Assembly (NCBI GenBank): GCA_934754445.1
Contig: CAKVHZ010000004.1
Span: forward strand, 30 to 64,029
Reading direction: 5' to 3'
Origin: an uncultured Clostridia bacterium
GTDB taxonomy: Bacteria > Bacillota > Clostridia > Christensenellales > UBA1242
Length of the DNA stretch: 64,000 nucleotides
Positions 1-64,000 of this stretch are shown piece after piece. Every line of letters begins with the position of its first letter. Position 1 is the first letter of the stretch. Both the position numbers and the translations under genes were made by a program. The notes under the pieces are model-generated. The model was not told the origin of the DNA. It worked only from the letters and a program-made list of their open reading frames with translations, and searched no databases.

Positions 1-2019
1 ACTACCACTACTGAAAGAATTTTGTATTATACAGGTATAAATCATAAAATTGGTGAAGTTCACGACGGTGGCGCTACTATGGACTGGATGGCACAAGAAC
101 AAGAACGTGGTATTACTATCACTTCTGCTTGTACTACTTGCACATGGAAAGGCAAAAGAATTAACGTTATTGATACTCCAGGACACGTTGACTTTACAGT
201 TGAAGTTCAAAGAAGTTTAAGAGTATTAGATGGTGCTATTGCTTTGTTATCTGCTCGTGAAGGTGCTCAACCACAAAGTGAAACAGTTTGGAGACAAGCT
301 AACGATTATAAAGTTCCTCGTTTAGTTTTCGTTAATAAAATGGATAGAGATGCTGCAGATTTCTTTAAATCTGTTAACAGCGTTAAAACTCGTTTACATG
401 GTAACCCAGTTCCTATTCAAATTCCTATTGGACAAGAAGCTAACTTTAAAGGTATTATCGACTTAATTGAAATGAATGCAATTATGTATCATGAAGATGA
501 CGGTAAAATTTTTGAAGTTAAAGAAATACCAGAAGAATATAAAGCACAAGCTCAAGAATGGCACGATAAATTAATCGAATCTGTTGCAGAAACTGATGAT
601 GCTTTAATTGAAAAATTCTTTGCTGGTGAAGAAATCACTAAAGAAGAATTAAAAGCCGCAATCCGTAAAGGAACATTAGAATTAAAAATTAACCCAGTAT
701 TATGTGGAACAGCATTAAGAAATAAAGGTGTTCAACCACTACTTGATGCTATTGTAGATTATTTACCATCTCCAGTAGATGTAGACCATATTACTGGCAC
801 AAACCCAGACACTGGTGCTGAAGAAATTAGACCATCAAGCGATGATGCACCTTTTGCTGGTTTAGCATTTAAAATTATGGATGATAAATTCGTAGGAAAC
901 CTAACATTCTTCCGTGTTTATTCAGGAACATTAAAAGCAGGTTCTTATGTTTATAATCCTAGAACAAGAAGAAAAGAAAGAATTGGACGTATTGTTCGAA
1001 TGCACGCAAATAACCGTCAAGAAATTGATGAAATATTTGCAGGTGATATTGCAGCATTAGTAGGTTTAAAAGATACTATTACAGCCGATACTTTATGTGA
1101 TGAAGATCATCCAATTATGCTTTCAGGTATGGATTTCCCAGACCCAGTTATTGAACAAAGTTTGGAACCTAAAACTAAAGCTGACCAAGAAAAAATGGTT
1201 TTAGCATTGATTAAACTTGCTAAAGAAGACCCTACTTTTAAAACTTGGACAGATAGAGATTCAGGTCAAACAATTATCGCTGGTGTTGGTGAATTACATC
1301 TAGATATTATTGTTGATAGACTTCGTCGTGAATTCGGTGTAGAAGCCAATATTGGTAGACCACAAGTTGCTTATAAAGAAACTATTAGAACTGCTGTTGA
1401 AGCAGAAGGTAAATATATTCGTCAATCAGGTGGTAAAGGTCAATATGGTCATTGCTGGATTAAACTAGAACCTAAAGAAGATGGCGGTTATGAATTCGTT
1501 GATGAAATTGTTGGTGGTGTAATTCCAAAAGAATATATCCCAGCTATTGATAAAGGTATTCAAGAAGCTGCTGCAAACGGAATACTAGCAGGTTATCCTG
1601 TAGTAGACTTTAGAGTTCATGTATTTGATGGTAGTTACCACGATGTAGATAGTAGTGAAATGGCATTTAAAATTGCTGGTTCTATGGCATTTAAAGAAGC
1701 CGCTAGAAAAGCAAATCCAGTTTTACTAGAACCTATCATGAAAGTTGAAGTTGAAACTCCAGATGAATATTTAGGCGATGTTATTGGTGGATTAACATCT
1801 CGTCGTGGAATATTACAAGGAACAGAAGCAACACTTGGTATTCAAAAAGTTGATGCTTTAGTTCCACTTGCCGAAATGTTCGGTTATGTTACAGACCTAC
1901 GTAGTGCTACTCAAGGTCGTGGAACATTCACAATGGTATTCAGTAACTATGCTGAAGTACCTAAATCTATTGCTGATAAAATTATTGGCGAAAGAGCAAA
2001 AAGAAATAGTGAAGAATAA
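1..2019 (+). CDS. fusA: Elongation factor G, 5' end truncated by the window edge
   Basis: Frame 1 is open from nt 1 ([11 protein letters not shown]...). GTPase motifs DTPGHVDF and NKMDR are present and the EF-G domain order is full length. It lies directly upstream of tuf, as in the str operon. Confidence 0.95.
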
Positions 2020-2129
2020 TTAATAAAAATAAAAATATTTAACATTTTGTTTGCCTTATTTTATTAAATATGATAAAATATAGGCAAGTGAAATAAATAT
2101 TTCATAAATTTTAGGAGGAAAGAAATAAA

Positions 2130-3338
2130 ATGGCAAAAGCTAAGTTTGAAAGAACAAAACCACATTGCAACATTGGTACAATCGGTCACGTAGACCATGG
2201 TAAAACTACTTTAACTGCTGCAATTTGTATGACTTTATCTAAAATCGGCCATGCTCAAGGTATGGAATATGCTGATATCGATAAAGCACCAGAAGAAAAA
2301 GCAAGAGGTATTACAATTAATACTGCTCACGTAGAATATGAAACAGAAAAAAGACACTACGCTCACGTAGACTGCCCAGGACACGCAGACTATGTTAAAA
2401 ACATGATTACAGGTGCTGCTCAAATGGACGGTGCTATCCTAGTTGTTTCTGCTGCTGATGGTCCTATGCCACAAACAAGAGAACACATCTTATTAGCTCG
2501 TCAAGTTGGCGTTCCTTATATCGTTGTATTCTTAAATAAATGTGATATGGTAGATGACCCAGAATTACTAGATTTAGTAGAAATGGAAGTTAGAGAATTA
2601 TTAAATAAATATGATTTCCCTGGAGATACTACTCCAATTATCAGAGGTTCAGCTCAAAAAGCATTAGACGCTGTTAACGCAGGTGCTGATGTTAGAACTG
2701 CTCCAGAATGCAAATGCATTTTTGAATTAATGGATGCTGTAGATAGTTATATCCCTGACCCAAAAAGAGATGTTGATCAACCATTCTTAATGCCAGTTGA
2801 AGACGTATTCACAATCACTGGTCGTGGTACAGTTGCTACTGGTAGAGTAGAACGTGGTGTTGTAAAAGTTGGTGATACAGTTGAAATCGTTGGTATGGGC
2901 GCTAAAAAATCAACAGTTATTACTGGTGTTGAAATGTTCCGTAAATTATTAGACCAAGCAGAAGCTGGTGATAATATCGGTGCTTTACTTCGTGGTATTG
3001 AAAGAAAAGATATCGAAAGAGGACAAGTTTTAGCTAAACCAGGCACAATTCACCCTCATACTGAATTCACTGCTCAAGTATACGTTTTAAAGAAAGAAGA
3101 AGGTGGTCGTCATACTCCATTCTTTAATGGTTATAGACCTCAATTCTACTTCAGAACTACAGACGTTACAGGAACTATTGAATTACCTCAAGGTGTTGAA
3201 ATGGTTATGCCAGGCGACAACATTACAATGGATATCAAATTAATCACTGATATCGCTATTGAAGAAGGACTTCGTTTCGCTATCCGTGAAGGTGGCAGAA
3301 CTGTAGGTTCAGGTGTTGTTACTAAAATTATTAAATAG
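2130..3338 (+). CDS. tuf: Elongation factor Tu
   Basis: [17 protein letters not shown] and NKCD motifs; 402 aa; strong SD (taggagga) upstream. Confidence 0.97.
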
Positions 3339-3362
3339 TTTTAAATAAAATTATCATTTTAA

Positions 3363-3392
3363 TAAGTGTGCTTTTTAGCACGCTTATTTTTT
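3363..3392 (+). terminator. Rho-independent terminator after tuf
   Basis: Stem taagtgtgct / agcacgctta (one G-U pair), tttt loop, followed by a T-run. Confidence 0.8.
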
Positions 3393-3417
3393 ATTGAATT
3401 GTTGTAAATAATAATTA

Positions 3418-3446
3418 TTGACAAAATATGTTAAATGTGATATACT
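3418..3446 (+). promoter_or_regulatory. Sigma-70-type promoter for the paralog pair
   Basis: TTGACA, 17 nt spacer, TATACT, with a TG extended -10 element. Confidence 0.6.
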
Positions 3447-3469
3447 AAAAGTAATAAAAGGAGATTAAT

Positions 3470-3976
3470 ATGAAGTATTTAGCAAATGAAATAGTATTTT
3501 TCTATTTAGACGAAAACAAAATTAAAATTGATTGTGGTATTTTTAACAAGGATAGAAACAAAGTAAAATTCTTTGATGTCCATGGCTGGACAGAAGGATA
3601 TGAAGCAAAAGTTGAAAGTGTTGCTGATAGAAAAATAAATATTTATAGTAATGGTAAAGCTATAGAATTTAAGTATTATCCTATAACTCTTGCTATGAAT
3701 GAGTTAAATAATAATGGTTGGGTAAAAGCACATAAAGATAATAAATTTAGTCAATTATTATCAAAATATGGTTATGATTTAAACATTAATTATATTATAT
3801 CAGACGAATTATTAAATGACCGAGATTTTTGTAACTTAGCTTTAGTTAGTTATTCAGATATTGAACCTATCAAAAAAGAAATTACTGAGATTTTACAAGA
3901 ACAAAAAGATGATGATTTAAAATATCTTAATGATAAAAATGAAATTAAAAGTCTACAAGATGGTAGAGAATTTTAA
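3470..3976 (+). CDS. Hypothetical protein, paralog A of a tandem pair
   Basis: 168 aa with SD ggag. It shares the N-terminus MKYLANEI.F.Y and C-terminal blocks (YDL, FCNL.LV, I.EIL.E, YLN.K..IKS.QD) with the next ORF. Confidence 0.7.
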   Translation: MKYLANEIVFFYLDENKIKIDCGIFNKDRNKVKFFDVHGWTEGYEAKVESVADRKINIYSNGKAIEFKYYPITLAMNELNNNGWVKAHKDNKFSQLLSKYGYDLNINYIISDELLNDRDFCNLALVSYSDIEPIKKEITEILQEQKDDDLKYLNDKNEIKSLQDGREF

Positions 3977-3994
3977 TTAAAAAAGGGGAATTTT

Positions 3995-4483
3995 ATGAAA
4001 TATCTAGCAAATGAAATTATTTTTGTTTACGATAATAATGTAACCGAAATAGAACCTTGCATTTTCAATAAAAGTCAAACGAAAGTAAAAACTATTAAAG
4101 AAGGTGCTCCTTTTGATATAGAATTAATCAACGGTTATAAATTCAAATTAAGGAAAAATGGGAAAGCAAAAGTAGTAAACTATATAACTATGTATACTGC
4201 TATGAAAAAATTAAAAGCAAATGTTTATATTCCTAGAGATGCTAACAATAAAATTTGGCAATTAATTACAAAATTTAATTATGATTTATCAAAAAGAGTC
4301 GTTCCTGAAAATCTTTTAGATAACCCAGAATTTTGCAACTTATTTTTAGTTGACAATAAAGATGTTGAAGAATTAATCCCATCTATTAAAGAAATTTTAA
4401 AAGAAGAAAACAAGGAATATAAAGAATATTTGAATGCTAAAAAAACCATAAAATCAGTTCAAGATAAAGGTAGAAATTTTTAG
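3995..4483 (+). CDS. Hypothetical protein, paralog B of a tandem pair
   Basis: 162 aa with SD gggga, collinear similarity to 3470..3976. Confidence 0.7.
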   Translation: MKYLANEIIFVYDNNVTEIEPCIFNKSQTKVKTIKEGAPFDIELINGYKFKLRKNGKAKVVNYITMYTAMKKLKANVYIPRDANNKIWQLITKFNYDLSKRVVPENLLDNPEFCNLFLVDNKDVEELIPSIKEILKEENKEYKEYLNAKKTIKSVQDKGRNF

Positions 4484-4530
4484 TTTTAAACTTAAAAAAT
4501 TTAAAATATTTTAATAAATATAAAAGACTA

Positions 4531-4558
4531 AAGAAGAAATTAAATTTCTTCTTTTTTT
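4531..4558 (+). terminator. Rho-independent terminator
   Basis: Stem aagaagaaat / atttcttctt, loop taa, then a T-run. Confidence 0.8.
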
Positions 4559-4733
4559 ATAACTAAATAATATAAAATGTGTCAAAAATTATTTAACTTT
4601 TTGTTCAAAACTTATCGGTTATAATATAAAGAGATTTTGTAATTTCTAAATTCTACAACAAAACAGTATATTTCACAAAATTCTTTTTTTAGTTATATAA
4701 ACTAATATGTAAAATTAATAAAGGAGGTTTTTT

Positions 4734-4916
4734 ATGACAATAGAAGGATTACAAGAAATGCAAGAGAAACTTGCAGATTTAAAACATCAAAAATATCTTA
4801 TAGAAAATATACTTGGTAAATGCAACGATATGAATGTTTGCTCAAGGTTACAAGAAAAGTTAGATAGGATAAATTTAGATATATTGTTTTACGAAAATGA
4901 ACTTGATATAGATTAA
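4734..4916 (+). CDS. Small hypothetical protein, coiled-coil-like
   Basis: 60 aa with a strong SD (aaaggaggt) 7 nt upstream. Confidence 0.5.
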   Translation: MTIEGLQEMQEKLADLKHQKYLIENILGKCNDMNVCSRLQEKLDRINLDILFYENELDID

Positions 4917-4986
4917 ATGTGAGTATTAATTATATTTTAATTGTAAAATATCTTTTTATGTGTTATAATTATAAAGAGGTGTTTTT

Positions 4987-5982
4987 ATGGAATTTTTGCT
5001 AGCCGATTTAGATAAAGAAAACGAAAAATATCTTAGAAAAGATATTGATGGCGGAATTTTGAGCGAAAAGTATGAGATTGATAGATATAAATATCAACAA
5101 TATAATGATGTTGTAGATAATCTTATGCTGGGAAATTACAACGAATTTGGTGAGTATGTTCTTCAAGATGAAATAAAAGAAGAATTATTAAAATGCAGAA
5201 AAGTTATTGAAGATAATTATGAAAATATTTTGTTTGTAAAGAGTGAAGAACAAGTTAATGTGTTTAGTTACTTAAATTTTGCAGTAAAAGTTTTAGATAG
5301 CAATAAATTAGGTTACAAAGTTGCTATACTAGAATTATTAGAACCGATTTACAAAACAAAAGGTTATATAGAAAATACTCAAGCGACAATAATTAAAAAA
5401 ATTGTGCTTCCTAATAATGACATTTTTAAGGAAGAAGTTTATAAGGCATTTAACATTATTGTAGATAATTTAAATGGTAAAAGATATGTAAATGATATTG
5501 ATGAATTTAAAAATATTTTAGATAGAAAAATTAGGCTTTTGTATATAAAAAAGCATATTAGTTTGCAAGACGATTTTATGATGTGTTATAAAAAGAATGT
5601 CGAAGAATTAGATAAAACTGAAGAAGGTAAAAAAGTTTTAGAAGAATATAAAAAAGAAGAAATTGTCGCCGAGAAATATCTTAAAGTTAAAGAAGATGAC
5701 TACAAATCTAAAAATGAACTATTAACAACTAATATTGAAAAGAACTTTAAAACCGTTCCTAAACTAATAAGTAGAAATATCCTAGAATTAGAAATGAAAA
5801 AGGCAAGATTAATAAAACAATTAATTAATAGCCTAGATGAAAGTTTACTTAATGATAAAAAGCCAAAAACGGTTATTAGGGTAATTGAAAAACCTAAAAT
5901 TAAAGTTGTTGATAAAAAAATGGTAAATAAAAAACAAAAAACATTTAAAAGATTAATGGAAGACGATAGTTTACTAAGGTAG
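4987..5982 (+). CDS. Hypothetical K/E-rich protein
   Basis: 331 aa ORF with SD agaggtg. No motif recognised. Confidence 0.6.
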   Translation: MEFLLADLDKENEKYLRKDIDGGILSEKYEIDRYKYQQYNDVVDNLMLGNYNEFGEYVLQDEIKEELLKCRKVIEDNYENILFVKSEEQVNVFSYLNFAVKVLDSNKLGYKVAILELLEPIYKTKGYIENTQATIIKKIVLPNNDIFKEEVYKAFNIIVDNLNGKRYVNDIDEFKNILDRKIRLLYIKKHISLQDDFMMCYKKNVEELDKTEEGKKVLEEYKKEEIVAEKYLKVKEDDYKSKNELLTTNIEKNFKTVPKLISRNILELEMKKARLIKQLINSLDESLLNDKKPKTVIRVIEKPKIKVVDKKMVNKKQKTFKRLMEDDSLLR

Positions 5983-5989
5983 GAGAAAT

Positions 5990-6538
5990 ATGAAGAGTTC
6001 ACAAAAAGTTTTAAAAATTATAAAAGTATTAAAAATAATTTCATTAATTGCATTTATTTGTGCAATAGTAAGTTGTGTTAGTTGTGCATTAGGAAGTGTT
6101 TTTGTAGGTGTTTTAGGTAAAGATGAAGAATTTTTAAGATTACTAACTAGTTATGGCATAGAATTTAATTACAATACTTATTTATGCGTTTGCATTAGCG
6201 GTGCTGTTGAATGTGCATTTTTAATTCCTATTTATTATTTTGCTAAAAAATTTTTTGCAAGTGTGTTAGAAAAAGGCGAAATATATGATAAAAGTAATGT
6301 GAAGTGTATGCAAAAATTGGGCTGGATACATATTATTTTATCAATATCTTGTTCTTTAGTTATAGCAATTTTAGTTACTTGCTTTAAAGTAGATATAGCA
6401 TTCTCTAATTCATCAACAATTATTCTTGGTATAATTTATTTAATATTTTCATTTTTTGTAGAATATGGTGCAGATATTAAAAAAGAAAATGAAATAATTA
6501 AAACTGAAATTGAACAATTTGATAGTAAAGAAGAATAG
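5990..6538 (+). CDS. Hypothetical integral membrane protein
   Basis: 182 aa with about four hydrophobic segments, SD aggagaa, tightly coupled to the preceding ORF. Confidence 0.6.
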   Translation: MKSSQKVLKIIKVLKIISLIAFICAIVSCVSCALGSVFVGVLGKDEEFLRLLTSYGIEFNYNTYLCVCISGAVECAFLIPIYYFAKKFFASVLEKGEIYDKSNVKCMQKLGWIHIILSISCSLVIAILVTCFKVDIAFSNSSTIILGIIYLIFSFFVEYGADIKKENEIIKTEIEQFDSKEE

Positions 6539-6602
6539 TAAATTAATAATATTAATATGTAAATTTTGGTAATAAACACAACTAAAAAATACTTATAAAA
6601 GT

Positions 6603-6633
6603 AAAAACTCTTAAACGACTTAAGAGTTTTTTT
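6603..6633 (+). terminator. Rho-independent terminator
   Basis: 12-bp stem aaaaactcttaa / ttaagagttttt followed by a T-run. Confidence 0.8.
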
Positions 6634-6665
6634 GTTTATTATTAAATATAAATTTTGTTATACAT

Positions 6666-6694
6666 TTGACATAATTTTAAATAATATATATAAT
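6666..6694 (+). promoter_or_regulatory. Sigma-70-type promoter upstream of argS
   Basis: TTGACA, 17 nt spacer, TATAAT. Confidence 0.55.
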
Positions 6695-6812
6695 CAAATT
6701 ATATATTTAAAAAGAATTAAAAAAATGAAGTATATTGCAAAAATTTTATTTAGTTTTGATAAAAATCAACTAAAAATATTTTGCTGATGATTTAATATAG
6801 TAGGAGAAAACA

Positions 6813-8501
6813 ATGGATATAAAAGAATTACTTGCATCTAACATAAAATTAGATGGAGTAAATATAGATTTTAAACCTTTAATAACAGAAACTGTTGATA
6901 AAAAAATGGGCGATTATTCAATCGCTTGTTTTTCCCTTGCTAAAACCCTAAGAAAATCGCCTATGCAAATTGCAATTGATATAAAAGATAATTTTAAAAA
7001 TGATAAAGTTGTAGATAAAATAGAAGTTGTAAACGGCTATGTTAATTTCTTTTTAAATAAAGATTATTACATTAAAACAATTTTAGAAGAAATAAATAAT
7101 AATGAATGTTTTTCTAAAAATGAAGAATTAAAAAGTAAAACAATTTGTTTAGATTATAGTTCGGTTAACCTTGCTAAATATATGCACATTGGTCATTTAT
7201 CAACAACAATTATTGGCGAAAGTCTAGCACGAATGTATGAAAGTTTAGGCTACAAGGTTATTAGAATAAATTATATTGGAGATTATGGAACTCCTTTTGG
7301 CAAGATGCTTTATGCACATCTTACTTGGGGAAGCGATAAAGAACTTAATGAGCGTGGTGTAGATTATTTGCAAGATTTGTATGTTGAATTTTGTAAAAGA
7401 GCAGAAGAAGACAAGACTTTAGAAGAACATGCTCGTGAGTATTTTAAAAAGATTTGCGATAAAGATGAAGTTGTGTATCCATTATTTTTAAAAATAATAG
7501 AAATTTCTAAAGTTGAAGCAAAAAGAATTTTAGACCTTTTAGATGTTCATTTTGATTCTTGGAAAGGCGAAAATGCTTATAGCGAAGAACTTGATAATGT
7601 TGTTAAACTACTTAGTGATAAAAATTTATTAGTTGAAAGTCAAGGAGCAAAAGTTGTTGATTTAGAACAATATAATTTAGGAACTTGCTTAATTCAAAAA
7701 AGTGATGGAACAAGTTTGTATGCAACTCGTGATATAGCGGCATGCATTGATAGATATAATACTTATCATTTTGATAAAATGATTTATGTTACAGCAGTTC
7801 AACAAAAATTACATTTTCAACAATTTTTTAAAGTCTTGGAATTGTTAGGCTATGATTTTAGTAAAAACTTAGAACACGTATATTATGGCATGTTTTCACT
7901 TCCTACAGGCAAAATTGCATCAAGGAAAGGTAAACAAGCAGTTTTAGTAGATTTAATGGACTATGCTTTAAATAAAGTAAATAACATAATAAGTAATCGT
8001 GATTTTAGTAAGGAAAAGAAAGATGAAATTGCTAAAAAAATAGCGTATAGTGCTTTAAAATTTACTCCACTTAAAAATGAAAGAATTAAAGATACAGTTT
8101 TTGATATTGAAAATGCATTTAGTTTTGACGGGGATACTTCGGCATACCTTCAATATACCTATGCTCGTATTTGTAGTATTTTAAGAAAAGCAGGAAAAGA
8201 GATAGATATTAAAAATATAGATTATTTTACTTTAAATTCAACAAATGTAGCAAATCTTGTTTTATTATTAAATAATTATAAATCTAATTTACTAAAAGCC
8301 TTAGAACTTCAAGAACCTTGCGTTTTATGTAAATATACTCTAGATATTTGTAAAATGTTTAACAAGTTCTATACACAAGAAAGAGTTGTAACTGAAGATG
8401 AAAATTCAACTAATGCAAAATTATTTTTACTACTAAATATCAAAAAAATTTTAACAAAACTGTTTAGTTTAATTTGTATAGATACAATTGAAGAAATGTA
8501 A
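6813..8501 (+). CDS. argS: Arginine--tRNA ligase
   Basis: 562 aa class I aaRS with HIGH-type motif (MHIGHLSTT), ArgRS N-terminal add-on domain and DALR-type anticodon-binding C-terminus. Confidence 0.9.
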   Translation: MDIKELLASNIKLDGVNIDFKPLITETVDKKMGDYSIACFSLAKTLRKSPMQIAIDIKDNFKNDKVVDKIEVVNGYVNFFLNKDYYIKTILEEINNNECFSKNEELKSKTICLDYSSVNLAKYMHIGHLSTTIIGESLARMYESLGYKVIRINYIGDYGTPFGKMLYAHLTWGSDKELNERGVDYLQDLYVEFCKRAEEDKTLEEHAREYFKKICDKDEVVYPLFLKIIEISKVEAKRILDLLDVHFDSWKGENAYSEELDNVVKLLSDKNLLVESQGAKVVDLEQYNLGTCLIQKSDGTSLYATRDIAACIDRYNTYHFDKMIYVTAVQQKLHFQQFFKVLELLGYDFSKNLEHVYYGMFSLPTGKIASRKGKQAVLVDLMDYALNKVNNIISNRDFSKEKKDEIAKKIAYSALKFTPLKNERIKDTVFDIENAFSFDGDTSAYLQYTYARICSILRKAGKEIDIKNIDYFTLNSTNVANLVLLLNNYKSNLLKALELQEPCVLCKYTLDICKMFNKFYTQERVVTEDENSTNAKLFLLLNIKKILTKLFSLICIDTIEEM

Positions 8502-8508
8502 TAAAAAA

Positions 8509-8534
8509 CACTAGTTACAAAACTAGTGCTTTTT
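8509..8534 (+). terminator. Rho-independent terminator after argS
   Basis: Stem cactagtt / aactagtg followed by a T-run. Confidence 0.75.
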
Positions 8535-8915
8535 ATTAAGCGATTATTTCTTTTTGCCTTTCGTTTTGTCATTCTGTTTCAATATTTGTTTCAGTGTTTT
8601 CTAATATTTGTTTTTCTTGTATTTTGAGTTTTTAATAAATTCACTATATAAATTTATATACTATTTAAATTTCTAAAAAACATCATTAAGTATTTACATT
8701 TTTAAACAAAAATTATAACTAGTTTTGTTAAAGAAGATAAAGTATGTTTGTTTTATGGTATAAATATTGAATTTTCTAGTTTGAGAATGTTTGACAAAAT
8801 GTATTTATATTGCAATAATATTAATATTAAATATTTTTACAATAGATTAACTTTTAAATTTAAAGTAGATTAGTATGTTAAAATTATAAAATGTAAATAT
8901 TTGGGGAAAAGAATA

Positions 8916-10391
8916 ATGAATAATTTAAACAACAAAAAAATTGGTGTGCTTTGTCACATTACTAGTTTGCCATCAAAATATGGTATAGGAGATTTAGGGG
9001 AAGAAGCATTTAAGTTTATAGATTTTTTAAAAAACAATAATTTTAATGTGTGGGAAGTTTTACCGCTTAACAAAATTAACGATTTTAATTGTCCTTATGG
9101 AACAAACAGTGCATTTGCTTTTGAAGAACTTTTAATAAGTTTACAACCTTTTATAACCCTTGGTATTTTAAGTGAAAAGGAAGTATTGCCTTTAACAAAA
9201 TTAAGCCAAGAAAAAGTAGATTATGCAAGTGTAAGAGAAATAAAAACAAAACTATTTAATGAAATTTATAGTAGATATGGTAAAAATTTTAAAAACCAAA
9301 TTGATAAATTCTTTGAAAATAATAAAGGTATTTACGAGTATTGTGTTTTTGCAAGTTTAAAAGATTATTATAAAGTTAAAGTTTGGCGAGATTTCCCTGA
9401 AAGAATTAGAATGCATGAAAAAACTGCCATTAATAAAATTCTTCCACAAATAAAAGAAGATGTATATAGATATGGTTATCTTCAAATGATATTTATTGAA
9501 CAATTTGGGGAAATTAAAGAATATGCTCATAAAAATGGTATTGAAATTTTAGGCGATGTCGCAATTTATTGTGAACCAGCATCTTGCGATGTATGGGCTT
9601 ATAAAGAAATTTTTAAACTTGACAAAAATCTTCAACCTACTTGCTATGGTGGTGTTCCTGGCACTATGGCTGGCAATGAACAAAATTGGGGAACTTGTAT
9701 TTACGATTGGGATATGCTTAAAAAGAATGAATATTCTTGGTGGGTTGATAGAATTCTTAATTTGCTTAAAAATTTCGATATTTTAAGAATAGACCATTTT
9801 ATGGGTGTTGTAAAACACTATGAAATTCCTGCGAATGCAAAAAATATTAATGGACACGAATGGGTTTTAGGTGGCGGAGATGACTTTTTAAAAGTTTTAT
9901 TTAAAAAAGTTCCGCAAAAAAGTTTAGTTGCAGAAGATTTTGGCGATAGTCCAAAAGAGTGTCAAGAACTTATTAATAAGTATAATATAAAAAATATGCG
10001 AGTTTTACTATATGCTTTTGATGGTAACGAAAATAATACTCATCTTCCACATAATGTAAAAGAAAATTCAATATATTATATAGGCACACATGATAATGGA
10101 ACTTTAAAAAGTTTTGTAAATGACCTAGATGAAAAACAAAAAGAAAGCATACTTTCGTATTATAAACTTGATAAAAATTGTAGCCAAGAAAAACTTATGG
10201 ATACAATTATTAAAAGTGTTTTAAATAGCAAGTCAGATTTCGTGATTTTTAGAACACAAGATTTGTTAAATGAAGATGACACTAGAAGAATGAATATACC
10301 TGGTGTTGCAGCAGGTCAATGGGAATATAGACTTGATAAAAACTATGCAAACTTATATAGAAAATATAATGTTTTAGGACTTTGTAAATAA
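8916..10391 (+). CDS. malQ: 4-alpha-glucanotransferase (amylomaltase, GH77)
   Basis: GVLCHITSLPS near the N-terminus and LRIDHFMG catalytic-region motif. The ATG at 8916 is preferred over the TTG at 8901 because GGGG lies upstream. Confidence 0.85.
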   Translation: MNNLNNKKIGVLCHITSLPSKYGIGDLGEEAFKFIDFLKNNNFNVWEVLPLNKINDFNCPYGTNSAFAFEELLISLQPFITLGILSEKEVLPLTKLSQEKVDYASVREIKTKLFNEIYSRYGKNFKNQIDKFFENNKGIYEYCVFASLKDYYKVKVWRDFPERIRMHEKTAINKILPQIKEDVYRYGYLQMIFIEQFGEIKEYAHKNGIEILGDVAIYCEPASCDVWAYKEIFKLDKNLQPTCYGGVPGTMAGNEQNWGTCIYDWDMLKKNEYSWWVDRILNLLKNFDILRIDHFMGVVKHYEIPANAKNINGHEWVLGGGDDFLKVLFKKVPQKSLVAEDFGDSPKECQELINKYNIKNMRVLLYAFDGNENNTHLPHNVKENSIYYIGTHDNGTLKSFVNDLDEKQKESILSYYKLDKNCSQEKLMDTIIKSVLNSKSDFVIFRTQDLLNEDDTRRMNIPGVAAGQWEYRLDKNYANLYRKYNVLGLCK

Positions 10392-10552
10392 TTATTATAA
10401 TTTCAATATAATTTTACATATATAAAGGCTATTGAAGATAACCTTAACATTTTCACAAGAAGCGTTTAAAGGTTAACATTTTTAAATTTTATTTAAACTT
10501 GACTTTTTATGTTATTTATGTTAAATTTATTTTATTAAAAGTAGGAGATTTT

Positions 10553-11158
10553 ATGAAATTTTATCATGCAAGTGATGTTGACAATTTAAAAGAATTAGCA
10601 CCACAACAATCAAACTATATCCAAAATCCAACACTGTTTTTTTCTTCCAAAATTGAAAATGTACTTATCTATCTTGCAAACCCTGTAAAAAGGTTTTATG
10701 AAAAAAAGTATGGTAAATCGAACCAAATTTTTCAAAAATTTGCAACTTATGGTTTTAACAAAGAAAAACTTTTGTTCATAGACGAATACTATCCAAATGC
10801 TTTACAAGAAAATTTTGGTAATGTATCTGGATATATTTATGAAATAGAAACCGAGCCAAGCAATCTTGTGGAAAATAAAATACCTTTTGTTTATTCCACA
10901 AATCAGCCACAAAAGGTTATTAATTGCACATATATTCCAAATGCTTTAGACTTAATTTTAGAGTTTGAGCAAAAAGGTTTAATAAAAATTAATCGTTATG
11001 AAACATTGAGTGAAAAAAAGATGCAAATAATTAAGCAACAAATAAAAGATTGCTTTGCAAAAACTGACGATAAAATCTTTAAAGAATTTCTTGTTGAAAA
11101 ATTTCCAGATTTTAAATTGGAACAAAGCACCGATGTTGAAGATTTGCTAAATAAATAA
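10553..11158 (+). CDS. Hypothetical protein
   Basis: ATG preceded by SD taggaga, 201 aa, no motif recognised. Confidence 0.6.
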   Translation: MKFYHASDVDNLKELAPQQSNYIQNPTLFFSSKIENVLIYLANPVKRFYEKKYGKSNQIFQKFATYGFNKEKLLFIDEYYPNALQENFGNVSGYIYEIETEPSNLVENKIPFVYSTNQPQKVINCTYIPNALDLILEFEQKGLIKINRYETLSEKKMQIIKQQIKDCFAKTDDKIFKEFLVEKFPDFKLEQSTDVEDLLNK

Positions 11159-11164
11159 TAAGCG

Positions 11165-11200
11165 AAAAAACTAGCAAAGATAAAAATTTGCTAGTTTTTT
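11165..11200. terminator. Bidirectional terminator between convergent genes
   Basis: 14-bp stem aaaaaactagcaaa / tttgctagtttttt with A- and T-runs on either side. Confidence 0.8.
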
Positions 11201-11227
11201 ATAAGAAATGTAAGTTTGATTACTTTT

Positions 11228-11839
11228 TTACTTTTGTTTATTGTTTTTATTTTCAGTTGGGGTTTTTAATGTTTTTATAAAATGACTTAATATTAAAACA
11301 ATTTCTATAGGTAATCCTAAAAGGAAAATTAACCATAAGTGATATTGAATAAATTGACAATATAAACTTGCAATTAACGACCAAATAAAAAGTGATGAAA
11401 TATATAAATTATAACTTTTTTTACCCCAAAGTCTATTAAAATAATATAAAACTATACTACTTGCGGGAATTGACCAAACAAAAACTTGCCAAAGGATAAA
11501 ATGGTTATAAATTTTACAATATAAAAATATTACAATGGCAACTAACCAAACTATAGTAGTGGATAAAATTGTGCAAACAATTTTATTCGCTTTTTTATTT
11601 GTTAATTCTTGAGTTATTACTTCTTTAGAATGTTCTTCAAATAGATATGTTAGTGGAACACCTAAAGTTTCGCTTAATAGTTGCAAAGTTTCTATGTCGG
11701 GTAGAGATTCGCCTTTTTCCCACCTAGAAATTGCTTTGTCTGAATAATGTATTGCTTCGCCTAATTCTAACTGAGTTAGGTTTTTTTGTTTTCTTAACAT
11801 TACAATATTGTTAGAAATTATTTCTTTTATATTTTCCAT
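11228..11839 (-). CDS. Membrane-tethered XRE-family HTH regulator
   Basis: N-terminal HTH_3 signature (LRKQKNLTQLELGEAIHYSDKAISRWEKGESLP) followed by about four transmembrane segments. Confidence 0.8.
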   Translation of the reverse strand: MENIKEIISNNIVMLRKQKNLTQLELGEAIHYSDKAISRWEKGESLPDIETLQLLSETLGVPLTYLFEEHSKEVITQELTNKKANKIVCTILSTTIVWLVAIVIFLYCKIYNHFILWQVFVWSIPASSIVLYYFNRLWGKKSYNLYISSLFIWSLIASLYCQFIQYHLWLIFLLGLPIEIVLILSHFIKTLKTPTENKNNKQK

Positions 11840-12030
11840 ATTTTATTTTATCATAATTTTTTTTAAAAAAGCAATTATTTTGCTAAAAAAGGCTAATTCT
11901 CGAAATATGGGAGTTATTTTTTTTAATTCTCACATGCAAGAACTAAAGTGTAGAGTTAAAATTTAAGACTTCTCTTTACAATAAGAATATGTTTAGTTTA
12001 TAATTGTGCCGTGCTAAAGGATGAAATTTA

Positions 12031-12972
12031 ATGAGAAAGAAAAAAGAAACTAATCAAGAAGTTATTAAAGCAAAAAAACAAATGAGAATCACAACATTAT
12101 TAATTATAATTTTTGTTGGACTATTTGTTGGTATATCAATTGGTATATATTTTAATTCTCTTAAATTAGACCCAAACAGATATAACTTTGATATTAATAC
12201 TTTAGTTGATGATGTAGAGCCTATAAAAATTGAGGCAAAAACAGAATCTCCACAAGAGTTAGGTGCTACTAAAAGTTGTGTGCTTGCGTTTTATACAACT
12301 TTTAACTATCAAAAAGTTGAAATTATAGGTAATGGTCTTGTTGTTGCTAAAGCACCTTTTGTAGGAAATGTAAATCAAATAATTAATGCTAGAACAATAA
12401 GAGTTGGCAACAAACTTTTTACGGAAAATGTAAGCGTTAGTAAATATGCAAAAGCACTAAATAGATATTATGTTACTGATGATAATATTTTGCACTATAG
12501 TGGTAGTTTATCAAACAATATTGTTACATGGAACACAAATGCTGACAATATTAGTAAAGATGCAACAAAAACTATGGCACAATATAAAGAAAAATATAAT
12601 TGCACAATGTATGATTATATGAATTATATTGTCTCTTCTAAAACTGTCGTAACTTCTAGTGAAGTTGAAATAAATGAAGACGGTAATTTTGCTTTTACTT
12701 TAACATTAGATAAAAGTAAATCGGTTGTTAATTATGTTAAAACTATGAAAGATACGGGGGGATTAGCAGATTATCCAGATTTTACTTCTGACCCTAAAAT
12801 CACATTAACAATTGATAAAGATTATAGAATTTTAAAATTTGTAAGCGAAGAAACTTACAATGCGAATGTTGGAATTTCGGCAAAATCAACTGGAACATTA
12901 ACAAACACCTTTAAGTATGATGAAGATTTTGCTATTCCCGAGCTTACAGATACAACAGAAATTAGTAATTAG
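12031..12972 (+). CDS. Membrane-anchored hypothetical protein
   Basis: 313 aa with a single N-terminal TM (ITTLLIIIFVGLFVGISIGIYF). Its stop lies 8 nt before the giant ORF. Confidence 0.65.
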   Translation: MRKKKETNQEVIKAKKQMRITTLLIIIFVGLFVGISIGIYFNSLKLDPNRYNFDINTLVDDVEPIKIEAKTESPQELGATKSCVLAFYTTFNYQKVEIIGNGLVVAKAPFVGNVNQIINARTIRVGNKLFTENVSVSKYAKALNRYYVTDDNILHYSGSLSNNIVTWNTNADNISKDATKTMAQYKEKYNCTMYDYMNYIVSSKTVVTSSEVEINEDGNFAFTLTLDKSKSVVNYVKTMKDTGGLADYPDFTSDPKITLTIDKDYRILKFVSEETYNANVGISAKSTGTLTNTFKYDEDFAIPELTDTTEISN

Positions 12973-12980
12973 AGGATTAT

Positions 12981-15900
12981 ATGAAAAAAATTTTAATATA
13001 TATATTTACTTTTATATTAACTGTTATTGCTTCGGCCCTTGGAACAATTGGCATAAACAATATTTTTTTGCAGGCGAGTTCAAAGGGTAATCAAGAAAAT
13101 CAAACTACAGTTACTCCCACAAAAGAAAAATCAGACGGCGAAAAATTACTTGATGGACTTTTAAGTTTAAATGGAATAAACATTAATTTAAATGTGAATT
13201 TATTAAATAATAATACATCTACACAACTTATGAGTGTTTCAAGCGAAAACAAAAATAATGTTAAAACAAATATTAAGTTTAATGGCAGTTTTAGTATTCA
13301 AGATTTAGAAAACATTAAATTAAAAGGGACATTAACTATCACTAATGCAAGCACCAACATTGTTTTAAATATTTCATTCTTAAATAATGTTTTATACCTT
13401 TCTAATGATTCTATGAATATAAAACTAGAAGTCGCTAGTTTAACAAAAATCTTTGATTTACTTCCACAACTTGGACTAAACCTAGATTTAGGTATTGATA
13501 TGGGTAGTATAGATTCGCAAGAATTACTATCTAACTTACAAAATCTTAAAGCTGAAGTTTTAGAAGATGGCAGTTTAAAAATGCCTTTTAAAATAACTGA
13601 TGATTTATGTTTAAATATTTTTGCTGATAAAGATTATGTGGTTACAGGTATTGAAACTGATATTTTAAAAATAAAAAATAATCTTTTAAAAATTGATGCA
13701 GTTATTAATAAAAATGAAGAATTGCAAATTGAAAGCCCAGATGTTGATGATAGTTTTGCCGATGTTACAAAAACAATAAACATTCTAGACAATGTAAAAG
13801 ATGTTTTAAGTAGCAAAAATTTACATGTTTATGTAAATGCTAGTTCTGTAGGTAAATTACAAGCAAATCTAAAAGGTGATGTTTATTTAGATTTTAACAA
13901 TAAATTTAATTTGCTAACCATTTTGAAAGTTGAATATAATAATAAAACTTATGATGTAACTTTTAGTTGTTTAAATGACACAATTTATTTATCTTTAAAT
14001 AACTTAAAATTTAAAATAACTAAAGAAAATTTAGAAGAAACTATTGACTTTATTGTTAAAGAGTTTAATCTAGACAAAACTGAAATGTTCAAGACTTTTA
14101 ATTCAATTACTAATTTTGACTTAAAGAGTATAAAAAATAATATAAATAATATTGATATAAATAACTTACTAGAATTTTCTAAAGGCAATGAAAATTCAAT
14201 TTGTCTAAAAATTAATAGTAAACTACTAGGCATAGAAGAAGACTTTAATGTTGAAATGAAATTTGATGATGAAAAATTTAATGGCATAGTTTTATCAAAC
14301 ATTAATGTTTTAGATAGTGTTGTTAATGCCGAAATTACATATAAAGATAACTTTGATATGATAGAAATTGATACAAAAGAATATCAAAGTTTAGAAAATT
14401 TAAAAGATTTTATAAAATCAACAAAAACTACAATTGATAAATATTTAAACGAAAAACAATTTGGAATAAAATTAACTGATTTTAATATTGTTTTAAATAA
14501 TCAAAGTTTTTTTGTAAACGGAACAATATTAGTGAACTTAAAAAATGCTATTAAAGAAAATAACGAGTTTGATATCAGCAATTTAAATGGTTATGCAAAC
14601 TTAACTTTATTAAATAATCAAAAAACTTATAATGTGATAATCCATCTACAAAATGGGCGAGTATATTTATCTTATAATAATTTAAATTTAAGCGTAGATA
14701 TAAATAAAGTAAAAAATGTAGTAGAAATAGTAAATCAAATTAAATTTATAAGTGAAAGTTTAAATAATATTAATTTTACAGAAACTACAATGCGAGAACT
14801 TATAGAAAAATCTAAACAACAATCAAATCAATTTAAATTTGCCCTTTCAGATGTTTTAAGTTCAAGCACCATAGAAAAATTTAAAAACACATTAAAAACT
14901 AATTTAAACGATTTTAACTTAGATGATATAAAACAATTTAGTTTATCAGATAAACAATTATCAATTATTTTAGCTAAAACTTTATTTAATCAAGATAATG
15001 ACATTGAATTAAATTTAGGATATGATAAATTAATTAATGAAATAAGTTTTAATTTAATTAAAGTTAAAACTATGAGTGTTTGTGGAACAGTTAACTTGTT
15101 AGAGAACTATCAAGTACCTTTAATTGACAAAAACATTTATTCAAGTTTAGATTCTATTGAAAACTTATTTAATGCTATTTCTAACACTGCAATAGATATT
15201 GTTGATGATAAACATATCACTTTTGATTTAAACACTGAGTTTATTAACACAAAATTTGAGAAAAATTCTAAAGATGTTATCACTAAAGAAACAGAAACTT
15301 TAATATCTTTACAACCTTCAAGTTTTGCTAGTTTTGATTTTAGTGATGCGTATAGTTATGAAAAAAATAAAAACAATTTTGACTTTAAAAAATTAAAAGC
15401 TCAAATTACTTTTAATGTTAATGTAACGACTAAAATTTATCCTTACGAAAATGGTGTAAAAAATAATACTCCAACTAAAACAGTAAACAACACACATAAT
15501 TTAGAAATCACTTATTTAAATAATGTTATTTACATTAAATTTAATAAAATGTATGCAAAAATAAGTGGGGATAGCATTAAAGGCATTATCTCTACAGTTT
15601 GTGAAATGTTAAACATAGATGTTAATGAAAATTTAATTCAAAATATCAAAAATTTGATTTCACAAAATGGTGATAGCAATAATTTATTAGAAAAATTAAA
15701 CGATTTAATTATAAATAGCATTAATTTAACAGACTCTAACCTAAAACTAGATTTAACAACGAGTAAAATTGGTAATTTAAAAATCAACTTAGATTATAAT
15801 AATTTAGGATTAAGCAAATTAAATATTAAAAATTTAAAATTAAAAAATAATCAAATAAATAACTTAGATATTAATTTGAAAGAATTTGAACCAATTTCTT

Positions 15901-18077
15901 ATAATTTAAACAATAATTACATAGATTTATCAAATATTGACGAACTTTTAATAGCTGTTAAAAACACTACAGAATTTAACGATTTTGAAATAGATGGAAG
16001 CATTAATTTAAAATTAAAAGTTTTAAGCGTAAATATTGACTGGAATATTCCATTGAATGCAAAAGTAAAACTTTTAGATGAAGGTTTTGAAGCATCTATC
16101 AAAATTGGTGCAATTCCAGTTATTCCAGGTGTGAATGATGATACTCCTTATAAAGCTGGTAACACAGTTAGTGGAATTTACTCAGCACTAAATAGAATTT
16201 TAAATGTTTATATTAAAGATAATATGGTTTACTTCCATAGGTCAGAAGAAGTGCCAGTATTCTTAGTAGATAATAGAATTTATGAAAAGAAACTAAAAAT
16301 TCATATTGATACACTTTTAAACGACCCACTATATTATGTTTTACAATACGGTTTTGGCTTTAGTGATTCAATTATGAGCGAAATAAGCAAATCATTTAAA
16401 AAAGAAAGAGAAAATCCTTTAGATTACTCAAACATTTTAAAAGATTTTAGTAGTAGTTCTAATGCTTATTCTTTAACTTTAAATTTAAAAGAACTTGTAG
16501 AAAATGATAAATTAGACACAATGACTTTAGGTGTAATCACTAAAATGTTTAATGAAAAATCTATTATTGGTGCAATAAACTTTAATATGTATATGCCATT
16601 AACCGATAGTGTTAATATTACTTTAAGTTCAAACGAATTGTTGCATAAAAATATAGGTCAAACTATTAATTTTGATAATGTTTATGAATATATTAATAAT
16701 AATTCTCAATATAAAGAAGGGGCAGAGTGGGATGCATATAATGGTGACTGGCAACTTGCTGGTCAAAGAAAATTCACTCTAAGTTTTGAAACTAATAGCA
16801 AGCAACAACTAGAAAATATTGTTGCAATTGCTGGTTCAAAAATCACTCTTCCTACTTTAAATAGTTATTATCAAGATGAAAATAAAACAAGAAAAACTTA
16901 TACATTCGCGGGTTGGTATACAACTAAAACTTTTGATAAAAATACTGAGTATACAAGTAATGTAATGCCAAGAAAAGATACTACACTTTATGCTAAGTGG
17001 GAAGTAACTACTTTAAATTATATTACTATTCATTTTGTTACTAATGGTGGAAGCGAATTAGAAGATTTATGCGTTCTTGAAAATTCAGTTATAAGTTTAC
17101 CCCAATATTTTGAATTAATTACTATCGAAAACGATTTAGGTATATTTACTAAACAATTTGATGGTTGGTGCTTAGATGAAAATTGTGAAGTTATGTTTGA
17201 AAATAATATTGCCCCAAATAGCGATATCACTTTATATGCAAAATGGTCGGTTATTGATAGTAAAGAAACATATTTAGTAACAATTTATGATAATGCAGAA
17301 AAAATATCAACAAGAAGAGTTTTAGAAGGAAATTCCATAACTCTTGCTGGTAATAAATTCACAAGCACAACTAAATATTATTTAGATAGTGAATATAAAA
17401 CCGAAATTGATATTGCTTCGTTTGTAATGCCAAGTAACGATGTTGTTATTTATATAAAAAATGAATATAACGTAACGGTTAAATCTGATTATGGTGTAGT
17501 TACAAATAATACTATATCAATTTATCAAGGTAGCATTGTAGAAATTGTTAGTCAACAAGATTATTTTGAAGATGATGGCACGCAAACTGAAAGAACAATC
17601 TATACTTTTAATGGTTATTATTATGGTGGCGAAAAAATCAATGATATTTCAAATTTTATCATGCCAAATAAAGATGTAACAATTGTTGCAAATTGGACTA
17701 TTGTAGTTAAACAATATGTTACTATTACCTTTAATGTAAACTGGGCTAAACCAGATAGTTGGCAAGATAACAATAGTAATGCTTTTGGTAAAATAACTTG
17801 CAAACAATCAGCAGTAGCACTGCAAAGTTTTAAAATTTTAGAAGGTTATTCATTTAATCCATCAATTTATACTGCACAGTGCAGTTATGAATATAGGGCA
17901 GTAGGAATTAAAAAAACATATAAATTTGTTGTTCATTCTTGGAGCATTAACGGAACAAAACAACTTTCTTACAACAAATTAGCAACCGAACCCAAAACAG
18001 AAAGTTATGATGTTTTAACAAATTTAACAATTACCGAAGACACAATTTTATACGCTGTTTGGAAATACGCAGGTTAA
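12981..18077 (+). CDS. Giant surface protein (1698 aa) with C-terminal Listeria-Bacteroides (Flg_new-type) repeats
   Basis: N-terminal signal/anchor. About five C-terminal repeats of the type TFAGWYT...LYAKW, FDGWCLD...LYAKW, FNGYYYG...IVANW and ...LYAVWK. The N-terminal two thirds contain a recurring ..YL.NN.IYLS.NN.. module. Confidence 0.8.
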   Translation: MKKILIYIFTFILTVIASALGTIGINNIFLQASSKGNQENQTTVTPTKEKSDGEKLLDGLLSLNGININLNVNLLNNNTSTQLMSVSSENKNNVKTNIKFNGSFSIQDLENIKLKGTLTITNASTNIVLNISFLNNVLYLSNDSMNIKLEVASLTKIFDLLPQLGLNLDLGIDMGSIDSQELLSNLQNLKAEVLEDGSLKMPFKITDDLCLNIFADKDYVVTGIETDILKIKNNLLKIDAVINKNEELQIESPDVDDSFADVTKTINILDNVKDVLSSKNLHVYVNASSVGKLQANLKGDVYLDFNNKFNLLTILKVEYNNKTYDVTFSCLNDTIYLSLNNLKFKITKENLEETIDFIVKEFNLDKTEMFKTFNSITNFDLKSIKNNINNIDINNLLEFSKGNENSICLKINSKLLGIEEDFNVEMKFDDEKFNGIVLSNINVLDSVVNAEITYKDNFDMIEIDTKEYQSLENLKDFIKSTKTTIDKYLNEKQFGIKLTDFNIVLNNQSFFVNGTILVNLKNAIKENNEFDISNLNGYANLTLLNNQKTYNVIIHLQNGRVYLSYNNLNLSVDINKVKNVVEIVNQIKFISESLNNINFTETTMRELIEKSKQQSNQFKFALSDVLSSSTIEKFKNTLKTNLNDFNLDDIKQFSLSDKQLSIILAKTLFNQDNDIELNLGYDKLINEISFNLIKVKTMSVCGTVNLLENYQVPLIDKNIYSSLDSIENLFNAISNTAIDIVDDKHITFDLNTEFINTKFEKNSKDVITKETETLISLQPSSFASFDFSDAYSYEKNKNNFDFKKLKAQITFNVNVTTKIYPYENGVKNNTPTKTVNNTHNLEITYLNNVIYIKFNKMYAKISGDSIKGIISTVCEMLNIDVNENLIQNIKNLISQNGDSNNLLEKLNDLIINSINLTDSNLKLDLTTSKIGNLKINLDYNNLGLSKLNIKNLKLKNNQINNLDINLKEFEPISYNLNNNYIDLSNIDELLIAVKNTTEFNDFEIDGSINLKLKVLSVNIDWNIPLNAKVKLLDEGFEASIKIGAIPVIPGVNDDTPYKAGNTVSGIYSALNRILNVYIKDNMVYFHRSEEVPVFLVDNRIYEKKLKIHIDTLLNDPLYYVLQYGFGFSDSIMSEISKSFKKERENPLDYSNILKDFSSSSNAYSLTLNLKELVENDKLDTMTLGVITKMFNEKSIIGAINFNMYMPLTDSVNITLSSNELLHKNIGQTINFDNVYEYINNNSQYKEGAEWDAYNGDWQLAGQRKFTLSFETNSKQQLENIVAIAGSKITLPTLNSYYQDENKTRKTYTFAGWYTTKTFDKNTEYTSNVMPRKDTTLYAKWEVTTLNYITIHFVTNGGSELEDLCVLENSVISLPQYFELITIENDLGIFTKQFDGWCLDENCEVMFENNIAPNSDITLYAKWSVIDSKETYLVTIYDNAEKISTRRVLEGNSITLAGNKFTSTTKYYLDSEYKTEIDIASFVMPSNDVVIYIKNEYNVTVKSDYGVVTNNTISIYQGSIVEIVSQQDYFEDDGTQTERTIYTFNGYYYGGEKINDISNFIMPNKDVTIVANWTIVVKQYVTITFNVNWAKPDSWQDNNSNAFGKITCKQSAVALQSFKILEGYSFNPSIYTAQCSYEYRAVGIKKTYKFVVHSWSINGTKQLSYNKLATEPKTESYDVLTNLTITEDTILYAVWKYAG

Positions 18078-18083
18078 TAAAAA

Positions 18084-18116
18084 ATAGAAAAAGGTTAATA
18101 CTTTTTCTATTTTTTT
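18084..18116. terminator. Bidirectional terminator
   Basis: Stem atagaaaaag / ctttttctat flanked by A- and T-runs, between convergent genes. Confidence 0.8.
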
Positions 18117-18142
18117 ATGTATATAAATATGTATTTATATGT

Positions 18143-18439
18143 CTATTTTAATAATTCTTTTAACGCAACTTTTTTGCTTTCAGGAAGATTTTTAATGATA
18201 GATAAGTTTGATTTGTCAATTTTATAACAGTTTACATCTTCATAAAAAAATTCTTCTGGGGTAATTCCACAAGCGTCTATAATATCTAAAACAATTTTCA
18301 TAGAAGGTTCAAATTCACCTGCTTCCATTTTTGTAATATAGGCAGAATTTTTGCCAATAGTTAAACTTAATGCTCTTGCACTATAATTTGCTTTGTTTCT
18401 AAAATATCCAATTCGCCTTATAACTTCTTTTAAATCCAT
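18143..18439 (-). CDS. XRE-family HTH transcriptional regulator
   Basis: 98 aa with an HTH_3-like segment (YSARALSLTIGKNSAYITKMEAGEFEPS). Confidence 0.8.
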   Translation of the reverse strand: MDLKEVIRRIGYFRNKANYSARALSLTIGKNSAYITKMEAGEFEPSMKIVLDIIDACGITPEEFFYEDVNCYKIDKSNLSIIKNLPESKKVALKELLK

Positions 18440-18577
18440 AAAATGTCCCTTAATTTTATATTGTTTATCTATACAATAATTATACTTTTAATAATAAATT
18501 AATATTATTCGTTTAAAATGATAAATCTAAAAATTTCGCAACATTTTATTGCTTATAATGAAATATTTTAAATACTA

Positions 18578-18606
18578 TTGACTTTTTAGGGAATGTTATA
18601 TATAAT
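18578..18606 (+). promoter_or_regulatory. Sigma-70-type promoter in the divergent region
   Basis: TTGACT, 17 nt spacer, TATAAT. A second extended -10 (TGgTATAAT) lies at 18707-18715. Confidence 0.5.
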
Positions 18607-18744
18607 TATAGATAATAAGAACCAAATAATACTATTATATTGTAAATTGAGTTTTTAATTAAAAATTTAAAAAATGTAATTTAAAAAAACAATTTAAGAA
18701 ATTTTATGGTATAATTGGTTATAATTAAAACAAAGGAGCGAAAT

Positions 18745-19560
18745 ATGAAAATTAGTGATAAAGATATAAGTGAGATGGTTGAAAAATACAAGAAAAAAAC
18801 AAAAAAGAAATGTTATGAAATGCAACTATTTGTAGCAGATTATGATGACGAAATTAAAATTTTAGATGATAAACTTGGTGGAAGACCATATCTTCCTGTT
18901 GGTGAAAAATATCCAGTAGACAAAAGAGGGAATCCTATGCCTCTTCTTTTACAAATTAATTTAAAAAATGTTGACTTAAAAAATTATCCAAAACAAGGAA
19001 TTTTAGAAGTGTTCACAAACATTGAGTATCCAATGGAATATCAAGTTAAACTTTTTGAAGAAGGTCTTGAATATCAAACAGAATTTCCAGAAACAAAAGC
19101 ATATTACAATGGCGAAGAGTTTGAATATTTTGTTAAAAAACCACTTTTAGTAAAATTAAGAGAAACAACTATGCACATGCCAACCACTAATTACAAAAGC
19201 AGGAAAATTGGTGAAAAAATTTTCAAAGAACAATTTGAAAATAAAGTTAGCAAGGAAGAACTTGACGACTTTTTAAAAAATAAGTTTAGAGATTTTTGGG
19301 ACGACAAACTTGATGATGAGATTGATAAACATTTAGATTATTATTGGTTTAACTTTGGTGGATATCCAAATTTTAGTCAATATGATGCAAGACTAGACCT
19401 AAGACCAAGGAAAGATGAATGCGTTTTTTCATTTGACCCAATTGGTTATGAAGATTATGTTGAAATTGGCGATAGTGGAACAATGTGGGGATTTATGACA
19501 AAAGAAGATTTGAAAAACGGCAAGTTTGAAAATATGTTTGTTGACTATGATTGCTGTTAA
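18745..19560 (+). CDS. DUF1963 / YwqG-family protein
   Basis: Signature LGGRPYLPVGEKYPVDKRGNPMPLLLQINL and C-terminal GDSGTMWGF, typical of YwqG-like proteins. ATG with SD aaaggag. Confidence 0.7.
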   Translation: MKISDKDISEMVEKYKKKTKKKCYEMQLFVADYDDEIKILDDKLGGRPYLPVGEKYPVDKRGNPMPLLLQINLKNVDLKNYPKQGILEVFTNIEYPMEYQVKLFEEGLEYQTEFPETKAYYNGEEFEYFVKKPLLVKLRETTMHMPTTNYKSRKIGEKIFKEQFENKVSKEELDDFLKNKFRDFWDDKLDDEIDKHLDYYWFNFGGYPNFSQYDARLDLRPRKDECVFSFDPIGYEDYVEIGDSGTMWGFMTKEDLKNGKFENMFVDYDCC

Positions 19561-19574
19561 AAAAGGAAATTTTT

Positions 19575-20267
19575 ATGAATAATGTTATAAAAATTAAAAA
19601 AGAAGATTTATTTGACCAAAAAGTAGGAAACTATTTATATGAAGAAAATGGCGAACTATATTTTTGTAGTAAGCCAAGTTCAGCGATGTTTGAACTAAAA
19701 AGAGATTACAAAAATTATGATGAAACTTTAAATCATCACATGAATTTTGATGACTATGTTCAAAAATTTTTAGAAATTTGTGCAAAAATAGAGAACAAAC
19801 CATCACTTATATTTTTAAACTATGTTCCAAAAAATGTTATGATACTAAATGAAACTGAAGGAAGTTATAAAAGAAATTATAGTTTTTTGACAAATCTAAC
19901 AAGTGATGAAGATTTTGAAACACTTAATACAAAGCCAAGTATTATTTGTGAACCAATAGGAGTTATGGAAATTTTAAGACAACTTGTTGAAACAAGAAGC
20001 GAAAATGAACCACAAACCGATGTTTTCGTATTTTTCAATGAACCTGAAAAATATTGCAACTTAGATGAATGCCCTGGCATTGATTCCATTCTAACTGCTT
20101 GTAAAAATCGTAGAATTTATTTAGTTTTTAATTTCGTAAATTCTTATAAATTCATTGAAAGATATGGAATAGAGAGTTATGATTTAATAGAAAATTATTG
20201 TTCGGTTAAATTTATTTGCAACTTTAACGGAGTTGTAGATATTCAACCAACCAATAAAGTGGACTAA
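19575..20267 (+). CDS. Hypothetical protein
   Basis: 230 aa from the ATG with SD aaagga. No motif recognised. Confidence 0.6.
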   Translation: MNNVIKIKKEDLFDQKVGNYLYEENGELYFCSKPSSAMFELKRDYKNYDETLNHHMNFDDYVQKFLEICAKIENKPSLIFLNYVPKNVMILNETEGSYKRNYSFLTNLTSDEDFETLNTKPSIICEPIGVMEILRQLVETRSENEPQTDVFVFFNEPEKYCNLDECPGIDSILTACKNRRIYLVFNFVNSYKFIERYGIESYDLIENYCSVKFICNFNGVVDIQPTNKVD

Positions 20268-20277
20268 AGGAGAAAAA

Positions 20278-21348
20278 ATGAGAGTATATAGTAAAAAATT
20301 AAAAAACAGATTTAAAGATTTAATTAGCGAAATTGACAATAATGACAACTTAAATAAAAGACAGTTTGCCGAGGAAAAGGTTTTGCCGTTCTTGTTTGAC
20401 TTATTTGATGAAATTGTGGCTAACGATGGTTTAGATAAAGTAGGGCATGGATTTATTGAAAATGCAGGTGTTAATATGGCGATTGATCGAACTTTATCAG
20501 GAAATAACTTTTGTATTGAAAAAAATAATTTTTTTAAAATGTGGAACAATGGCTATCCATTATATGCATTAGAAAACAATATGCGTTCGGTTTTTCATGA
20601 AGCTAGACATCTTATACAAAGAGAATTGGTAATGGAAAATGATATTTTGAAATTATCGCCATATTCAATAATTTATGCAAAAGAAGAAATGATTGCAGTG
20701 GTTAATTATGATTTTTATATAAAAAATCATGATGAGTTTTTAATGGAAATTGAAGCAAATAGTAAAGCATGCACAGGAAGTGCGGAATTCATTTCTAGTG
20801 CTATGCCAAATTCCGATTATGCTACACAATATGCGGACGAAAATGATCCTGAGTCTGAATTTGCTTATGTTACACCAATATCAAGTTATTTTAAAGATTC
20901 TGATTATTGGGTTAGAAATAAAAGTTATTTAATTTCTAATGCATTTGATAATGCCTTAAAAGAAATGTCAGAAGTAAGTCTGCTAAGTACATTTAGAGGT
21001 CATCCTATTCTTAAATTGGCTTATCATGAAGATGGGACGAAAAAAAGCCTTGAAGAAATATTGTCTTTGCGTAAAGATATTATTAAGGCTAATTACAAAA
21101 ATTTGCAAAAAATAATAAAAGTTGATGACTACAAAACTACTATTTCATGTCATATCAACAAAATATTTGCAGTAATTATTTCAACTGATAAAGAATTAAG
21201 TGAAGATTTTGAAAATTATCTAAAGCAAAAAGAAGATGAAAAGGCGAGTAAAACAGATGATTCTACATTGAAACTAGAACAAAAATACAAACCAAAATCT
21301 CCTGAATTTATAAAAAATCAAAAAAATAAAAATGAAAGAACATTGTAA
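20278..21348 (+). CDS. Hypothetical protein with a zincin-like HExxH motif
   Basis: 356 aa. HEARH motif (VFHEARHLIQRE) with a downstream MEIEAN glutamate. SD aaaggaga. Confidence 0.6.
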   Translation: MRVYSKKLKNRFKDLISEIDNNDNLNKRQFAEEKVLPFLFDLFDEIVANDGLDKVGHGFIENAGVNMAIDRTLSGNNFCIEKNNFFKMWNNGYPLYALENNMRSVFHEARHLIQRELVMENDILKLSPYSIIYAKEEMIAVVNYDFYIKNHDEFLMEIEANSKACTGSAEFISSAMPNSDYATQYADENDPESEFAYVTPISSYFKDSDYWVRNKSYLISNAFDNALKEMSEVSLLSTFRGHPILKLAYHEDGTKKSLEEILSLRKDIIKANYKNLQKIIKVDDYKTTISCHINKIFAVIISTDKELSEDFENYLKQKEDEKASKTDDSTLKLEQKYKPKSPEFIKNQKNKNERTL

Positions 21349-21388
21349 AATTAAAACTCTATAATAAGATAAATAATTAAAATTTTGA

Positions 21389-21419
21389 ACGCACCAAAGC
21401 AAATGTTGGTGTGTTTTTT
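21389..21419 (+). terminator. Rho-independent terminator
   Basis: Stem acgcaccaa / ttggtgtgt (one G-U pair) followed by a T-run. Confidence 0.7.
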
Positions 21420-21613
21420 ACTTATCAAGTAAAAACTTAGTATAAGTTCTTAAAATATATGTTATAATCAAAAAGAGTTTATTTAGAAGTGTGTCGCTAA
21501 CCCAATGATTTTTAGTTATAAATAAAAATTTTGTAAAAATAGGGGAATAAGAACCTGCTTAGCATACCCATGTGTTTCTAAAAAAATCGCCAAAATCCCA
21601 GGGAAATAAAGCG

Positions 21614-21673
21614 TTTAGCGATTTTTAATGAGTGGAGCTAACGAGCAGACTCGAACTGCCGACCTTTCGCTTA
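21614..21673. repeat. attL: orphan copy of the tRNA-Thr 3' part plus 19 nt of downstream sequence
   Basis: 60/60 identical to 28518-28577 when written out base by base. Confidence 0.9.
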
Positions 21674-21770
21674 GCAAAACTCTGTTCTAACACACAAGAG
21701 TTTTGCCCTATCTCCTAAATCGCCCATAAAATAAGCGAATTTGAGATATAAAAAATCAATTAGTGTAGTA

Positions 21771-21806
21771 AGATTTTAGTTTACTACACTTTTTTACACC
21801 TAAATT
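21771..21806 (+). terminator. Rho-independent terminator just inside attL
   Basis: Stem gtgtagtaa / ttactacac followed by tttttt. Confidence 0.6.
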
Positions 21807-21892
21807 AACAATTTTAGTGAAATTAAGTGTTCTAAAACTATATAAAACTGCCTAAAACTTTTGTAGGCTTTACAAAAAATGTTTATATATTT

Positions 21893-21940
21893 GTTGACTT
21901 TCACAACAAAATGTGGCAAATTATTGTTGTGAAAGTCAAC
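21893..21940. repeat. Perfect 17-bp inverted repeat (operator or leader hairpin)
   Basis: gttgactttcacaacaa (21893-21909) and ttgttgtgaaagtcaac (21924-21940) with a 14-nt spacer, directly upstream of SD gaggtg and the ATG at 21951. Confidence 0.85.
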
Positions 21941-21950
21941 GAGGTGTGAA

Positions 21951-22191
21951 ATGAGAAACTATACCAAATTATTAGAACTTGCAAAACAAAATAATGGTAA
22001 AATGTCATGATATTCATAGAATAATTTGTGACTTGTTTAGCAATAAGTATGTTGGAGATAAATTTGTTCAAATAGAAGCTTTGAAAAATTATTTAAAACT
22101 ACCAAACAAAGATACTGTTAAACTAATGAAATATGCAAAGGTTCTTGGTGTTGACAAACAACTAAGAGAAAAGTTAGAGGTACTGATTTAA
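21951..22191 (+). pseudogene. Small islet gene, possibly split by a frameshift
   Basis: A well-placed SD and ATG at 21951 give only 19 aa (MRNYTKLLELAKQNNGKMS) before a stop. The 21979..22191 ORF continues in the +1 frame without its own SD. Confidence 0.35.
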
Positions 22192-22370
22192 TGAACACAT
22201 CAAACAATTGAAGGTTTTAATTAACAATAAGGTAAAACAGTATAATCTTAATCCACAAATTCTTTTACAATTAATATACAACAATATGTATAAGATAATA
22301 TACAAGATGTTTGACTTTTTATTTTTTATTGGTTATAATCTATTTGTACAAAAATAAGTGAGGTTTTTAA

Positions 22371-23360
22371 ATGGAAGATAGATATATTCCACCATACGAG
22401 ATAACTGATGAAATGTTGGAATTTGTTTCCGAAATAATGGAAAATTTAGGCAAACTTTCGGGTGTTAATGAATTGGAAAAATTACCAAGGCTTCGCAGAG
22501 TGAGCAGAATAAAGTCTATTCATTCTTCATTAGCAATTGAAAACAATACACTTTCTATTGAACAAGTAACAGATGTCATCAATGGGAAAAGGGTTCTTGC
22601 TCCACAAAAAGATATTGAAGAAGTCCACAATGCTTTTAATGCTTACGAAAAATTAAGTGAAATAAATCCATATAGCGTTGATGATTTATTGAAAATTCAC
22701 GGCATTATGATGAATGGTCTTGTAAAGGAAGCAGGAAGTCTTCGCTCAGGACAAGTTGGAGTTTATAATCAAGATGGCAAAGTTGTTCATCTTGCTCCAC
22801 CAGCAGATTTTGTTCCACAACAGTTAGGACAACTTTTTGATTGGGCGAAAAACAGCAATGCAAATATGTTAATTAAATCGAGTGTTTTTCATTATGAGTT
22901 TGAATTTATCCACCCATTTAATGATGGTAACGGAAGAACTGGAAGACTTTGGCAAACAGCATTGCTTGCTAGTTGGAAACCAATATTTGCTTGGATACCT
23001 ATTGAAAGCATTATTAAAGATAATCAAGAAGATTATTACAATGCAATCACTTTATCTACTAGTCAGGGCAAATCTAATATCTTCATTGAGTTTATGCTAG
23101 ATGTAATTAACAAAGCAATTAAAGACATAATAACCGACACTAGAAATCACTATAACCATATCAACAATCAAATTACAGAACTTATGAAAGTGGTTGAAAG
23201 TTATCCACAATCGTCAACGGAACTTATGGAAAAATTAAACCTAAAATCTCGTTTAGGATTTAGAAAGAACTATTTGCAACCCGCCCTAGATGCCGGACTA
23301 ATTGGAATGACCGAACCCGACAAACCAACAAGCAAAAATCAAAAGTATTTTAAGATATAG
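22371..23360 (+). CDS. Fic-family protein (AMPylase-type) with N-terminal inhibitory helix and C-terminal wHTH-like region
   Basis: Canonical Fic motif HPFNDGNGRTGR and inhibitory motif SLAIEN (S/TxxxEG/N) at aa ~52-58; 329 aa. Confidence 0.85.
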   Translation: MEDRYIPPYEITDEMLEFVSEIMENLGKLSGVNELEKLPRLRRVSRIKSIHSSLAIENNTLSIEQVTDVINGKRVLAPQKDIEEVHNAFNAYEKLSEINPYSVDDLLKIHGIMMNGLVKEAGSLRSGQVGVYNQDGKVVHLAPPADFVPQQLGQLFDWAKNSNANMLIKSSVFHYEFEFIHPFNDGNGRTGRLWQTALLASWKPIFAWIPIESIIKDNQEDYYNAITLSTSQGKSNIFIEFMLDVINKAIKDIITDTRNHYNHINNQITELMKVVESYPQSSTELMEKLNLKSRLGFRKNYLQPALDAGLIGMTEPDKPTSKNQKYFKI

Positions 23361-23371
23361 TAGGTGTAAAT

Positions 23372-24099
23372 ATGGGCGGATATGTAGAATTTGGAAAAAT
23401 AGAATATATAAATGAAGACAAAACTCCAATGAATGAAGAAAAAGAAAAGTTTTTGAAATATTTAAACTTGTATAGAAATGCCGGCAATTTTATTTCGATC
23501 GCCTTAAACACTATTGACCAACTTACCAGCAAGAAAACAAAACTGGCACAATTTGCTCCTGCATTTGTAAATTGTGTTCACTACTCTTTTTGGTCTACAA
23601 GTGTAATACTTTTAAATTGTTTTTATTCTCGTGGCGATGATTTGTCAATTTTTTCTTTTATGGAATACATGAGAAATAACTACAACAAAATTTTTACTGG
23701 TAAGTTTTATGATATTTATATTCATTCAGACAGAAAAGAAACAAAAAAAATAAAATTTGGCAAAAAAGAAATTTTTGAACGACTTAATCAATGTGAAAAC
23801 ATAATTAAAGAGAATAATGAATTATTGGAAAAACTTGATACATTTAGGAATGAAATGTTTGCACATTTCAGTGAAGACAAAAGAACAAATTAGAAAATCA
23901 ACACCTTAATATCAAAGAATTACAAGAACTTTTATCATTGACAGAAAAAATAATTAACAATTTAAAAATTCCTTATGATAGAACTTTTGAAAGCTTTGAA
24001 CCGGTAAACTCAAAAGATATATTAGGAATTGAACACATTTTAGAATTATACGAAGAAAATCGTGAATTGATAAAAAGCGAACACATAAAAAATATTTAA
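23372..24099 (+). pseudogene. HEPN (AbiU2/Abi-like) gene interrupted by a frameshift
   Basis: The first ORF (173 aa) ends 8 codons after an Rx4-6H-type motif (FRNEMFAH). A second frame is open from 23875 to 24099 (72 aa, NKLENQHLNIKELQELL...). The overlap contains an A4 run at 23879-23882. Confidence 0.55.
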
Positions 24100-24101
24100 A
24101 A

Positions 24102-24125
24102 AAGAAGACTGATTAAAGTCTTCTT
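24102..24125. terminator. Bidirectional terminator between convergent islet genes
   Basis: Stem aagaagact / agtcttctt, flanked by an A-run and T-rich sequence. Confidence 0.7.
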
Positions 24126-24130
24126 TATTG

Positions 24131-24580
24131 TTAGATGTAAATTATTGGTTTGTTTATCTTTTGAGCATATTTTACTGTGCGGTAGGCACCGCTTTTGTAG
24201 GTTTCTTCTATGTGGCAAACTAGAATATCGCTATTATCAACAATCCACTCGTTTCGTTTTGTGATTTTTTGTTTGTAATGCAATTCTTCTATCTCTGGAA
24301 ATATTGAACCATCATAGCAAGATGGCAAATCATACTTTTCTTTGTCGTGGTGGTAATATGTTAAAATTTTATAGATTTTTATTTGTGGATATTTTCGTTT
24401 AAGTTCAAACACGGCATTGGTACACTTTTTATCAAAAGCACCATAGTGTCCGTCATAAAAGATGGTGTAACCTTTATTGATTAAATCTTCTAGAACTTCT
24501 GGCAATTTGTTTTCTACGCCAATGCAATGCCACTCGTATCTATGACCAGCAAAAGCCACAACTTTTTCTTTATTTTCCAT
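24131..24580 (-). CDS. SLOG-superfamily protein (DUF1273 / YpsA-like)
   Basis: N-terminal VVAFAGHR motif and overall YpsA/DUF1273-like pattern. The start at 24580 has SD aaggaa. 149 aa. Confidence 0.6.
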   Translation of the reverse strand: MENKEKVVAFAGHRYEWHCIGVENKLPEVLEDLINKGYTIFYDGHYGAFDKKCTNAVFELKRKYPQIKIYKILTYYHHDKEKYDLPSCYDGSIFPEIEELHYKQKITKRNEWIVDNSDILVCHIEETYKSGAYRTVKYAQKINKPIIYI

Positions 24581-25051
24581 ATTGTTCCTTTTAAGAAAAC
24601 AAATAATAGATGGTAAAATCAATAAGTTTTTAATATCATAAATTCTTATGGTAGGTGTAAAAAAATAAATGGCTTTTAATTAGAAAAAGCCAATTAAAGT
24701 AAAGAAAATGAATAATATTTTAGTTAAAAATCAATCAAAATTGCATTTTTGCATATAAAAAAGACCAACTATCATAAGAATAGGTGGCTTTTAATTATGG
24801 TTATCAAAAATAATTTTAACAAATTTTCAAAATATAAATTTACTCCCTTAATTTGTGAGCTTACGATGTCCTTATAATAATGGGAGACAAGATGAAAGCG
24901 ACACCTTTAGGTGGCATTTTCATAGGGTCGACATTATTTCAATCAAGAAAATTTGCCTTGGCAAAAAATTGCACAGCAATTTCAATGCGATAGCAGTATT
25001 TTCTTCAATTATAAAGATAGAAGGGCAACCTTTACAAGTTAAAATAAATAA

Positions 25052-25059
25052 GGGGGGGG
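25052..25059 (+). repeat. G8 homopolymer directly upstream of the integrase start
   Basis: aaGGGGGGGGaaattttatATG. It stands out in this AT-rich sequence and doubles as the SD. Confidence 0.9.
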
Positions 25060-25068
25060 AAATTTTAT

Positions 25069-26004
25069 ATGAAACTTAAAGAATGGCTAAGTGTATGGCT
25101 AGAAAAATACACAAAACACACTGTGAAACTGCGAACCTATGACCGATACAAATACATCATAGAAAAGCACATCAATCCAAAACTTGGAGATTATGAATTA
25201 GATGACCTAAATGGTGAGATTTTTCAAGACTTTGTTTTGAGTGAACTTGAAAATGGCAATCTAAACACAAACGGAAAACTTGCTAACAACTCTGTTATTG
25301 GAATTGTGAATGTTTTGAAAGGTAGTATGGCACTTGCAAAGTCTTTGGATAAGGTGAAAAGAGATGAAATAAAGAAAATAAAGTTGCCAAGTCCAACCGA
25401 AAAACCGGTCACTGCTTTTGAAAAACATGAACAAGAAAAGATTGAAAAGTATTGCCTTGCTTCAAACAAAAGTAATTACATTGGAATTGTAATTTGTCTT
25501 TATACTGGAATTAGACTTGGAGAACTATTGGCACTCACTTGGGAAGATATAGATTTTCAAACTGGAATTATGAGCATTACAAAAACTAGTTATAGAATTA
25601 AAGAGAATGGCGTGCCTAGAATTGTGATAGATAATCCTAAAACCAAAAATTCAAGCAGAGTTATACCGCTTCCAAAAGCATTATTAGATATTTTGAAGAA
25701 AATTAAGAAAACATCTAATTCAAAATATGTTATATCAACCCGCAACGGTGGAATTGTTGGAATAAGAGCATATCAAAGAACTTATGAAAGAATTTTAAGT
25801 AAAATTGGAGTTGGTTATAAAAACTTCCACTCACTTCGTCATACTTTTGCAACTCGTGCATTAGAGTTGGGAATGGATGTCAAAACTCTATCAGAAATTC
25901 TTGGACACAAAAATCCAGTTGTAACTCTTACTAGATACACCCATTCAATGATGTCTTACAAAACAGATATGATGAACAAAATGGGTAAAATGCTTGCTGT
26001 CTAG
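25069..26004 (+). CDS. int: Tyrosine recombinase / phage-type integrase
   Basis: SAM-like core-binding N-domain. The catalytic region has GIRLGELLAL (Arg), HSLRHTFATRA (HxxR) and GHKNPVVTLTRYTH (His, Tyr). Confidence 0.9.
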   Translation: MKLKEWLSVWLEKYTKHTVKLRTYDRYKYIIEKHINPKLGDYELDDLNGEIFQDFVLSELENGNLNTNGKLANNSVIGIVNVLKGSMALAKSLDKVKRDEIKKIKLPSPTEKPVTAFEKHEQEKIEKYCLASNKSNYIGIVICLYTGIRLGELLALTWEDIDFQTGIMSITKTSYRIKENGVPRIVIDNPKTKNSSRVIPLPKALLDILKKIKKTSNSKYVISTRNGGIVGIRAYQRTYERILSKIGVGYKNFHSLRHTFATRALELGMDVKTLSEILGHKNPVVTLTRYTHSMMSYKTDMMNKMGKMLAV

Positions 26005-26164
26005 TTTTGTCGAATGTGATAAATTACTAAAATTCTATGTTAAAATGATAAAAAATGAAAATTTGTGAACCTGAAAAATTGCAAGAATGCAAACGCTTGA
26101 GAAAAGAAAAAGATTTTGAGATATGAATAAATGGCAGTGAATGTTGAATTTGACAAAAACCATA

Positions 26165-26173
26165 TGATATAAT
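26165..26173 (+). promoter_or_regulatory. Extended -10 promoter element (TGaTATAAT) for the four-gene block
   Basis: TG-n-TATAAT, followed about 7 nt later by a 14-bp stem hairpin (26180-26216), SD aaaggagg and the ATG at 26246. Confidence 0.5.
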
Positions 26174-26245
26174 ACAAGGAAAAGGTTGAAGAAACGCAAT
26201 TGTTCTTCAACCTTTTGCATTCTAAAAGGAGGTATGATATAATAA

Positions 26246-26575
26246 ATGGAGAAAGGTCCTAGTACTTATGCTGAATATTGGACAAGTGAATATGCTGAAG
26301 TAAATCATTTTTATTTTCATGCATATGATATGGGATATACATATATAACAGATTATTCACAAGCGGCTATAAATTTTGCGTTAAAAAAGGGAGATAGTAT
26401 AATATCTTTTACAGCAAATGAAAAAAAATTTCATTCAACTTACAAATATGATGTAGAAACGAATGAATTTATTATTATTTCTAGGGATGGTAAAATTGTT
26501 ACGTATTATTTACCTGAAGACGGAATTAATTATTTCTATAGTCAATTTGATAAATATGGAGATTATTGGAATTAA
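26246..26575 (+). CDS. Small hypothetical protein (109 aa, Tyr/aromatic-rich)
   Basis: Strong SD aaaggagg. No family recognised. First gene of a tightly spaced co-directional block. Confidence 0.65.
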   Translation: MEKGPSTYAEYWTSEYAEVNHFYFHAYDMGYTYITDYSQAAINFALKKGDSIISFTANEKKFHSTYKYDVETNEFIIISRDGKIVTYYLPEDGINYFYSQFDKYGDYWN

Positions 26576-26587
26576 AAGGAGAAAGTT

Positions 26588-26884
26588 ATGAAAGAAAAAA
26601 TTGAAGATAAAACAACCCACGCAAACAAATGCAAAATATGTGGAATGGGAAATATAAATTTCATTCACGAAATATGTATATATTGTGGTTGGGAAGATGA
26701 TGGTTTGCAAAACGAACAGCCAGATTATATGGGTGGTGCAAATCATATGAGTTTTAACCAATATAAGAAATTTTGGGAAGAAAATAAAAAAGAAATTTTG
26801 AATGCTGACAATACCTGCTTTAAAGCGATTGATTTGGCAAGAAAATATTATGAAAAAAATTATAAAAATCATAAGTTGAATTAA
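26588..26884 (+). CDS. Cysteine-rich CPCC-family protein
   Basis: CKICG...ICIYCGWEDDGLQNEQPDYMGGANHMSFNQY matches the CPCC-family pattern (CxxC, ICxxCxWEDD, GGAN). SD aaaggagaa. Confidence 0.7.
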   Translation: MKEKIEDKTTHANKCKICGMGNINFIHEICIYCGWEDDGLQNEQPDYMGGANHMSFNQYKKFWEENKKEILNADNTCFKAIDLARKYYEKNYKNHKLN

Positions 26885-26917
26885 GTTTAACCTATGATTT
26901 TTTTGTAAGGAGTTTTT

Positions 26918-27610
26918 ATGAAAGAAAGATATGAAGTTGATAACAATTTAACACAAGAAAAAACTGAATATGAAAAAGAAAAGCTAACGAAAAAACTTAA
27001 ACTAGTTAGAAATGAATTTAAAACAGTTGGAAAATACGGTATGCCACTAATAAAAAAACAAGAAATTGATTTAGATAAAATCGATTTATGGAATTACACA
27101 AAGACAAAATTAAACGATGTAGATAATAAAGATAAAACGATTCACTTTTTTACTTATGATTGGTTATTTGAAAATGTTTATGAAAAACCAGAACTAGCTA
27201 TGGAAAAATTGAAACAATATTATGCGGTGTTATCTCCAGAATTTAGTTTATACTGGGATATGCCAAAGGCACTCCAAATTTTTAGTACATTTAAAAATAG
27301 ATGGTGTGGTGCGTTTTTTCAAAAGCATGGAATGAAAGTGATACCGACAGTATGCTGTGCTGGCGATGATAGTTATGATTTTTGTTTTGATGGTATAGAA
27401 CAGGGCTCTGTAGTTGCAGTATCAACTTATTGTAGAGAAGAATATAAACATGAATTTATGAAAAGCTATAATAAAATGATGGAAGTAATTAAACCTACTG
27501 GAATTATTTGTTATGGAACACCATTTGATGAAATGACAGGAAAAATTAGGTCTATTAGTCCATTCGACCAAGAAGAATTAATAGCAAAATGGGCTTTGAA
27601 AACTATATGA
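26918..27610 (+). CDS. DUF4417-like protein
   Basis: Blocks HFFTYDWLFE, AVLSPEFSLYWDMP, FKNRWCGAFFQKHGMKVIPTV and GSVVAVSTY resemble the DUF4417 consensus as I recall it. Confidence 0.55.
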   Translation: MKERYEVDNNLTQEKTEYEKEKLTKKLKLVRNEFKTVGKYGMPLIKKQEIDLDKIDLWNYTKTKLNDVDNKDKTIHFFTYDWLFENVYEKPELAMEKLKQYYAVLSPEFSLYWDMPKALQIFSTFKNRWCGAFFQKHGMKVIPTVCCAGDDSYDFCFDGIEQGSVVAVSTYCREEYKHEFMKSYNKMMEVIKPTGIICYGTPFDEMTGKIRSISPFDQEELIAKWALKTI

Positions 27611-27655
27611 AAAAATATATGTCGGGCGAGTTATATCCAACAAGGTAGGTATGGT

Positions 27656-28423
27656 ATGAAAGATTTGAAATTAAACATTGAATTATTGCCTAAGGGTGCT
27701 TGGGGTAATGATTTTAGTAGAACATTGGCTAAAAAAGATTGGGATACATTAAGAAGGGTCTGCCATGATAAAGCAAATCATAAATGTACAATTTGTGGAT
27801 TTGAAACAGATGATTTAGATGCTCATGAAGTCTGGGATTTTGATATTGAAACAAAAACTCAAAAACTTAAAGACATAATTTCTATTTGTAGTAAATGTCA
27901 TGGGGTTAAACATATTAGAAATTCGCAAAGGCTGGGCTTTGGAGAAAATGCGAAAAGACATTTTATGGAAGTAAACAACTGTAATGAATTGGAATTTGCG
28001 AAGCATTTAGCCAAAGCTCAAATGGATTTTGAAGAAAGGAATAAAATTTATAGATGGAAGATTGTCGCAGATTTAGAAAAATTTGGTGGAAGAAATATTG
28101 AAATTAAAGAAATCTTTATTCCATTAATTAAATCAGAATATAAACAAGATGAATTAAACATACTTAAAAATGAATGTGGTTTTGAACCTAGGATTTTAGA
28201 GATCAATATTGATAATTACCAAGGGACTATATCTATAACCTGTGACAAAACTAATAAAATTGAATGGTTTGATGAAAATAATAATTTGTTAAATACAAAA
28301 TATAATTTTGGCGAAAAATTTAACACAAATTTTTCTGTTAAAGATTTAAGATGTTTATATTTAAAATTTAAGTTAACAGGAGAGTATGGCGAAAAGGTTT
28401 CTAAAAAATTTGATTTATTTTAA
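27656..28423 (+). CDS. Zn-ribbon / HNH-like protein with an unknown C-terminal domain
   Basis: CTICG...DAHEVWDF...CSKCHGVKHI is a CxxC..HE..CxxCH..H arrangement. 255 aa. Confidence 0.45.
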   Translation: MKDLKLNIELLPKGAWGNDFSRTLAKKDWDTLRRVCHDKANHKCTICGFETDDLDAHEVWDFDIETKTQKLKDIISICSKCHGVKHIRNSQRLGFGENAKRHFMEVNNCNELEFAKHLAKAQMDFEERNKIYRWKIVADLEKFGGRNIEIKEIFIPLIKSEYKQDELNILKNECGFEPRILEINIDNYQGTISITCDKTNKIEWFDENNNLLNTKYNFGEKFNTNFSVKDLRCLYLKFKLTGEYGEKVSKKFDLF

Positions 28424-28485
28424 TGTAAATAAATTGACAGCAAATGTTTTTTGCCTTAAAAATTTTGTTAAAAATATGAAAATAA

Positions 28486-28530
28486 AAAATCGCTAAAACC
28501 TTAGGAATATAAATGGTTTTAGCGATTTTT
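28486..28530. terminator. Bidirectional terminator downstream of tRNA-Thr
   Basis: 15-bp stem aaaatcgctaaaacc / ggttttagcgatttt. On the minus strand it is followed by a T-run. Confidence 0.75.
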
Positions 28531-28577
28531 AATGAGTGGAGCTAACGAGCAGACTCGAACTGCCGACCTTTCGCTTA
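28518..28577. repeat. attR: direct repeat overlapping the 3' part of the intact tRNA-Thr
   Basis: Identical to 21614-21673. It covers tRNA nt 36-76 plus 19 nt downstream. Confidence 0.9.
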
Positions 28578-28612
28578 CCAAGCGAATGCGCTACCTACTG
28601 CGCCACGTTAGC
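28537..28612 (-). tRNA. tRNA-Thr (anticodon GGU)
   Basis: The reverse complement folds as a 76-nt cloverleaf: acceptor GCTAACG/CGTTAGC, D arm GCGC-AGTAGGTA-GCGC, anticodon arm TTCGC-TTGGTAA-GCGAA, T arm GGCAG-TTCGAGT-CTGCT, with encoded CCA. Confidence 0.9.
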
Positions 28613-28620
28613 ACAAAAAT

Positions 28621-28649
28621 AATATAGCAAACTTATTTTGTTTTGTCAA
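28621..28649 (-). promoter_or_regulatory. Sigma-70-type promoter of tRNA-Thr
   Basis: On the minus strand: TTGACA, 17 nt spacer, TATATT, about 8 nt before the tRNA 5' end. Confidence 0.6.
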
Positions 28650-28813
28650 TAAATTTGCTATTATTATATTTTTTCTCATCTTTTATATTATTTTTAATTA
28701 CTATTTTTGCGTTTTTGTTTAGTAAAAGTAAATTTAGTAAGTAGTGGAGTTTTAAATAATTTTTTCTCTAACTATTTTTTGGGGTTAGGTTAGGTTGAAA
28801 TTATACTTTCAGT

Positions 28814-29734
28814 TTATGCTAGTCTTAAATCTTTACCGATGAAGTTAAATTTTAAACTTATTTCTTTGTCCATTAATCTACTAAAAAATCTTTCAGTATA
28901 TTTTGTTTTTATATCATTTAAGGTTAGGTTTGTGGTAAATAGTGTGATTTTATTTTGAGATTGTCTTTCATTTAATAAGTTTAAAAAATTCTCGGCTGTA
29001 ATGTTGTTATATGATGATTCACTACCTAAGTCATCAATTACTACAATATCACTTTCTAAAAGTTCATCCATTAAACTATTAAATAGTTTTTCATTTCGGT
29101 GTGCTTGACAAAATTGTCTATTTAATTCAAAACTTGAGTAAAATCTACAAAGTTTAAGATTTTGTGCCATAGTTTTTAGAAAACTTTTTGCAATATATGT
29201 TTTACCTGTTCCTGTTGCTCCGGTGAATAGAACTGTGTTATATTTTGAATCATATATTTTTTGTAATAAGTTAGTTATTTTATACAATTCTTCTTTATTA
29301 TCACTTTTGCGAAAATCAATTTCATCTAAAGTTGGAGTAGAGTCAACATTTATACCGATTTCTTTTACTAAATCAATTTTAAAGTCGTTCATTAAACATT
29401 CGCAAACATTTCCATTTTCTAAATAGCCTTTATCATCACATTTTTTACATTTAAAATTAGGTAATATTTTATTAACATCTTTGTTATTTGATTTTAAGGC
29501 GTATAGAAATTTTGTCATTTTTGCTTTTTTTTCTTCTTTTAAATCATCACAATTTTGACCATTAAGTTCACATTTTGCTATTTTAATTTTTAAATTACCA
29601 AGTTCGTTTGAGAGATTTAATATATCTTGATTATAATAACAAGATTTTAAATATTCTTGACTTTCCAAAATCTCTAAACTACGATTTTTATTTTTTTGTT
29701 CAATAGTTTTTTTAAATATTTCATCTTTAGTCAT
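28814..29734 (-). CDS. dnaI: DnaI/DnaC-type helicase loader (AAA+)
   Basis: Walker A GATGTGKTY, Walker B VVIDDLG, N-terminal Cys-rich Zn module (CKKCDDKG...CEC). Directly downstream of the DnaD/DnaB-like gene. Confidence 0.8.
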   Translation of the reverse strand: MTKDEIFKKTIEQKNKNRSLEILESQEYLKSCYYNQDILNLSNELGNLKIKIAKCELNGQNCDDLKEEKKAKMTKFLYALKSNNKDVNKILPNFKCKKCDDKGYLENGNVCECLMNDFKIDLVKEIGINVDSTPTLDEIDFRKSDNKEELYKITNLLQKIYDSKYNTVLFTGATGTGKTYIAKSFLKTMAQNLKLCRFYSSFELNRQFCQAHRNEKLFNSLMDELLESDIVVIDDLGSESSYNNITAENFLNLLNERQSQNKITLFTTNLTLNDIKTKYTERFFSRLMDKEISLKFNFIGKDLRLA

Positions 29735-31164
29735 TAAACATCTATCTCCTTAAGGTTATCAAATAATCTATTTAATTCTTCATCAGAATAACTACGCTTA
29801 TTTATATCAACTTCTGGTTTCGTGAAGTTATCTAGTTTGTGTTCTTTTTGTGCTTCTTCAATGGTTGTAATATTCTTTTCGTGGAAGTTAGAAACAACTT
29901 TGCTTAAATACATAAAAGGTTGACTTTTCCCTTGCGAAATTTGAACGGCGTAGGAAAGTAAATTTGCTGGGATTTTCCAATCGTTGCACCAAGTATTGTA
30001 AAGTTCTCTATCTCGTGGAGTTATTATTCGTGCTAGTCCTAAAACTTCAAAGATGCCTTTAATGTTGTTGTCAATTTCATTTAAGTCGTTAATATATTGA
30101 CTTATTGCTGGCATACTAACTAAACCTTGTTTGTATAGTTTGTTAAGCACATTATCCATTTTTTCTAGCGTGTTGTTTGAAGTTTTAAAGCAGAATTTTG
30201 CTAAAAACTCTAAAGTTTCATCACTAAAGCCTTTAATTAACCAATTAGTTAAGTATGTGTCTACAACTGGTTCTAAATTTTCAAAATATATGCCAAGATT
30301 TTTACAAATTTCTTTTGCTAGTGCTAAATAGTGGCGTTTATTTTTGTTAAAATCTTCAATTTCTTGACTAGAGTATAGTCCTAAATTATGATATTTAAAA
30401 ATTTTATTATCTAAGGCTTTCATGCCACCTTTTTTGTTTAAACTTTCGGCTATAGTAAGAATACAACTATCAGTGTAGTGGAAATTTTTAGTCCAGTTTA
30501 AATACATATCTCTTTCTTCAATAGTCGCTTTTCTGTCTATTCCTAAAATTCTTAAAATGTTTAAAATGTTTTCACTAGTAAGTTCTAATTGTTTAATTTT
30601 TTCTTCAACTTTTTTGCTGGTTAATATTTTTTCGCTTATCCAGTTTTTGCAAACAGCTAAAATGTAACTAGCATTAATTAATTTATCTTTAGTTTCAGTG
30701 CAATACTTAATTATCATAAGTAATGCTTCGGGTTCTATTTTTTCTTTTTCAATTAAAGTTACATAGTCTTTAAATTCGTTAGGAGTAAGTGTTCGTTCTA
30801 ATAAATTTTGACAAAGAATAAAGAAATCGCCATACTTTTCTTTATCTATAGGTTTAAACTTAATTGTTTTAACGTCTATTGGGAGATATATTATTTCAAA
30901 GTCATTTAGATTAGATATTTTAACTAAGCCTTGTTCTTCCCAATATTTAAAACAAGAAATAACTTCTTCTTTAGTTAGTTTTAAATCGGCACAAAAATTC
31001 TCTATTTTATTAACATCTTCGTTTAAACTTATGTAATATAGCCCTTGAAGATATACTTTTACGGCATTATCTTTAGCATCTGGCATAAAATTTGAAATGA
31101 AAAAGTTGTTGACTAGTGTGTAATTACTATTTTGTAAATCTTTAGAAAATTTTGTGAAAGCCAT
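29734..31164 (-). CDS. DnaD/DnaB-domain replication initiation / primosome protein
   Basis: About 476 aa with repeated DnaB_2/DnaD-like helical modules (FFISNFMPDAKDNAVKVYLQGLYY; ERDMYLNWTKNFHYT; DRELYNTWCNDWKIP). The start at 31164 has SD aaggag. Paired with dnaI as in Bacillota. Confidence 0.7.
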   Translation of the reverse strand: MAFTKFSKDLQNSNYTLVNNFFISNFMPDAKDNAVKVYLQGLYYISLNEDVNKIENFCADLKLTKEEVISCFKYWEEQGLVKISNLNDFEIIYLPIDVKTIKFKPIDKEKYGDFFILCQNLLERTLTPNEFKDYVTLIEKEKIEPEALLMIIKYCTETKDKLINASYILAVCKNWISEKILTSKKVEEKIKQLELTSENILNILRILGIDRKATIEERDMYLNWTKNFHYTDSCILTIAESLNKKGGMKALDNKIFKYHNLGLYSSQEIEDFNKNKRHYLALAKEICKNLGIYFENLEPVVDTYLTNWLIKGFSDETLEFLAKFCFKTSNNTLEKMDNVLNKLYKQGLVSMPAISQYINDLNEIDNNIKGIFEVLGLARIITPRDRELYNTWCNDWKIPANLLSYAVQISQGKSQPFMYLSKVVSNFHEKNITTIEEAQKEHKLDNFTKPEVDINKRSYSDEELNRLFDNLKEIDV

Positions 31165-31305
31165 AAAAAACTCCTTTATATTATTATACAATATTTTGTT
31201 TAATTTTCAAGTTTAATTATTATATATTTTAAAAATATTAATTTCAATTAAAAATGTCATAAATTTTAATGTTATTTTTATTTTTTTTAAAACATATACT
31301 TAAAT

Positions 31306-32829
31306 ATGAAAAAATTTTTTAAGCGAAAAACCCTTATATATTTTATTTTAGCATTAATTTTTGTTGTTGGGACAAGTTTTTCATTATTATATGGTTGTTC
31401 ATCTAATAATTTTATAGCGGTTTATAGTAAAAATGTAAATGAGTATGATATAAATGTTGATATAAATGAAAGTGAAAAAACACTAAATATTAAACAAAAA
31501 ACGACTTTCGTAAATCAAACCGACAGTGTTGCACTTAAAAGTGTATATTTTCACATTTTTCCTAAAGCATTCAGCGAGGGGGTTGTAAACAAGCCAGTTA
31601 GTGCTTTAAACGAAACAAAAGCGTATCCTAACGGCATAAGTTATGGAAATATTGATATTAGTTTAGTTAAGTTAAAAGATGAAGAAGTTTTGCCCAGATA
31701 TCTAAATGCTGATAAAGATATTCTAGTTGTTGACTTAGAAAAAGAATTGTTGCCGACAAAGAATGTTGAAATATATTTTGAATATAGCATAAAACTACCT
31801 AACATTCACCATAGATATGGTTATGGCGAAAATACTATTAATTTAGGAAATTTCTATTTAATTGCATGCGTTTATGATGAAAAAGAAGGTTGGGCATCAA
31901 ATTCTTATAACTATAACGGCGACCCTTTTTATAGTGAAATGGCAAACTATAATGTTATTGTGAGTTTTAGTAATAACTATGTTTTAGCACATACTGGAAA
32001 TTTAATAAATAAAGAAGAAAAAGATAACAAAGTTACAGCAAAAATAAATGCAAAAGCAGTTAGAGATTTTGCATTAATTTTAAGTGATAAATATAAACAG
32101 TTAAGTTCAAAAATAAATGGGGTAGATGTTAATTATTTTTACTATAATGATGAAACTCCTGAAAAAAGTTTAAAAACTTGCACCGATAGTTTAAAAACTT
32201 TTGTAAACTTATTTGGAGAATATCCTTATCGAAGTTTAAATGTTTGTGAAAGCAATTTTGTTTATGGTGGTATGGAATATCCTAATCTTGTTTTTATAGC
32301 AGACAATTTAGATAATTATGAAGATTACACTTATACTATGGTTCATGAAATAGCACATCAATGGTGGTATAACTTGGTAGGTAATAACGAGTTTAAATAT
32401 GGCTTTTTAGATGAAAGTTTAACCGAATATTCTACATATTTATTTTTTGATAAAAACCCTGAGTATAACATGGATACAAGAGAAATGATAAAAAATACCA
32501 CAAATAGTTATCTGTTGTTTTTAGATGTGTATAAAGAAGTTTTTACAAAGGTTAATACTAGTATGCTTCGTAGTTTAGATGAGTATAATACTGAACCTGA
32601 ATATATTTATATGGCTTATGTAAAAGGCACATTAATGTTTGATAACTTAAGAGAAATTGTGGGCGATAAAAATTTTATAAATAGTTTAAAATTTTACTAT
32701 AAACAAAATCGTGGGAAAAATGCAGTTCCAACCGATTTAATTTATGCTTTTAATAAGGTTTGTAAAAAAGATTTAGAAAGTTATTTTAATAGTTGGCTTA
32801 ATGGCTCAGTAGTAATCGAAAATATTTAA
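31306..32829 (+). CDS. M1-family (gluzincin) aminopeptidase-like lipoprotein
   Basis: Lipobox LLYGC after the signal peptide. HEIAHQWWYN...18 aa...E (HExxH-18-E). Confidence 0.75.
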   Translation: MKKFFKRKTLIYFILALIFVVGTSFSLLYGCSSNNFIAVYSKNVNEYDINVDINESEKTLNIKQKTTFVNQTDSVALKSVYFHIFPKAFSEGVVNKPVSALNETKAYPNGISYGNIDISLVKLKDEEVLPRYLNADKDILVVDLEKELLPTKNVEIYFEYSIKLPNIHHRYGYGENTINLGNFYLIACVYDEKEGWASNSYNYNGDPFYSEMANYNVIVSFSNNYVLAHTGNLINKEEKDNKVTAKINAKAVRDFALILSDKYKQLSSKINGVDVNYFYYNDETPEKSLKTCTDSLKTFVNLFGEYPYRSLNVCESNFVYGGMEYPNLVFIADNLDNYEDYTYTMVHEIAHQWWYNLVGNNEFKYGFLDESLTEYSTYLFFDKNPEYNMDTREMIKNTTNSYLLFLDVYKEVFTKVNTSMLRSLDEYNTEPEYIYMAYVKGTLMFDNLREIVGDKNFINSLKFYYKQNRGKNAVPTDLIYAFNKVCKKDLESYFNSWLNGSVVIENI

Positions 32830-32909
32830 AATAAATTCGACAAAAATTGTATAAGAAAATTTTAATAATTTTCGGGTTTTTGCACAAAGTATATTCGGGA
32901 GGAAAAAAT

Positions 32910-33065
32910 ATGCAAAAATATAGACCAGGTGAAACTTGCATGGAAACAGGTAACTATGCAGTTTATAATGAACATGATGAGAAAATTGGTAGTGTTTATT
33001 TAAAAGAAGAACAAACATTCCCACCTACTCAATATGAAGGTTCTTATTACGAAAAAGAAGATTAA
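32910..33065 (+). CDS. Small YjzC-like protein
   Basis: 51 aa with SD gggagg. The YRPGETCMETGNYAV pattern resembles YjzC-family proteins. Confidence 0.4.
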   Translation: MQKYRPGETCMETGNYAVYNEHDEKIGSVYLKEEQTFPPTQYEGSYYEKED

Positions 33066-33081
33066 TTAATCTTAAATTAAT

Positions 33082-33110
33082 AAAAAAATGCCTAAAAATG
33101 GCATTTTTTT
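33082..33110 (+). terminator. Rho-independent terminator
   Basis: aaaaaaatgcc / ggcattttttt hairpin. Confidence 0.7.
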
Positions 33111-33176
33111 ATGCTTTTTTGATTTATTTTGCATTAAAAATTTTTAAAGTAATAAATTTTATGGTAAAATATATTC

Positions 33177-34275
33177 ATGATTAATTTAGATTTATTTAAT
33201 AGTTTAGAAAAAAAATATAACACGATAAAGGAGTGTCTTTGAAAAAGATAATATAGAACTAGAAGATTTAAAAAAACAAATAGAGGCCGAAACCGACTAT
33301 AAAAAAATTATAGAAATAAATAAAAAAATATCTAGTATAGATAAAAAAGCAACTCAATTTGTTTTACTTACAAAAATTATTAACAATACAAAAGAAAGTT
33401 TAAAACTACTTGATAGTGAAGAATTTAATTCTTTAAAAATAGAAGAACAAGAATTGTTAACTAACATTATAGAAAGTGATATTAAAAAAACACAAGAAAT
33501 TGTTGATAAATTGTTTTTAGTTATTATGCTCTCAAGCGAGTATGATTTTAATGATGCCATTGTAACTCTTCATTCGGGTGCAGGGGGAACAGAAAGTTAC
33601 GATTTTGTAAGTATGCTTTATAGAATGTATACTAAATATTGCGAAAATGAAGGGTTAAAGATTTCAGTTTTAGAGTTATCTCAAGAAGATGTAGGAATTA
33701 AAAGTATAACAATAAAAGTTAGTGGAGATTTTGCTTATGGAAAATTAAAAAGCGAAAAAGGAGTTCATAGATTAGTCAGGATTTCGCCTTTTGATAGCAA
33801 CAAGCGTAGACACACAACTTTTGCTAGCGTTGATGTTATTCCAGAAATTGAAAATGATAACCTAATTGAAATAAATAGTGATGATTTAAAGATAGACACT
33901 TTCCGTAGTGGTGGTGCTGGTGGGCAACATATAAATAAAACTGAAAGTGCTGTTAGAATAACTCACATTCCAACGGGGATAGTAGTAACTTGTCAAAACG
34001 AAAGAAGTCAAATTCAAAACAAAGAGCAGGCTCTAAAAGTTTTAAAGAGTAAACTTTATATTATAAAAGAACAGCAACACTTAAATAAAATAAGTGAAAT
34101 TACAGGGAATTTACTTAAAATTGAGTGGGGAAGTCAAATTCGTAGTTATGTTTTTTGCCCTTACACTATGGTTAAAGACCATAGAACAAATTATGAAACA
34201 AGTGATGTTGAAGGTGTTATGAACGGAAATTTAGAAGATTTTGTTCTTGCTTATTTAATACAAAAAAGTGCTTAA
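33177..34275 (+). CDS. prfB: Peptide chain release factor 2, requires a programmed +1 frameshift at 33240
   Basis: ORF0 ATG 33177 ... CTT TGA (33237-33242), preceded by SD-like AAGGAG with a 3-nt spacer. The +1 frame from 33241 runs into the ORF carrying SPF and GGQ (RSGGAGGQHINKTESAVR) motifs. Confidence 0.9.
33228..33243 (+). promoter_or_regulatory. prfB autoregulatory +1 frameshift site
   Basis: AAGGAG-tgt-CTT-TGA-a. The architecture matches the E. coli AGGGGG-uau-CUU-UGA-C site. Confidence 0.85.
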
Positions 34276-34393
34276 TGCACTTTTTTATTTCTTATTTTTT
34301 TGTATGTTTATCGTATTACTTTTCACTTTTCATTTTTTTTGTTTATCTATTGTTTTTTTTCTTTTTTCTTTTTTCTTTTTTATTTTTCGTATT

Positions 34394-35461
34394 CTATAGG
34401 TCAATTCTTGCTTTAGGGCTTAAGGTTAAATCGGCAAGATTTTCATATTTTATATAATTGTAATATCCTGCACTTGCTATCATCGCTCCGTTATCGGTGC
34501 AAAGAGAAATCTTAGGGAAGTAAACTTCAATATTTTCTTTTTCGGCTCTTAATTTCATATTATCTCGTAAATAACAGTTAGCAGAAACCCCACCAGCAAT
34601 AACAATTTTATTGTATTTTTCGCCAAGCATTTTACTTGCTCTAATAGTTTTTTCTATTAATTCATCAAATGCTTCACTTTGAAAACTTGCACAAATATCA
34701 TACTTATTAATTTCTTCGCCTTTCATTTCTTTATTATGAATATAATTTATAACGGCAGTTTTTAATCCTGAATAACTAAAGTTGTAAGTTTTATTTAATT
34801 CTCGGTTTTCTTTAACAAAAGTTATATTTTTTTCTCCTAGTTTTGCAAGTTTTTCTATTTTAGGGCCTCCAGGATATTCTAAATTTAAAACTCTTGCAAC
34901 TTTATCAAAACATTCTCCACACGCATCGTCTAAACTATGACCAATTAACTCAAATTTGTTGTAGTCCTCCACTTTTATTAGTTCTGTGTGTGCACCACTA
35001 GTAAGTAAGCACAAAAATGGGGGAGTTAATTCTTTAAAACATAAATAGTTTGCACAAATATGACCTTTAATATGGTCAACTTTAATTAATGGTTTTTTCG
35101 TAATAAACGCTAATGCTTTAGCAAAATTTACTCCAACCATTAAAGCCCCAATTAAACCAGCACCATAAGTAACGGCAATTATATCAACATCATCTAATGT
35201 TAAATTTGCTTCTTTTAAACATAAAGTTAAACAGTTATTAATTTGCATAACATGATTTCTACTAGCAACTTCGGGAACAACTCCACCAAATCGTTTATGA
35301 ATGTCAATTTGAGTGGAAACAATGTTAGATAATATTTCACGACCATTTTTTACTATTGAAATGCTAGTTTCATCACAACTACTTTCTATTCCTAAAACTA
35401 ATATATCTTTTTTATTTTTTAGTTTTTCTAATTTTTCTTTTATTGCTTCTGTATATAACAT
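34394..35461 (-). CDS. tsaD: tRNA N6-threonylcarbamoyladenosine synthesis protein TsaD
   Basis: GIESSCDETS N-terminal motif and Kae1/TsaD family pattern throughout. 355 aa. Confidence 0.9.
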   Translation of the reverse strand: MLYTEAIKEKLEKLKNKKDILVLGIESSCDETSISIVKNGREILSNIVSTQIDIHKRFGGVVPEVASRNHVMQINNCLTLCLKEANLTLDDVDIIAVTYGAGLIGALMVGVNFAKALAFITKKPLIKVDHIKGHICANYLCFKELTPPFLCLLTSGAHTELIKVEDYNKFELIGHSLDDACGECFDKVARVLNLEYPGGPKIEKLAKLGEKNITFVKENRELNKTYNFSYSGLKTAVINYIHNKEMKGEEINKYDICASFQSEAFDELIEKTIRASKMLGEKYNKIVIAGGVSANCYLRDNMKLRAEKENIEVYFPKISLCTDNGAMIASAGYYNYIKYENLADLTLSPKARIDL

Positions 35462-35513
35462 ATTTTTATTATATCACTTTATGTAAATTTTTCAATTTTA
35501 TTTTTCAAAAATT

Positions 35514-36830
35514 TTACTTTTTCTCAAGTATTACAACTGTTTCTAAATTTTTTGTTTGTGGGAACATATCAAAGGCAGTAACATTTGTTAAATTATATTT
35601 ATTAAATAGCATTTTTAAATTTTTTGCTAAACTATTTTTGTCGCAACTAATATAAATTATTTTTTTAGGTAAGTTTTTTAGTATTACATTTATCATTTTG
35701 TCGTCAATTCCACTTTTAGGTGGGTCTAAAACTAAATTATAATCTTTTAAATTTAATTTGTCTAAAACTGTGCCAGCATCTCCACAAAAATTTTCCAGAT
35801 TTAAAACATTGTTTTCTTGTTTTAAAATTTGTGCGAGTTTGTGTGCTTCTTTATTAATTTCAATAGCGTAAATTTTATTATTAATATTGTTTTTTGCTAA
35901 AATGCTACTAAGCAGTCCAGCACCACTATAACAGTTTACAATATTGCCACTAATATTTTTTAAAACAAAACTATAAATTTCACTAGCAATAAAATTATTT
36001 ACTTGCAAAAAACTTCCGTTCGTAATTTTTTGATTAATGTTTAAACTATTAAATTTTATTTCGTTTTTACCTATTAAGTTTATAAAGTTATAAGAAAGTA
36101 TTTCTTTATCGCTTTTATTTATATTTTTATTAATTCCAACATTTTTAAATTTCGCTGTTAATTTTTTGTATAAAATTTCAATATCGTTTAAGTTTTTATT
36201 ATCATGTAACACGAAAGTTAAAAGCAAATCATTATTAATAATTCTACAAACCAAATGTTTTAATTCGCCTTTTTTAGTTTTTTCATTATATACTTTTAAA
36301 TTGCAAATATCTAAATATTCATTAACACATTTTATTACATAGTCAAATTGCTCATTCATTATTTTGCAACTATCAATTTTTACACTGTCATGACTATTTT
36401 TTTTATATAAACATAAAACTTTTTTGTTATTAATTTCATCAATTTTCATTGAAATTTTATTTCTATAAAAATAATTCATATCACTAGCAATAATGTTTAA
36501 ATTTTTTATATCTATATTCGCTACTTTTTTAAAGGTTAATAATAGTTGTTGTTTTTTAAATTCAAGTGCCTTTTCATAGTTTAAATGTTGAATATCACAA
36601 CCACCGCACAAATTAAAGTAAGGGCATAGTGGAGTAGTCCTTAAATCACTTTTTTCAATAATTTTAGTGTTTTTTGCAAATAAAAGGCTATTTTTTTGCT
36701 TAATTATATCACATTCTATTAGTTCTTGTGGTAAAGCATTGTCTATAAAAATTGTCCTATTTTCTTTATGTGCAATACCTAGTCCGTTCATGTCTAAGTC
36801 ATCAATTTTAACAATAAGTTTTTCGTTCAT
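35514..36830 (-). CDS. 23S rRNA (uracil-C5)-methyltransferase, RlmD/RumA type
   Basis: N-terminal TRAM-like domain, 4Fe-4S Cys cluster (CPYFNLCGGCDIQH) and a C-terminal SAM-MTase with DPPKSG. Confidence 0.8.
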   Translation of the reverse strand: MNEKLIVKIDDLDMNGLGIAHKENRTIFIDNALPQELIECDIIKQKNSLLFAKNTKIIEKSDLRTTPLCPYFNLCGGCDIQHLNYEKALEFKKQQLLLTFKKVANIDIKNLNIIASDMNYFYRNKISMKIDEINNKKVLCLYKKNSHDSVKIDSCKIMNEQFDYVIKCVNEYLDICNLKVYNEKTKKGELKHLVCRIINNDLLLTFVLHDNKNLNDIEILYKKLTAKFKNVGINKNINKSDKEILSYNFINLIGKNEIKFNSLNINQKITNGSFLQVNNFIASEIYSFVLKNISGNIVNCYSGAGLLSSILAKNNINNKIYAIEINKEAHKLAQILKQENNVLNLENFCGDAGTVLDKLNLKDYNLVLDPPKSGIDDKMINVILKNLPKKIIYISCDKNSLAKNLKMLFNKYNLTNVTAFDMFPQTKNLETVVILEKK

Positions 36831-36899
36831 ATTATAATTTTAACAAGTTTTTAGTAAAAAGAAAAGTTAATAATAAAAAAAGTTTGATTTAACTCAAAC

Positions 36900-37646
36900 T
36901 TAATTTTCGCTAGTGTTTTCAATATCTAATTTTTTTGTTGTGTGACATAGTGTTAAACACTTAACACTTTTTGCTTTGTTTTTAATTAATAATTTTGCTA
37001 AACTTAAACTTGTTGCTCCAGTTGTAAAAATATCATCAACAATTAAAATCCTTTTATTTTTAATATCTTGTGCGTTTGTAATTATAAAAGCATCTTTTAA
37101 ATTTTCCATTCTTTCATCTTTAGAAAGTTTTGTTTGAGTTGGAGTATCTTTTACTCTTTTTACAATATCTGTTCTAACCAAATTTGTTTCTTTAAAACTT
37201 TGAAGTAATAACTCAGTTTGATTGTAGCCTCTTTGTTTTAATCGTTTTTCATAAAGCGGAATAGGAATTATTATATCAACATCGTTAATTTCATTGTGGT
37301 GAGTAAAATAATTATATAAAATGTTGCTAAGTGGTTTTGCTAAAAATTTTTGATTATCATATTTTAGTTTATGAATTAAACTTTTAAGATTTTCATCATA
37401 TTCAAAAACTGCTCTAGCAAGTTTGATTTCTTTATATTCATTATTAACGCACCTTTCACATAAGTTGTTTTCTCCAAAAACTTTAACTCCACAAATTTTG
37501 CAAATTTTATCATTTAAAAAGGAAAGTTTATCTAAACATTTTGGGCATATAGAAAAAGCATCGCTTGTAAATATTTCTTCGTTACAAACAATGCATTTTA
37601 AATTATCAGGATATAACAATCTTTTCAAAAAACTAAAAATTTTCAT
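36900..37646 (-). CDS. comFC: ComF-family protein (ComFC-like phosphoribosyltransferase fold)
   Basis: N-terminal double CxxC Zn-ribbons and the C-terminal PRTase motif ILIVDDIFTTGAT. Confidence 0.8.
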   Translation of the reverse strand: MKIFSFLKRLLYPDNLKCIVCNEEIFTSDAFSICPKCLDKLSFLNDKICKICGVKVFGENNLCERCVNNEYKEIKLARAVFEYDENLKSLIHKLKYDNQKFLAKPLSNILYNYFTHHNEINDVDIIIPIPLYEKRLKQRGYNQTELLLQSFKETNLVRTDIVKRVKDTPTQTKLSKDERMENLKDAFIITNAQDIKNKRILIVDDIFTTGATSLSLAKLLIKNKAKSVKCLTLCHTTKKLDIENTSEN

Positions 37647-37647
37647 A

Positions 37648-38040
37648 CTAAATTAAAAATAATAAAATTAAAGATAAAAAAGTTATAATAGAAGACACAT
37701 TCAAATCTACTTTTTTATTTTTAGCAAAATTTATTATATTCATTATAAGACTGGTTACACAAAGGCCAGCACAAACAAAAAACCAAATTCCAAAAAATGC
37801 TCTACTAGTTACTCCACAAAGTAATAAGAATCTCATAAACAAAGCCATTATTATAGAAATTGTTGCAAAGGTTAGTGCCAAATATTTTTTAGAAAAAGCA
37901 AGACCAAAAAAATTATTGGTGCTAACATTTCTATTGCTATAAGAAACGGCATCTAGTTTTCTTTCTTCATTTTTATTATTTTTTTGATATTCTACTTCAA
38001 CATCATCATCTAATATTATTCTATCATCGTAACTTGTCAT
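37648..38040 (-). CDS. Small membrane protein
   Basis: 130 aa from the ATG at 38040, with three hydrophobic segments. Translationally adjacent to comFC. Confidence 0.5.
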   Translation of the reverse strand: MTSYDDRIILDDDVEVEYQKNNKNEERKLDAVSYSNRNVSTNNFFGLAFSKKYLALTFATISIIMALFMRFLLLCGVTSRAFFGIWFFVCAGLCVTSLIMNIINFAKNKKVDLNVSSIITFLSLILLFLI

Positions 38041-38284
38041 ATAATTATTATATAAAATTAATTTATAAAAATCAACTATTAACACTAAATTTTTGTTAAG
38101 AGTTTTGTGTAAAAAAACTATAATAAAAAATAAATGTTAACTTTTAGCGCTTCTGTTGCCCTTATTTTATATGATAAAATTTGAACGAGCGAAAATTTTA
38201 TTTTATTTATAATAGGTCAAAAAATATTATCATTATTAAACTTATAGATATAAATTGAAAAATCAACTAATATAATAAATTGAG

Positions 38285-40945
38285 ATGGTAACAAATTATT
38301 GGACAAAAAGTGCTGAAGAAACAATATTAAATTTAAACAGTAAATATAGTGGTTTAACGCAAAAACAGGCAAAAGAAAGACTTCGTGAAAACGGACAAAA
38401 TAGTTTACCCGAAGGCAAAAAGAAAAGTGTTTTTGTAAAATTTTTGTTGCAGTTTAAAGATGTAATGGTTTTAATTCTATTAATTTCAGCTATTATTTCG
38501 GTAACGGTATCTTTAATAGAAAAGACTTATTCTAATTTATTTGAAGGCGGAGTAATTTTTTTAATCGTTATTGTTAATGCTTTAATTGGGACAATCCAAG
38601 AAAATAAGGCTGAAGACGCAATAGAAAATTTAAAGAAAAGCACTGAACCTTACTGTAAAGTAATTCGAGAAAATGAAGTTATAAAAATAAAAACAAAAGA
38701 TTTAACCATTGGAGATATTGTTGTTTTAGAAGCGGGTGATATTGTCCCGGCCGATTTAAGACTAATTGAAACGCATAGTTTAAAGTGTGACGAGAGTGCG
38801 CTTACTGGGGAATCTTTACCTAATAACAAAAATGCAGATATAGTTTTAAATGTTGATACACCTTTAGCAGATAGAAAAAATATGGCTTATTCTTCAACGA
38901 TAATTAGTTATGGTAGAGGCTTAGGAATTGTTACAAATATAGGAGTTAATACCGAAATAGGTAAAATTGCAACATTATTAACTTCTTCCGAAAAAGATTT
39001 AACTCCATTAGAAAAATCTATTAAAAAAGTTGGAAAAATTATTTCTATAGCGGTGGTTTCTATAGCAATTATTATTTTCTTGATAGAAATATTTTTTGCT
39101 GATACCATTGATATTTTAAATGCTTTTATTGGCTCAGTTACTTTAGCGGTAGCGGCAATACCAGAAAGTTTACCAGCAATTATCACCATAATTATGGCGG
39201 TAGGGTTGCAAAATTTGGCAAAAAAAGGTGCTATTGTTAAAAGATTAAAAGCGGTTGAAACTCTTGGTAGTTGTGAAGTAATTTGCTCAGATAAAACAGG
39301 AACGCTTACACAAAATAAAATGGAAGTTGTGAAACTTGTTTATAACTTAAAAGTTGATACTGATTTTAAAAAAAGTAGTAAGGAATTTGACTGCTTAATA
39401 AAAACTATGATTTTATGTAACAACAGTTATTTAGATAGTCACAATAAAATTATAGGCGACCCAACAGAAACTTCCCTTATAAATTTTGCCATAAAAAACA
39501 ATATAAATGTAAAAAATCTTGAAAAATTTGAAAGAATTTATGAAATTCCGTTTGATTCTAACCGAAAATTAATGTCTACAGTAAATGTAATTGATAATAA
39601 CAAGATTTGTTTTACTAAAGGTGCGTTTGATAAATTAATTAAAAAATGTAAATATATTTTAATAAATGGTCAAGTTAAAAAATTAAACGACATTTATATT
39701 AAAAAATTAAATAACCTAAATAATGCATTGTCTAATGATGCTTTAAGAGTTTTAGCGTATGCTTATAAAGGGGTAGAAAGTTTTGATAATTTGGAAGAAG
39801 ACTTGGTTTTTGTCGGCTTAAGTGGAATGATAGACCCACCAAGACTAGAAGCATTTAAAGCGATAGAACGATGTAAAGATGCTGGATTAAAACCTATTAT
39901 GATAACAGGTGACCACCCAGATACTGCTTTTGCAGTAGCAAAACAACTAAAAATTGCTGAAAATAAAAATCAAGTTTTAGTTGGCACAGATTTAGATAAA
40001 TTAACTGATGAAGAATTATCACAAAAAATTAATGATTATAAAGTTTTTGCTCGAGTTAGCCCCGAAAACAAAGTTAGAATTGTTAAAGCGTTAAAAAAAC
40101 AAAATAAAATTGTTGCTATGACGGGTGATGGAGTAAATGATGCTCCTAGTTTAAAAATTGCCGATATTGGTGTAGGCATGGGAATAACGGGAACTGATGT
40201 AACTAAAGATGTTGCTGACATAATTGTTACTGATGATAATTTCGCCACAATAGTTTTGGCGGTGGAAGAAGGACGAAAAGTCTATGCAAATATTCAAAAA
40301 ACTATTCAGTTTTTGTTAAGCACAAACATAGTTGAAGTTGCTACAATGTTTTTATCTATTATGTTTTTCCCCAATTTTAGTTTTTTAGTTCCTGCACAAT
40401 TATTGTTTATAAATTTAGTAACCGATAGTTTACCTGCATTTAGTTTAGGTGTAGAAAAGGCTGAAAAAGATATTATGAAAAATAGACCACGAAAAACAAA
40501 TGAAACAATCTTTTCGCGTGGCATTGGTGTAAACATAATTTATCAGTCTATAATTCAAGTTATAATAGTTATGCTTGTTTACATTTATGGCATTAAAACA
40601 GCCAGTAATGAAGTGGCATCTACTATGGTGTTTATGGTAATTAGTTTTATGCAGTTGCTTCATTCAATAAACTGCAAAACAAATAAAAGTATATTTGATA
40701 TTAACATATTTAATAATAAAACATTTAACCTAAGTTTTATCGCAATAATGATACTTAATATTTCAGTGTTCACTTTACCTATTTTTAAAAACCTATTTAA
40801 TGTAGCCTCGTTAAATGTTAATCAATGGATTATGGTTATAATTTGTTCACTTGCCATTATTCCATTAGTAGAAATTTCAAAGTTAATAATAAATTCTATT
40901 AATAAAAAGAAACAATTTAATAATCAGATTGATGTTGACAAATAA
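38285..40945 (+). CDS. P-type ATPase, Ca2+-transporting type (P2)
   Basis: CSDKTGTLT phosphorylation site, TGES, MITGDH, TGDGVNDAPSL and a 10-TM layout. 886 aa. Confidence 0.9.
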   Translation: MVTNYWTKSAEETILNLNSKYSGLTQKQAKERLRENGQNSLPEGKKKSVFVKFLLQFKDVMVLILLISAIISVTVSLIEKTYSNLFEGGVIFLIVIVNALIGTIQENKAEDAIENLKKSTEPYCKVIRENEVIKIKTKDLTIGDIVVLEAGDIVPADLRLIETHSLKCDESALTGESLPNNKNADIVLNVDTPLADRKNMAYSSTIISYGRGLGIVTNIGVNTEIGKIATLLTSSEKDLTPLEKSIKKVGKIISIAVVSIAIIIFLIEIFFADTIDILNAFIGSVTLAVAAIPESLPAIITIIMAVGLQNLAKKGAIVKRLKAVETLGSCEVICSDKTGTLTQNKMEVVKLVYNLKVDTDFKKSSKEFDCLIKTMILCNNSYLDSHNKIIGDPTETSLINFAIKNNINVKNLEKFERIYEIPFDSNRKLMSTVNVIDNNKICFTKGAFDKLIKKCKYILINGQVKKLNDIYIKKLNNLNNALSNDALRVLAYAYKGVESFDNLEEDLVFVGLSGMIDPPRLEAFKAIERCKDAGLKPIMITGDHPDTAFAVAKQLKIAENKNQVLVGTDLDKLTDEELSQKINDYKVFARVSPENKVRIVKALKKQNKIVAMTGDGVNDAPSLKIADIGVGMGITGTDVTKDVADIIVTDDNFATIVLAVEEGRKVYANIQKTIQFLLSTNIVEVATMFLSIMFFPNFSFLVPAQLLFINLVTDSLPAFSLGVEKAEKDIMKNRPRKTNETIFSRGIGVNIIYQSIIQVIIVMLVYIYGIKTASNEVASTMVFMVISFMQLLHSINCKTNKSIFDINIFNNKTFNLSFIAIMILNISVFTLPIFKNLFNVASLNVNQWIMVIICSLAIIPLVEISKLIINSINKKKQFNNQIDVDK

Positions 40946-40969
40946 ACTTTTTCGTGATAACATTCCATT

Positions 40970-41530
40970 ATGAGTAAAATATTAGAGAAAATTAGATATT
41001 TCTTTTTTGGTGAAAAATTAATTAGTGAAAAATTAGCCGATGTTATGAAAGATAAAAATTTAACTTCTAACGAAAAATACACAAACATGCTAAAGTTAAT
41101 TGGTAATTATTTTGTTAATGAGCATAATAACAATGTTGTTACAACGGTTTATGAACTACATTATGAAGAATTTGTAGATAAAAATAATAAGGTTGATAAA
41201 GACAAATATAATAAAATTTTTAAAGAAGAAGATGGTTTATTAACATATATAAATTTAAGTTATTTTATTGAATATCTGGTTGGTTTAAAGTTAGATGAAA
41301 ATATTTTAACCATTGATGAAAAGAATATTTTAGATAATGTTAGAACTTTAGAAAACAATAACTTTAGAGACATTTCTAAAAAAAGTTTAAACTCTAATAG
41401 TTATTTCCACTTAAATAGTGCTTATACTGATTGCTTAAACGAAGGGGAAATTTTAACCAATAAGATAAAAACATATTACAAAAAACTAACAAATTGTTAT
41501 GATGAAATTGATGAACTTTATGGATTTTAA
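40970..41530 (+). CDS. Hypothetical protein
   Basis: 186 aa ORF, no motif recognised. Confidence 0.55.
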   Translation: MSKILEKIRYFFFGEKLISEKLADVMKDKNLTSNEKYTNMLKLIGNYFVNEHNNNVVTTVYELHYEEFVDKNNKVDKDKYNKIFKEEDGLLTYINLSYFIEYLVGLKLDENILTIDEKNILDNVRTLENNNFRDISKKSLNSNSYFHLNSAYTDCLNEGEILTNKIKTYYKKLTNCYDEIDELYGF

Positions 41531-41535
41531 AAAGG

Positions 41536-41561
41536 GTCTGTTTTAATTGACAGACTTTTTT
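41536..41561 (+). terminator. Rho-independent terminator
   Basis: Stem gtctgt / acagac followed by a T-run. Confidence 0.7.
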
Positions 41562-41580
41562 ATTTTTTTTATAATTAATC

Positions 41581-42378
41581 ATGCAAAAAGGAAAAAAAGT
41601 TGTAGTAATTACTGGGTCGAGTAGTGGAATTGGTCTTGCTACTAGTAAATTTTTAAAACAAAAAGGTTATGTTGTTTATGGAATAGCAAGGAATATAGAT
41701 AGTGAAAATATTACGAGTTATGCTTGCGATGTAACCGATAACGAAAAAATGAAAAGTATCTTTTTAGATATTTTTAATAAAGAAGGAAGAATTGATTATT
41801 TAATAAATAATGCAGGTATTGGAATTTCTGGTGCGATAGAGCATACGACTGATGCTGATATTGAAAAAATATTTAATATAAATGTTATAGCGCCTATAAA
41901 ATTAAGTAGAGAAATTATTCCTTTTATGCGTAAAAATAATTTTGGCAGAATTATAAATATTAGTAGTGTTGCTAGTGTTATCCCGCTTCCTTTTCAAGCA
42001 TGTTATTCAGCAACTAAAGCAAGTATTCAAAATTTTTCTTTAGCATTAAATAATGAAGTTAAAGATTTTAATATTCGTGTTAGTGCTGTGCTTCCGGGGG
42101 ATACAAAAACTGGGTTTACTGATGCAAGACTAAAAAACAAAGTTTTAGAAGATGAAAACTATAAAAAACGAATAAACAATTCAATTTCTAAAATGGAAAA
42201 AGATGAAAGAAAAGGCAAAGACCCAATAACGGTAAGTAAAGTAATTTATAGAGTTATGAAAGCAAAAAATCCACCACTTACAAAAACAGTGGGGTTTAAA
42301 TATAAACTTGTTGTATTTTTATCAAAAATATTACCACAAAAATTATTAATAAAAATTATAAAAAAGATTTATGGATAG
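41581..42378 (+). CDS. Short-chain dehydrogenase/reductase (classical SDR)
   Basis: TGSSSGIG cofactor motif, NNAG, and catalytic YSATKAS (YxxxK). Confidence 0.85.
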   Translation: MQKGKKVVVITGSSSGIGLATSKFLKQKGYVVYGIARNIDSENITSYACDVTDNEKMKSIFLDIFNKEGRIDYLINNAGIGISGAIEHTTDADIEKIFNINVIAPIKLSREIIPFMRKNNFGRIINISSVASVIPLPFQACYSATKASIQNFSLALNNEVKDFNIRVSAVLPGDTKTGFTDARLKNKVLEDENYKKRINNSISKMEKDERKGKDPITVSKVIYRVMKAKNPPLTKTVGFKYKLVVFLSKILPQKLLIKIIKKIYG

Positions 42379-42387
42379 GGGATTATT

Positions 42388-43575
42388 ATGGATTTATTTA
42401 AAAAATGTTATGTAAAAAATCGTTATGATGAAGTAAAGGAAAGTGGACTATATCCTTATTTTCATGAGTTAAACTCTAAGCAAGACACTGAAGTTGTTAT
42501 GGAAGGAAGAAAAACCGTAATGATAGGCTCTAATAACTATTTAGGTTTAACTTATCATCCAGAAATTATCAAAGCGGGTGTAGATGCCTTAGAAAAATTT
42601 GGAACAGGTTGCACAGGTTCAAGATTTTTAAATGGGACACTAACACTACATAAACAATTAGAAAAGGAATTAGCAGACTTTTTACATAAAGAATCAGTTA
42701 TAACTTTTGGAACAGGCTTTCAAACAAATTTAGGAATAATCTCGGCTATTGCTGGTAGGAATGATGTTATTTTATGTGATAAAGAAAATCATGCAAGCAT
42801 TTATGATGCTTGCAGACTAAGTTATGCAAAAATGATTAGATATGAGCATAGCGATATGCAAGATTTGGAAGACAAATTAAAATCAGTTGAAGAAGATAAA
42901 GGCATTTTAATTGTAACTGATGGTATTTTTAGCATGACTGGGGAAATTTGTAATTTGCCTAAAATAGTTGAACTTGCTAAAACTTATGGTGCAAGAGTTA
43001 TGGTAGATGATGCCCATAGTTTAGGTGTTTTAGGAACTCATGGCAGGGGAACGGCTGAATATTTCAATTTAGAAAATGAAGTTGATATTTATATGGGAAC
43101 ATTTTCAAAATCTCTTGCAAGTTTAGGTGGATATATGGCATCAAGTAAAGAAGTTGTTGAATTTGTTAGACACACTTCAAGACCTTTTATTTTTAGTGCT
43201 AGCATGACTCCAGCAAGCGTTGCTTGTGCTAAAAGAGCATTAGAGATTTTGATTAGAGAACCAGAAAGAATAAAAAATTTAAGAGAAATTTCAGCATATA
43301 TGCGTAAAAAATTAAAAGAATATGGTGTTAAAATTATAGAAATGAATGCTGATACGCCGATTATCCCTATTTATACATATCAAGATGAAAGGACTTTTAA
43401 GGCTTGTAAAATGTTATTAGAACGTGGTGTTTATGTAAACCCAGTTATATCTCCAGCAACTCCATTAGGACAAAGTTTACTTCGAACTAGTTACACAGCA
43501 ACTCACACTAAAGAGCAAATAGATTACGCATCTAAACAAATTAGCGAAGTTTTACAAATTTTAGAAAATGAATAA
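42388..43575 (+). CDS. Alpha-oxoamine synthase, serine-palmitoyltransferase-like
   Basis: SNNYLGL, GTGCTGSRFLNGT, HASIYD and PLP-lysine FSKSLASLGG motifs. GSRFLNGT is SPT-like rather than BioF- or KBL-like. Confidence 0.7.
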   Translation: MDLFKKCYVKNRYDEVKESGLYPYFHELNSKQDTEVVMEGRKTVMIGSNNYLGLTYHPEIIKAGVDALEKFGTGCTGSRFLNGTLTLHKQLEKELADFLHKESVITFGTGFQTNLGIISAIAGRNDVILCDKENHASIYDACRLSYAKMIRYEHSDMQDLEDKLKSVEEDKGILIVTDGIFSMTGEICNLPKIVELAKTYGARVMVDDAHSLGVLGTHGRGTAEYFNLENEVDIYMGTFSKSLASLGGYMASSKEVVEFVRHTSRPFIFSASMTPASVACAKRALEILIREPERIKNLREISAYMRKKLKEYGVKIIEMNADTPIIPIYTYQDERTFKACKMLLERGVYVNPVISPATPLGQSLLRTSYTATHTKEQIDYASKQISEVLQILENE

Positions 43576-43681
43576 AATTATTGACAAAGTTAAATTTTTT
43601 TGTTAAACTTGTCTAGTCTAATTATTTTGACAGAATGAATTTATTTCATTTTAATAAATATTTTATTGAAAGGAGCAGATT

Positions 43682-43828
43682 ATGAAAAGAACTTATCAAC
43701 CAAAGAAAAGAAGTAAAGTAAAAGTTCATGGTTTTAGAAAAAGAATGCAAACATTTAATGGTAGAAAGGTTTTAAGTAGAAGAAGAAGACGTGGTAGACA
43801 CACTTTAACAGTTTCTAACAAACACTAA
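43682..43828 (+). CDS. rpmH: 50S ribosomal protein L34
   Basis: [50 protein letters not shown] aaaggag. Below the ORF-track length cutoff. Confidence 0.95.
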
Positions 43829-43830
43829 TT

Positions 43831-44178
43831 ATGATTAAAAAAGAAAATAGACTAAAAAAAAGAAAACAATTTAACTATTTATATAAAAATGGTAAGTTTG
43901 TAGGTAATGAATATTTATCTTTGGTCTATTTACCCTTAAAAACAAAAAATTTTAAAGTTGGTTATAGTGTTTCTAAAAAAGTGGGTAAAGCAACAGTTAG
44001 GAATAAAACTAAAAGGCGTTTAAAAGAATGCGTATTAAAATTTAGCGACAAAATTAAAAACGAATTTTACATTATTGTTATTCCTAAGCCAAGCATTTTA
44101 AATCTAACTTTTAATGAAATTTACTCAAATTGTTATGATTTGTTTAAAAAAGCAAATTTACTAAATGATAGTAATTAA
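43831..44178 (+). CDS. rnpA: Ribonuclease P protein component
   Basis: ENRLKKRKQFNYLYKNG N-terminal signature, directly after rpmH. Confidence 0.9.
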   Translation: MIKKENRLKKRKQFNYLYKNGKFVGNEYLSLVYLPLKTKNFKVGYSVSKKVGKATVRNKTKRRLKECVLKFSDKIKNEFYIIVIPKPSILNLTFNEIYSNCYDLFKKANLLNDSN

Positions 44179-44440
44179 AGTTCTATTTTATCCACTTAAA
44201 ATTTTTTGTCTATTTCTAGTTTATTTGTATAAGATTTTAATATCTCCAATGCTTCCTAAATCTTGCAAATTTACACCAAGTTGTTCGACTTATTGTATTT
44301 TGGCTATTAAAAGATTTGGTGTTGTCGTTGGAGTTTTTTATACTGTTAAACGCTTATTAAAATGCAATCATTTTTCTAAACAAAGTGGCAAAGATTATGT
44401 ATTAGATAATATAAAAGGAGAAATCAAATGGCTAATTTAA
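44165..44440 (+). CDS. yidD: Membrane protein insertion efficiency factor YidD
   Basis: ISPMLPKSCKFTPSCSTY signature. Overlaps the end of rnpA. Confidence 0.85.
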   Translation: MIVIKVLFYPLKIFCLFLVYLYKILISPMLPKSCKFTPSCSTYCILAIKRFGVVVGVFYTVKRLLKCNHFSKQSGKDYVLDNIKGEIKWLI

Positions 44441-45570
44441 TGCTAGCAGTTGGTGGGCTGTGGGGAACAATTATTAATTGGTTTAATAGTTTTATTCCAA
44501 GTTTTGGTTTAACAATAATCGTTTTTACAGTTGCACTAAAATTAATTTTATCACCACTTGAGGTGTATCAAAAAATAACAACAAAAAAACAAACCGAAGT
44601 TCAAGCAAAACTTCAACCACAACTTGAAAAATTACAAAAAAAGTTTGGCAACAATAAAGATATGTTAAATCAAAAAACTGCCGAACTTTATAAAAAAGAA
44701 AACTTTAATGTTATGGGCTCATGTTTAGGGCTACTTATTAACTTAATTTTAACTTTAGTTATATTTATTACTTTATTTTCATCATTAAATCAAATAAGTC
44801 AATATAACATTAAAACAGAATACGATAACTTAAAACAAACTTACATATCTACTTTTGTAGAAACAGCAAAAACTAATACTTATTCAATAACTATAACTGA
44901 TGAAGACACACCTAAAACAGTTATTGAAAAAATAAAGGCTAGTAGTTTAACCGATGAAGAAAAAGATACATATATTTTAACTTTAAAAGATAGTGCAAGT
45001 GAAAGCACAGTTAATAAATATACCGAAATTAAAGAAGGCTTTTTGTGGATAAAAAATATCTATAGACCAGATACTTATGCCAGTGTTTTTCCAAGTGGAA
45101 ATGAGTTTATGAGTATTTCGGGAACGAACTTTAAAAAGGTAAGTAGCGAAAATCCTTATACTGATATTTATGGGGAGTCTTATACAACAACCGAAACAGC
45201 AAAAGAAGCATTTTTATTAGAATATAAAGATATTACTAAAGACATCAAAACAAAATATTCAGGTTGGAATGGTTATTTGATTTTAGTAATTTTATCTGCA
45301 GTAATTACGGTTTTAAGTCAAATAATTGCAACAAAAACTACTAAACCTAAAAACACTACCGATAAAAAGGGTAACGAAATTGAAGTTAAACAACCAACTA
45401 GCAAATTTATGTTGGTGCTACTACCAATCTTAATGATTATTTTCACATTACAATATAGTTCGGCATTTGCTATATACATTGTTATAAATAGTTTAATGAG
45501 TTTAATTATTAGTTTTGTAACGGGTTTAATATTAAATAAAAAAGACAAGAAAAAAGAAAGTATTAACTAA
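44428..45570 (+). CDS. yidC: Membrane protein insertase YidC
   Basis: YidC/Oxa1 core (LLPILMIIFTLQYSSAFAIYIV) in the conserved rnpA-yidD-yidC order. Confidence 0.85.
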   Translation: MANLMLAVGGLWGTIINWFNSFIPSFGLTIIVFTVALKLILSPLEVYQKITTKKQTEVQAKLQPQLEKLQKKFGNNKDMLNQKTAELYKKENFNVMGSCLGLLINLILTLVIFITLFSSLNQISQYNIKTEYDNLKQTYISTFVETAKTNTYSITITDEDTPKTVIEKIKASSLTDEEKDTYILTLKDSASESTVNKYTEIKEGFLWIKNIYRPDTYASVFPSGNEFMSISGTNFKKVSSENPYTDIYGESYTTTETAKEAFLLEYKDITKDIKTKYSGWNGYLILVILSAVITVLSQIIATKTTKPKNTTDKKGNEIEVKQPTSKFMLVLLPILMIIFTLQYSSAFAIYIVINSLMSLIISFVTGLILNKKDKKKESIN

Positions 45571-45580
45571 AGAGGTGTTT

Positions 45581-46456
45581 ATGAAAAGTTTTGAATTTAC
45601 AGGTAAAAATATAGAAAAAGCCATTGAAAATGGTTTAAAAGAATTAGGTAAAAAAAGAGAAGATGTAGATATTTCTATTTTGAGCGAAGGCGGATTATTT
45701 AGTAAAGCAAAAGTAAGACTAAGTTATGAAGAAGAAAATATTGATAATGAAATTAAAGAAATTATTGATAAAAATGAAGACTTAAAAGAAGAATACCCAG
45801 AAAATATTTGTTCTTGCGGTTGCGAGCATGGTAGCGAATGCAAATGTGAAGACTGTGAATGTGACGAATGTGAAAGTGATGATGAATGCACTTGCGAAGA
45901 AGAATGTAATTGTGATGAATCTTGTGATTGCGGTTGTATGGAAGGTGAACCTTGCTCGTGTCAAGAAGAAGTTAAAGAAAAAAAAGAAAGAATATATTTA
46001 ACTGATGAAGAAGTAATTGATAAAATTCAAGAAATATTTAAAAACATTTTTAAATGCTTAGATATTGATGCTAGGGTTATGGTTTTAAATAGCGATGAAG
46101 CCTATGAAGTAAAAATTTCAGGCGAAGAGAAAGTTTCATGCTTAATTGGCTATAGAGGCGAAGGTTTAAATGCTTATCAATTAATTATCAACAACTTTTT
46201 AGAATTAAAAAATAAATCTAAAAAAATATTGATTGATGTAGAAAATTATAGAGATAAAAGAGAAGAAAGTTTAAAAGCACTAGCAATAAGAATTGCTAAA
46301 AAGGTTTTAAAAACGAAACGTCGTCATAAATTTGAACCTATGAGTGCTTATGAAAGACACGTAATTCACGAGACTTTAGCAAACTTTAATGGTGTTACAA
46401 CTCATAGTGAAGGTGTAGAACCTCATAGATGCTTAATAGTAGATTTAGAAAAATAA
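45581..46456 (+). CDS. jag: Jag/KhpB RNA-binding protein (Jag_N + KH + R3H) with a Cys/acidic-rich insertion
   Basis: N-terminal FTGKNIEKAIENGLKELG, C-terminal KH/R3H (FEPMSAYERHVIHETL). The insertion is at aa ~79-129. Confidence 0.8.
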   Translation: MKSFEFTGKNIEKAIENGLKELGKKREDVDISILSEGGLFSKAKVRLSYEEENIDNEIKEIIDKNEDLKEEYPENICSCGCEHGSECKCEDCECDECESDDECTCEEECNCDESCDCGCMEGEPCSCQEEVKEKKERIYLTDEEVIDKIQEIFKNIFKCLDIDARVMVLNSDEAYEVKISGEEKVSCLIGYRGEGLNAYQLIINNFLELKNKSKKILIDVENYRDKREESLKALAIRIAKKVLKTKRRHKFEPMSAYERHVIHETLANFNGVTTHSEGVEPHRCLIVDLEK

Positions 46457-46463
46457 ATTTTAA

Positions 46464-46492
46464 AGTGAAGAAATTTTGGTTCTTCACTTTTT
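46464..46492 (+). terminator. Rho-independent terminator after jag
   Basis: Stem agtgaagaa / ttcttcact followed by a T-run. Confidence 0.75.
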
Positions 46493-46513
46493 AATTAAAT
46501 TTTAATTTTAATA

Positions 46514-46542
46514 TTGACAATGGAGTTTTTGTGTGCTATATT
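46514..46542 (+). promoter_or_regulatory. Sigma-70-type promoter
   Basis: TTGACA, 17 nt spacer, TATATT. Confidence 0.5.
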
Positions 46543-46548
46543 TAAAAC

Positions 46549-47151
46549 ATGGAAAACTTAAAAGGCTATGAATATAACAAATATTCAATTAAATTAAACG
46601 ATTATTTAAAAACTGTGGAAAATGGCGAAGTGAATTTAGAACTTTGTGCAAAATTAAGAGAAAAAGCAAATAAATTAAGAAAAGAAAAAAGTATTAAATT
46701 GTTTAATTATATAAATAATGCAAAAAAAGTAGACTTAAAAAAAATTGATAAATTATATAAAATGGGTGCAGATTTAAACTATAAGTTTAAAAATGATTTA
46801 ACCTTATACATGCTTGCAGGAATTAAAGCAGAACTTGAAGTATTAGATTATTTAAAACTAAGAAATGTAGACATTTATGCTAAAACTAATTTAGGGCAAG
46901 ATGCCTTAATGCTTACAAGTTTTGTAACAAATAATAAAGATATTCAATATGCGTTAGATATAACAAGTGGGGACAACATTAAGGCTGTTAGATTGCTTCG
47001 AGAACATGGCTTAGGTGTGAAACTTGAATACGATTTAATGGGGCTTTCTCAAAACGATTATTATATGGGAGAAACTGACCCTTATACAATAACTATTGAA
47101 GATAGATTTATTGTTCCAATATTAAATGAAGAAGAAACATTAAGTTTATAA
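46549..47151 (+). CDS. Hypothetical protein with ankyrin-like repeats
   Basis: Segments such as MGADLNYKFKNDLTLYMLAG and VDIYAKTNLGQDALMLTS loosely fit the ANK consensus. Confidence 0.4.
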   Translation: MENLKGYEYNKYSIKLNDYLKTVENGEVNLELCAKLREKANKLRKEKSIKLFNYINNAKKVDLKKIDKLYKMGADLNYKFKNDLTLYMLAGIKAELEVLDYLKLRNVDIYAKTNLGQDALMLTSFVTNNKDIQYALDITSGDNIKAVRLLREHGLGVKLEYDLMGLSQNDYYMGETDPYTITIEDRFIVPILNEEETLSL

Positions 47152-47315
47152 AGTGCTATTTGGCACTTTTTTTAAAAATTGTTTAATTTACTTGACAAGA
47201 AAACAAAAAAAATGGCATTATTTTTAATATATTAAGCAAACTATATTTATATAGTTTTATCAACTAAATTACTGTGTTCAAAATTTACTTATTAATAATA
47301 TTAAAAGTGTAAGGA

Positions 47316-49163
47316 ATGATAATGGATAAAAAATTAAAAAAAGGTGTTAATAATAAAGCGATTATTCTTCTTGTTGTGGCTATAGTTTTGTTTGTTGCGA
47401 CTATAATAAGAATAACTTTTGCATGGTATACAGATAAAAAATCTTATAAAGGCGAACTTGCTTTTGGCAATGTAGAATTAAATGTAACCGATGGTGTGGT
47501 AGAAGAAACCAAAACTTTAAATTATTCAATTATTCGTGATGGCGAAACTTTAAATTCGGGTAAAGTTTACCCCGGCGATAAAGTAAGGGTTAATATAAAT
47601 GTTTCGGTAACTGAAAATTCCGACCCCGTTTATTACATAATGGCTCTTACCGATAGTAGAAAAATGTTTGAAAATGCTTGTTACTTTAAAGATGGTAGTG
47701 ATATTTATGTTTTAAATGATAGTGGAACATATTTAAACACAAATAGAACTAGTCAAGTAACAACTAAGTATGTTGGCAAAATAAATTCATCAACCGAAAC
47801 CCATGAAATTACTATAGATAATGAAATATTAAATATAGACTTGTTAAATGAAGAAAATAATTCAACAAAGCTTAGTTGCAATATTTATGCTATTCAACAA
47901 GCAAATTTAACCGAACAACAAGCACAAACACAATTACTAAGTAAAATTGGTATAATTGGCGATTATACGCAAGCAGATTATATAGAGTCAACTGGTGCTC
48001 AATATATAGATACTGGTGTTAATATTTCACCAACAGTAACTGATTGGAATGTAGAAATGAGCACGATGTGGACGGATACTTCTACAAGGCAATTAATGGG
48101 TTATAATGCTGGTGCTGGTGGATACTTTGGTGTTTCAAATAGCACTAATTATGAAATTGGGGGGACTAAATTAAGTGTTACTCCTAGCACTACAAGTTAC
48201 GATACAATAAAATGGGGTTTAAGTAATAGTAAGTATACATTAAGCGTAAATGGAATAGAAAAAGAAAGAACGAAAGATGCTACTGCTGGAAACATATTTT
48301 TATTTAATTTAACAAATAATTTATCATATGGTTATGCTTGCAAAGCAAAAATGGAATATTGTAAAATAACAGTAAATGGAGAAATAGTAAGAAATTTCGT
48401 TCCAGTTGTTCGTAACAGCGATGGAAAGCCTGGAATGTATGATTTAGTTACAAAAAGGTTTTACACCAATGGCGCAAGTGGAGTAGACTTCACATGTCAC
48501 GGGGGTGGGGTAACAGTTTTTGGCAATAGCACCCAAAACGGAACACCTTCTACAACTAGTCCTAAAACGCTAACTTGTGTTGGCGCATTAATTACTTCAA
48601 GCAATGCTTCAAGTTTTGGTGCGGATAGTCCTAAAGTTGGTAAATATGCTGTTAGTGCTGGTAACAATAATTATATATTTATAAATGAACCTTTAAGAAG
48701 TGTAAAAAATAATAAAGGGCAAGTTATTGCTGATGAATTAGATTTAAAAACTAAAACAGTTACAAGACGAGTTGCATCATTTAAAATTTTAGGAACAAAC
48801 GATTTCACTTATAGTGGAACAAGCACAAATAACAAATCTACTTATGGAATAATAATTTATAATCCATCAAAATTTGGTAATTATGTGAAAGGTGATAACT
48901 GGGAGGATATTGGTGATAAAATATTTAGAGGAGACTATGGGGCATGCTCACATTTTTCATTCGCAACGGCTGGTTATGGCGATAGCGATAATGAAGGATT
49001 TGATATAGCATTTTCTTCAAGCCCTCACTATGTTGCATTAAGAAGAAAAACTGATGATAAAACTGTTGCAGGGTTTAAAACTTGGCTTCAAGAAGAAAAT
49101 TCAAAAGGAACACCTGTTGAATTATTGTTAGCAAAATATACACCCGAAAAAGAACAATATTAA
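47316..49163 (+). CDS. Secreted protein: TasA/camelysin-like N-domain with SipW-type signal, fused to a large C-terminal region
   Basis: N-terminus KK..hydrophobic..ITFAWYTDKKSYKGELAFGNVELNV resembles the SipW-cognate/TasA-camelysin signature. VYPGDKV block. The true start may be the ATG at 47322. Confidence 0.6.
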   Translation: MIMDKKLKKGVNNKAIILLVVAIVLFVATIIRITFAWYTDKKSYKGELAFGNVELNVTDGVVEETKTLNYSIIRDGETLNSGKVYPGDKVRVNINVSVTENSDPVYYIMALTDSRKMFENACYFKDGSDIYVLNDSGTYLNTNRTSQVTTKYVGKINSSTETHEITIDNEILNIDLLNEENNSTKLSCNIYAIQQANLTEQQAQTQLLSKIGIIGDYTQADYIESTGAQYIDTGVNISPTVTDWNVEMSTMWTDTSTRQLMGYNAGAGGYFGVSNSTNYEIGGTKLSVTPSTTSYDTIKWGLSNSKYTLSVNGIEKERTKDATAGNIFLFNLTNNLSYGYACKAKMEYCKITVNGEIVRNFVPVVRNSDGKPGMYDLVTKRFYTNGASGVDFTCHGGGVTVFGNSTQNGTPSTTSPKTLTCVGALITSSNASSFGADSPKVGKYAVSAGNNNYIFINEPLRSVKNNKGQVIADELDLKTKTVTRRVASFKILGTNDFTYSGTSTNNKSTYGIIIYNPSKFGNYVKGDNWEDIGDKIFRGDYGACSHFSFATAGYGDSDNEGFDIAFSSSPHYVALRRKTDDKTVAGFKTWLQEENSKGTPVELLLAKYTPEKEQY

Positions 49164-49165
49164 AG

Positions 49166-49187
49166 AAAGTGCGAAAGCACTTTTTTT
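49166..49187 (+). terminator. Rho-independent terminator
   Basis: aaagtgc-gaaa-gcacttt followed by a T-run. Confidence 0.8.
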
Positions 49188-49397
49188 AATAGTTAAATTT
49201 GTGTTGTAGACACTTTTTATGGGTATAACGAGTTATGAAAAGAAATTATATTGTAGATTAAATATTTCGACAAATAGTAATCATAAAGCAAAACATTTAA
49301 CTTGCTCGCTAGAGCAAATTTAACTTTCACGAAGTGAAAATTTAACTTTATTATTTCTTGTTTGACTTTTTGTTTTTAGTTTGTTACTATATTTATT

Positions 49398-51635
49398 ATG
49401 AAAATTTGTGCTACTATTGAAGAAATTGTTTATAGGAATGATGTTAATGGCTATACTGTTATAATTGGCGATGCTGGTGGAGAAATGCTTACTTGTGTTG
49501 GTAAATTCCCTATTATTGTTTGCGGACAAAACGTAGAACTTGATGGTGAAATGATTAAAGACAAAAAATATGGCGAGCAATTTAAAGTAAAATCTGTTAA
49601 GGTTTTAGCACCAAATAGTGTAGATGGAATAATTAAATATTTAGGTAGCGGTTTAATTAAAGGGGTTGGACCAGTTACTGCACTTAATATTGTTAGTAAA
49701 TTTAAAGAATCAACCTTAGATGTTATAGAATTTAATCCACAAAAATTGATAGAAGTAAAAGGGGTAAGTCCTGCTAAAGCGGTGCAAATTCACGAAGCAT
49801 ATCAAGAATTAAAAACAATGCAAAATGCCATTATGTTTTTGCAAAGTTATGAGATTTCTACAAATTTAGCAATAAAAATATACAACATTTATGGCGATAA
49901 AACCGAAAAAATTGTAAGCGAAAACCCATATAAACTAATTGAAGATGTAGATGGGGTGGGGTTTTTGTCTGCCGATAAAATTGCTAAAAAAGTTGGCATT
50001 CACGAAAAAAGCGAATTTAGGTTAAGGGCGGCACTTTTACATGTATTAAAAGAAAATAGTGATAAAAATGGTAATACTTATCTACCTAAAAAAGAACTTT
50101 ATATTGAAGTAAGTAAATTATTAAAACTAGCAATTTTTTTAATTGATAAACAATTAGATGATATTTTGTTAAATCTTAGCATGGAAAACATTATTAGTTT
50201 GATAGAAGAACCAGATGGTGTAAATGTTATGCTTACCAAACTATTTAAAATGGAAAAAAGTATTGCAAATAAAATTATAGCGCTTAAATATACTTTTCTT
50301 AGTCCAAAATTAAATCCACAAAAAGAAATTGATGTTTTTGAAAAAACTAACAACATTAAACTTCATGAAAATCAAAAACAAGCAGTAATAAAATCGTTAA
50401 ACTCGGGGTTTTCAGTTATTACTGGTGGGCCAGGAACGGGTAAAACAACTATTGTTAAATGTTTAATTTATTTATTAAAACTTCAAGGTAAAAAATTTTG
50501 TTTGTTAGCCCCAACTGGTAGGGCAAGTAAAAGACTTAGCGAAAGCACCATGGAAGAAGCAAGCACAATTCATAGGGCATTAGAGTTAAATTTTAAAGAT
50601 AATGCTACAAGTTTATTTAATCGTAACGAACTAAACCCTATTAATGCTGATAGCATAATTATAGATGAAGTGTCTATGGTTGATGTTAACATTTTTTACT
50701 TTTTATTAAAAGCAATTAAAAAGGGTAGCCAAATAATTCTTGTTGGAGATAAAGACCAACTTCCTAGTGTTGGAGCAGGAAATGTTTTAGCTGATATTTT
50801 AAATAGTAATATTGTGGATACTACAATGCTAACCGAAATTTATAGGCAAGATAGCAAAAGTTTAATTATTACAAATGCTCATGCTATAAATTCGGGCGAA
50901 ATGCCCTTACTAGATAACTCTTCTAAAGATTTCTTTTTTGAAAATAAAAGTTCACAAGATGAAATCGCAAAAACGATAGTAGATTTAGTTGTAAATAGGT
51001 TACCTAACTTTTTAAATATGGAATCTAAAAAAATTCAAGTTTTAGCACCCATGAAAAATGCTATGTGTGGAATAGACAACTTAAATAAAGAACTTCAGTT
51101 AAGAATTAATCCATCAGATGAATTTAAACCAGAGATTATTACCGAAAACACTACTTTTAGATTAGGCGACAAGGTTATGCAAATAGCAAACGATTATGAA
51201 CAAACTTGGAAACGGCAGGTTAGTGAGTTTTACACCGAAGAAGGGGTTGGAGTTTTTAATGGAGATATAGGAATAATTACTAGTATAAACTTAAATGATA
51301 ATCAAATAACTGTTTTATTTGATGATGGAAGGGAAGCGGTTTACGATAAAACAAATTTAGGCGAATTGACATTAAGTTATGCTATAACAATTCATAAAAG
51401 TCAAGGTAGTGAATTTGATGTTGTAGTTATGCCAATTTTTAGTGGTCCTAGCATAATTTTAACTCGAAATTTATTATATACTGGGGTTACTCGAGCAAAA
51501 AAAATGGTAGTTTTAGTTGGAGATAAAACAAGTTTAAAAAGAATGATAAAAAATACCTATCAAGCTAAAAGATATAGTTATTTAAAAAATTTTTTGATAG
51601 AAGAAGACAAAAATTTTATTAATGTTTTTAACTAA
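49398..51635 (+). CDS. recD2: RecD2-type ATP-dependent DNA helicase
   Basis: N-terminal HhH region, Walker A GGPGTGKTT, IIIDEVSMVD, and C-terminal YAITIHKSQGSEF (SF1B). Confidence 0.9.
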   Translation: MKICATIEEIVYRNDVNGYTVIIGDAGGEMLTCVGKFPIIVCGQNVELDGEMIKDKKYGEQFKVKSVKVLAPNSVDGIIKYLGSGLIKGVGPVTALNIVSKFKESTLDVIEFNPQKLIEVKGVSPAKAVQIHEAYQELKTMQNAIMFLQSYEISTNLAIKIYNIYGDKTEKIVSENPYKLIEDVDGVGFLSADKIAKKVGIHEKSEFRLRAALLHVLKENSDKNGNTYLPKKELYIEVSKLLKLAIFLIDKQLDDILLNLSMENIISLIEEPDGVNVMLTKLFKMEKSIANKIIALKYTFLSPKLNPQKEIDVFEKTNNIKLHENQKQAVIKSLNSGFSVITGGPGTGKTTIVKCLIYLLKLQGKKFCLLAPTGRASKRLSESTMEEASTIHRALELNFKDNATSLFNRNELNPINADSIIIDEVSMVDVNIFYFLLKAIKKGSQIILVGDKDQLPSVGAGNVLADILNSNIVDTTMLTEIYRQDSKSLIITNAHAINSGEMPLLDNSSKDFFFENKSSQDEIAKTIVDLVVNRLPNFLNMESKKIQVLAPMKNAMCGIDNLNKELQLRINPSDEFKPEIITENTTFRLGDKVMQIANDYEQTWKRQVSEFYTEEGVGVFNGDIGIITSINLNDNQITVLFDDGREAVYDKTNLGELTLSYAITIHKSQGSEFDVVVMPIFSGPSIILTRNLLYTGVTRAKKMVVLVGDKTSLKRMIKNTYQAKRYSYLKNFLIEEDKNFINVFN

Positions 51636-51664
51636 AAGTAAAATTTTTTGCATATATATTAAAA

Positions 51665-52186
51665 ATGTATGATGATTATAAAATAATAGAAGAAGATAAA
51701 TTTAACAAATTATTAAATGAATATAACTTAAATGTAAAAGTTAATGCTACTAACTTAGACGAAGAGTTTTTAACGAAATTTAATGGTTTGTTAAATTTTT
51801 TATATAAAAGCGGACATAACATTGAAAATTTAATTAAATTAAGTTCAAATAATTTGAATTTAGAAATTTTAAAAAACATAAAGGACAAATTAAATGTTAT
51901 TAATGATAAATTAAAAGTATTATATAATATAACTGAAACAGAAAACAATACAGATAATAACACTGATAATAATATTAACAAAAACTATGAAGAAAACTAT
52001 AAGCAAATTGTAAATAATTTGTTAGAGTTTTTAAAACTTTTATTTAATTTTATTTCTTTTGAAAGTAACATAAAAATAAAAAATTCATTAGAGATTATTT
52101 TTTATGATGCAATTGAAATTTTAGAAGAATTAAATAAAATAGAAACGCGAAAACAACATATTTTTAGTTTATTTAAAAGATATTAA
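51665..52186 (+). CDS. Hypothetical N/K-rich protein
   Basis: 173 aa ORF with a short NTDN tandem repeat. Confidence 0.45.
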   Translation: MYDDYKIIEEDKFNKLLNEYNLNVKVNATNLDEEFLTKFNGLLNFLYKSGHNIENLIKLSSNNLNLEILKNIKDKLNVINDKLKVLYNITETENNTDNNTDNNINKNYEENYKQIVNNLLEFLKLLFNFISFESNIKIKNSLEIIFYDAIEILEELNKIETRKQHIFSLFKRY

Positions 52187-52222
52187 ACTAGTCTTTATTT
52201 CATAAAAATTTAAAATTTGATA

Positions 52223-52251
52223 TTGACAACTATAAAATATTAGAGTATAAT
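52223..52251 (+). promoter_or_regulatory. Sigma-70-type promoter
   Basis: TTGACA, 17 nt spacer, TATAAT. Confidence 0.6.
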
Positions 52252-52282
52252 TTCACTAATTAAAATTAATTAGGAGAAAAAA

Positions 52283-55225
52283 ATGAAAAAATTTATAGTA
52301 TTTGTCTTAATTTTAGTTGTTACAGTAAGTTTAGGTGTTACTACTTTTTATTTTTTAAGAGATAACGAAGAACTTGTTGTTAATACTAATGGTTATGTTT
52401 ATTTAAACAAAGGTGATACATTAGAAATTGATGCCGAATTAAAACATGCAAAAGTTGGCAACGAACTAGTGATTACTGCTTTAACTGAAGGGGTTTTGGA
52501 ATGGAACCCAGCATTAAATAGTTTTACTGCTGAAGAAGGCGGTGCAACTGTTGTTGAAATTAGAACAAAAAACAACAATAAAATTAACCCTGTTTATATT
52601 GAAGTAAGTGTTGGTAATGGTATGAAAGAAGCCCCTTACTATATAGATAGTGAAGAAGATTTGTTAAGTATTGGTAGTGAAGCAGATGGCAACATTTTCA
52701 CTGGTAGTGACAACTACATTTTAATGCAAGACATCACTATTACAAACTCTATAACTCCAATTTTAAATAATGGAGAATTTACAGGTAGTTTAAATGGTAA
52801 TGGTTATTCTATTAATAATTTAAAAATAGAAACTAGCGAAGGTGTTGAAAACGCAGGTTTATTTGCTAAAATTGCTTCTACTGGTGTTATTACAAATTTA
52901 GCATTAAAAAATGTTTCTATTAATGGTCAATTTAAAACTGCTGGTGGTTTTGCTGGAATTAACGAAGGAACAATTACTAGAAGTGAAGTTGTTAGCGGTA
53001 GTGTAACTTCAACATTACAAGATGCTAGCACTGGTGCTATTTGTGGTATTAACAAATATTCAGTAGCAAACTATGGTAGAATTGATAGATGTTATAGTAA
53101 TATTTCTGTTAGCGGAACAACTTATGTTGGTGGTTTAACTGGAACAAACAATGGTGGCATTGTAATTAATAGTTATGTTAAATTAGATGCTGACAACAAA
53201 ATTACTTCTATTTTGGCTGGAAGCAATGTTGGTGGTTTAATTGGTTTAAATACAAATAATGGTGATATTGCAAGCACTGTTAAAAACTGTTATGCTTTAG
53301 GCGATGTTGTTTTAGCAGAAGGCGTTAATGCTGAAGAATGCAAAGTTGCTGCTTTAATTGGTTTTAATAAAGAAATTTCTCAATATAAATCAAATTATAT
53401 TATGGGCTTATATACTAACTCAAGTTTACAAGGAGCAAATCATCAATATAGTTTACCAGGAACTCCTAGCGAAACTGAAAAATTAAACTTTAGAGGAATT
53501 AACACAAGTTTCCCTATGGATGCAGAACATAAAATAGATATTAATAATTTAAAATCATTTATGTCTAAAAATGTTAGCGAAGATGCTACAAATGTAGTAT
53601 ATTGGGATTTCAAAAATGTATGGTTACTAAGTAGCGAAAACGATGGATATCCTTATTTAAACAAAAACGGAGCAAATGTTCCAGATGATATTAGTGTTGC
53701 TTACGACCCTAAAATAATTAGTAATGAAACAGAATTTATTAATTTCATGAATGCAGTTAATAATCCAGATGGAAATCCACAATCTTATTATACTTTAACT
53801 GCCGACTTAGATTTATCTAATTCAACAGCATTTATGCCTATAGGAACTTCAACAAGACCTTTTAATGGCACTTTTGACGGAAATGGTCATACAATAAAAA
53901 ATGTAAAATTATCAACTTCTAGCATTAATGCTATAACTGGTAGTAAATATGTTGGTTTATTTGGAAGAATTACAAGTGTTTCTTCAGTTAAAAATTTAAC
54001 AGTAGAAAACATTATAATTGAAGACGGCGCAGTATATGCTGGTAGTATAGTTGCTTATAATGAAGGAACTATTGATAATTGTAAAGTTACTCAAGTTTCT
54101 TTAAATAAAGAAGTTATTAACATTAAAGCAAGTTTCGCAGTAGGCGGAATTGCTGGGGCTAGTTTTGGTCATATAAATAATTGTAAAGTTATTAATCAAA
54201 CAATTGTTTCAACATCTAACCAAGGCAATAGCAGCACTTGTGGTGGAATTGTTGGAAGTAACGGCTTAGAAGCAAACTCAAATAATGCTACAGTAGAAAA
54301 TTGTGGTGTTGTAACTTGCTATATTTATGATAGTAAAAATCTAACAGAATATCCAAAAAATTATAATTTCCAATTATTAAAAGAATTTGGCTTTAAATAT
54401 AATTATGTTGGCGGTATTGCTGGTTCTAATGCTTATTTAATTACAAGTAACTATGTTTATAAAACAGACATAATGATGAATCAATATAACGTTAACGGAA
54501 CTGGTGCAGGTATTGTTGCTTATAGTAAAAGTTTAGACTTAATTAATCAAAGTTTAGCAGAAGTAAGTTACAATAAAGTTTTAGGTGGAACAATTACTGG
54601 TCACTATAGTTGTGGTTTAATATCTAACTTATATGGTATTAGTGAATTCAACCATGTAGAAATGGATAACATTCATGGCTTAATTAGTATCGGTTTAGTT
54701 GGTAAATTATCATTGTCAGGCGGTGTAACGGGAGCTAGACTTAACAACTGTTTCTCAAAATCTTATTTAACATTAACTGATAAAAAACAAGGTGGAACCG
54801 CTGGTATGGTTGGTGATGCCGAATATAAAAACGAAAAAACAGAAGCAGGTTATACTAAATTCGGTCAAATATTCTCTGCTTGTAGTTTTGATACAGGTTT
54901 AAAATATGCTTATTATGATGCTTTAGTATCATACAGAAACGAAACAAATTTCTTATGGAACAATAGAACTTATGGTATTGGTAACAACTTAATTTGGGAA
55001 GAAACCACTGGTGCTAAATACGATAACACTATTTTCTATTTTGATACAAAACAAACAAATTTAAAATGGTTTAGTCACGAAGAATGCACTTTAATGACGA
55101 ACGGAGAAGTTGTAAGACAAGCATTTACAAGTTTTGGATTTAATACTTCTATGTGGACTTTTGAAGAAGGTGTAAATTCTTATCCTACAATTGCTGGTTT
55201 ACCAGAAATAATAGAAGCAGAATAA
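52283..55225 (+). CDS. Large surface protein with GLUG-motif repeats
   Basis: N-terminal anchor, then recurring VGGLTGTNNGGI, VGGLIGLN, VGGIAGASFGHINNC and VGGIAGSNAY type GLUG motifs. 980 aa. Confidence 0.7.
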   Translation: MKKFIVFVLILVVTVSLGVTTFYFLRDNEELVVNTNGYVYLNKGDTLEIDAELKHAKVGNELVITALTEGVLEWNPALNSFTAEEGGATVVEIRTKNNNKINPVYIEVSVGNGMKEAPYYIDSEEDLLSIGSEADGNIFTGSDNYILMQDITITNSITPILNNGEFTGSLNGNGYSINNLKIETSEGVENAGLFAKIASTGVITNLALKNVSINGQFKTAGGFAGINEGTITRSEVVSGSVTSTLQDASTGAICGINKYSVANYGRIDRCYSNISVSGTTYVGGLTGTNNGGIVINSYVKLDADNKITSILAGSNVGGLIGLNTNNGDIASTVKNCYALGDVVLAEGVNAEECKVAALIGFNKEISQYKSNYIMGLYTNSSLQGANHQYSLPGTPSETEKLNFRGINTSFPMDAEHKIDINNLKSFMSKNVSEDATNVVYWDFKNVWLLSSENDGYPYLNKNGANVPDDISVAYDPKIISNETEFINFMNAVNNPDGNPQSYYTLTADLDLSNSTAFMPIGTSTRPFNGTFDGNGHTIKNVKLSTSSINAITGSKYVGLFGRITSVSSVKNLTVENIIIEDGAVYAGSIVAYNEGTIDNCKVTQVSLNKEVINIKASFAVGGIAGASFGHINNCKVINQTIVSTSNQGNSSTCGGIVGSNGLEANSNNATVENCGVVTCYIYDSKNLTEYPKNYNFQLLKEFGFKYNYVGGIAGSNAYLITSNYVYKTDIMMNQYNVNGTGAGIVAYSKSLDLINQSLAEVSYNKVLGGTITGHYSCGLISNLYGISEFNHVEMDNIHGLISIGLVGKLSLSGGVTGARLNNCFSKSYLTLTDKKQGGTAGMVGDAEYKNEKTEAGYTKFGQIFSACSFDTGLKYAYYDALVSYRNETNFLWNNRTYGIGNNLIWEETTGAKYDNTIFYFDTKQTNLKWFSHEECTLMTNGEVVRQAFTSFGFNTSMWTFEEGVNSYPTIAGLPEIIEAE

Positions 55226-55248
55226 CAAACTAATTTTAAAATTAGGTA

Positions 55249-55277
55249 TTGACAAATAAATAATTTAGTAGTATTAT
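55249..55277 (+). promoter_or_regulatory. Sigma-70-type promoter
   Basis: TTGACA, 17 nt spacer, TATTAT. Confidence 0.5.
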
Positions 55278-55326
55278 ATAAACAAACAAAAAAAAAGATT
55301 AAATTAAAATTTAAGAAGGAGTTTTT

Positions 55327-55917
55327 ATGGTTTTTAAAGTATTAGATTTGATTCTTAAAACTATTTTAACAAAAAGTTATATATTAGTTGCTGTCGGATT
55401 ACTTGCTGGTATAACTGCTTTTATAGTAACTCATAAATCTACAAAATTATATCAAAAAGCTCTTTCAAAAAGAGTTCAAAAAGTAAAAGATTTAAAGAAT
55501 TCTTACGAAAACAGTTTAACTGAAAACGAAAAGAATACTTTATCAAAACAATATAATAAAGCATTAAAAAAACTAGATAATAAAATTAAATCTATTTTAA
55601 GATATAACGGAAAAAGAGTTTATATTCCATCTAGTTTATTAAATGATTATTCTAATTTGGCATTAAGTGGAAACGAACCTTTTACATTTAAAGATAGATT
55701 GTATGCTATTATAAATGATGATAAAAGAAAGATTAAAACAGAAATTATTGAAACTTCTAAAGGTAAAAAAGTTGCAAAACAAGAAGATATAAGTGTAGAT
55801 TATACAACTTTTAATGATGAAGAAATCAAAAAATTTACTAACTTTGATGAAAAAAGTGCTGACCAAGAACAACTAATTTACAATTCTAAATACGAAGAAG
55901 ATGTAAATGAAAAATAA
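55327..55917 (+). CDS. Membrane-anchored hypothetical protein
   Basis: 196 aa with an N-terminal TM segment and SD aaggag. Confidence 0.55.
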   Translation: MVFKVLDLILKTILTKSYILVAVGLLAGITAFIVTHKSTKLYQKALSKRVQKVKDLKNSYENSLTENEKNTLSKQYNKALKKLDNKIKSILRYNGKRVYIPSSLLNDYSNLALSGNEPFTFKDRLYAIINDDKRKIKTEIIETSKGKKVAKQEDISVDYTTFNDEEIKKFTNFDEKSADQEQLIYNSKYEEDVNEK

Positions 55918-55942
55918 AAAAATCTCCAAATGGAGATTTTTT

Positions 55943-57505
55943 TTATAACCTTCTAAACTTTTTAATTCCGTAAGTAAATAATATTGTTAGAATTAATATT
56001 AATAATAATACATAAACACCTAAACCGAATAAGCCTATGTAAACAATGTTTAGTGGTTTTAATAAAAAGTAAATTCCAACCAAAATAGCGGTTACCACTA
56101 AACCTAACAACATTGTAAGTAGTGTAGATATGCTTTGTTTAACGACTTTCGTTTCATCTTCAAAATTAAAGTTAGGGAAGATTAAATTTAACAATACACC
56201 ACCATAAGCAAGTATTGTATTACATAAACTAGGTAGTAATAAAATTATTAGTGTTTGAAATAAACTTAATTTTAAAAATATTGTTAAAAATAGACTACTT
56301 AAAATTATAAAAGGTTCAAAAATTAAAACTTGTAGCAAACCTTTATTAAATAGTAGTGTTTTTTCGTTAATGGGACTCGATTTTAAAATCCAAAAGTTTT
56401 TACCTTCTAGTGATAAACTACTACAACTAATTATTGTTGTGCTAGATAAAGCGCAGAAAATAACGGCAATTAAGCAACAAAGTAAGTCTTTAGATAAAGT
56501 CGTTCCTAAATAGCCATATATTTTATCTAAACCCATACCCGAAAAGATTATTCCTAAAACTAAAACAAATATTGGACCAATTATAGTATTAACAATCCAT
56601 GCTGGAGTTGTTAAATAAGTTGATAATTCTTTTTTTAGTAAACTTTTTGCTACTGAATTTGTGTTTTTATATACTAATTTTTTGCTACTAGAATTAAATT
56701 TACTAAAAGTTTTCCCAAAATTAATAGAATATAAAATTAAGCCTAAAACAAAGGGAAGAATTGTAACACACAAACTACCAATAATACTAAGTGGTTTTTG
56801 ATATAACACAAAATTCAAAAACATATTGCTAAAAAATCTATCACTAAAATAAGCATTAAGGTTTGCAGGGTTTACAGTTCCGTAAAAGAAAGTTTTAATT
56901 AAAAGTAAAGATAATACTATAATAAAAATAAATACAGAAAATAAACTTTTTATAAAACTAGAATACTTAAATCTATTAAATAGTCTTGTAACTAAAAAAT
57001 CTAAAATATAACTTATTCCAACACTAAGCAGTGGAAGTAAAAATATACTAAGTATTCCTAGAAGTGTTAGGGAAAGATTAAATTTTGTAAAAATTTGATA
57101 TAACACAATATAAGGAAGAACTAAAGTAATAGAGAAGAATAAGTCGAAAAAATATTTATTTATAGTTTTACTGATAATAATATCTCGTTTTTTTATAGGA
57201 AGCGATAAAAGTAAGTCACTATCACTAGTTTTTGTATTACCACTTACTCGCATAACTCCAATAATAACCATAACAGATAACGCAGTTAAATAGGCATGGA
57301 ATAGACATAAATTGTTTAAACCCAAACTGCCTAAACCTTTAAACATACTATAAGCTTGATAACTATAAAGAGCAAAAATTCCTAATCCACCAAGCACAAG
57401 CAAAATAAAAGCAATTAAAGTCGGCTTTCTTTCTTTTTTTTTTCCTTGAAGCCTACCAAGCAATAAATTTAAATTGTTTTTTAATAAAATTTTTAAATTA
57501 GTCAT
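55943..57505 (-). CDS. Polytopic ABC-exporter permease-like membrane protein
   Basis: 520 aa with more than 10 hydrophobic segments. It overlaps the upstream ATPase gene by 8 nt. Confidence 0.65.
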   Translation of the reverse strand: MTNLKILLKNNLNLLLGRLQGKKKERKPTLIAFILLVLGGLGIFALYSYQAYSMFKGLGSLGLNNLCLFHAYLTALSVMVIIGVMRVSGNTKTSDSDLLLSLPIKKRDIIISKTINKYFFDLFFSITLVLPYIVLYQIFTKFNLSLTLLGILSIFLLPLLSVGISYILDFLVTRLFNRFKYSSFIKSLFSVFIFIIVLSLLLIKTFFYGTVNPANLNAYFSDRFFSNMFLNFVLYQKPLSIIGSLCVTILPFVLGLILYSINFGKTFSKFNSSSKKLVYKNTNSVAKSLLKKELSTYLTTPAWIVNTIIGPIFVLVLGIIFSGMGLDKIYGYLGTTLSKDLLCCLIAVIFCALSSTTIISCSSLSLEGKNFWILKSSPINEKTLLFNKGLLQVLIFEPFIILSSLFLTIFLKLSLFQTLIILLLPSLCNTILAYGGVLLNLIFPNFNFEDETKVVKQSISTLLTMLLGLVVTAILVGIYFLLKPLNIVYIGLFGLGVYVLLLILILTILFTYGIKKFRRL

Positions 57506-58208
57506 TTTCCAACTCCAAAAAAACTTCTTCTAAACTTTCATCTTTTTTAATTTCTTGCATTGTCCCTTGTTTAATTATTGTTCCATTCTTAATAATCGCA
57601 ACTTTATTACATATTTTTTCCGCTACTTCTAAAACATGGGTAGAAAAGAAAATCGCACCGCCGTTACTAACAAATTCTTTCATTATATTTTTAATTATAA
57701 AACTTGCTTTAGGGTCTAGACCAACAAAAGGTTCGTCCATAACAATCAACTTAGGGGAGTGAATAAATGCTGAAATTAGCACCAATTTTTGCTTCATTCC
57801 GTGTGAATAATTACTAATTGGCGAGTTTAAATTGTTTTCTAGTTCAAGAAGTTTTGAATATTTTTCTATTAAAGTTTTTCTTAAATCTTTTTCAACTTTA
57901 AAAAAGTCTGCAATCAAGTTTAAATATTGAATTCCTGTAAGAGCAGGATAAATGTCGGGGTTATCAGGTATATAAGCAAGCATTTTTTTACATTCTATAG
58001 GCTTATCTTTTATGCTTATCCCATTAATTTTTATGTCGCCACTTGTAAAATTGTTTATTCCAACTATGCTTTTTATAGTTGTAGTTTTACCTGCTCCGTT
58101 ATGGCCAATAAAAGCAAAAATATCACCGCTTTCTACTTTTAAATTTATATCTTTTGCTCCAACTCTTCCATTTGGGTAAATTTTACTAAAATTTATAATT
58201 TCTAACAT
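57498..58208 (-). CDS. ABC transporter ATP-binding protein
   Basis: Walker A GHNGAGKTT, signature YSHGMKQK, Walker B LIVMDEP. Confidence 0.9.
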   Translation of the reverse strand: MLEIINFSKIYPNGRVGAKDINLKVESGDIFAFIGHNGAGKTTTIKSIVGINNFTSGDIKINGISIKDKPIECKKMLAYIPDNPDIYPALTGIQYLNLIADFFKVEKDLRKTLIEKYSKLLELENNLNSPISNYSHGMKQKLVLISAFIHSPKLIVMDEPFVGLDPKASFIIKNIMKEFVSNGGAIFFSTHVLEVAEKICNKVAIIKNGTIIKQGTMQEIKKDESLEEVFLELEND

Positions 58209-58216
58209 ATTAACTC

Positions 58217-58426
58217 CTATTTATTATTTTTGTTTACAATCATATTAAATACTGCATCAAATTCATTTGGTTTTACTATAGCTAAACCTTTATTTATATC
58301 GCCAAGTAACAAAATAGTGTCGCCGGGGTTAAATCCAAAAACTTTTCGTGCTTCATTCGGTATTACAATTTGACCTTTTGTGCCCATTTTAACTGTGTAG
58401 GCAAACTTATCTCCATCTTTTATCAT
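58217..58426 (-). CDS. AbrB/MazE/SpoVT-family DNA-binding protein
   Basis: GQIVIPNEARKVFGFNPGDTILL swapped-hairpin motif. 69 aa. SD aggag. Confidence 0.75.
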   Translation of the reverse strand: MIKDGDKFAYTVKMGTKGQIVIPNEARKVFGFNPGDTILLLGDINKGLAIVKPNEFDAVFNMIVNKNNK

Positions 58427-58495
58427 AATCTCTCCTTAGTATGATTTGTTATACTTATCATACTTTATTATACTCGGCTTTGTCAAATAAAATTA

Positions 58496-58521
58496 ATAAA
58501 AAAAGTTGCTTTTCGCAACTT
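58496..58521 (-). terminator. Rho-independent terminator (minus strand)
   Basis: Stem aagttgc / gcaactt, with the T-run on the minus strand, immediately after the stop of the 58522..59385 gene. Confidence 0.7.
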
Positions 58522-59385
58522 TTATAAGGTTTTTATATTGTTATTTCTTAAACTTATTATATCTAAATTATATTCTTCTAATAATTTATCAAAATCTTTC
58601 ATTAATTTTGCTGGCTTATTAAAGTGAGCAGTGTAGTTTTCTGGATAGGCATGAGCATAATTAGTAAAAAAATTCATACGCCTTTTATATGCTTCATTTA
58701 TAATTACTTGCATAATGTCGTCTTCTGTATATTCTAAGGCATAAATAACTTTCTTTTGAATTTCAGTTAGGTCTTTAAGTTCTCTTGCAGTTATGTAATC
58801 TAAATAACTTACTTTATATTTACCAGTTTTTAGTTTGTTTAATTCACTTTTAACATCTTCGCCTTTAATGTTGTAGTAATGACTTAAAATTGAGTGATAT
58901 ATTAAAGCGATTTGCTGACTTAATTCTTCTTTAGTTTCATGATATAAATATTGTTTTATTCTGCTTCTTAATTCTTTTGTAATTTCAGTATACTCTAGTC
59001 TACACAAACATCGTTGAACGGGATAAAAGTTTTTTACACAAATTTTTAAATAATTTGCAAGATTATCTAAATTTGTTTTTGTAACTTTATTTTTAACATT
59101 TTTACTGATTTCTTTTAAAGTAAACATTAAGCCAACTTTATCTAAATAAATATCTAATATTTCGCCATTTTTATTTTTTTGTAATTGAATTGCGGCGCCT
59201 GATGGATAAGAAATATTTATTAATTTTTGTTTAACTATTAATGCACAATTTTTTGCTAAATCAAAACTACAAAATTTATTTGATTTCACAAAATCTTTTA
59301 ACTCAAAAAATTCTTTTTTAGTAATTGGGTCTTTATAGCAATAAATATTAACAATATTTGCTATTTCTTGTTCTGTTAGTTTCAT
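58522..59385 (-). CDS. Hypothetical protein
   Basis: 287 aa ORF with SD aggag. No motif recognised. Confidence 0.6.
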   Translation of the reverse strand: MKLTEQEIANIVNIYCYKDPITKKEFFELKDFVKSNKFCSFDLAKNCALIVKQKLINISYPSGAAIQLQKNKNGEILDIYLDKVGLMFTLKEISKNVKNKVTKTNLDNLANYLKICVKNFYPVQRCLCRLEYTEITKELRSRIKQYLYHETKEELSQQIALIYHSILSHYYNIKGEDVKSELNKLKTGKYKVSYLDYITARELKDLTEIQKKVIYALEYTEDDIMQVIINEAYKRRMNFFTNYAHAYPENYTAHFNKPAKLMKDFDKLLEEYNLDIISLRNNNIKTL

Positions 59386-59425
59386 AATTTCTCCTAATTA
59401 ATTGTTGCACATAAATAATATTTTG

Positions 59426-61363
59426 TCAAGACCTATTATAAAGTTTGTTTAGATAAATCTTGTCTATCTTTTCCTGTTTTTCATAAAACTTTAATGCGTT
59501 TAATTGAAAAGCATATATTTCTTCTTTACTTAAATTTTGTAGACTATTAGCATCTAGAATATCGCTAGAATATATTTTATCGTTAAATATTCCAGATAGA
59601 TTAGAAACAAAAACCGAATTTTTTATATCTTCACTAAAAATGTTATTTCCTTGTGCAAAATTTTTGTTATATTCTAAGCCAAATAAATTACAAATGGTAG
59701 GATAAATATCGTAAGTAGAGCAGAATGTATTGTTACTACCACTGCCTAAAGTTTTATCGTAGATTATAAAAGGTATGTTATATAAACTTGTGTCTAGAAT
59801 GTTGTAGTTTTTACTTCCGTATCTAACCATTAAATTTGTTTCATCATAATAACAATTGTGGTCGGCAAACAAAACGATTGCTGTGTTATCCATTAAATTA
59901 TTATCGTTTAAATATTTTATTAAATTGGCAATCATTTTGTCGGTATCCATGCTTGCACATTTATATTTCTTTAAAAAGTTATAATATGTTTTGTCGGTAG
60001 GGAATTTATAACCTTGACTTGTTAAGTAATTTATTATTTCAGGTAAATGTTCTTCGTAGTAGCCGTAATATTCTTCATATCTTTCGTTGTATTTTGAGTA
60101 GGGACCATGTGTTCCAAAGGTAGTATAAAAGCTAAAAAATCGTTTGTCTTTTGGAGCAAACTGCTCTAGGCAAGTATTCAAAAAATCTTGTTCTAAATAA
60201 GCATTACCAAAATCTGTGTCGTTTCCAAGTTTAGAATCTTGAATGCCGTATAAACTATCAAAACCAAATTTTTTGTTGACTACATTTCTAGAATAAAAGT
60301 TAATATCATAAGAATGAAAATAATTTGCTGTATAACCATTGTCTTTAAATAAATAAGCCAGTGAATTTTTTGGAGCAAAATCTTCACTTCTTGCTAAATT
60401 TTGAAAATCAGTTTTTTTAGGGAAGTTACCAAGCAGACTGATATCTTCGCTCATATTTGTTTTGTTGTATGCTCTAAAGTTAGTAAAAGTATACCCATTA
60501 TTGTATGCTAAATCATAAAGTGTAGGAGTGCAAATAGGGTCTATTGCAAACCAATCAAAACTTTCAAGCATTAAAACTATTAAGTTTTTATCTTTAAGTA
60601 AACTAGAATTGTTACTTTCAATTACTCCATCATTTAAAAATGTCTGTAATTCTTGTCTTTCTTCTTTTGTTAAAGTTGTGTCTTTAATAAATACATCTTC
60701 TAAACTTTTTATATAAAACCCAAAAGTCCCAAATTTTTTATATGCTTTTTGTTTAAATTGAAAGTTTTTATATAAATATGCATCACTTTCTAAAACATAG
60801 AAGGCATTTGTTGTTTCGGTATCGGCAAGAATAGAATATGAAATTAAATTGCTTGTTAGTCCACAACTAATAAAAGCTAAAAATATTGCAAAAACCAAAC
60901 AAAATGAATAGCGTCTTTTAGATTGAGTTTGTGCTTTTAAGTTTAGTTTGTTGGTTTTAGTTAAAGAGAATAATAGCATTATAAATATAGTAAGGATTAA
61001 AGCATTTACGATTAAGGCCTTATAATTTATAAATGATGGTTTGAAAACCTTTGTGGCTTCTCCAGCAATTTTCAATAAATCCAAACTAAAAACATCACTA
61101 AAAACTGCATAATAACTTGCATTTACAATATTTAATATAAACTGAACGGAAAGTAACACTATAATATAAGCAATTTTACTTTTTCTACCTTTCATTAAAA
61201 ATATAATTGCGGAATTTATTAAAATGTAAGCTAAATCGAACAAAAAATAACTAGGTAAAAATCCAAAATTTAAAGACCAAAAAGCAACAATCTCTAAACT
61301 TATTGTAGATAAAGCAAATATTAATACATATTTTAGTTTATTTAATATTTCTTTCTTTTCCAT
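59426..61363 (-). CDS. LtaS-family sulfatase-fold membrane enzyme (lipoteichoic acid synthase-like)
   Basis: About 5 N-terminal TM segments followed by an extracellular sulfatase-like domain (LIVLMLESFDWF, FADHN). 645 aa. Confidence 0.75.
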   Translation of the reverse strand: MEKKEILNKLKYVLIFALSTISLEIVAFWSLNFGFLPSYFLFDLAYILINSAIIFLMKGRKSKIAYIIVLLSVQFILNIVNASYYAVFSDVFSLDLLKIAGEATKVFKPSFINYKALIVNALILTIFIMLLFSLTKTNKLNLKAQTQSKRRYSFCLVFAIFLAFISCGLTSNLISYSILADTETTNAFYVLESDAYLYKNFQFKQKAYKKFGTFGFYIKSLEDVFIKDTTLTKEERQELQTFLNDGVIESNNSSLLKDKNLIVLMLESFDWFAIDPICTPTLYDLAYNNGYTFTNFRAYNKTNMSEDISLLGNFPKKTDFQNLARSEDFAPKNSLAYLFKDNGYTANYFHSYDINFYSRNVVNKKFGFDSLYGIQDSKLGNDTDFGNAYLEQDFLNTCLEQFAPKDKRFFSFYTTFGTHGPYSKYNERYEEYYGYYEEHLPEIINYLTSQGYKFPTDKTYYNFLKKYKCASMDTDKMIANLIKYLNDNNLMDNTAIVLFADHNCYYDETNLMVRYGSKNYNILDTSLYNIPFIIYDKTLGSGSNNTFCSTYDIYPTICNLFGLEYNKNFAQGNNIFSEDIKNSVFVSNLSGIFNDKIYSSDILDANSLQNLSKEEIYAFQLNALKFYEKQEKIDKIYLNKLYNRS

Positions 61364-62256
61364 TATGGTATGTATATTTTTACTCCTTTTTCTAATGATT
61401 TAAATTTAAATGAACCATTTTGCCCACATTCGCCGTCTAAATTTATTTCGGCATTATTTTTTAATTCTATTTCAAAATCTTTAAGTCTTAAATATGTAAC
61501 TCGGCGTTTTTTCTTATTATAGTTTAAACCAAACAAAAATAATTTTGCAATACTAAACATACTAAGTAAACTAAATTTGTTTTTTTTGGGGCATTCAATC
61601 ATTACAACATCAACATATCCATCATCTAAACGGGCATTTTTGTTTATTTTAAATCCGCCAACATAACGAGAATTTACTATTAAAAGCAAAGCACAATTTT
61701 GTTCAATAATTTCATTATCATGCTTTAATTTTATATGTAAAGGTTTGCTTTTAAATATTTTTTTTGCCCCACTGAAAAAGTAGGCAAGTCGTCCCCAAAA
61801 CTTTTTGTGAGTTTGTTTTGTTTCATAACTTATTTCACATCCTAGTCCTGTGGCACAAACATAAATTCCATACTTATCATTAACTTTAAAAATATCGTGG
61901 TTAAAAACTTTTCCATTTAATATTACTTTAACCGCCTTTTTAATGTTGCGTGGAATTTTTAAACTATGTGCGACATCATTAGTAGTTCCAGTAGGTATAT
62001 AACCAATAACTGGAGCATTTTCTTTTTCAGCGATAGCATTAATTACTTCGTTTAAAGTTCCATCTCCACCAGATACAACAAAAGTGTCATATTTATTATA
62101 GTTCTCACTTGCAATTATACTTGCGTGGTGTGGGCGTTCGGTTCTCATAACATCAACTTTATTGTATTTAGTTTTTAATTTTTCTTCAATATAATGCTCT
62201 TTTTTAGCCACTCTACCTTTTCCACTATTAGGATTGTAAATAAATAAGCATTTCAT
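61363..62256 (-). CDS. DAGK-family lipid kinase (YegS/DagK-like)
   Basis: VVSGGDGTLNEV motif. 297 aa. Its stop overlaps the start of the LtaS-like gene. Confidence 0.8.
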   Translation of the reverse strand: MKCLFIYNPNSGKGRVAKKEHYIEEKLKTKYNKVDVMRTERPHHASIIASENYNKYDTFVVSGGDGTLNEVINAIAEKENAPVIGYIPTGTTNDVAHSLKIPRNIKKAVKVILNGKVFNHDIFKVNDKYGIYVCATGLGCEISYETKQTHKKFWGRLAYFFSGAKKIFKSKPLHIKLKHDNEIIEQNCALLLIVNSRYVGGFKINKNARLDDGYVDVVMIECPKKNKFSLLSMFSIAKLFLFGLNYNKKKRRVTYLRLKDFEIELKNNAEINLDGECGQNGSFKFKSLEKGVKIYIP

Positions 62257-62341
62257 ATAAGAATTTTAAATAAAAATAAACATTTTGTCAAATACAAAAA
62301 AGAATTTACAATAATTGTTAATTATTGTATAATATATAGGT

Positions 62342-62986
62342 ATGAATAAAATAGATTATAATAAACAAATGAAAACGATAATTGATAGTTTAGAGAGTAA
62401 ACCCAAATTGCTTCTTCACTCTTGTTGTGCCCCTTGCTCTACAAGTGTTTTAAAAAAATTAGTTAATTATTTTGATATAACCATATTTTTTTATAATCCT
62501 AACACGGATAGTTTAGAAGAATTTAATAAACGAAAAAACGAAGAAAAAAAACTTATTAACATTTTAAACGAAAAATTTAATTATAATATTAAGATTATAG
62601 ATTGTGATTACGATAAAGAAGATTATGATAATATTACAAAAGGCTATGAACATGAGAAAGAAGGTGGCAAAAGGTGTGATATATGTTATAAACTAAGATT
62701 AACAAAAACCTGTGAATTTGCTAAAAATAACAACTTTGATTTTTTTACCACGACATTGTCTGTTAGTCCTTATAAAAATGCTACTAAATTAAACTTAATA
62801 GGCTTAGAATTAGAAAAAGAGTATGGCGAAAGATTTTTAACCGCCGATTTTAAAAAAGAAGAAGGTTATAAACAAAGCATAGAGTTAAGCAAAAAGTATA
62901 ATTTATATAGGCAAGATTATTGTGGTTGTTTTTATAGTAAAAAAGAACGAGAAGAATATAAAAACCCCCTTGACAAACAAAATTAA
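62342..62986 (+). CDS. queH: Epoxyqueuosine reductase QueH (DUF208)
   Basis: LLLHSCCAPCS N-terminal motif and C-terminal YRQDYCGC motif. Confidence 0.8.
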   Translation: MNKIDYNKQMKTIIDSLESKPKLLLHSCCAPCSTSVLKKLVNYFDITIFFYNPNTDSLEEFNKRKNEEKKLINILNEKFNYNIKIIDCDYDKEDYDNITKGYEHEKEGGKRCDICYKLRLTKTCEFAKNNNFDFFTTTLSVSPYKNATKLNLIGLELEKEYGERFLTADFKKEEGYKQSIELSKKYNLYRQDYCGCFYSKKEREEYKNPLDKQN

Positions 62987-63024
62987 TTGTGTTAATATAT
63001 TGTTAACAAAGGGGGAGGCTATAT

Positions 63025-63201
63025 ATGGAAAAAGATTTTTTAGATGGCTGGAGAGAAGCAACCAGAAAATACGAAGGGGATTGCGAATATGATGCTACGG
63101 CTGAAGCCATTAAAGCATATCTAAGATATGAACAAGAAAAGAAAGAACAAGAAAAGAAAGAACAAGAGAAAAAATCTAAAGATGAGGGTTTAGAAAAATA
63201 G
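63025..63201 (+). CDS. Small hypothetical protein with EQEKK repeats
   Basis: 58 aa with a strong SD gggggagg 6 nt upstream. The plus-strand reading is preferred over the antisense 112-aa ORF. Confidence 0.5.
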   Translation: MEKDFLDGWREATRKYEGDCEYDATAEAIKAYLRYEQEKKEQEKKEQEKKSKDEGLEK

Positions 63202-63204
63202 TAT

Positions 63205-63333
63205 ATGAAAGAAGATGAACCGATTTTAATTAAAGTTTGGGAAGAAATTAATGCTGAACTTAATGAAATAGACTTATCAAAAGAAACAGAAAAGAATTCT
63301 AAACTAGATGAGAAAGTATCAAGTAAAAAATAG
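63205..63333 (+). CDS. Small hypothetical acidic protein
   Basis: 42 aa. It starts 3 nt after the previous stop and is followed by a terminator. Confidence 0.35.
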   Translation: MKEDEPILIKVWEEINAELNEIDLSKETEKNSKLDEKVSSKK

Positions 63334-63356
63334 GGGAACAATTCCCTATTTTTTTA
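63330..63356 (+). terminator. Rho-independent terminator
   Basis: atagggga-acaa-ttccctat followed by a T-run. Confidence 0.7.
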
Positions 63357-63378
63357 TTGATTTTTAAAAATTTGGGTA

Positions 63379-63407
63379 TTGACAAGTATATGCTTTTGAT
63401 ATACAAT
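63379..63407 (+). promoter_or_regulatory. Sigma-70-type promoter
   Basis: TTGACA, 17 nt spacer, TACAAT. Confidence 0.5.
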
Positions 63408-63428
63408 TAAATAAACAAAGGAGAATTT

Positions 63429-64000
63429 ATGATAAATAAAAAGACTAGCTTAGAGCAATCTAAAAATATTAAAAATTTAAAAACAGACTCTCAAAAATAT
63501 AATATGATTTTAGACTTTGCATCTAAAGTTGTAGAAAGTGATGCTTTCGATCCAGAAGTATTAAGTTATGCAGAACTAAGTATGGATAATTACTCACACA
63601 TCTGTTTAGTTAATTTTGCAGATATTCACTTTTTCGATCAAGGAATGAGCAAGGTTAGATTTGATAAAGCGAGTGAATTTTTAAAAAATACCGCAAATGC
63701 TTATGCGGTGCTTGCTGGTGATACTTTTACTGTTAGCACGCTTAGCGGGGCTAGTAATGTTCATGTAAACAAAATTAACAATACAAATTCAGCAATACTC
63801 GGTGAAAAACTTTTAGAAAATATTAAATCTAAAGTTATTTTTGGAATTGGTGGCAATCATGACGGCGAACAAGGTTCTAGAAATCGAGATACTAATATTA
63901 GTTTAACTCGTCAAGTTTTAAAAAGTTTAGATATACCTTATTTCCAATATAATGTTTTATTAAAAATCAATTTACATAATGAACCTTTTTATGTATTTGT
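63429..64000 (+). CDS. Calcineurin-like metallophosphoesterase, 3' end truncated by the window edge
   Basis: ATG with SD aaaggaga, open to the end of the window. LVNFADIH, LAGDTF and GIGGNHDG motifs. Confidence 0.6.
   Translation, partial: MINKKTSLEQSKNIKNLKTDSQKYNMILDFASKVVESDAFDPEVLSYAELSMDNYSHICLVNFADIHFFDQGMSKVRFDKASEFLKNTANAYAVLAGDTFTVSTLSGASNVHVNKINNTNSAILGEKLLENIKSKVIFGIGGNHDGEQGSRNRDTNISLTRQVLKSLDIPYFQYNVLLKINLHNEPFYVF

Follow-up and report, generated by a model that had tools for sequence, protein, structure and literature searches.

The four genes studied here occupy 3.2 kb of a 64,000-nt stretch of DNA from an uncultured Clostridia bacterium of the gut, which is called the window below. 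A gene for an XRE-family regulator of 98 aa (P0004, here XRE-98; 18143..18439, minus strand) is transcribed divergently from three plus-strand genes, which encode a YwqG-family TYPP protein carrying DUF1963 (P0001, 271 aa; 18745..19560), a protein related to type IV coupling proteins that we call P2 (P0002, 230 aa; 19575..20267), and a zincin-like protein (P0003, 356 aa; 20278..21348). The intergenic gaps within the operon measure 14 and 10 nt, and AGGA/AGGAG ribosome-binding sites can be read in them. The first-pass annotation had already described these four reading frames, the last three as tightly packed, and had placed the end of the block 265 nt before a tRNA fragment, and both statements are borne out; the fragment, a displaced 3' half of tRNA-Thr(GGU) at 21614..21677 on the minus strand, lies outside the operon and is given here as context.

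The three operon genes are served by one strong promoter and one terminator. The promoter, TTGACT-17-TATAAT at 18578-18606 (score 11/12), lies in the divergent control region (18440..18744), and its TTGACT together with about 40 nt 5' of the -35 can be aligned across the window and three related loci, L008, L007 and L010. At L007 a perfect dyad, ATGTTTCA-N5-TGAAACAT, lies within this conserved block, which may represent the operator. The operon ends at an intrinsic terminator (21387..21416, plus strand) with a T run and an 11-bp stem in which 4 of the pairs are G-C. An AT-rich hairpin at 18081..18117, with arms AAATAGAAAAAG-loop-CTTTTTCTATTT followed by a T run, sits between the stops of a 1698-aa surface-protein gene and the XRE gene and is, as read from the sequence, a probable bidirectional terminator; our terminator scan missed it because the G-C pairs in its stem are too few.

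The regulator matches Pfam HTH_3 (E 1.9e-8) and is 85-89% identical to the divergently encoded 98/99-aa XRE proteins at L008, L007 and L010, all of which contain P2. The cargo is far more diverged, with identities of 50-62% for P2 and 18-47% for the zincin. Moreover, the XRE gene shows zero nonsynonymous changes with respect to a sister strain. XRE-98 probably represses the divergent promoter.

The assignment of gene 1 to DUF1963 proved correct, with a Pfam match of E 5.1e-30 that scores 105.9 bits, where the gathering cut-off is 23, and covers profile positions 2-216 of 216. The protein is 271 aa long when counted from the ATG, with the Shine-Dalgarno sequence GGAG. YwqG/TYPP proteins are marked by a GGxP-like motif in each of their two repeats and by a Gln that is conserved in repeat 2 (PMC4275035); in P0001 the motifs read G45 G46 R P48 and G205 G206 Y207 P, both kept in 22 homologues, and the Gln is Q212, nearly invariant in the same set. 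Gene 1 therefore encodes a full-length member of the YwqG family (TYPP superfamily; B. subtilis YwqG, PDB 1PV5). The eukaryotic members of the superfamily, PDCD2/Tsr4, are chaperones of ribosomal protein uS5. We know of no bacterial YwqG member with a demonstrated function. A comparative study proposes that YwqG/TYPP proteins bind extended peptides in a chaperone-like manner (PMC4275035), and P0001 is predicted to be a peptide- or protein-binding adaptor. The gene is under purifying selection, with a pN/pS of 0.16 against the sister strain.

The 230-aa product of gene 2, which the first-pass annotation described as having no recognisable motif, turned out to be detectably related to the TraG-D_C/type IV coupling protein ATPase domain. 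Eight of the 12 members of the P2 family match Pfam TraG-D_C (best E 5.5e-6) and five match TrwB_AAD_bind; P0002 itself gives no TraG-D_C match at E<=1. Residues 128-215 of P0002 match, in tblastn, coupling proteins of 660-690 aa in congeners and in its own genome, and hhalign pairs P2 with its own genome's coupling protein at a probability of 79% (E 1.6e-5). What aligns is the C-terminal half of the nucleotide-binding domain of coupling proteins (VirD4/TraG/TrwB; T4SS-DNA_transf, TraG-D_C, TrwB_AAD_bind); the alignment begins at the strand that precedes Walker B and extends across the RSRR...YG...NC block. P2 thus derives from this half of the ATPase domain of a VirD4/TraG-type protein. A structure model of low confidence (pLDDT 59) matches RecA/KaiC/STIV-B204 folds with probabilities of up to 0.99, which we take as corroboration only because the model is poor; a sequence search of the PDB with the P2 family profile returned no match.

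Unlike coupling proteins, P2 has only 230 aa and lacks the transmembrane region, the all-alpha domain and Walker A, the motif GxxxxGK[ST] being absent from 12 of 12 family members. Its Walker B position reads FFNEPE, with NE for DE, as against LDEFG in the coupling protein of its own genome. We consequently reject P2 as a type IV coupling protein, and it is predicted to be a catalytically degenerate domain. A further difference is that P2 is fused to an XRE helix-turn-helix at two loci, one of which, L042, carries the full-length P2 domain (hhalign probability 99.2%). We also considered a split ATPase in which HTH-370, a helix-turn-helix protein encoded upstream (P0174), would supply the missing Walker A half; this was rejected, since P0174 has no Walker A, and the protein appears to consist of beta-rich repeats and a helical domain.

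In gene 3, the zincin-type HEARH motif noted previously corresponds to H107-E108-A-R-H111, and a downstream Glu is present. Conservation of the motif is complete: H107, E108 and H111 do not vary among 60 homologues of 14-40% identity, nor do Y147, E157 and G253, and Q114, E136, N150 and A160 are nearly invariant. An AF2 model (pLDDT 83.6) has the topology of a zincin, with a three-stranded sheet (56-81) followed by the helix (94-118) that bears HExxH. Candidates for the third zinc ligand, a Glu on a following helix, are the invariant E157, which lies in an ExxA motif on helix 155-175, and the nearly invariant E136 on helix 130-142. On this basis, P0003 is predicted to be a zinc metallopeptidase, with protease activity, of a zincin-like (gluzincin-type) family that has no significant Pfam match.

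Indeed, none of the 60 family members has a Pfam match at E<=0.001, and no significant match to the zincin was found among Pfam, NCBIfam, PADLOC or PHROG models. DUF6782 is weakly matched by 13 of the 60 (best E 0.0019), and a literature search on DUF6782 found nothing. The family profile found no match in a PDB sequence search, and Foldseek with the model gave no significant structural match, the best E being 0.14 in the PDB, with MATCAP and BlaR1 as the best zincins near E 0.2-0.3, and 2.7e-3 in BFVD, where many SprT, IrrE and lethal-factor names appear at E 0.1-0.7. At least 164 clusters (50% identity) match the zincin profile at E<=0.001; a metagenome scan with a narrower alignment returned only 7 loci. 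The PVC-metallopeptidases (DUF4157; Zhang et al. 2012), which stand N-terminal to a toxin domain in secreted proteins, resemble the zincin in the HExxHxxQ signature, in having a Glu further downstream and in the three strands before the active-site helix. Membership was rejected, as there is neither a DUF4157 match nor any toxin or trafficking domain, and the zincin belongs to no secreted polymorphic toxin. Two extra conserved motifs, YxxNH and PxLxxxYxxDGTKK, mark the family as separate from DUF4157 and DUF6782.

ImmR/ImmA in ICEBs1 and CapH/CapP in CBASS are established examples of an XRE repressor paired with an HExxH protease, and here too the two are linked on accessory DNA, with an XRE regulator at nearly every locus, either divergent or fused to P2. 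The zincin could accordingly be a regulatory protease that acts against a repressor, as ImmA and CapP do, and would cleave XRE-98 or the HTH-P2 fusion and so induce the operon, with stress or invasion as the signal and TYPP/SUKH and P2 as payload or sensors. We regard this as distinctly unlikely. Membership in ImmA/IrrE (Peptidase_M78, PF06114) was rejected, with no match for P0003 at E<=0.1 and none among the families listed for the 60 members even at E<=10. Furthermore, the genes are not adjacent as they are in those systems, the zincin being two or three genes away from the XRE gene and on the opposite strand; zincins occur with no nearby XRE at L003 and L014-L018; and there is no obvious effector payload to induce. 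The cassette also differs from those pairs in its additional conserved partners, P2 and TYPP/SUKH.

The C-terminal tail of the zincin is K/E-rich and ends in ERTL, and residues 325-356 have a pLDDT below 50, which indicates disorder. A subset of homologues ends in a common F/Y-E/S-R-T/S/G-x motif. These features, together with the origin of P2 in a coupling-protein ATPase domain, the presence of a coupling protein in its own genome and most congeners, and the immunity-type SUKH genes upstream of the zincin at related loci, would be compatible with a type IV secretion module. The zincin, with its tail, would then be secreted as an interbacterial effector that the coupling protein recognises, P2 would imitate that protein and serve as an adaptor or holding factor, and immunity would come from TYPP/SUKH. 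However, no type IV secretion genes lie beside any locus examined, many zincin homologues lack the tail, and lysine-rich tails are frequent at a genomic G+C content of 26%; moreover, the fusion of P2 to a DNA-binding helix-turn-helix suits a regulator more than an adaptor. We therefore consider such a module very unlikely.

Gene-neighbourhood conservation, which had been suggested as a check, held for two of the three genes: using local HMMs and Pfam context, we found P2 and the zincin in a common operon at six independent loci, with the rest of the trio shuffled. The window has the order TYPP, P2, zincin, and L008 has XRE, TYPP, P2 and a long zincin. SUKH genes appear at the other four, which read XRE, HTH-373, P2, SUKH, zincin-704 (L007); a 318-aa protein, P2, SUKH, zincin-679 (L005); HTH-P2 fusion, SUKH, SUKH, zincin-368 (L001); and HTH-P2 fusion, SUKH, TYPP, zincin-350 (L042). 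The XRE-type helix-turn-helix thus changes position from locus to locus, being divergent, adjacent or fused to P2. Both families are very rare, with 11 clusters for P2 and 7 for the zincin among 5.8 billion proteins. Across the genomes, P2 and the zincin make up the recurrent core, with TYPP and SUKH as interchangeable or additive protein-binding partners. Our literature searches did not find a positional exchange of TYPP and SUKH beside a zincin and a coupling-protein-derived domain, nor anything tying SMI1_KNR4 to phage defence. The earlier view that DUF1963 occurs mainly in polymorphic-toxin and immunity neighbourhoods was likewise not found in the searchable literature, but the swap of DUF1963 for SUKH at these loci lends the immunity-neighbourhood idea new, indirect support.

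P2 and the zincin are not obligately linked, as close zincins occur without P2 at L003, L049 and L051, and P2 occurs without a zincin at L010, L011 and L039. The subtypes of P2 and zincin do not co-vary either (the P2 of L008 resembles that of the window, whereas its zincin is a distant, long one), which argues against a tight, specific complex. In addition, every locus comes from related gut Clostridia, so that common descent, and not selection, could account for part of the shared order. Genes of defence type often flank these loci, such as type III restriction-modification and SEFIR/TIR genes at L005 and methylase and HATPase genes at L039; a Fic gene flanks L008 and L049, and an islet with SoFic/HEPN adjoins the block in the window.

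SUKH proteins are established immunity proteins, and their presence at the related loci raises the possibility of a heterogeneous, polyimmunity-like array, in which TYPP, P2, SUKH and the zincin would act singly against incoming toxins or other proteins and would stand together only through the accumulation of cassettes at the same loci. Polyimmunity loci are co-directional and tightly spaced, vary between strains and often neighbour recombinases (PMC3482391), and the cassette family described here resembles them in being co-directional, tightly packed, shuffled and associated with SUKH (Zhang et al. 2012, PMC3482391). The mix-and-match gene content and the absence of co-variation between P2 and zincin subtypes fit this picture, as do the long one-directional array at L001, which also holds DUF2441, NUDIX and GNAT genes, and the copy in genome G008, 3.5 kb from an integrase. 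An extended polyimmunity locus is defined by four or more immunity-family genes uninterrupted by toxins (Zhang et al. 2012); the spacing and orientation in the window fit, its array consists of three genes, none of them from a listed Imm family, and at the related loci SUKH genes number one or two. On the other hand, the window array is limited to those three genes, SUKH is absent from the genome to which the window belongs, and no toxin systems were seen near the block. A protease with invariant catalytic residues, here predicted to be an intact enzyme, is atypical of immunity proteins, and the joint occurrence of the rare P2 and zincin at six of about 12 loci is far above random assortment among >90 immunity families. 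Finally, the HTH-P2 fusion and the highly conserved, dedicated XRE regulator point to a regulated unit. We consider a polyimmunity-like array, which is the strongest competitor of the reading favoured below, possible but doubtful.

With respect to its distribution, the block is accessory rather than core, as established from 40 relatives and 151 genomes of the taxonomic family in answer to a check on relatives that had been proposed earlier. The zincin is found in 0 of the 40 relatives and DUF1963 in one; a close P2 homologue is present in one, as a pseudogene, and ten others match through their coupling protein only. Any relative of the zincin at all is confined to 8 of the 151 genomes, its own included. 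These absences, together with the patchy distribution and the shuffling of genes between loci, make it most implausible that these are ordinary housekeeping genes adjacent by chance, even though TYPP is under purifying selection and the distant long members of the zincin family stand alone amid housekeeping and sporulation genes (GerA, rpoB, SpoIID). The latter setting does indicate that the zincin family overall is not dedicated to conflict.

A 64-nt repeat that includes the 3' half of tRNA-Thr (21614-21677) is 98% identical to a second copy at 28518-28581, and the two bound a 6.9-kb integrase islet. We rejected membership of the operon block in this islet, since the block lies outside the repeats, on a backbone that is 98% identical in the sister strain; homology to that strain, which has another island at the att site, stops at 21679. 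The suggestion of an older island at the same tRNA did not hold up either, as the window contains only two copies of the tRNA half and no third repeat. Over 1.8 kb that comprise P2 and the zincin the two strains are identical, whereas elsewhere they differ by about 2%, so the two genes move together as a single piece. Nor did the proposal of a prophage-type module find support: P2 and the zincin have no PHROG, no relative of either is present on IMG/VR viral contigs, and TYPP has a marginal match (E 0.0056) to a PHROG of unknown function, in which no stretch passes alone. The statement that the block matches no named defence system agrees with PADLOC-DB 2.0, in which P2 and the zincin have no match and TYPP has a 2TM-effector match (E 0.0018) that we regard as noise.

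Considering all the above results, our best reading is that the four genes form one regulated unit of an undescribed, horizontally shuffled cassette family in gut Clostridia. The dedicated conserved regulator, the predicted intact enzyme and the recurrent pairing of rare families set it apart from polyimmunity loci. Since the gene set is shuffled but recurrent in other gut Clostridia, it probably represents a conflict or defence module that has not been described before. More specifically, we favour, at a little less than even confidence, a cytoplasmic conflict cassette that is modular and has a protease as its effector. XRE-98 would hold the divergent operon promoter repressed, and the operon would yield three cytoplasmic proteins, namely a TYPP/YwqG peptide-binding adaptor, P2 and a zinc metallopeptidase. 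The zincin would then be the effector, and the binding modules and P2 would gate the protease or choose its target. The operon proteins may interact physically. Such a cassette could serve in abortive infection, as a toxin-antitoxin system or in the surveillance of invader proteins. Besides the protease, the cassette holds no toxin-like or nuclease effector, which counts against a role in conflict.

A new cytoplasmic surveillance system of gut Clostridia, made up of several components, is a narrower proposal, which we think unlikely. Here TYPP or SUKH, as interchangeable sensors, would recognise an invader protein, for example one of phage origin, one encoded by a conjugative element or an injected toxin, P2 would act as scaffold or decoy receptor, and the zincin would cleave an invader or host target, a response for which the Lit protease is taken as the model. 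P2 would in that case be a domesticated, dead coupling-protein ATPase, wired to DNA at some loci through the fused XRE helix-turn-helix.

If the linkage described here is functional, it would define a zinc-protease family without significant Pfam match and would give bacterial YwqG/TYPP proteins, the subject of the comparative study of 2014, their first recurrent genetic partners. TYPP and SUKH would be mutually substitutable, which would tie TYPP to immunity-type binding proteins. Likewise, the ATPase domain of a secretion system would have been reused as a non-catalytic module, at times fused to a transcription factor.

Reading of the ORF list and of the gene junctions bore out the layout proposed by the first-pass annotation, namely a 98-aa XRE gene (18143-18439, minus strand; Pfam HTH_3, E 1.9e-8) and, across a control region of 305 nt, three genes on the plus strand that diverge from it (18745-19560, 19575-20267 and 20278-21348). 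Because the intergenic gaps are short (14 and 10 nt), a Shine-Dalgarno sequence precedes every gene, and the trio has a near-consensus promoter (TTGACT-17-TATAAT, 18578-18606) and an intrinsic terminator (21387-21416), this XRE-flanked block looks like one transcription unit. On sequence grounds the operon is regulated, and the XRE protein would act as its repressor.

The window derives from a metagenome-assembled genome of 0.96 Mb and 26% G+C. As previously noted, the block ends just short of an orphan tRNA fragment: we measured 265 nt to a 64-nt repeat (21614-21677) bearing the tRNA-Thr 3' half. Together with a 98% matching copy at 28518-28581, this repeat flanks a 6.9-kb islet containing an integrase gene and SoFic-like, HEPN/AbiU2-like and SLOG genes, and the operon lies outside it. 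The contig L047 of a sister strain matches the window from 8740 to 21679 at 98.05%, and the homology stops precisely where the tRNA fragment ends. Beyond this point L047 carries another island (12937-20816) encoding a sigma-70-like protein, a 912-aa AAA_11/UvrD-like helicase, a T5orf172/MUG113 protein and an N6_N4 methyltransferase with RAMA. Since a different island occupies the same site in the sister strain, the tRNA-Thr att site is, by this comparison, an active integration hotspot. The first-pass annotation had raised, as a point to check, an older island at the same tRNA. Because the sister strain matches up to 21679 and the window contains only two copies of the tRNA half, the block is instead backbone common to the two strains, adjoining the hotspot, and a relic island flanked by that att site was ruled out.

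At deeper taxonomic levels the block is accessory. Absence from relatives was raised earlier as a point to check: among 40 relatives the zincin does not occur (0/40), a close P2 homologue is present once, as a pseudogene, and just one other genome has a DUF1963 gene; the sister strain carries the block. Ten further relatives match P2 solely through their coupling protein and were left out of the close-homologue count. Across the taxonomic family, just 8 of 151 genomes contain any relative of the zincin, a count that takes in the own genome. The congeners are distant (DnaI 43-54% identical), and in the two that we inspected the segment downstream of dnaI/tRNA-Thr is not the same. We consider a housekeeping role for the block very unlikely. 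In the sole congener with a P2 gene (G008), a tyrosine-integrase-like gene on contig C2 (L027 12767-13732) lies about 3.5 kb from the P2 pseudogene, which has one stop codon.

The first gene encodes a full-length TYPP protein of the YwqG family (P0001), in agreement with its earlier assignment to DUF1963 (Pfam, 105.9 bits); across 22 homologues the two GGxP motifs and the hallmark Gln are conserved. The gene is under purifying selection, with a pN/pS of 0.16 against the sister strain. The study that defined TYPP proteins proposed chaperone-like binding of extended peptides and gave no clear function in bacteria (PMC4275035).

P2, the product of the second gene (P0002), had been described as a 230-aa protein without recognisable motif. 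P0002 by itself has no Pfam match, but its very rare family (11 clusters among 5.8 billion proteins) is not motif-free: 8 of the 12 members match TraG-D_C (best E 5.5e-6) and 5 TrwB_AAD_bind. Within P0002, the stretch 128-215 is similar to type IV coupling proteins of 660-690 aa, which most congeners and also the own genome encode. The coupling protein of the own genome is a 681-aa protein (G000 contig C20 10606-12651, minus strand; L046 1606-3651) with a Walker A GTTGSGKT and a poly-Asp C-terminal tail, and hhalign paired it with P2 at 79% probability. By eye, VFVFFNEPE of P2 aligns with VYFILDEFG of the coupling protein, and CKNRRIYLVFNF...ERYG...ENYC with GRSRRLFLMLIVQ...SKYG...NNCN. Two VirB4-like (AAA_10) candidates were seen on contigs C6 and C8. 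A low-confidence model of P2 (pLDDT 59) matches RecA, KaiC and STIV-B204 folds. We take P2 to be a domain derived from a type IV coupling protein, probably a non-catalytic one, because Walker A is missing from every family member and the Walker B Asp is replaced by Asn. That the block as a whole is a type IV secretion effector module seems to us quite improbable.

The third gene encodes a 356-aa zincin-like protein, P0003, with rare close relatives (7 clusters); an exhaustive profile search retrieved 164 representatives at E<=0.001, many of which span 400-1300 aa and differ in where the homologous region is placed. In the HEARH motif, pointed out with a downstream glutamate in the first-pass annotation, H107, E108 and H111 proved to be invariant in an alignment of 60 of these representatives, as are Y147, E157 and G253, while Q114, E136, N150, A160, P243 and L245 are nearly so, giving the signature HExxHxxQ ... 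KE ... YxxNHxxFxxExxA ... PxLxxxYxxDG(T/S)KK. In the AF2 model (pLDDT 83.6), three strands (56-81) are followed by a long helix (94-118) bearing HExxH, a predicted arrangement that corresponds to the zincin topology. None of the 60 members has a Pfam match at E<=0.001; weak matches to DUF6782, which carries a putative-metallopeptidase annotation, occur in 13. Foldseek with the P0003 model returned nothing significant, and its weak matches include many zincins (MATCAP, BlaR1, SprT-like, IrrE and lethal-factor-like proteins). The family shares the HExxHxxQ-E signature assigned by Zhang et al. to the PVC-metallopeptidases (PMC3482391), but has no profile match to them. From its alignment, this is a zincin-like family with an intact catalytic motif and no significant Pfam match. 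An anti-repressor role of the zincin, ImmA/ImmR-like or CapP/CapH-like, is in our view unlikely. Furthermore, the last 32 residues of P0003 are disordered in the model, and a subset of homologues ends in a common F/Y-E/S-R-T/S/G-x motif behind a disordered charged linker (FERTL/F/M, FERGL, YERSM, FSRGR or FFRGR in P0003, P0010, P0024, P0172, P0173, P0029 and P0033), which could be a docking peptide.

We compared neighbourhoods using precomputed Pfam annotations, extra Pfam scans and local HMMs for the P2 and zincin families; the informative loci are few and all from gut Clostridia. Linkage of P2, zincin and TYPP with SUKH proteins and XRE regulators is recurrent, not obligate. Six independent loci carry P2 and the zincin in a single operon. 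The order divergent XRE, TYPP, P2, zincin-356 of the window and L047 recurs in L008 with a long zincin. L007 has a divergent XRE, HTH-373, P2, SUKH-331, zincin-704 and ASCH; L005/L006 a 318-aa protein, P2, SUKH-332 and zincin-679; L001/L002 an HTH-P2 fusion (603 aa), two SUKH and zincin-368; and L042 an HTH-P2 fusion (308 aa), SUKH, TYPP and zincin-350. P2 occurs without the zincin in L039 (TYPP, P2), L010 (divergent XRE, HTH-370, SUKH, P2, GNAT-ASCH), L011 (SUKH, P2 with a stop codon, NUDIX) and L013 (HTH-439, P2, contig end about 650 nt downstream). The zincin occurs without P2 in L003, where it stands by itself between crp and a gyrase gene, in L051, after a 105-aa ORF, and in L049 (1732-4899), where a close homologue (62% identity) follows Fic and a multi-pass membrane protein of 328 aa, which take the place of P2 or TYPP. 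TYPP stands without either in L041 and L043, and distant long zincins are located among sporulation/housekeeping genes.

Directly upstream of P2, several loci encode a 320-440-aa protein with an N-terminal XRE helix-turn-helix, an uncharacterised repeat-like beta-rich region and a helical domain (L007 540-1658, L005 6990-7943, L010 4977-6089, L013 5487-6806), which in L001 (3439-5250) is fused to P2. The L042 fusion joins an XRE helix-turn-helix to a complete P2 domain (hhalign probability 99.2%). Next to the P2-SUKH-zincin operon of L005 are a type III restriction-modification system as well as a gene with a SEFIR/TIR domain (L005 1-5111), by gene content a defence-island context. Defence-type neighbours are frequent; the others are a methylase and HATPase (L039), Fic (L008, L049) and the SoFic islet of the window.

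The 98/99-aa XRE protein is 85-89% identical (about 85% in DNA) across its four loci (window; L008 2294-2590; L007 57-353; L010 4419-4718), whose control regions have the -35 element and an upstream block in common, whereas identity in the cargo falls to 50-62% for P2 and 18-47% for the zincin, and DnaI of these organisms reaches only some 45-54%. The regulator and its promoter resemble a conserved head to which variable cargo is joined. Between the window and L047 we observed no differences from 19552 to 21353 (about 1.8 kb, essentially P2 and zincin), and both ends of this tract fall just a few bases from the P2-zincin gene boundaries. Because it is free of differences against a background of about five per 250 nt (~2% on both flanks), it suggests recent co-transfer, recombination or a sweep of the P2-zincin piece. 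The strongest rival explanation, which we regard as possible if somewhat doubtful, is a polyimmunity-like set of protein-binding or immunity genes that act independently of one another. In its favour, P2 and zincin subtypes are mixed and matched between loci and their linkage is not obligate; against it, the dedicated regulator is conserved, an HTH-P2 fusion exists, the protease motif is intact and two very rare families co-occur.

None of the three operon proteins matched a named defence system, as initially reported, or a phage family, so that the likeness to prophage-type modules was not supported. In the literature searched, DUF6782 did not appear, YwqG had no function reported in bacteria, and SMI1_KNR4 was not linked to phage defence. 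A modular cytoplasmic conflict cassette is our best reading of the block, one that we hold tentatively. In such a cassette, the zincin would be the effector, TYPP or SUKH proteins may provide target or inhibitor binding, and P2 and the XRE protein would provide scaffold and control. We class the block among conflict or accessory modules that contain a protease and are linked to an XRE gene; it has two uncharacterised protein families.

Follow-up and report, generated by a model that had tools for sequence, protein, structure and literature searches.

A tRNA-Thr(GGU)-integrated defence islet, partly degraded, in an uncultured gut Clostridia bacterium

Gene content and arms of the islet

The window, a stretch of 64,000 nucleotides from an uncultured Clostridia bacterium, contains an islet of some 6.9 kb between two direct repeats, one of which belongs to a tRNA-Thr gene. 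Its left end is formed by a conserved non-coding arm (21678-21895, plus strand) in which alignment and a terminator-site scan delineate a core-adjacent hairpin (21675-21707), a terminator-like hairpin (21762-21790) with a T run, and CTAAAAC repeats. This arm is more than 90% identical to stretches from two other species, L023 (from 3411) and L018 (from 678), and the similarity begins exactly at the 7-nt core described below. A perfect 17-bp inverted repeat (21893-21940) was read from the sequence just before the start codon of abiEi and probably serves as operator or promoter element; it is not conserved in L023 or L018.

The first gene, abiEi (21953-22191, plus strand), is a pseudogene whose N-terminal ~16 codons are joined to its C-terminal ~65 codons, so that ~118 codons have been deleted internally. 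The PADLOC AbiEi profile matches (E = 4e-17) over just positions 129-195 of 198, and in a tblastn search with the intact AbiEi of L023 only residues 30-46 and 165-229 find a counterpart in the window. Its partner abiEii is missing from the islet, while intact AbiEi and AbiEii occupy the same position in L023 and L018 and are both intact in L021 as well. The window thus holds no AbiE system in the sense of an intact AbiEi with its AbiEii nucleotidyltransferase. The gene that follows is intact and encodes a SoFic-like Fic-domain protein of 329 aa with an HPFxDGNGR motif (22371-23360, plus strand; Pfam Fic 2.8e-21, Fic-like_C 4.2e-21; PADLOC SoFic 8.3e-45). Behind it lies an AbiU2-like HEPN gene (23372-24099, plus strand), matched weakly by Pfam HEPN_AbiU2 (E = 0.003) and frameshifted near 23885, and therefore a pseudogene; of its intact 248-aa homologue in L017 (2709-3455), residues 1-171 align to frame 2 and residues 166-240 to frame 1.

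A SLOG/YpsA-like protein is encoded on the opposite strand (24131-24622, minus strand); its Pfam YpsA score (2.1e-5) is below the gathering cut-off, and the homologue in L021 clears the threshold. The gene recurs in more than 12 related loci at 75-81% DNA identity, always upstream of and divergent from the integrase, and it belongs to the conserved backbone of this family of elements. On the other side of the integrase (25069-26004, plus strand) there are four plus-strand cargo genes (26246-28423), encoding a 109-aa unknown protein (26246-26575) and, according to Pfam and PHROG, a Cys-rich CPCC protein (26588-26884; phrog_6332), a DUF4417 protein (26918-27610; phrog_940 'nuclease') and an HNH endonuclease-like protein (27656-28423; phrog_5200 'HNH endonuclease'). 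In L020, which represents a different species, the same four genes form one continuous block with the integrase, at 92% identity.

In the right arm (28428-28536) there are one TTGACAGC repeat, a AAAATTTTGTTAAAAATA stretch and a tRNA terminator hairpin of the element itself (28482-28533); the arm is common to the right ends of L020 and of a mini-element in L094. Compared with these two right ends, it is without ~150 nt bearing further TTGACA[TG]C repeats. In the arms of related elements such TTGACAnC repeats look, from their sequence, like arm-type sites. When the island, including its conserved left arm, was scanned with Rfam, the tRNA alone passed; hits to HPnc0260 and mir-5014 were far below thresholds and were rejected as chance.

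Altogether, searches with Pfam, PHROG and PADLOC agree with a first-pass annotation, made from the sequence alone, in which the cargo was described as conflict-type or unknown. The composition check proposed there likewise sets the island (29.1% GC) apart from its flanks (25.2%), and the island shows the largest tetranucleotide deviation in the window. In those island open reading frames that were scanned with Pfam and NCBIfam, no relaxase, coupling protein, type IV secretion or other mobilisation genes were found, and no excisionase or directionality factor was identified for the islet. Virion, packaging and lysis genes were absent from every island reading frame by Pfam and PHROG. A degraded prophage, or a PICI-like phage satellite once reliant on a helper phage, could have left behind an integrase and a few phage-type nuclease genes, and the PHROG matches of the DUF4417, HNH and CPCC proteins and of the integrase would suit such an origin. 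It is nevertheless very improbable: neither the island nor its complete relatives contain capsid, terminase, repressor, primase or packaging genes, no nucleotide match was found among 50,697 phage records, phage integrases reach no more than 36% identity, and the conserved backbone of AbiE, SLOG, restriction-modification genes and integrase does not have the layout of a satellite. A prophage origin was accordingly rejected on PHROG gene content and the phage-record comparisons.

The two ends share a tRNA-Thr 3' half

A repeat finder aligns 21614-21677 with 28518-28581 over 64 nt with one mismatch, at a start-to-start distance of 6,904 nt. The first 60 nt (21614-21673 and 28518-28577) are identical at all 60 positions, precisely the direct repeat that had been read from the sequence alone, and at this length an exact repeat cannot be due to chance in 64 kb. 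The sole tRNA that ARAGORN and Rfam find in the whole window is a tRNA-Thr(GGT) at 28537-28612 on the minus strand (Rfam tRNA, 69.1 bits), so that 28537-28577 represent tRNA positions 36-76 and 28518-28536 the 19 nt downstream, in agreement with the first-pass annotation. This intact tRNA-Thr(GGU) forms attL, with the core TTACCAA at 28575-28581. In the left copy neither program calls a tRNA, and it is therefore an orphan 3' fragment, as had also been proposed. It forms attR (21614-21677, minus strand; 63/64 identity to 28518-28581) and is made up of the 3' half of tRNA-Thr(GGU) (21633-21673), 19 nt downstream and, at its end, a mutated core.

The only mismatch affects the middle anticodon base, G at 21674 versus C at 28578. 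The 7-nt anticodon loop thus reads TTAGCAA at 21671-21677 and TTACCAA at 28575-28581, and because identity resumes over the following three bases (CAA), the true junction is after the loop. The halt in identity had earlier been placed inside the anticodon loop and taken as the crossover position; the mismatch is indeed in the loop, but it represents a point mutation within the 7-nt core and not the point of crossover. The same G is found in L002, an independent assembly from another sample, and TTACCAA is present at the homologous junctions of L023, L018 and L101-L103. In fact, this heptamer is the only sequence common to all junctions of the family.

Weaker similarity continues to the left of the repeats, as had been noticed: 21581-21616 and 28484-28519 are 78% identical through the terminator hairpin, and an AAAATTTTGT(T)AAAAATA stretch is also present there. 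The suggestion that attP was derived from a related tRNA-Thr locus fits L020, where a 92%-identical element, conserved at that level from integrase to right end, has the same terminator and 19-nt spacer beside a different tRNA-Thr 3' half. The host promoter of the tRNA (28621-28649, minus strand; TTGACA, 17-nt spacer, TATATT, extended TG) scores 11/12 in a promoter scan, the top match count, tied with 22311-22339, and the flank that contains it is identical in all strains compared.

An arm-domain-less tyrosine integrase

The tyrosine recombinase that had been assigned to 25069-26004 is confirmed by Pfam (PF14659 and PF00589) as an integrase of 311 aa, here called int312, with SAM-like core-binding and catalytic domains (phrog_1 integrase, 4.4e-67). 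Since Pfam places the start of the SAM-like domain at residue 3, an N-terminal arm-binding domain is lacking, and the arrangement of arm-binding, core-binding and catalytic domains that defines the Tn916/Tn1549 type is incomplete. The closest solved structure by sequence is Tn1549 Int (6EN0, E = 3e-17), and in the alignment the catalytic residues are kept in GIRLGE, PKTKNSSR, HSLRHT, GHKN and RYTH. Truncation of int312, raised by its length of only 311 aa, was rejected because nearly all of the 120 listed homologues (from a total of 6,852) have 310-313 aa and because a strong ribosome-binding site precedes the ATG. Its length also approximates that of the crystallised Tn1549 chain (317 aa), which we take to be without the N-terminal arm-binding domain.

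The int312 family is very abundant in gut Clostridia. In 11 species-level genome bins with differing cargo, the integrase retains 93-98% identity, a pattern which points to recent spread. In L024, a 93%-identical integrase adjoins a tRNA-Glu-Met-Met cluster, hinting at a change of integration target; an orphan fragment was looked for at that cluster and none was found. Two core-bounded modules, in L021 (10.4 kb, 45-nt direct repeat) and L023 (7.7 kb), have int312 as their sole recombinase, are delimited by tRNA-Thr fragments and carry defence genes. An integron was also considered, since the integrase is conserved while the cargo to its left and right varies. It was rejected on the scores of int312 against two integron-integrase models (44.7 bits, cut-off 265; 32.6 bits, cut-off 435) and on the lack of attC sites; the boundaries between modules in the arrays are tRNA-derived cores instead of attC hairpins. 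Two features count against insertion by the islet's own integrase: int312 is located centrally, at a distance of 2.5 kb from attL, and it lacks an arm-binding domain whereas related arms bear TTGACAnC repeats.

The same junction in other strains and species

Strain variants were recovered by exact-protein look-ups of the flank genes. In the same-species contigs the flanks are identical and the DNA between the orphan fragment and the tRNA differs, with four different states at one junction: beside the islet itself, the junction holds only a 1.1-kb integrase-less mini-element (L094, L091 and L097), a Wadjet island (L092), or a 3.1-kb module followed by further modules (L093, L095 and L100). The content thus changes between strains exactly at the repeat, and the proposed integrative islet thereby withstands the refuting test named in the first-pass annotation, although no strictly empty site was encountered. 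It is most improbable that there is no mobile element here at all and that a chance local duplication of the tRNA 3' end has come to flank ancestral genes. Such a duplication would explain nothing beyond the bare repeat, and the strain comparison effectively refutes it: the content between the repeats differs under identical flanks, homologous modules are inserted at tRNA-Thr in other species, and the base composition of the island is deviant.

When metagenomes were scanned for a perfect core attached to the native left flank, an arrangement which would reveal an empty site or other occupants, 0 matches were obtained, and a second scan returned integrated or tandem junctions only; a strictly empty site and a circular attP junction were thus not found in the metagenomes. 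A genome collection searched with the DnaI-like flank protein, for synteny or an empty site, yielded no relatives. Together with the lack of an identified excisionase, the missing empty site and circular junction count against the explanation that we favour below.

At this site, tandem arrays that combine several types of integrase are frequent. Relatives in L006, L028, L079 and L039 share only the ~7-nt core with the host tRNA, leave that tRNA split and carry a complete tRNA-Thr; they are islands with integrases of ~464-480 aa, not phages. While these four show tRNA-replacing (tRNA-dependent) integration, it was rejected for the window element, near which a search for a second core or an orphan 5' tRNA half, as tandem modules or tRNA replacement would leave, found neither.

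The arrays raise the alternative that the islet is a composite produced by tandem accretion, with a left end from an int312-type element, a right end from another (for example the L094 mini-element) and the boundary between them deleted. Its ends would then be served in trans by a larger arm-binding integrase (464-480 aa, as in L006 and L023), and int312 would not be the inserter. In keeping with this, the right arm (28428-28517) is common to the integrase-less mini-element, and related arms have arm-type-like repeats for which int312 has no arm-binding domain. The composite is nonetheless unlikely, since in L020, a different species, integrase, four cargo genes and the same right arm form one uninterrupted stretch at 92% identity, int312 is the sole recombinase between two cores in L021 and in L023-E1, and no internal core or tRNA fragment is present within 21678-28517.

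Discussion

One end of the islet has an intact tRNA-Thr and the other, in direct orientation, a fragment of that tRNA (21633-21673); the islet contains a tyrosine integrase with intact catalytic residues, and in close relatives other DNA takes the place of the segment, with the att junction as the exact boundary. Taken together, these findings support the earlier reading as a tRNA-integrated islet, and the locus is a defence islet of an already known kind in an uncultured gut bacterium. With a probability of roughly 80%, we regard ~21678 to ~28574 as one small, integrated, non-conjugative and non-phage island, inserted by int312 at tRNA-Thr(GGU) and now decaying.

In the proposed course of events, the islet's own 311-aa integrase would recombine the attP of the element and its target in the host, the anticodon loop of tRNA-Thr(GGU). 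Along with a terminator of its own, the element would bring a copy of the tRNA 3' half, so that the tRNA is regenerated at the right junction (attL) and the host 3' half is displaced by 6.9 kb (attR). Crossover would occur in or beside the 7-bp TTACCAA, placed there as the sole sequence common to all family junctions; the anticodon loop is reportedly one of the sublocation classes of tRNA integration described by Williams in 2002. The cargo that arrived in this way would be of the conflict type, comprising the SoFic-like Fic protein, remnants of AbiE and of an AbiU2-like HEPN gene, and the SLOG, DUF4417 and HNH proteins. Signs of decay are the TTAGCAA core of attR, the two cargo pseudogenes and a partial deletion of the right arm. 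As tyrosine recombinases are known to be inhibited by mismatches within their overlap region, excision is probably blocked or very inefficient and the islet immobilised. A partly degraded islet that is probably no longer excised efficiently is a correction to the first-pass annotation. As the right arm is common to the integrase-less mini-element, another integrase could act on the ends in trans.

Among described systems, the accretion of integrative elements and CIMEs in streptococci (reviewed in PMC5704250) produces tandem arrays by repeated site-specific integration at one att site, including integrase-less derivatives. The L094 mini-element resembles such a derivative, but conjugation and mobilisation genes are absent here. 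The tRNA-integrated genomic islands catalogued by Islander (PMC4383910) share the tyrosine integrase, the tRNA target, the regeneration of the tRNA by element DNA and the displaced direct 3' fragment that marks the far end; the window integrase differs in having just 311 aa without an arm-binding domain, in its mid-island rather than tRNA-adjacent position and in the lack of an evident excisionase. The tycheposons of Prochlorococcus (bioRxiv 10.1101/2020.12.28.424599), small cargo elements with tyrosine recombinases, also integrate at tRNA genes, where partial tRNAs are left behind; they stack through one integration after another and decay to islands with integrase fragments and extra partial tRNAs, whereas here the host belongs to gut Clostridia, the cargo is for defence rather than nutrients and the window copy has no replication module. 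All catalytic motifs of the Tn916/Tn1549 integrases (6EN0, 6EMY, 6EMZ) align with int312; in contrast to them, int312 matches the crystallised arm-domain-less construct, targets a tRNA core instead of AT-rich sites and has no conjugation genes nearby. Finally, tRNA-dependent lysogeny of actinobacteriophages (PMC10865867) has its counterpart in L006, L028, L079 and L039, which are islands and not phages, while the window element regenerates its tRNA classically. The current understanding of tRNA-targeting integrases is not overturned.

For this genome, the result is a clean annotation: the defence islet was acquired horizontally, varies between strains and has defined ends, two pseudogenes and a probable immobilising core mutation. 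On a wider and tentative reading, against which we judge the odds to lie, the islet would belong, as one cassette, to a hitherto undescribed system, very abundant in uncultured gut Clostridia, in which the arm-domain-less 311-aa integrase, helped by larger integrases of neighbouring modules, stacks interchangeable defence modules in tandem through a single 7-nt core, the anticodon loop of tRNA-Thr(GGU). If true, this would amount to an integron-like, tRNA-anchored defence array with a backbone of AbiE, SLOG and integrase, in which mini-modules devoid of an integrase occur along with modules whose own complete tRNA replaces that of the host. With its thousands of homologues, the integrase stands for a very large family, which makes tRNA-Thr(GGU) a hot spot for the swapping of anti-phage genes among uncultured human-gut Clostridia. 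With its minimal 7-nt core, an integrase without an arm domain, and classical as well as tRNA-replacing modules at one site, the family could become a useful model of defence-island assembly and exchange and, possibly, a source of compact site-specific integration tools.

Geometry of the repeat at the island ends

The left and right ends of the island (21614-21677 and 28518-28581) match over 64 nt with one mismatch at a spacing of 6,904 nt, according to a repeat finder, and the first 60 nt are identical (60/60), as a first-pass annotation proposing a perfect 60-bp direct repeat had claimed. The sole tRNA called by ARAGORN in the 64-kb window is a tRNA-Thr with the anticodon GGT (28537-28612, minus strand), confirmed by Rfam (69 bits). 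Its coordinates agree with the earlier assignment of the right repeat copy to tRNA positions 36-76 plus 19 nt downstream, and with no second tRNA called in the window, the description of the left copy as an orphan 3' tRNA fragment also holds. The imperfect similarity noted to the left of both copies was recovered as well (78% over 36 nt); it spans the terminator hairpin, plus a AAAATTTTGT(T)AAAAATA stretch.

The further claim, that identity ends inside the anticodon loop, stood in part. The single mismatch (G at 21674 versus C at 28578) does fall there, at the middle base of the anticodon, but the next three bases match again, so that the true end of the repeat lies after the 7-nt loop. This loop, the core, reads TTAGCAA in the left copy and TTACCAA in the right copy; the G of the left core is also present in an independent assembly from a different sample. 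The tRNA is regenerated by element DNA, which also brings the terminator, and a strong host promoter lies upstream of tRNA-Thr.

Content of the same site in other strains

Exact-protein look-ups of flank genes retrieved same-species contigs from other samples, all from human-gut metagenomes, Hadza samples among them; the nearest named genome bins carry the label 'uncultured Clostridia bacterium'. All these contigs have the left flank in common as far as the orphan fragment, and the content past the core varies. Samples with the window allele include ERZ27287290 and ERR7738661. The same island as in the window follows the core in L002 and L004, and a 1.1-kb integrase-less element between 99-nt repeats, then tRNA-Thr and a DnaI-like gene, in L094, L091 and L097. 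L092 has a Wadjet (JetABCD) island at this position, while L093, L095 (the same as L001) and L100 have a 3.1-kb module encoding a 303-aa protein, a sigma-70-like protein and a 366-aa protein, and then more modules. In these last three contigs the first and the next module are separated by a CTTACCAA core, preceded by a decayed sequence resembling a tRNA 3' half.

Since the content differs between identical flanks, a non-mobile duplication of the tRNA end is excluded. As a test of the proposed insertion site the comparison succeeded in showing replacement exactly at the core, but no strictly empty allele was recovered, a pattern scan of the metagenome collection returning 0.

The mini-element of L094 (5660-6861; also in L091 and L097) has one 102-aa ORF with no family match and several TTGACA[ACGT]C repeats in both arms, and its left arm is resembled by that of the Wadjet (JetA-JetD) island, which starts beside the same tRNA-Thr orphan (L092 1-5962). 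The left flank (window 12981-21348) is identical in all strains examined; its genes specify a 1,698-aa surface-type protein containing Flg_new repeats, one HTH and one DUF1963 protein, and two more that match no family. Because the native region downstream of the tRNA (21520-21613) resembles the right arms of elements, the flank could in turn derive from an insertion that is older and has become fixed. Assemblies repeatedly break in or just upstream of the integrase gene: L002 ends near window 25179 and L004 near 25292, and L008 and L009 begin 160 nt upstream of it. Such breaks are consistent with near-identical copies among co-occurring strains or species.

Gene content and composition of the island

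The island opens with a non-coding left arm of about 220 nt, followed by a piece of abiEi (PADLOC E = 4e-17, the match being limited to profile positions 129-195 of 198), an intact Fic protein (PADLOC SoFic, 8e-45), a HEPN_AbiU2-like gene (weak match) and a SLOG/YpsA-like gene on the minus strand. Next comes the 311-aa tyrosine recombinase int312 (25069-26004, plus strand), whose placement inside the islet by the first reading is borne out by matches to PF14659, PF00589 and the phrog_1 integrase (4e-67). The four right-hand genes encode a 109-aa unknown protein, a Cys-rich CPCC protein, a DUF4417 protein and an HNH-like protein. No housekeeping gene is found among the annotated island genes, again as proposed. 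A comparison of base composition, suggested in the first-pass annotation, showed the island to deviate, with a GC content of 29.1% versus 25.2% in the 10 kb on each side and the largest tetranucleotide deviation of the whole window.

An origin as a prophage or satellite is unsupported: at the nucleotide level the island matches none of 50,697 phage records, the closest phage integrase is at most 36% identical to int312, and virion genes are absent from the island, so that prophage identity was rejected. ICE or IME identity was likewise rejected, no conjugation genes being present among the island genes, and integron identity was rejected on integrase model comparison.

An exact 13-nt inverted match links window 21790-21802 (TTTTTTACACCTA, in the left arm) with the complement at 24652-24664. 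The second site is in the divergent promoter region of SLOG and the integrase, some 400 nt ahead of the integrase start and near direct repeats (24661-24682 and 24776-24797). Either the integrase or a regulator could bind at these two sites.

The integrase family and its modules

At least 6,852 homologues of int312 were found at E ≤ 1e-20. Nearly all of the 120 listed are 310-313 aa long, which indicates that the short length is native and rules out a truncated integrase. A scan of one genome per species placed int312-type integrases in 77 loci, which BLAST with tRNA-Thr sequences and a core search showed to be organised around tRNA-Thr(GGU) or its fragments. In 11 species-level genome bins the integrase is 93-98% identical to the window copy and the neighbouring cargo differs. 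TTACCAA (plus strand), which corresponds to the anticodon loop TTGGTAA, is the sole sequence common to all junctions.

In two relatives a complete module is enclosed by two cores, and int312 is its sole recombinase. The 10.4-kb module of L021 (45-nt repeat) encodes AbiEi/AbiEii, an nSTAND-HNH protein, SLOG, a restriction gene, a C5 methylase and the integrase; the 7.7-kb module L023-E1 encodes AbiEi/AbiEii, SLOG, HNH, an EcoRI-type methylase and the integrase. In two other species (L023 3418-3640 and L018 685-905) the left arms are >90% identical to that of the window element (21678-21895), similarity beginning precisely at the core; in five further metagenomic copies the junction is TTACCAA in three, ATACCAA in one and without a core in one. 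From these relatives, the family backbone comprises a left arm, AbiE, variable cargo, SLOG, optional restriction-modification, int312, optional cargo, a terminator with tRNA 3' half, and the core.

This non-coding arm is more conserved across species than most coding sequence. It combines a terminator-like hairpin (21762-21790) with a hairpin adjoining the core and a further, imperfect palindrome, found no match in Rfam, and may serve as a group of protein-binding sites or encode a small RNA. In L102 (3733-3930) and L018 (660-690) a type-A left arm adjoins a TTACCAA core without a preceding tRNA 3' half, the core lying 63 nt upstream of an intact tRNA-Thr in the former and at the end of an unrelated ORF in the latter; such cores may mark secondary sites or places where other modules join. 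In L024 (10936-11480) a terminator and a tRNA-Glu(TTC)-Met-Met cluster, instead of tRNA-Thr, are located 220 nt away from an integrase that shares 93% identity with the window copy. No orphan tRNA-Glu fragment was found within 10 kb, and the location may reflect a change of target or coincidence.

Five other loci (L006 15927-16091, L028 6325-6599, L079 10780-10951, L039 12701-12840 and L101 1527-1660) have an intact tRNA-Thr(GGU) at the element end, followed by a 50-70-nt spacer, the TTACCAA core and, from a different tRNA-Thr, one or two orphan 5' halves, whose 3' counterpart, likewise an orphan, lies at the far end of the island. Given this arrangement, these elements seem to leave the host tRNA split and to bring in a complete substitute that has its own promoter, much as in the tRNA-dependent lysogeny of actinobacteriophages (PMC10865867). 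In both L006 and L023, the integrase of the module that brings the tRNA is large (464 aa and 480 aa, respectively).

The most serious rival reading is a composite origin, with ends mobilised in trans. The right arm is common to the window and the integrase-less mini-element (window 28428-28517 is the homologous stretch), and the TTGACAnC repeats look like arm-type sites, which int312 could not bind. However, window 25068-28446 plus the right arm is contiguous and 92% identical in another species (L020, where a different tRNA-Thr 3' half, the core and another module follow at the right end), the L021 and L023 modules contain no second recombinase, and no core lies inside the window island.

Proposed mechanism and lesions of the window copy

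Our analysis thus supports the window element as a classical tRNA-integrated genomic island, a further case of a known kind. Both junctions, attR on the orphan side and attL at the intact tRNA, have established geometry, and int312 is catalytically complete by alignment to Tn1549 Int (6EN0), with the R, K, HxxR, H and Y motifs conserved. It would recombine attP with the tRNA, strand exchange taking place inside the 7-bp loop sequence or at its edges; a 7-bp overlap corresponding to the anticodon loop is predicted. Its closest relatives, the Tn916/Tn1549 family, have an arm-binding domain, whereas int312 does not; it may therefore act like simple tyrosine recombinases or need accessory factors. 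Archaeal SSV-type integrases also lack this domain and act as simple tyrosine recombinases. No excisionase was identified for the element.

Four lesions set the window element apart from intact relatives. The attR core is TTAGCAA rather than TTACCAA; abiEi has a gap of roughly residues 47-164 and abiEii is absent; a frameshift near 23885 interrupts the AbiU2-like gene, whose L017 homologue is an intact 248-aa ORF; and the right arm is short by about 150 nt, a stretch that has several TTGACA[TG]C repeats in L020 and L094. Tyrosine recombinases such as lambda Int, Cre and FLP are known to be blocked when the overlap regions are mismatched, so with its attR core mutated we infer that excision of the window element is impaired. 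The integrase, Fic, SLOG and the four right-hand genes are still open, and the element is probably an immobilised, decaying copy. The L017 locus presents the reverse state, with the AbiU2-like gene intact and only the C-terminal tail of the adjoining Fic gene left (84-aa ORF, 2443-2697); different copies lose different cargo genes to decay.

In its module stacking, partial tRNAs and integrase-less derivatives, the system resembles the streptococcal accretion of integrative elements. Tycheposons (10.1101/2020.12.28.424599) are alike in the same respects. The window element itself works like tRNA-integrated genomic islands (Islander, PMC4383910) and agrees with their sequence-based criteria; the wider family holds more interest than this single copy.

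Follow-up and report, generated by a model that had tools for sequence, protein, structure and literature searches.

A predicted serine palmitoyltransferase and ketoreductase gene pair in an uncultured Clostridia bacterium and its Bacillota relatives

The closest described counterpart of the alpha-oxoamine synthase (AOS) studied here is the serine palmitoyltransferase (SPT) of Sphingobacterium multivorum (SmSPT; PDB 3A2B, 8GUH), whose subgroup includes the enzymes of Bacteroides, Porphyromonas, Bacteriovorax and Myxococcus and whose active-site residues have been assigned roles from crystal structures (PMC10196870). In Bacteroides thetaiotaomicron, the 3-ketodihydrosphingosine (KDS) reductase KdsR (BT_0972; NCBIfam model NF049977) is a classical SDR of about 265 aa, encoded apart from spt as judged by locus tags (PMC9278070). 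By contrast, the spt genes of the Rhodobacteria type, as in Sphingomonas and Caulobacter, are adjoined by a dedicated acyl carrier protein (ACP) and acyl-ACP synthetase (the acpR, aasR, bcerS, cerR set), and these systems carry out the reduction after N-acylation, via the unrelated reductase CerR (PMC9386255; PMC11087976). Sulfonolipid synthesis follows a like two-step scheme: its AOS is the cysteate acyltransferase SulA (CFAT; PDB 7U7H, 28EH), which shares the fold and is defined by a lysine at position 281 where SPT has alanine (PMC9304779), and its SDR is 3-ketocapnine reductase (PMC11211663).

The pair that we analyzed lies in a window of 64,000 nucleotides, the whole stretch of DNA under study, from an uncultured Clostridia bacterium. 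The first-pass annotation had described a classical SDR followed, 10 nt later, by a PLP-dependent AOS resembling SPT, and the ORF list and Pfam searches bear out both genes and their exact positions: the SDR ORF (265 aa) occupies 41581..42378 and the AOS ORF (395 aa) 42388..43575, both on the plus strand, with the AOS ATG at the tenth base past the SDR stop, that is, after an intergenic gap of 9 nt (42379-42387). The two genes form a compact unit with its own promoter, a sigma-70-type site at 41547..41575 (plus strand; TTGACA-17 nt-TATAAT) that matches the consensus at 12/12 positions, is the sole site to do so within 38000-44300 and presumably drives the pair. Because the -10 hexamer ends 5 nt upstream of the SDR ATG and no Shine-Dalgarno sequence stands between them, the SDR transcript probably has little or no leader. 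A Shine-Dalgarno sequence for the AOS, AGGGGA (42377..42382, plus strand), stands 5 nt upstream of the start codon. Its overlap with the TAG that ends the SDR (42376-42378) suggests that the two genes are translationally coupled in a single transcript. On the upstream side, a terminator-like hairpin at 41530..41561 (plus strand; a 13-pair stem and then a T-run, identified by consensus match only) lies directly 3' of the stop of an unrelated ORF (40970..41530) and may insulate the pair from transcription arriving from upstream. An Rfam scan around the pair detected neither riboswitches nor RNA elements of other kinds.

The AOS carries the motifs on which its first assignment had been based, SNNYLGL (residues 48-54), GTGCTGSRFLNGT (72-84), HASIYD (135-140) and FSKS (239-242), and it matches Aminotran_1_2 (PF00155) with E=1e-56, so that the motif matches are not chance. 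Membership in the alpha-oxoamine synthase family follows from PF00155 together with the Schiff-base lysine (K241, inside FSKS), the PLP-stacking histidine and the aspartate to the pyridine N1, and from the histidine binding O3' and the carboxylate arginine that the family also requires. K241, H135, D207, H210 and R366 align with SmSPT K244, H138, D210, H213 and R367; the further key residues are N49, G77, S78, F80, L81, F111, S182, A209, T238, S240, I268 and A271. All of the active-site residues set out in the SmSPT crystal structures are conserved, and every PLP, serine and carboxylate contact described there is shared. The protein resembles SmSPT in its overall build as well, being soluble, of a single domain and about 395 aa long, 52.9% identical and free of indels over most of the alignment, and having no adjacent ACP gene. 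Identity falls to 40% with the Sphingomonas SPTs, which nevertheless have the same catalytic His, Asp, His, Lys and Arg and catalyze what is predicted to be the same first reaction, to 34-38% with KBL and to 27.7% with E. coli BioF.

Profile and structure-database scores favored SPT over the related families, as the first-pass annotation had proposed from motifs. SerpalmtaseCFB (NF047600) was the top NCBIfam model, 117 bits ahead, at 540 bits versus 407 for KBL and 387 for BioF, and the BioF model (TIGR00858, 386.5 bits) missed its own threshold of 426 and trailed the SPT model by 154 bits. Since the AOS score (540.4 bits) is also below the NF047600 equivalog cut-off of 640, we filed the protein as a new SPT clade and not as a member of the narrow CFB equivalog. 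Against PDB sequences it scored 432 bits with SmSPT, about 277 with KBL, 221-227 with CFAT and about 199 with BioF. We then compared the positions that discriminate SPT from KBL, in SmSPT numbering G80, S81, L84, A212, S243 and A274, where KBL has S, V, I, S/C, G and N. The AOS is of the SPT type at 6/6 (G77, S78, L81, A209, S240, A271) and of the KBL type at 0/6, and its relatives are of the SPT type in 80/80 sequences at five of these positions and in 78/80 at A212. The last of the six, SmSPT 274, is the equivalent of SulA Lys281; it is alanine in the AOS (Ala271) and in 80/80 relatives, which sets the protein apart from SulA/CFAT, as does the PDB score.

The phylogenetic placement that had been put forward as a check gave the same answer, with no clustering with BioF or KBL. 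In a neighbor-joining tree of anchor sequences, the Bacillota AOS clade joined SmSPT with 99.2% bootstrap and all SPTs grouped with 86.4%, versus 0% for the Bacillota clade with KBL; CFAT, ALAS, CqsA and Bacillota KBL and BioF were compared by PDB and NCBIfam scores and not as tree anchors. The Bacillota clade is itself distinct (100% bootstrap). When 70 representatives of 50%-identity clusters were added to a distance tree, the clade kept its 100%, but the node joining it to SmSPT dropped to about 0, and because deep nodes do not resolve in the larger tree we rely on the anchor-only tree and the residue signatures. Among the 60 best cluster representatives checked, SmSPT was in every case a nearer match than KBL or BioF. 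An AlphaFold model (pLDDT 86.1) had SPT structures as its best Foldseek matches (TM 0.94, rmsd 1.8-1.9 A), and among the best 50 matches listed the three-domain fold scored TM 0.85-0.94 to SPT, KBL, BioF and ALAS. We conclude that the AOS is a predicted SPT of the soluble homodimeric type of Bacteroidota and delta-proteobacteria. Unlike SmSPT, it belongs to a monoderm or wall-less Bacillota host and not to a Gram-negative one and is encoded in an operon with its predicted reductase.

The SDR shows the motifs previously noted, TGSSSGIG (residues 11-18) and Y142-x3-K146, and matches adh_short (PF00106, E=9e-46). The loop G12-x3-G16-x-G18 and the tetrad N101-S129-Y142-K146 are present, and residues 197-264 form a helical extension at the C terminus. 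G12, G16, G18, N101, S129, Y142 and K146 are invariant in 20/20 sequences, which makes it a classical SDR. R37, after beta-strand 2, is not invariant in the family; an arginine there is the usual NADP(H) signature. The AlphaFold model (pLDDT 90.6) has 3m1a and 17beta-HSD1 as its nearest folds, and the likeness is to reductases of lipophilic ketones such as the latter (TM 0.85-0.89). KdsR was the top NCBIfam model, covered at full length (positions 3-267 of 267), at 237.5 bits versus a cut-off of 400; it was likewise top for 9/9 other SDRs from AOS loci (10/10 overall), whose scores of 176-306 bits are all under that cut-off, a difference from BT_0972, and for the window SDR it led a generic oxidoreductase model by only 19 bits. 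The role of 3-ketosphinganine-type reductase suggested for this protein in the first-pass annotation is thus upheld by the best model and by an adjacency to the AOS that is conserved in two gene orders, and we predict a KdsR-like KDS reductase.

To look for linked pathway genes, we clustered every ORF lying up to 6 kb from the AOS across 80 related loci. The only broadly conserved neighbor is the SDR, which adjoins the AOS in about 33-35 of the 80 loci, as SDR->AOS in Clostridia MAGs and as AOS->SDR, with gaps of 1-4 nt, in Acholeplasmataceae. The adjacency therefore spans two Bacillota classes, often with overlapping or 1-4-nt junctions, and it was recovered in reverse when the search started from SDR homologs (loci L087 and L088, where an AOS gene directly follows). 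Within the same 6 kb, genes for a ceramide synthase, an ACP, an acyl-ACP synthetase or head-group addition are linked at none of the 80 loci, and the acpR, aasR, bcerS and cerR-type genes of the Rhodobacteria type are accordingly unlinked at AOS loci. Across the 64-kb window, the scanned ORFs of at least 110 aa yielded neither biotin genes nor tdh, and no candidate for an ACP or a ceramide synthase, in keeping with the earlier remark that no biotin genes are adjacent. Other neighbors are lineage-specific: an FNT-family membrane protein, DegV, iscR-nifS-nifU and pseudouridine-metabolism genes (a PfkB kinase and an Indigoidine_A family protein).

The AOS gene occurs in at least 265 species-level genomes. 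Its carriers include lineages labelled Christensenellaceae or Christensenellales from the guts of humans (Hadza, Nepal), ruminants, rabbit and reindeer, as well as free-living or marine Acholeplasmataceae; Mariniplasma sp. M4Ah and the Tenericutes bacteria MO-XQ and MZ-XQ are cultured. The pair is under strong purifying selection, and the AOS is 65-67% identical to its Acholeplasmataceae counterparts, between the values for EF-G (60%) and EF-Tu (75%) from the same loci. We considered a recent horizontal transfer from Bacteroidota and rejected it, since GC3 is host-like (0.13 for the SDR and 0.16 for the AOS, versus 0.13-0.20 for housekeeping genes) and the clade is deep and Bacillota-wide.

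Taken together, these data make it likely that the SDR and the AOS constitute a self-contained operon for the synthesis of a sphingoid long-chain base. By homology, PLP bound to K241 of the AOS would form an external aldimine with L-serine, whose carboxylate would be held by H135 and R366 and whose side-chain hydroxyl would be held by the PLP phosphate and a water network involving N49 and S240. Decarboxylative Claisen condensation with a long-chain acyl thioester would then yield 3-ketodihydrosphingosine; the donor could be acyl-CoA but is probably acyl-ACP, because a dedicated ACP gene is absent. Homology and the conserved linkage further suggest that the SDR reduces the 3-keto group, probably with NADPH, to yield dihydrosphingosine (sphinganine). 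N-acylation to ceramide and addition of a head group, if they occur, would be encoded elsewhere. Each computational test able to overturn the SPT-reductase reading came out in its favor, and on these computational grounds the reading is supported.

An enzyme of the SPT clade might still use other physiological substrates: glycine or alanine could replace serine, for example, or the acyl chain could be short, branched or hydroxylated. Instead of sphinganine or ceramide, the product would then be a non-canonical amino-alcohol lipid or signal molecule (a 1-deoxy- or nor-sphingoid base). Inefficient use of Ala, Gly, homoserine and Thr is seen even in SmSPT (PMC10196870), and the separateness of the Bacillota clade, its position under the CFB equivalog cut-off and the missing linkage to ceramide synthase or head-group genes all fit such a specialization, as does the residue equivalent to SmSPT M271, which is Ile in 80/80 relatives. 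M271, however, touches the substrate via its main chain only (PMC10196870), and the contacts to the serine side chain and carboxylate (N49, G77, S78, S240, K241, H135, R366) are the same as in SmSPT, as are the acyl-pocket wall equivalents of Y27 (from the alignment) and F83; we consider altered substrates unlikely. Somewhat less likely again is that the AOS is an SPT with which the SDR has no dedicated partnership, the reduction being done by another enzyme after N-acylation (a Caulobacter-like Spt -> bCerS -> CerR order) or the SDR having scavenged keto-bases or some other ketone as its substrate. The SDR may indeed not depend on the AOS, since in a close relative (L086; contig ERZ15610027 NODE_10) the AOS has been precisely deleted and the SDR is intact; moreover, 45/80 AOS loci have no KdsR-like SDR within 10 kb, the KdsR scores are well under the cut-off with a margin over generic models that can be small, and Bacteroides manages with kdsR and spt apart, although here the two are coupled. 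Against this stand the tight adjacency in two gene orders and two Bacillota classes, its recovery from the SDR side and the uniform KdsR best match in 10/10 proteins. Nor is the SDR of the CerR type, which is NDUFA9/epimerase-like.

The possibility that the pair was misread altogether, the AOS being a KBL that works with an SDR-type threonine dehydrogenase (threonine -> 2-amino-3-ketobutyrate -> glycine + acetyl-CoA) or else a BioF, has some surface appeal: some threonine dehydrogenases of the SDR type are partners of KBL, the KBL and BioF models also score high, and relatives are named '8-amino-7-oxononanoate synthase' in JGI and some NCBI records. It is nonetheless very improbable. SPT models lead those of KBL and BioF by 130-150 bits, and we rejected the dehydrogenase-KBL version on the discriminating residues, none of which is of the KBL type, on the tree position away from KBL and on the SDR subclass, the protein being a 265-aa classical SDR and not a GalE-like extended threonine dehydrogenase of about 320 aa, with no such model among its best 25 families. 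For the BioF version, bioA, bioB, bioD, bioC, bioH and bioW are absent from the window and the conserved neighborhoods, and bacterial SPTs are routinely mis-annotated as BioF (PMC8895605). Caution is still in order, as one protein from Nostoc, with 38.75% identity to SmSPT, proved to be a BioF and makes no KDS (PMC8895605).

With the SPT-reductase reading preferred, the pair would be of a known type in an unexpected phylum, apparently widespread and so far unrecognized in uncultured Clostridia and wall-less Acholeplasma relatives, neither of which is counted among sphingolipid producers. In the literature library that was searched, no description of an SPT from Bacillota, Clostridia, Christensenellaceae or Acholeplasma came up. 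In the databases, relatives of the AOS appear as '8-amino-7-oxononanoate synthase' or as generic aminotransferases, and genes so annotated are missed by metagenomic surveys. If the operon works as predicted, it would add a large Bacillota set to the sphingolipid producers, and one would have to ask what role sphingolipids play in cells that have one membrane or lack a wall. On balance, we lean toward the broader view that de novo sphingoid-base synthesis, and probably sphingolipids, are an old, strongly conserved and unrecognized trait of many anaerobic Bacillota, both Christensenellales-type Clostridia of gut and rumen and wall-less Acholeplasmataceae such as Mariniplasma. Gut bacterial sphingolipids, which reach host tissues and influence immunity and lipid metabolism, are credited almost wholly to Bacteroidota; were the broader view true, they would be no monopoly of that phylum and metagenomic SPT counts would be systematically too low. 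The pair would then also offer a genetic basis for the ceramide-type phospholipid that Acholeplasma axanthum was, in old work, reportedly found to contain. In a 2025 preprint on gut lipidomics, labelled sphingolipids were numerous, but SPT was found 'only in E. coli and B. thetaiotaomicron'.

Two peripheral suggestions of the first-pass annotation call for correction. It had called the genome Bacillota/Mollicutes-like: the use of genetic code 11 and an encoded LtaS-like enzyme point to a low-GC Bacillota and not a Mollicute, and its closest relatives are MAGs that carry a Clostridia or Christensenellales label, although wall-less Acholeplasmataceae do share the SDR-AOS pair. It had also noted a DAGK-family ORF as a distant relative of sphingosine and ceramide kinases, an aside that our analysis does not support. 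The ORF is present at 61363..62256 (minus strand), where both DAGK_cat (PF00781) and YegS_C (PF19279) match, and it passes the TIGR00147 cut-off (186.6 versus 118.65 bits), which makes it a YegS/BmrU family member, with diacylglycerol kinase as its best model. It lies 18 kb from the predicted SPT operon on the opposite strand, unlinked to it and without a tie to ceramide or sphingosine phosphorylation, and we rejected it as a sphingolipid kinase. LtaS and DgkB form the partnership of LTA synthesis and diacylglycerol recycling in Gram-positive bacteria. As the ORF overlaps the LtaS-like gene by 1 nt and matches diacylglycerol-kinase and YegS/BmrU models, the arrangement appears to be the ordinary Gram-positive one, and the ORF is best read as serving DgkB-type diacylglycerol recycling and not as evidence for sphingolipids.

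The SDR gene (41581..42378, plus strand; 265 aa; Pfam adh_short, E=9e-46) and the alpha-oxoamine synthase (AOS) gene (42388..43575, plus strand; 395 aa; Pfam Aminotran_1_2, E=1e-56) are separated by 9 nt, and all of the motifs quoted for them in the first-pass annotation were found in the two ORFs. The only perfect match to TTGACA-17-TATAAT in the region (12/12; 41547-41575) overlaps a consensus match to a terminator-like hairpin (41530-41561) located 3' of the upstream orphan ORF. Because the SDR ATG lies 5 nt beyond the end of the -10 hexamer with no Shine-Dalgarno sequence between them, this promoter position predicts that the SDR transcript is probably leaderless. The AOS Shine-Dalgarno sequence AGGGGA, 5 nt 5' of the ATG, overlaps the SDR stop codon TAG (42376-42378), and rpmH has its own promoter-like site (consensus match) 3' of the AOS stop. 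Although these elements are predicted from consensus matches, their layout is that of a self-contained bicistronic unit. In the 64-kb window (26.9% G+C; long ORFs under genetic code 11), the neighbors are ordinary Bacillota housekeeping genes, with genes for peptidase M1, prfB, tsaD, a RumA-type methyltransferase, comFC, a P-type ATPase and a 186-aa orphan ORF upstream and rpmH, rnpA, yidD, yidC, jag and recD2 downstream. Biotin genes had been noted as not adjacent, and indeed none was found among the scanned ORFs of at least 110 aa in the window, nor was tdh, an ACP or a ceramide-synthase candidate.

The AOS had been judged to fit serine palmitoyltransferase (SPT) better than BioF or KBL, and scores, residues and phylogeny agree. 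Among NCBIfam models it scored 540 bits with SPT of the CFB type, followed by SPT of the beta-proteobacterial type (423), KBL (407), BioF (387), SPT of the alpha-proteobacterial type (341), ALAS (262) and CqsA (219). Among PDB sequences the best match was Sphingobacterium multivorum SPT (SmSPT; 3A2B/8GUH, 432 bits), ahead of Sphingomonas SPTs (~291), KBL (~277), cysteate acyltransferases (221-227) and BioF (~199), with 52.9% identity to SmSPT over 376 residues in a nearly gap-free alignment. The AlphaFold model (pLDDT 86) likewise matched SmSPT best (TM 0.94, rmsd 1.8-1.9 Å), Sphingomonas SPTs coming next. Based on high-resolution SmSPT structures (PMC10196870), we tabulated an active-site checklist (N52, G80, S81, F83, L84, F114, H138, S185, D210, A212, H213, T241, S243, K244, M271, A274 and the carboxylate Arg) in the window AOS, 80 relatives and 8 anchor sequences. 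The window AOS is identical to SmSPT at all positions but M271 (replaced by Ile), a residue whose substrate contact is via the main chain (PMC10196870). At the six positions differing in all four KBLs (S, V, I, S/C, G, N) it is SPT-type, as are 80/80 relatives at five of them and 78/80 at the sixth, A212. A single residue separates the cysteate acyltransferase SulA (Lys281) from SPT (Ala) (PMC9304779), and this position is Ala in the window AOS and all 80 relatives.

For the phylogenetic placement called for in the first-pass annotation, a bootstrapped neighbor-joining tree restricted to the anchors recovered the Bacillota clade (100%), its union with SmSPT (99.2%) and all SPTs together (86.4%), and never joined the Bacillota clade with KBL (0%). 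When 70 diverse representatives were added, the deep backbone collapsed, and we therefore claim no precise sister group for the AOS clade; of the best 60 representatives checked, every one lay nearer to SmSPT than to either KBL or BioF. Similarity alone is insufficient to call an SPT, since an AOS from Nostoc sharing 38.75% identity with SmSPT is a true BioF that does not produce 3-ketodihydrosphingosine (KDS; PMC8895605); the prediction for the window AOS rests on its much higher identity, the residue signatures and the gene context. Many representatives of AOS-related 50% clusters (P0123, P0130, P0135, P0159 and others) are multidomain proteins (650-1170 aa) in which the AOS domain is N- or C-terminal, pointing to putative SPT-like fusion systems in other parts of the family.

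The SDR is of the classical type: it has a G12-x3-G16-x-G18 loop and an N101-S129-Y142-K146 tetrad, along with the family-specific invariant motifs PGDTK (172-176) and MxxDE (205-209). Its best NCBIfam model is NF049977 (KdsR), matched along its whole length with 237.5 bits, followed by a generic oxidoreductase (218.7); NF049977 stands for the characterized Bacteroides KDS reductase BT_0972 (PMC9278070). KdsR was also the top model (176-306 bits, margins of 5 to 57) for 9/9 further SDRs of AOS loci from other lineages, eight adjoining an AOS and the ninth a divergent paralog ~0.9 kb upstream in locus L001, and neither these nor the window SDR reached the 400-bit KdsR cut-off. The SDR model structure (pLDDT 90.6) was nearest to an uncharacterized Streptomyces SDR and human 17beta-HSD1 (TM 0.85-0.89); the predicted fold resembles the 17beta-HSD1 subclass, in which C-terminal helices enclose a lipophilic ketone. 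No KDS reductase occurs among the PDB sequence matches or listed fold matches. Several Clostridia MAGs also encode, upstream of the pair and in the reverse orientation, a further, divergent SDR sharing 33-40% identity with that of the window (L001:1013-1807, L002:1482-2261, L003:7860-8762 and L012:4270-5037, all minus strand); the L001 copy, the sole one scanned, has KdsR as best model (176 bits). This additional SDR could serve as another reductase or be a paralog with a different substrate.

Searching one genome per GTDB species, we found 265 stretches encoding AOS relatives, of which the best 80 (65-76% identity, all MAGs) are labeled Clostridia, Christensenellaceae/Christensenellales, Eubacteriales, Acholeplasmataceae, Mariniplasma, Tenericutes, Bacilli or Bacillota and come from sources including guts (human Hadza/Nepal, goat, sheep, buffalo, rabbit, reindeer), anaerobic digesters, sediments and marine samples. 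In ~33-35 of these 80 loci the AOS has a KdsR-like SDR next to it, in the order SDR-AOS in MAGs of the Clostridia type (the order of the window) and in the order AOS-SDR in Acholeplasmataceae, where the two genes overlap or are 1-4 nt apart. In Acholeplasmataceae/Mariniplasma, cultured strains included, AOS-SDR sits between rpoC and rpsL-rpsG-fusA-tuf (L092:10001-12614, L093:1975-3968, L057-L080). Mariniplasma sp. M4Ah is a cultured carrier, as are Tenericutes bacterium MO-XQ and MZ-XQ (both on ~2.1-Mb contigs); AOS-SDR was seen on the M4Ah assembly contig (L093) and on a metagenome contig (L092) encoding a protein identical to that of MO-XQ. At 13 loci, a truncated formate/nitrite-transporter-family (FNT) membrane protein lies 3' of the AOS-SDR pair. 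Adjacency survives a change of order across two Bacillota classes, which makes a good case for a functional link; reciprocally, an AOS lies directly 3' of each of two SDR homologs that were identified independently on long contigs. No other broadly conserved neighbor occurs near the AOS in the 80 loci. The GC3 of SDR (0.13) and AOS (0.16) matches that of host housekeeping genes (0.13-0.20), and AOS identity to Acholeplasmataceae (65-67%) falls between those of EF-G (60%) and EF-Tu (75%) from the same loci, so the AOS is a native gene subject to strong purifying selection.

A strict one-to-one partnership is weakened chiefly by L086, a 356-kb contig of a close relative with fully syntenic flanks, in which an intact SDR is not followed by an AOS; this SDR is 83% identical to that of the window and keeps all family-invariant residues. 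There rpmH starts 163 bp beyond the SDR, and in the nucleotide alignment of L086:9949-11179 with window 41530-43895 the match breaks off at the SDR stop and picks up again ~26 nt short of the AOS stop codon, so a short piece of the AOS 3' end was kept. L089, L090 and L091 (AOS identities 85-92%) retain the pair at the same site. The AOS was thus cleanly deleted in the L086 lineage, a natural knockout showing that the gene is dispensable. The 45/80 AOS loci without a KdsR-like SDR within 10 kb also count against strict partnership. The most likely reading, which we hold with fairly good confidence, is that the pair is a two-step module in which AOS, as SPT, would make KDS and SDR, as KDS reductase, would convert it to sphinganine. 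Since both proteins miss the NCBI equivalog cut-offs, we file them as putative new clades of known enzyme kinds rather than as narrow equivalogs. AOS relatives carry the database names "aminotransferase class I/II-fold PLP-dependent enzyme", [quoted passage not shown] or "8-amino-7-oxononanoate synthase", and related SDRs "SDR family oxidoreductase". A full-text literature search found no report of SPT in Bacillota, Clostridia, Christensenellaceae or Acholeplasma; a ceramide-type phospholipid was reportedly described in Acholeplasma axanthum in the 1970s, a lead rather than evidence. The interest of the pair, which we rate as moderate to high, lies in its phyletic breadth, systematic mis-annotation and immediate testability.

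The DAGK-family ORF (61363..62256, minus strand; DAGK_cat and YegS_C domains), which had been noted as a distant member of the fold family of sphingosine and ceramide kinases, has an ordinary reading: it passes the YegS/BmrU lipid-kinase cut-off, matches a diacylglycerol kinase model best and overlaps by 1 nt a 645-aa sulfatase-domain membrane protein (59426-61363, minus strand) whose best NCBIfam match, a weak one (61 bits), is LtaS. It is established for Gram-positive bacteria that the diacylglycerol released by LtaS is recycled by DgkB, and LTA/diacylglycerol recycling of this type explains the gene without sphingolipids. The pairing implies a walled, LTA-bearing cell.

Elsewhere in the window, the Jag/KhpB-like protein (45575-46456) carries an unusual Cys/Glu/Asp-rich insert of ~60 aa, CSCGCEHGSECKCEDCECDECESDDECTCEEECNCDESCDCGCMEGEPCSCQEE, between its N-terminal and R3H parts, which may bind metal; a small ORF in a related locus (L014:7926-8312) has a similar Cys/acidic motif. 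The prfB gene (33177-34275) appears split into a 21-aa leader ORF (33177-33242) and, in a different frame, a 273-aa body (33454-34275), which fits the programmed +1 frameshift well known for release factor 2. Just 3' of tuf (3470-4483) lie tandem paralogous ORFs of 168 and 162 aa, both starting MKYLANEI, the first without a Pfam match. A probable integrated element (18715-28612) adjoining a tRNA gene (28540-28612, minus strand) encodes a DUF1963 protein, a Fic/DOC protein (22371-23360), a YpsA-like SLOG protein, a tyrosine integrase (25069-26004), a DUF4417 protein and several ORFs without a family match. Three large predicted surface or secreted proteins, one with Listeria-Bacteroides repeats (12981-18077, 1698 aa), one without a family match (47316-49163, 615 aa) and one with GLUG motifs and faint similarity to the M26 IgA-protease N-terminus (52283-55225, 980 aa), suggest a host-associated lifestyle.
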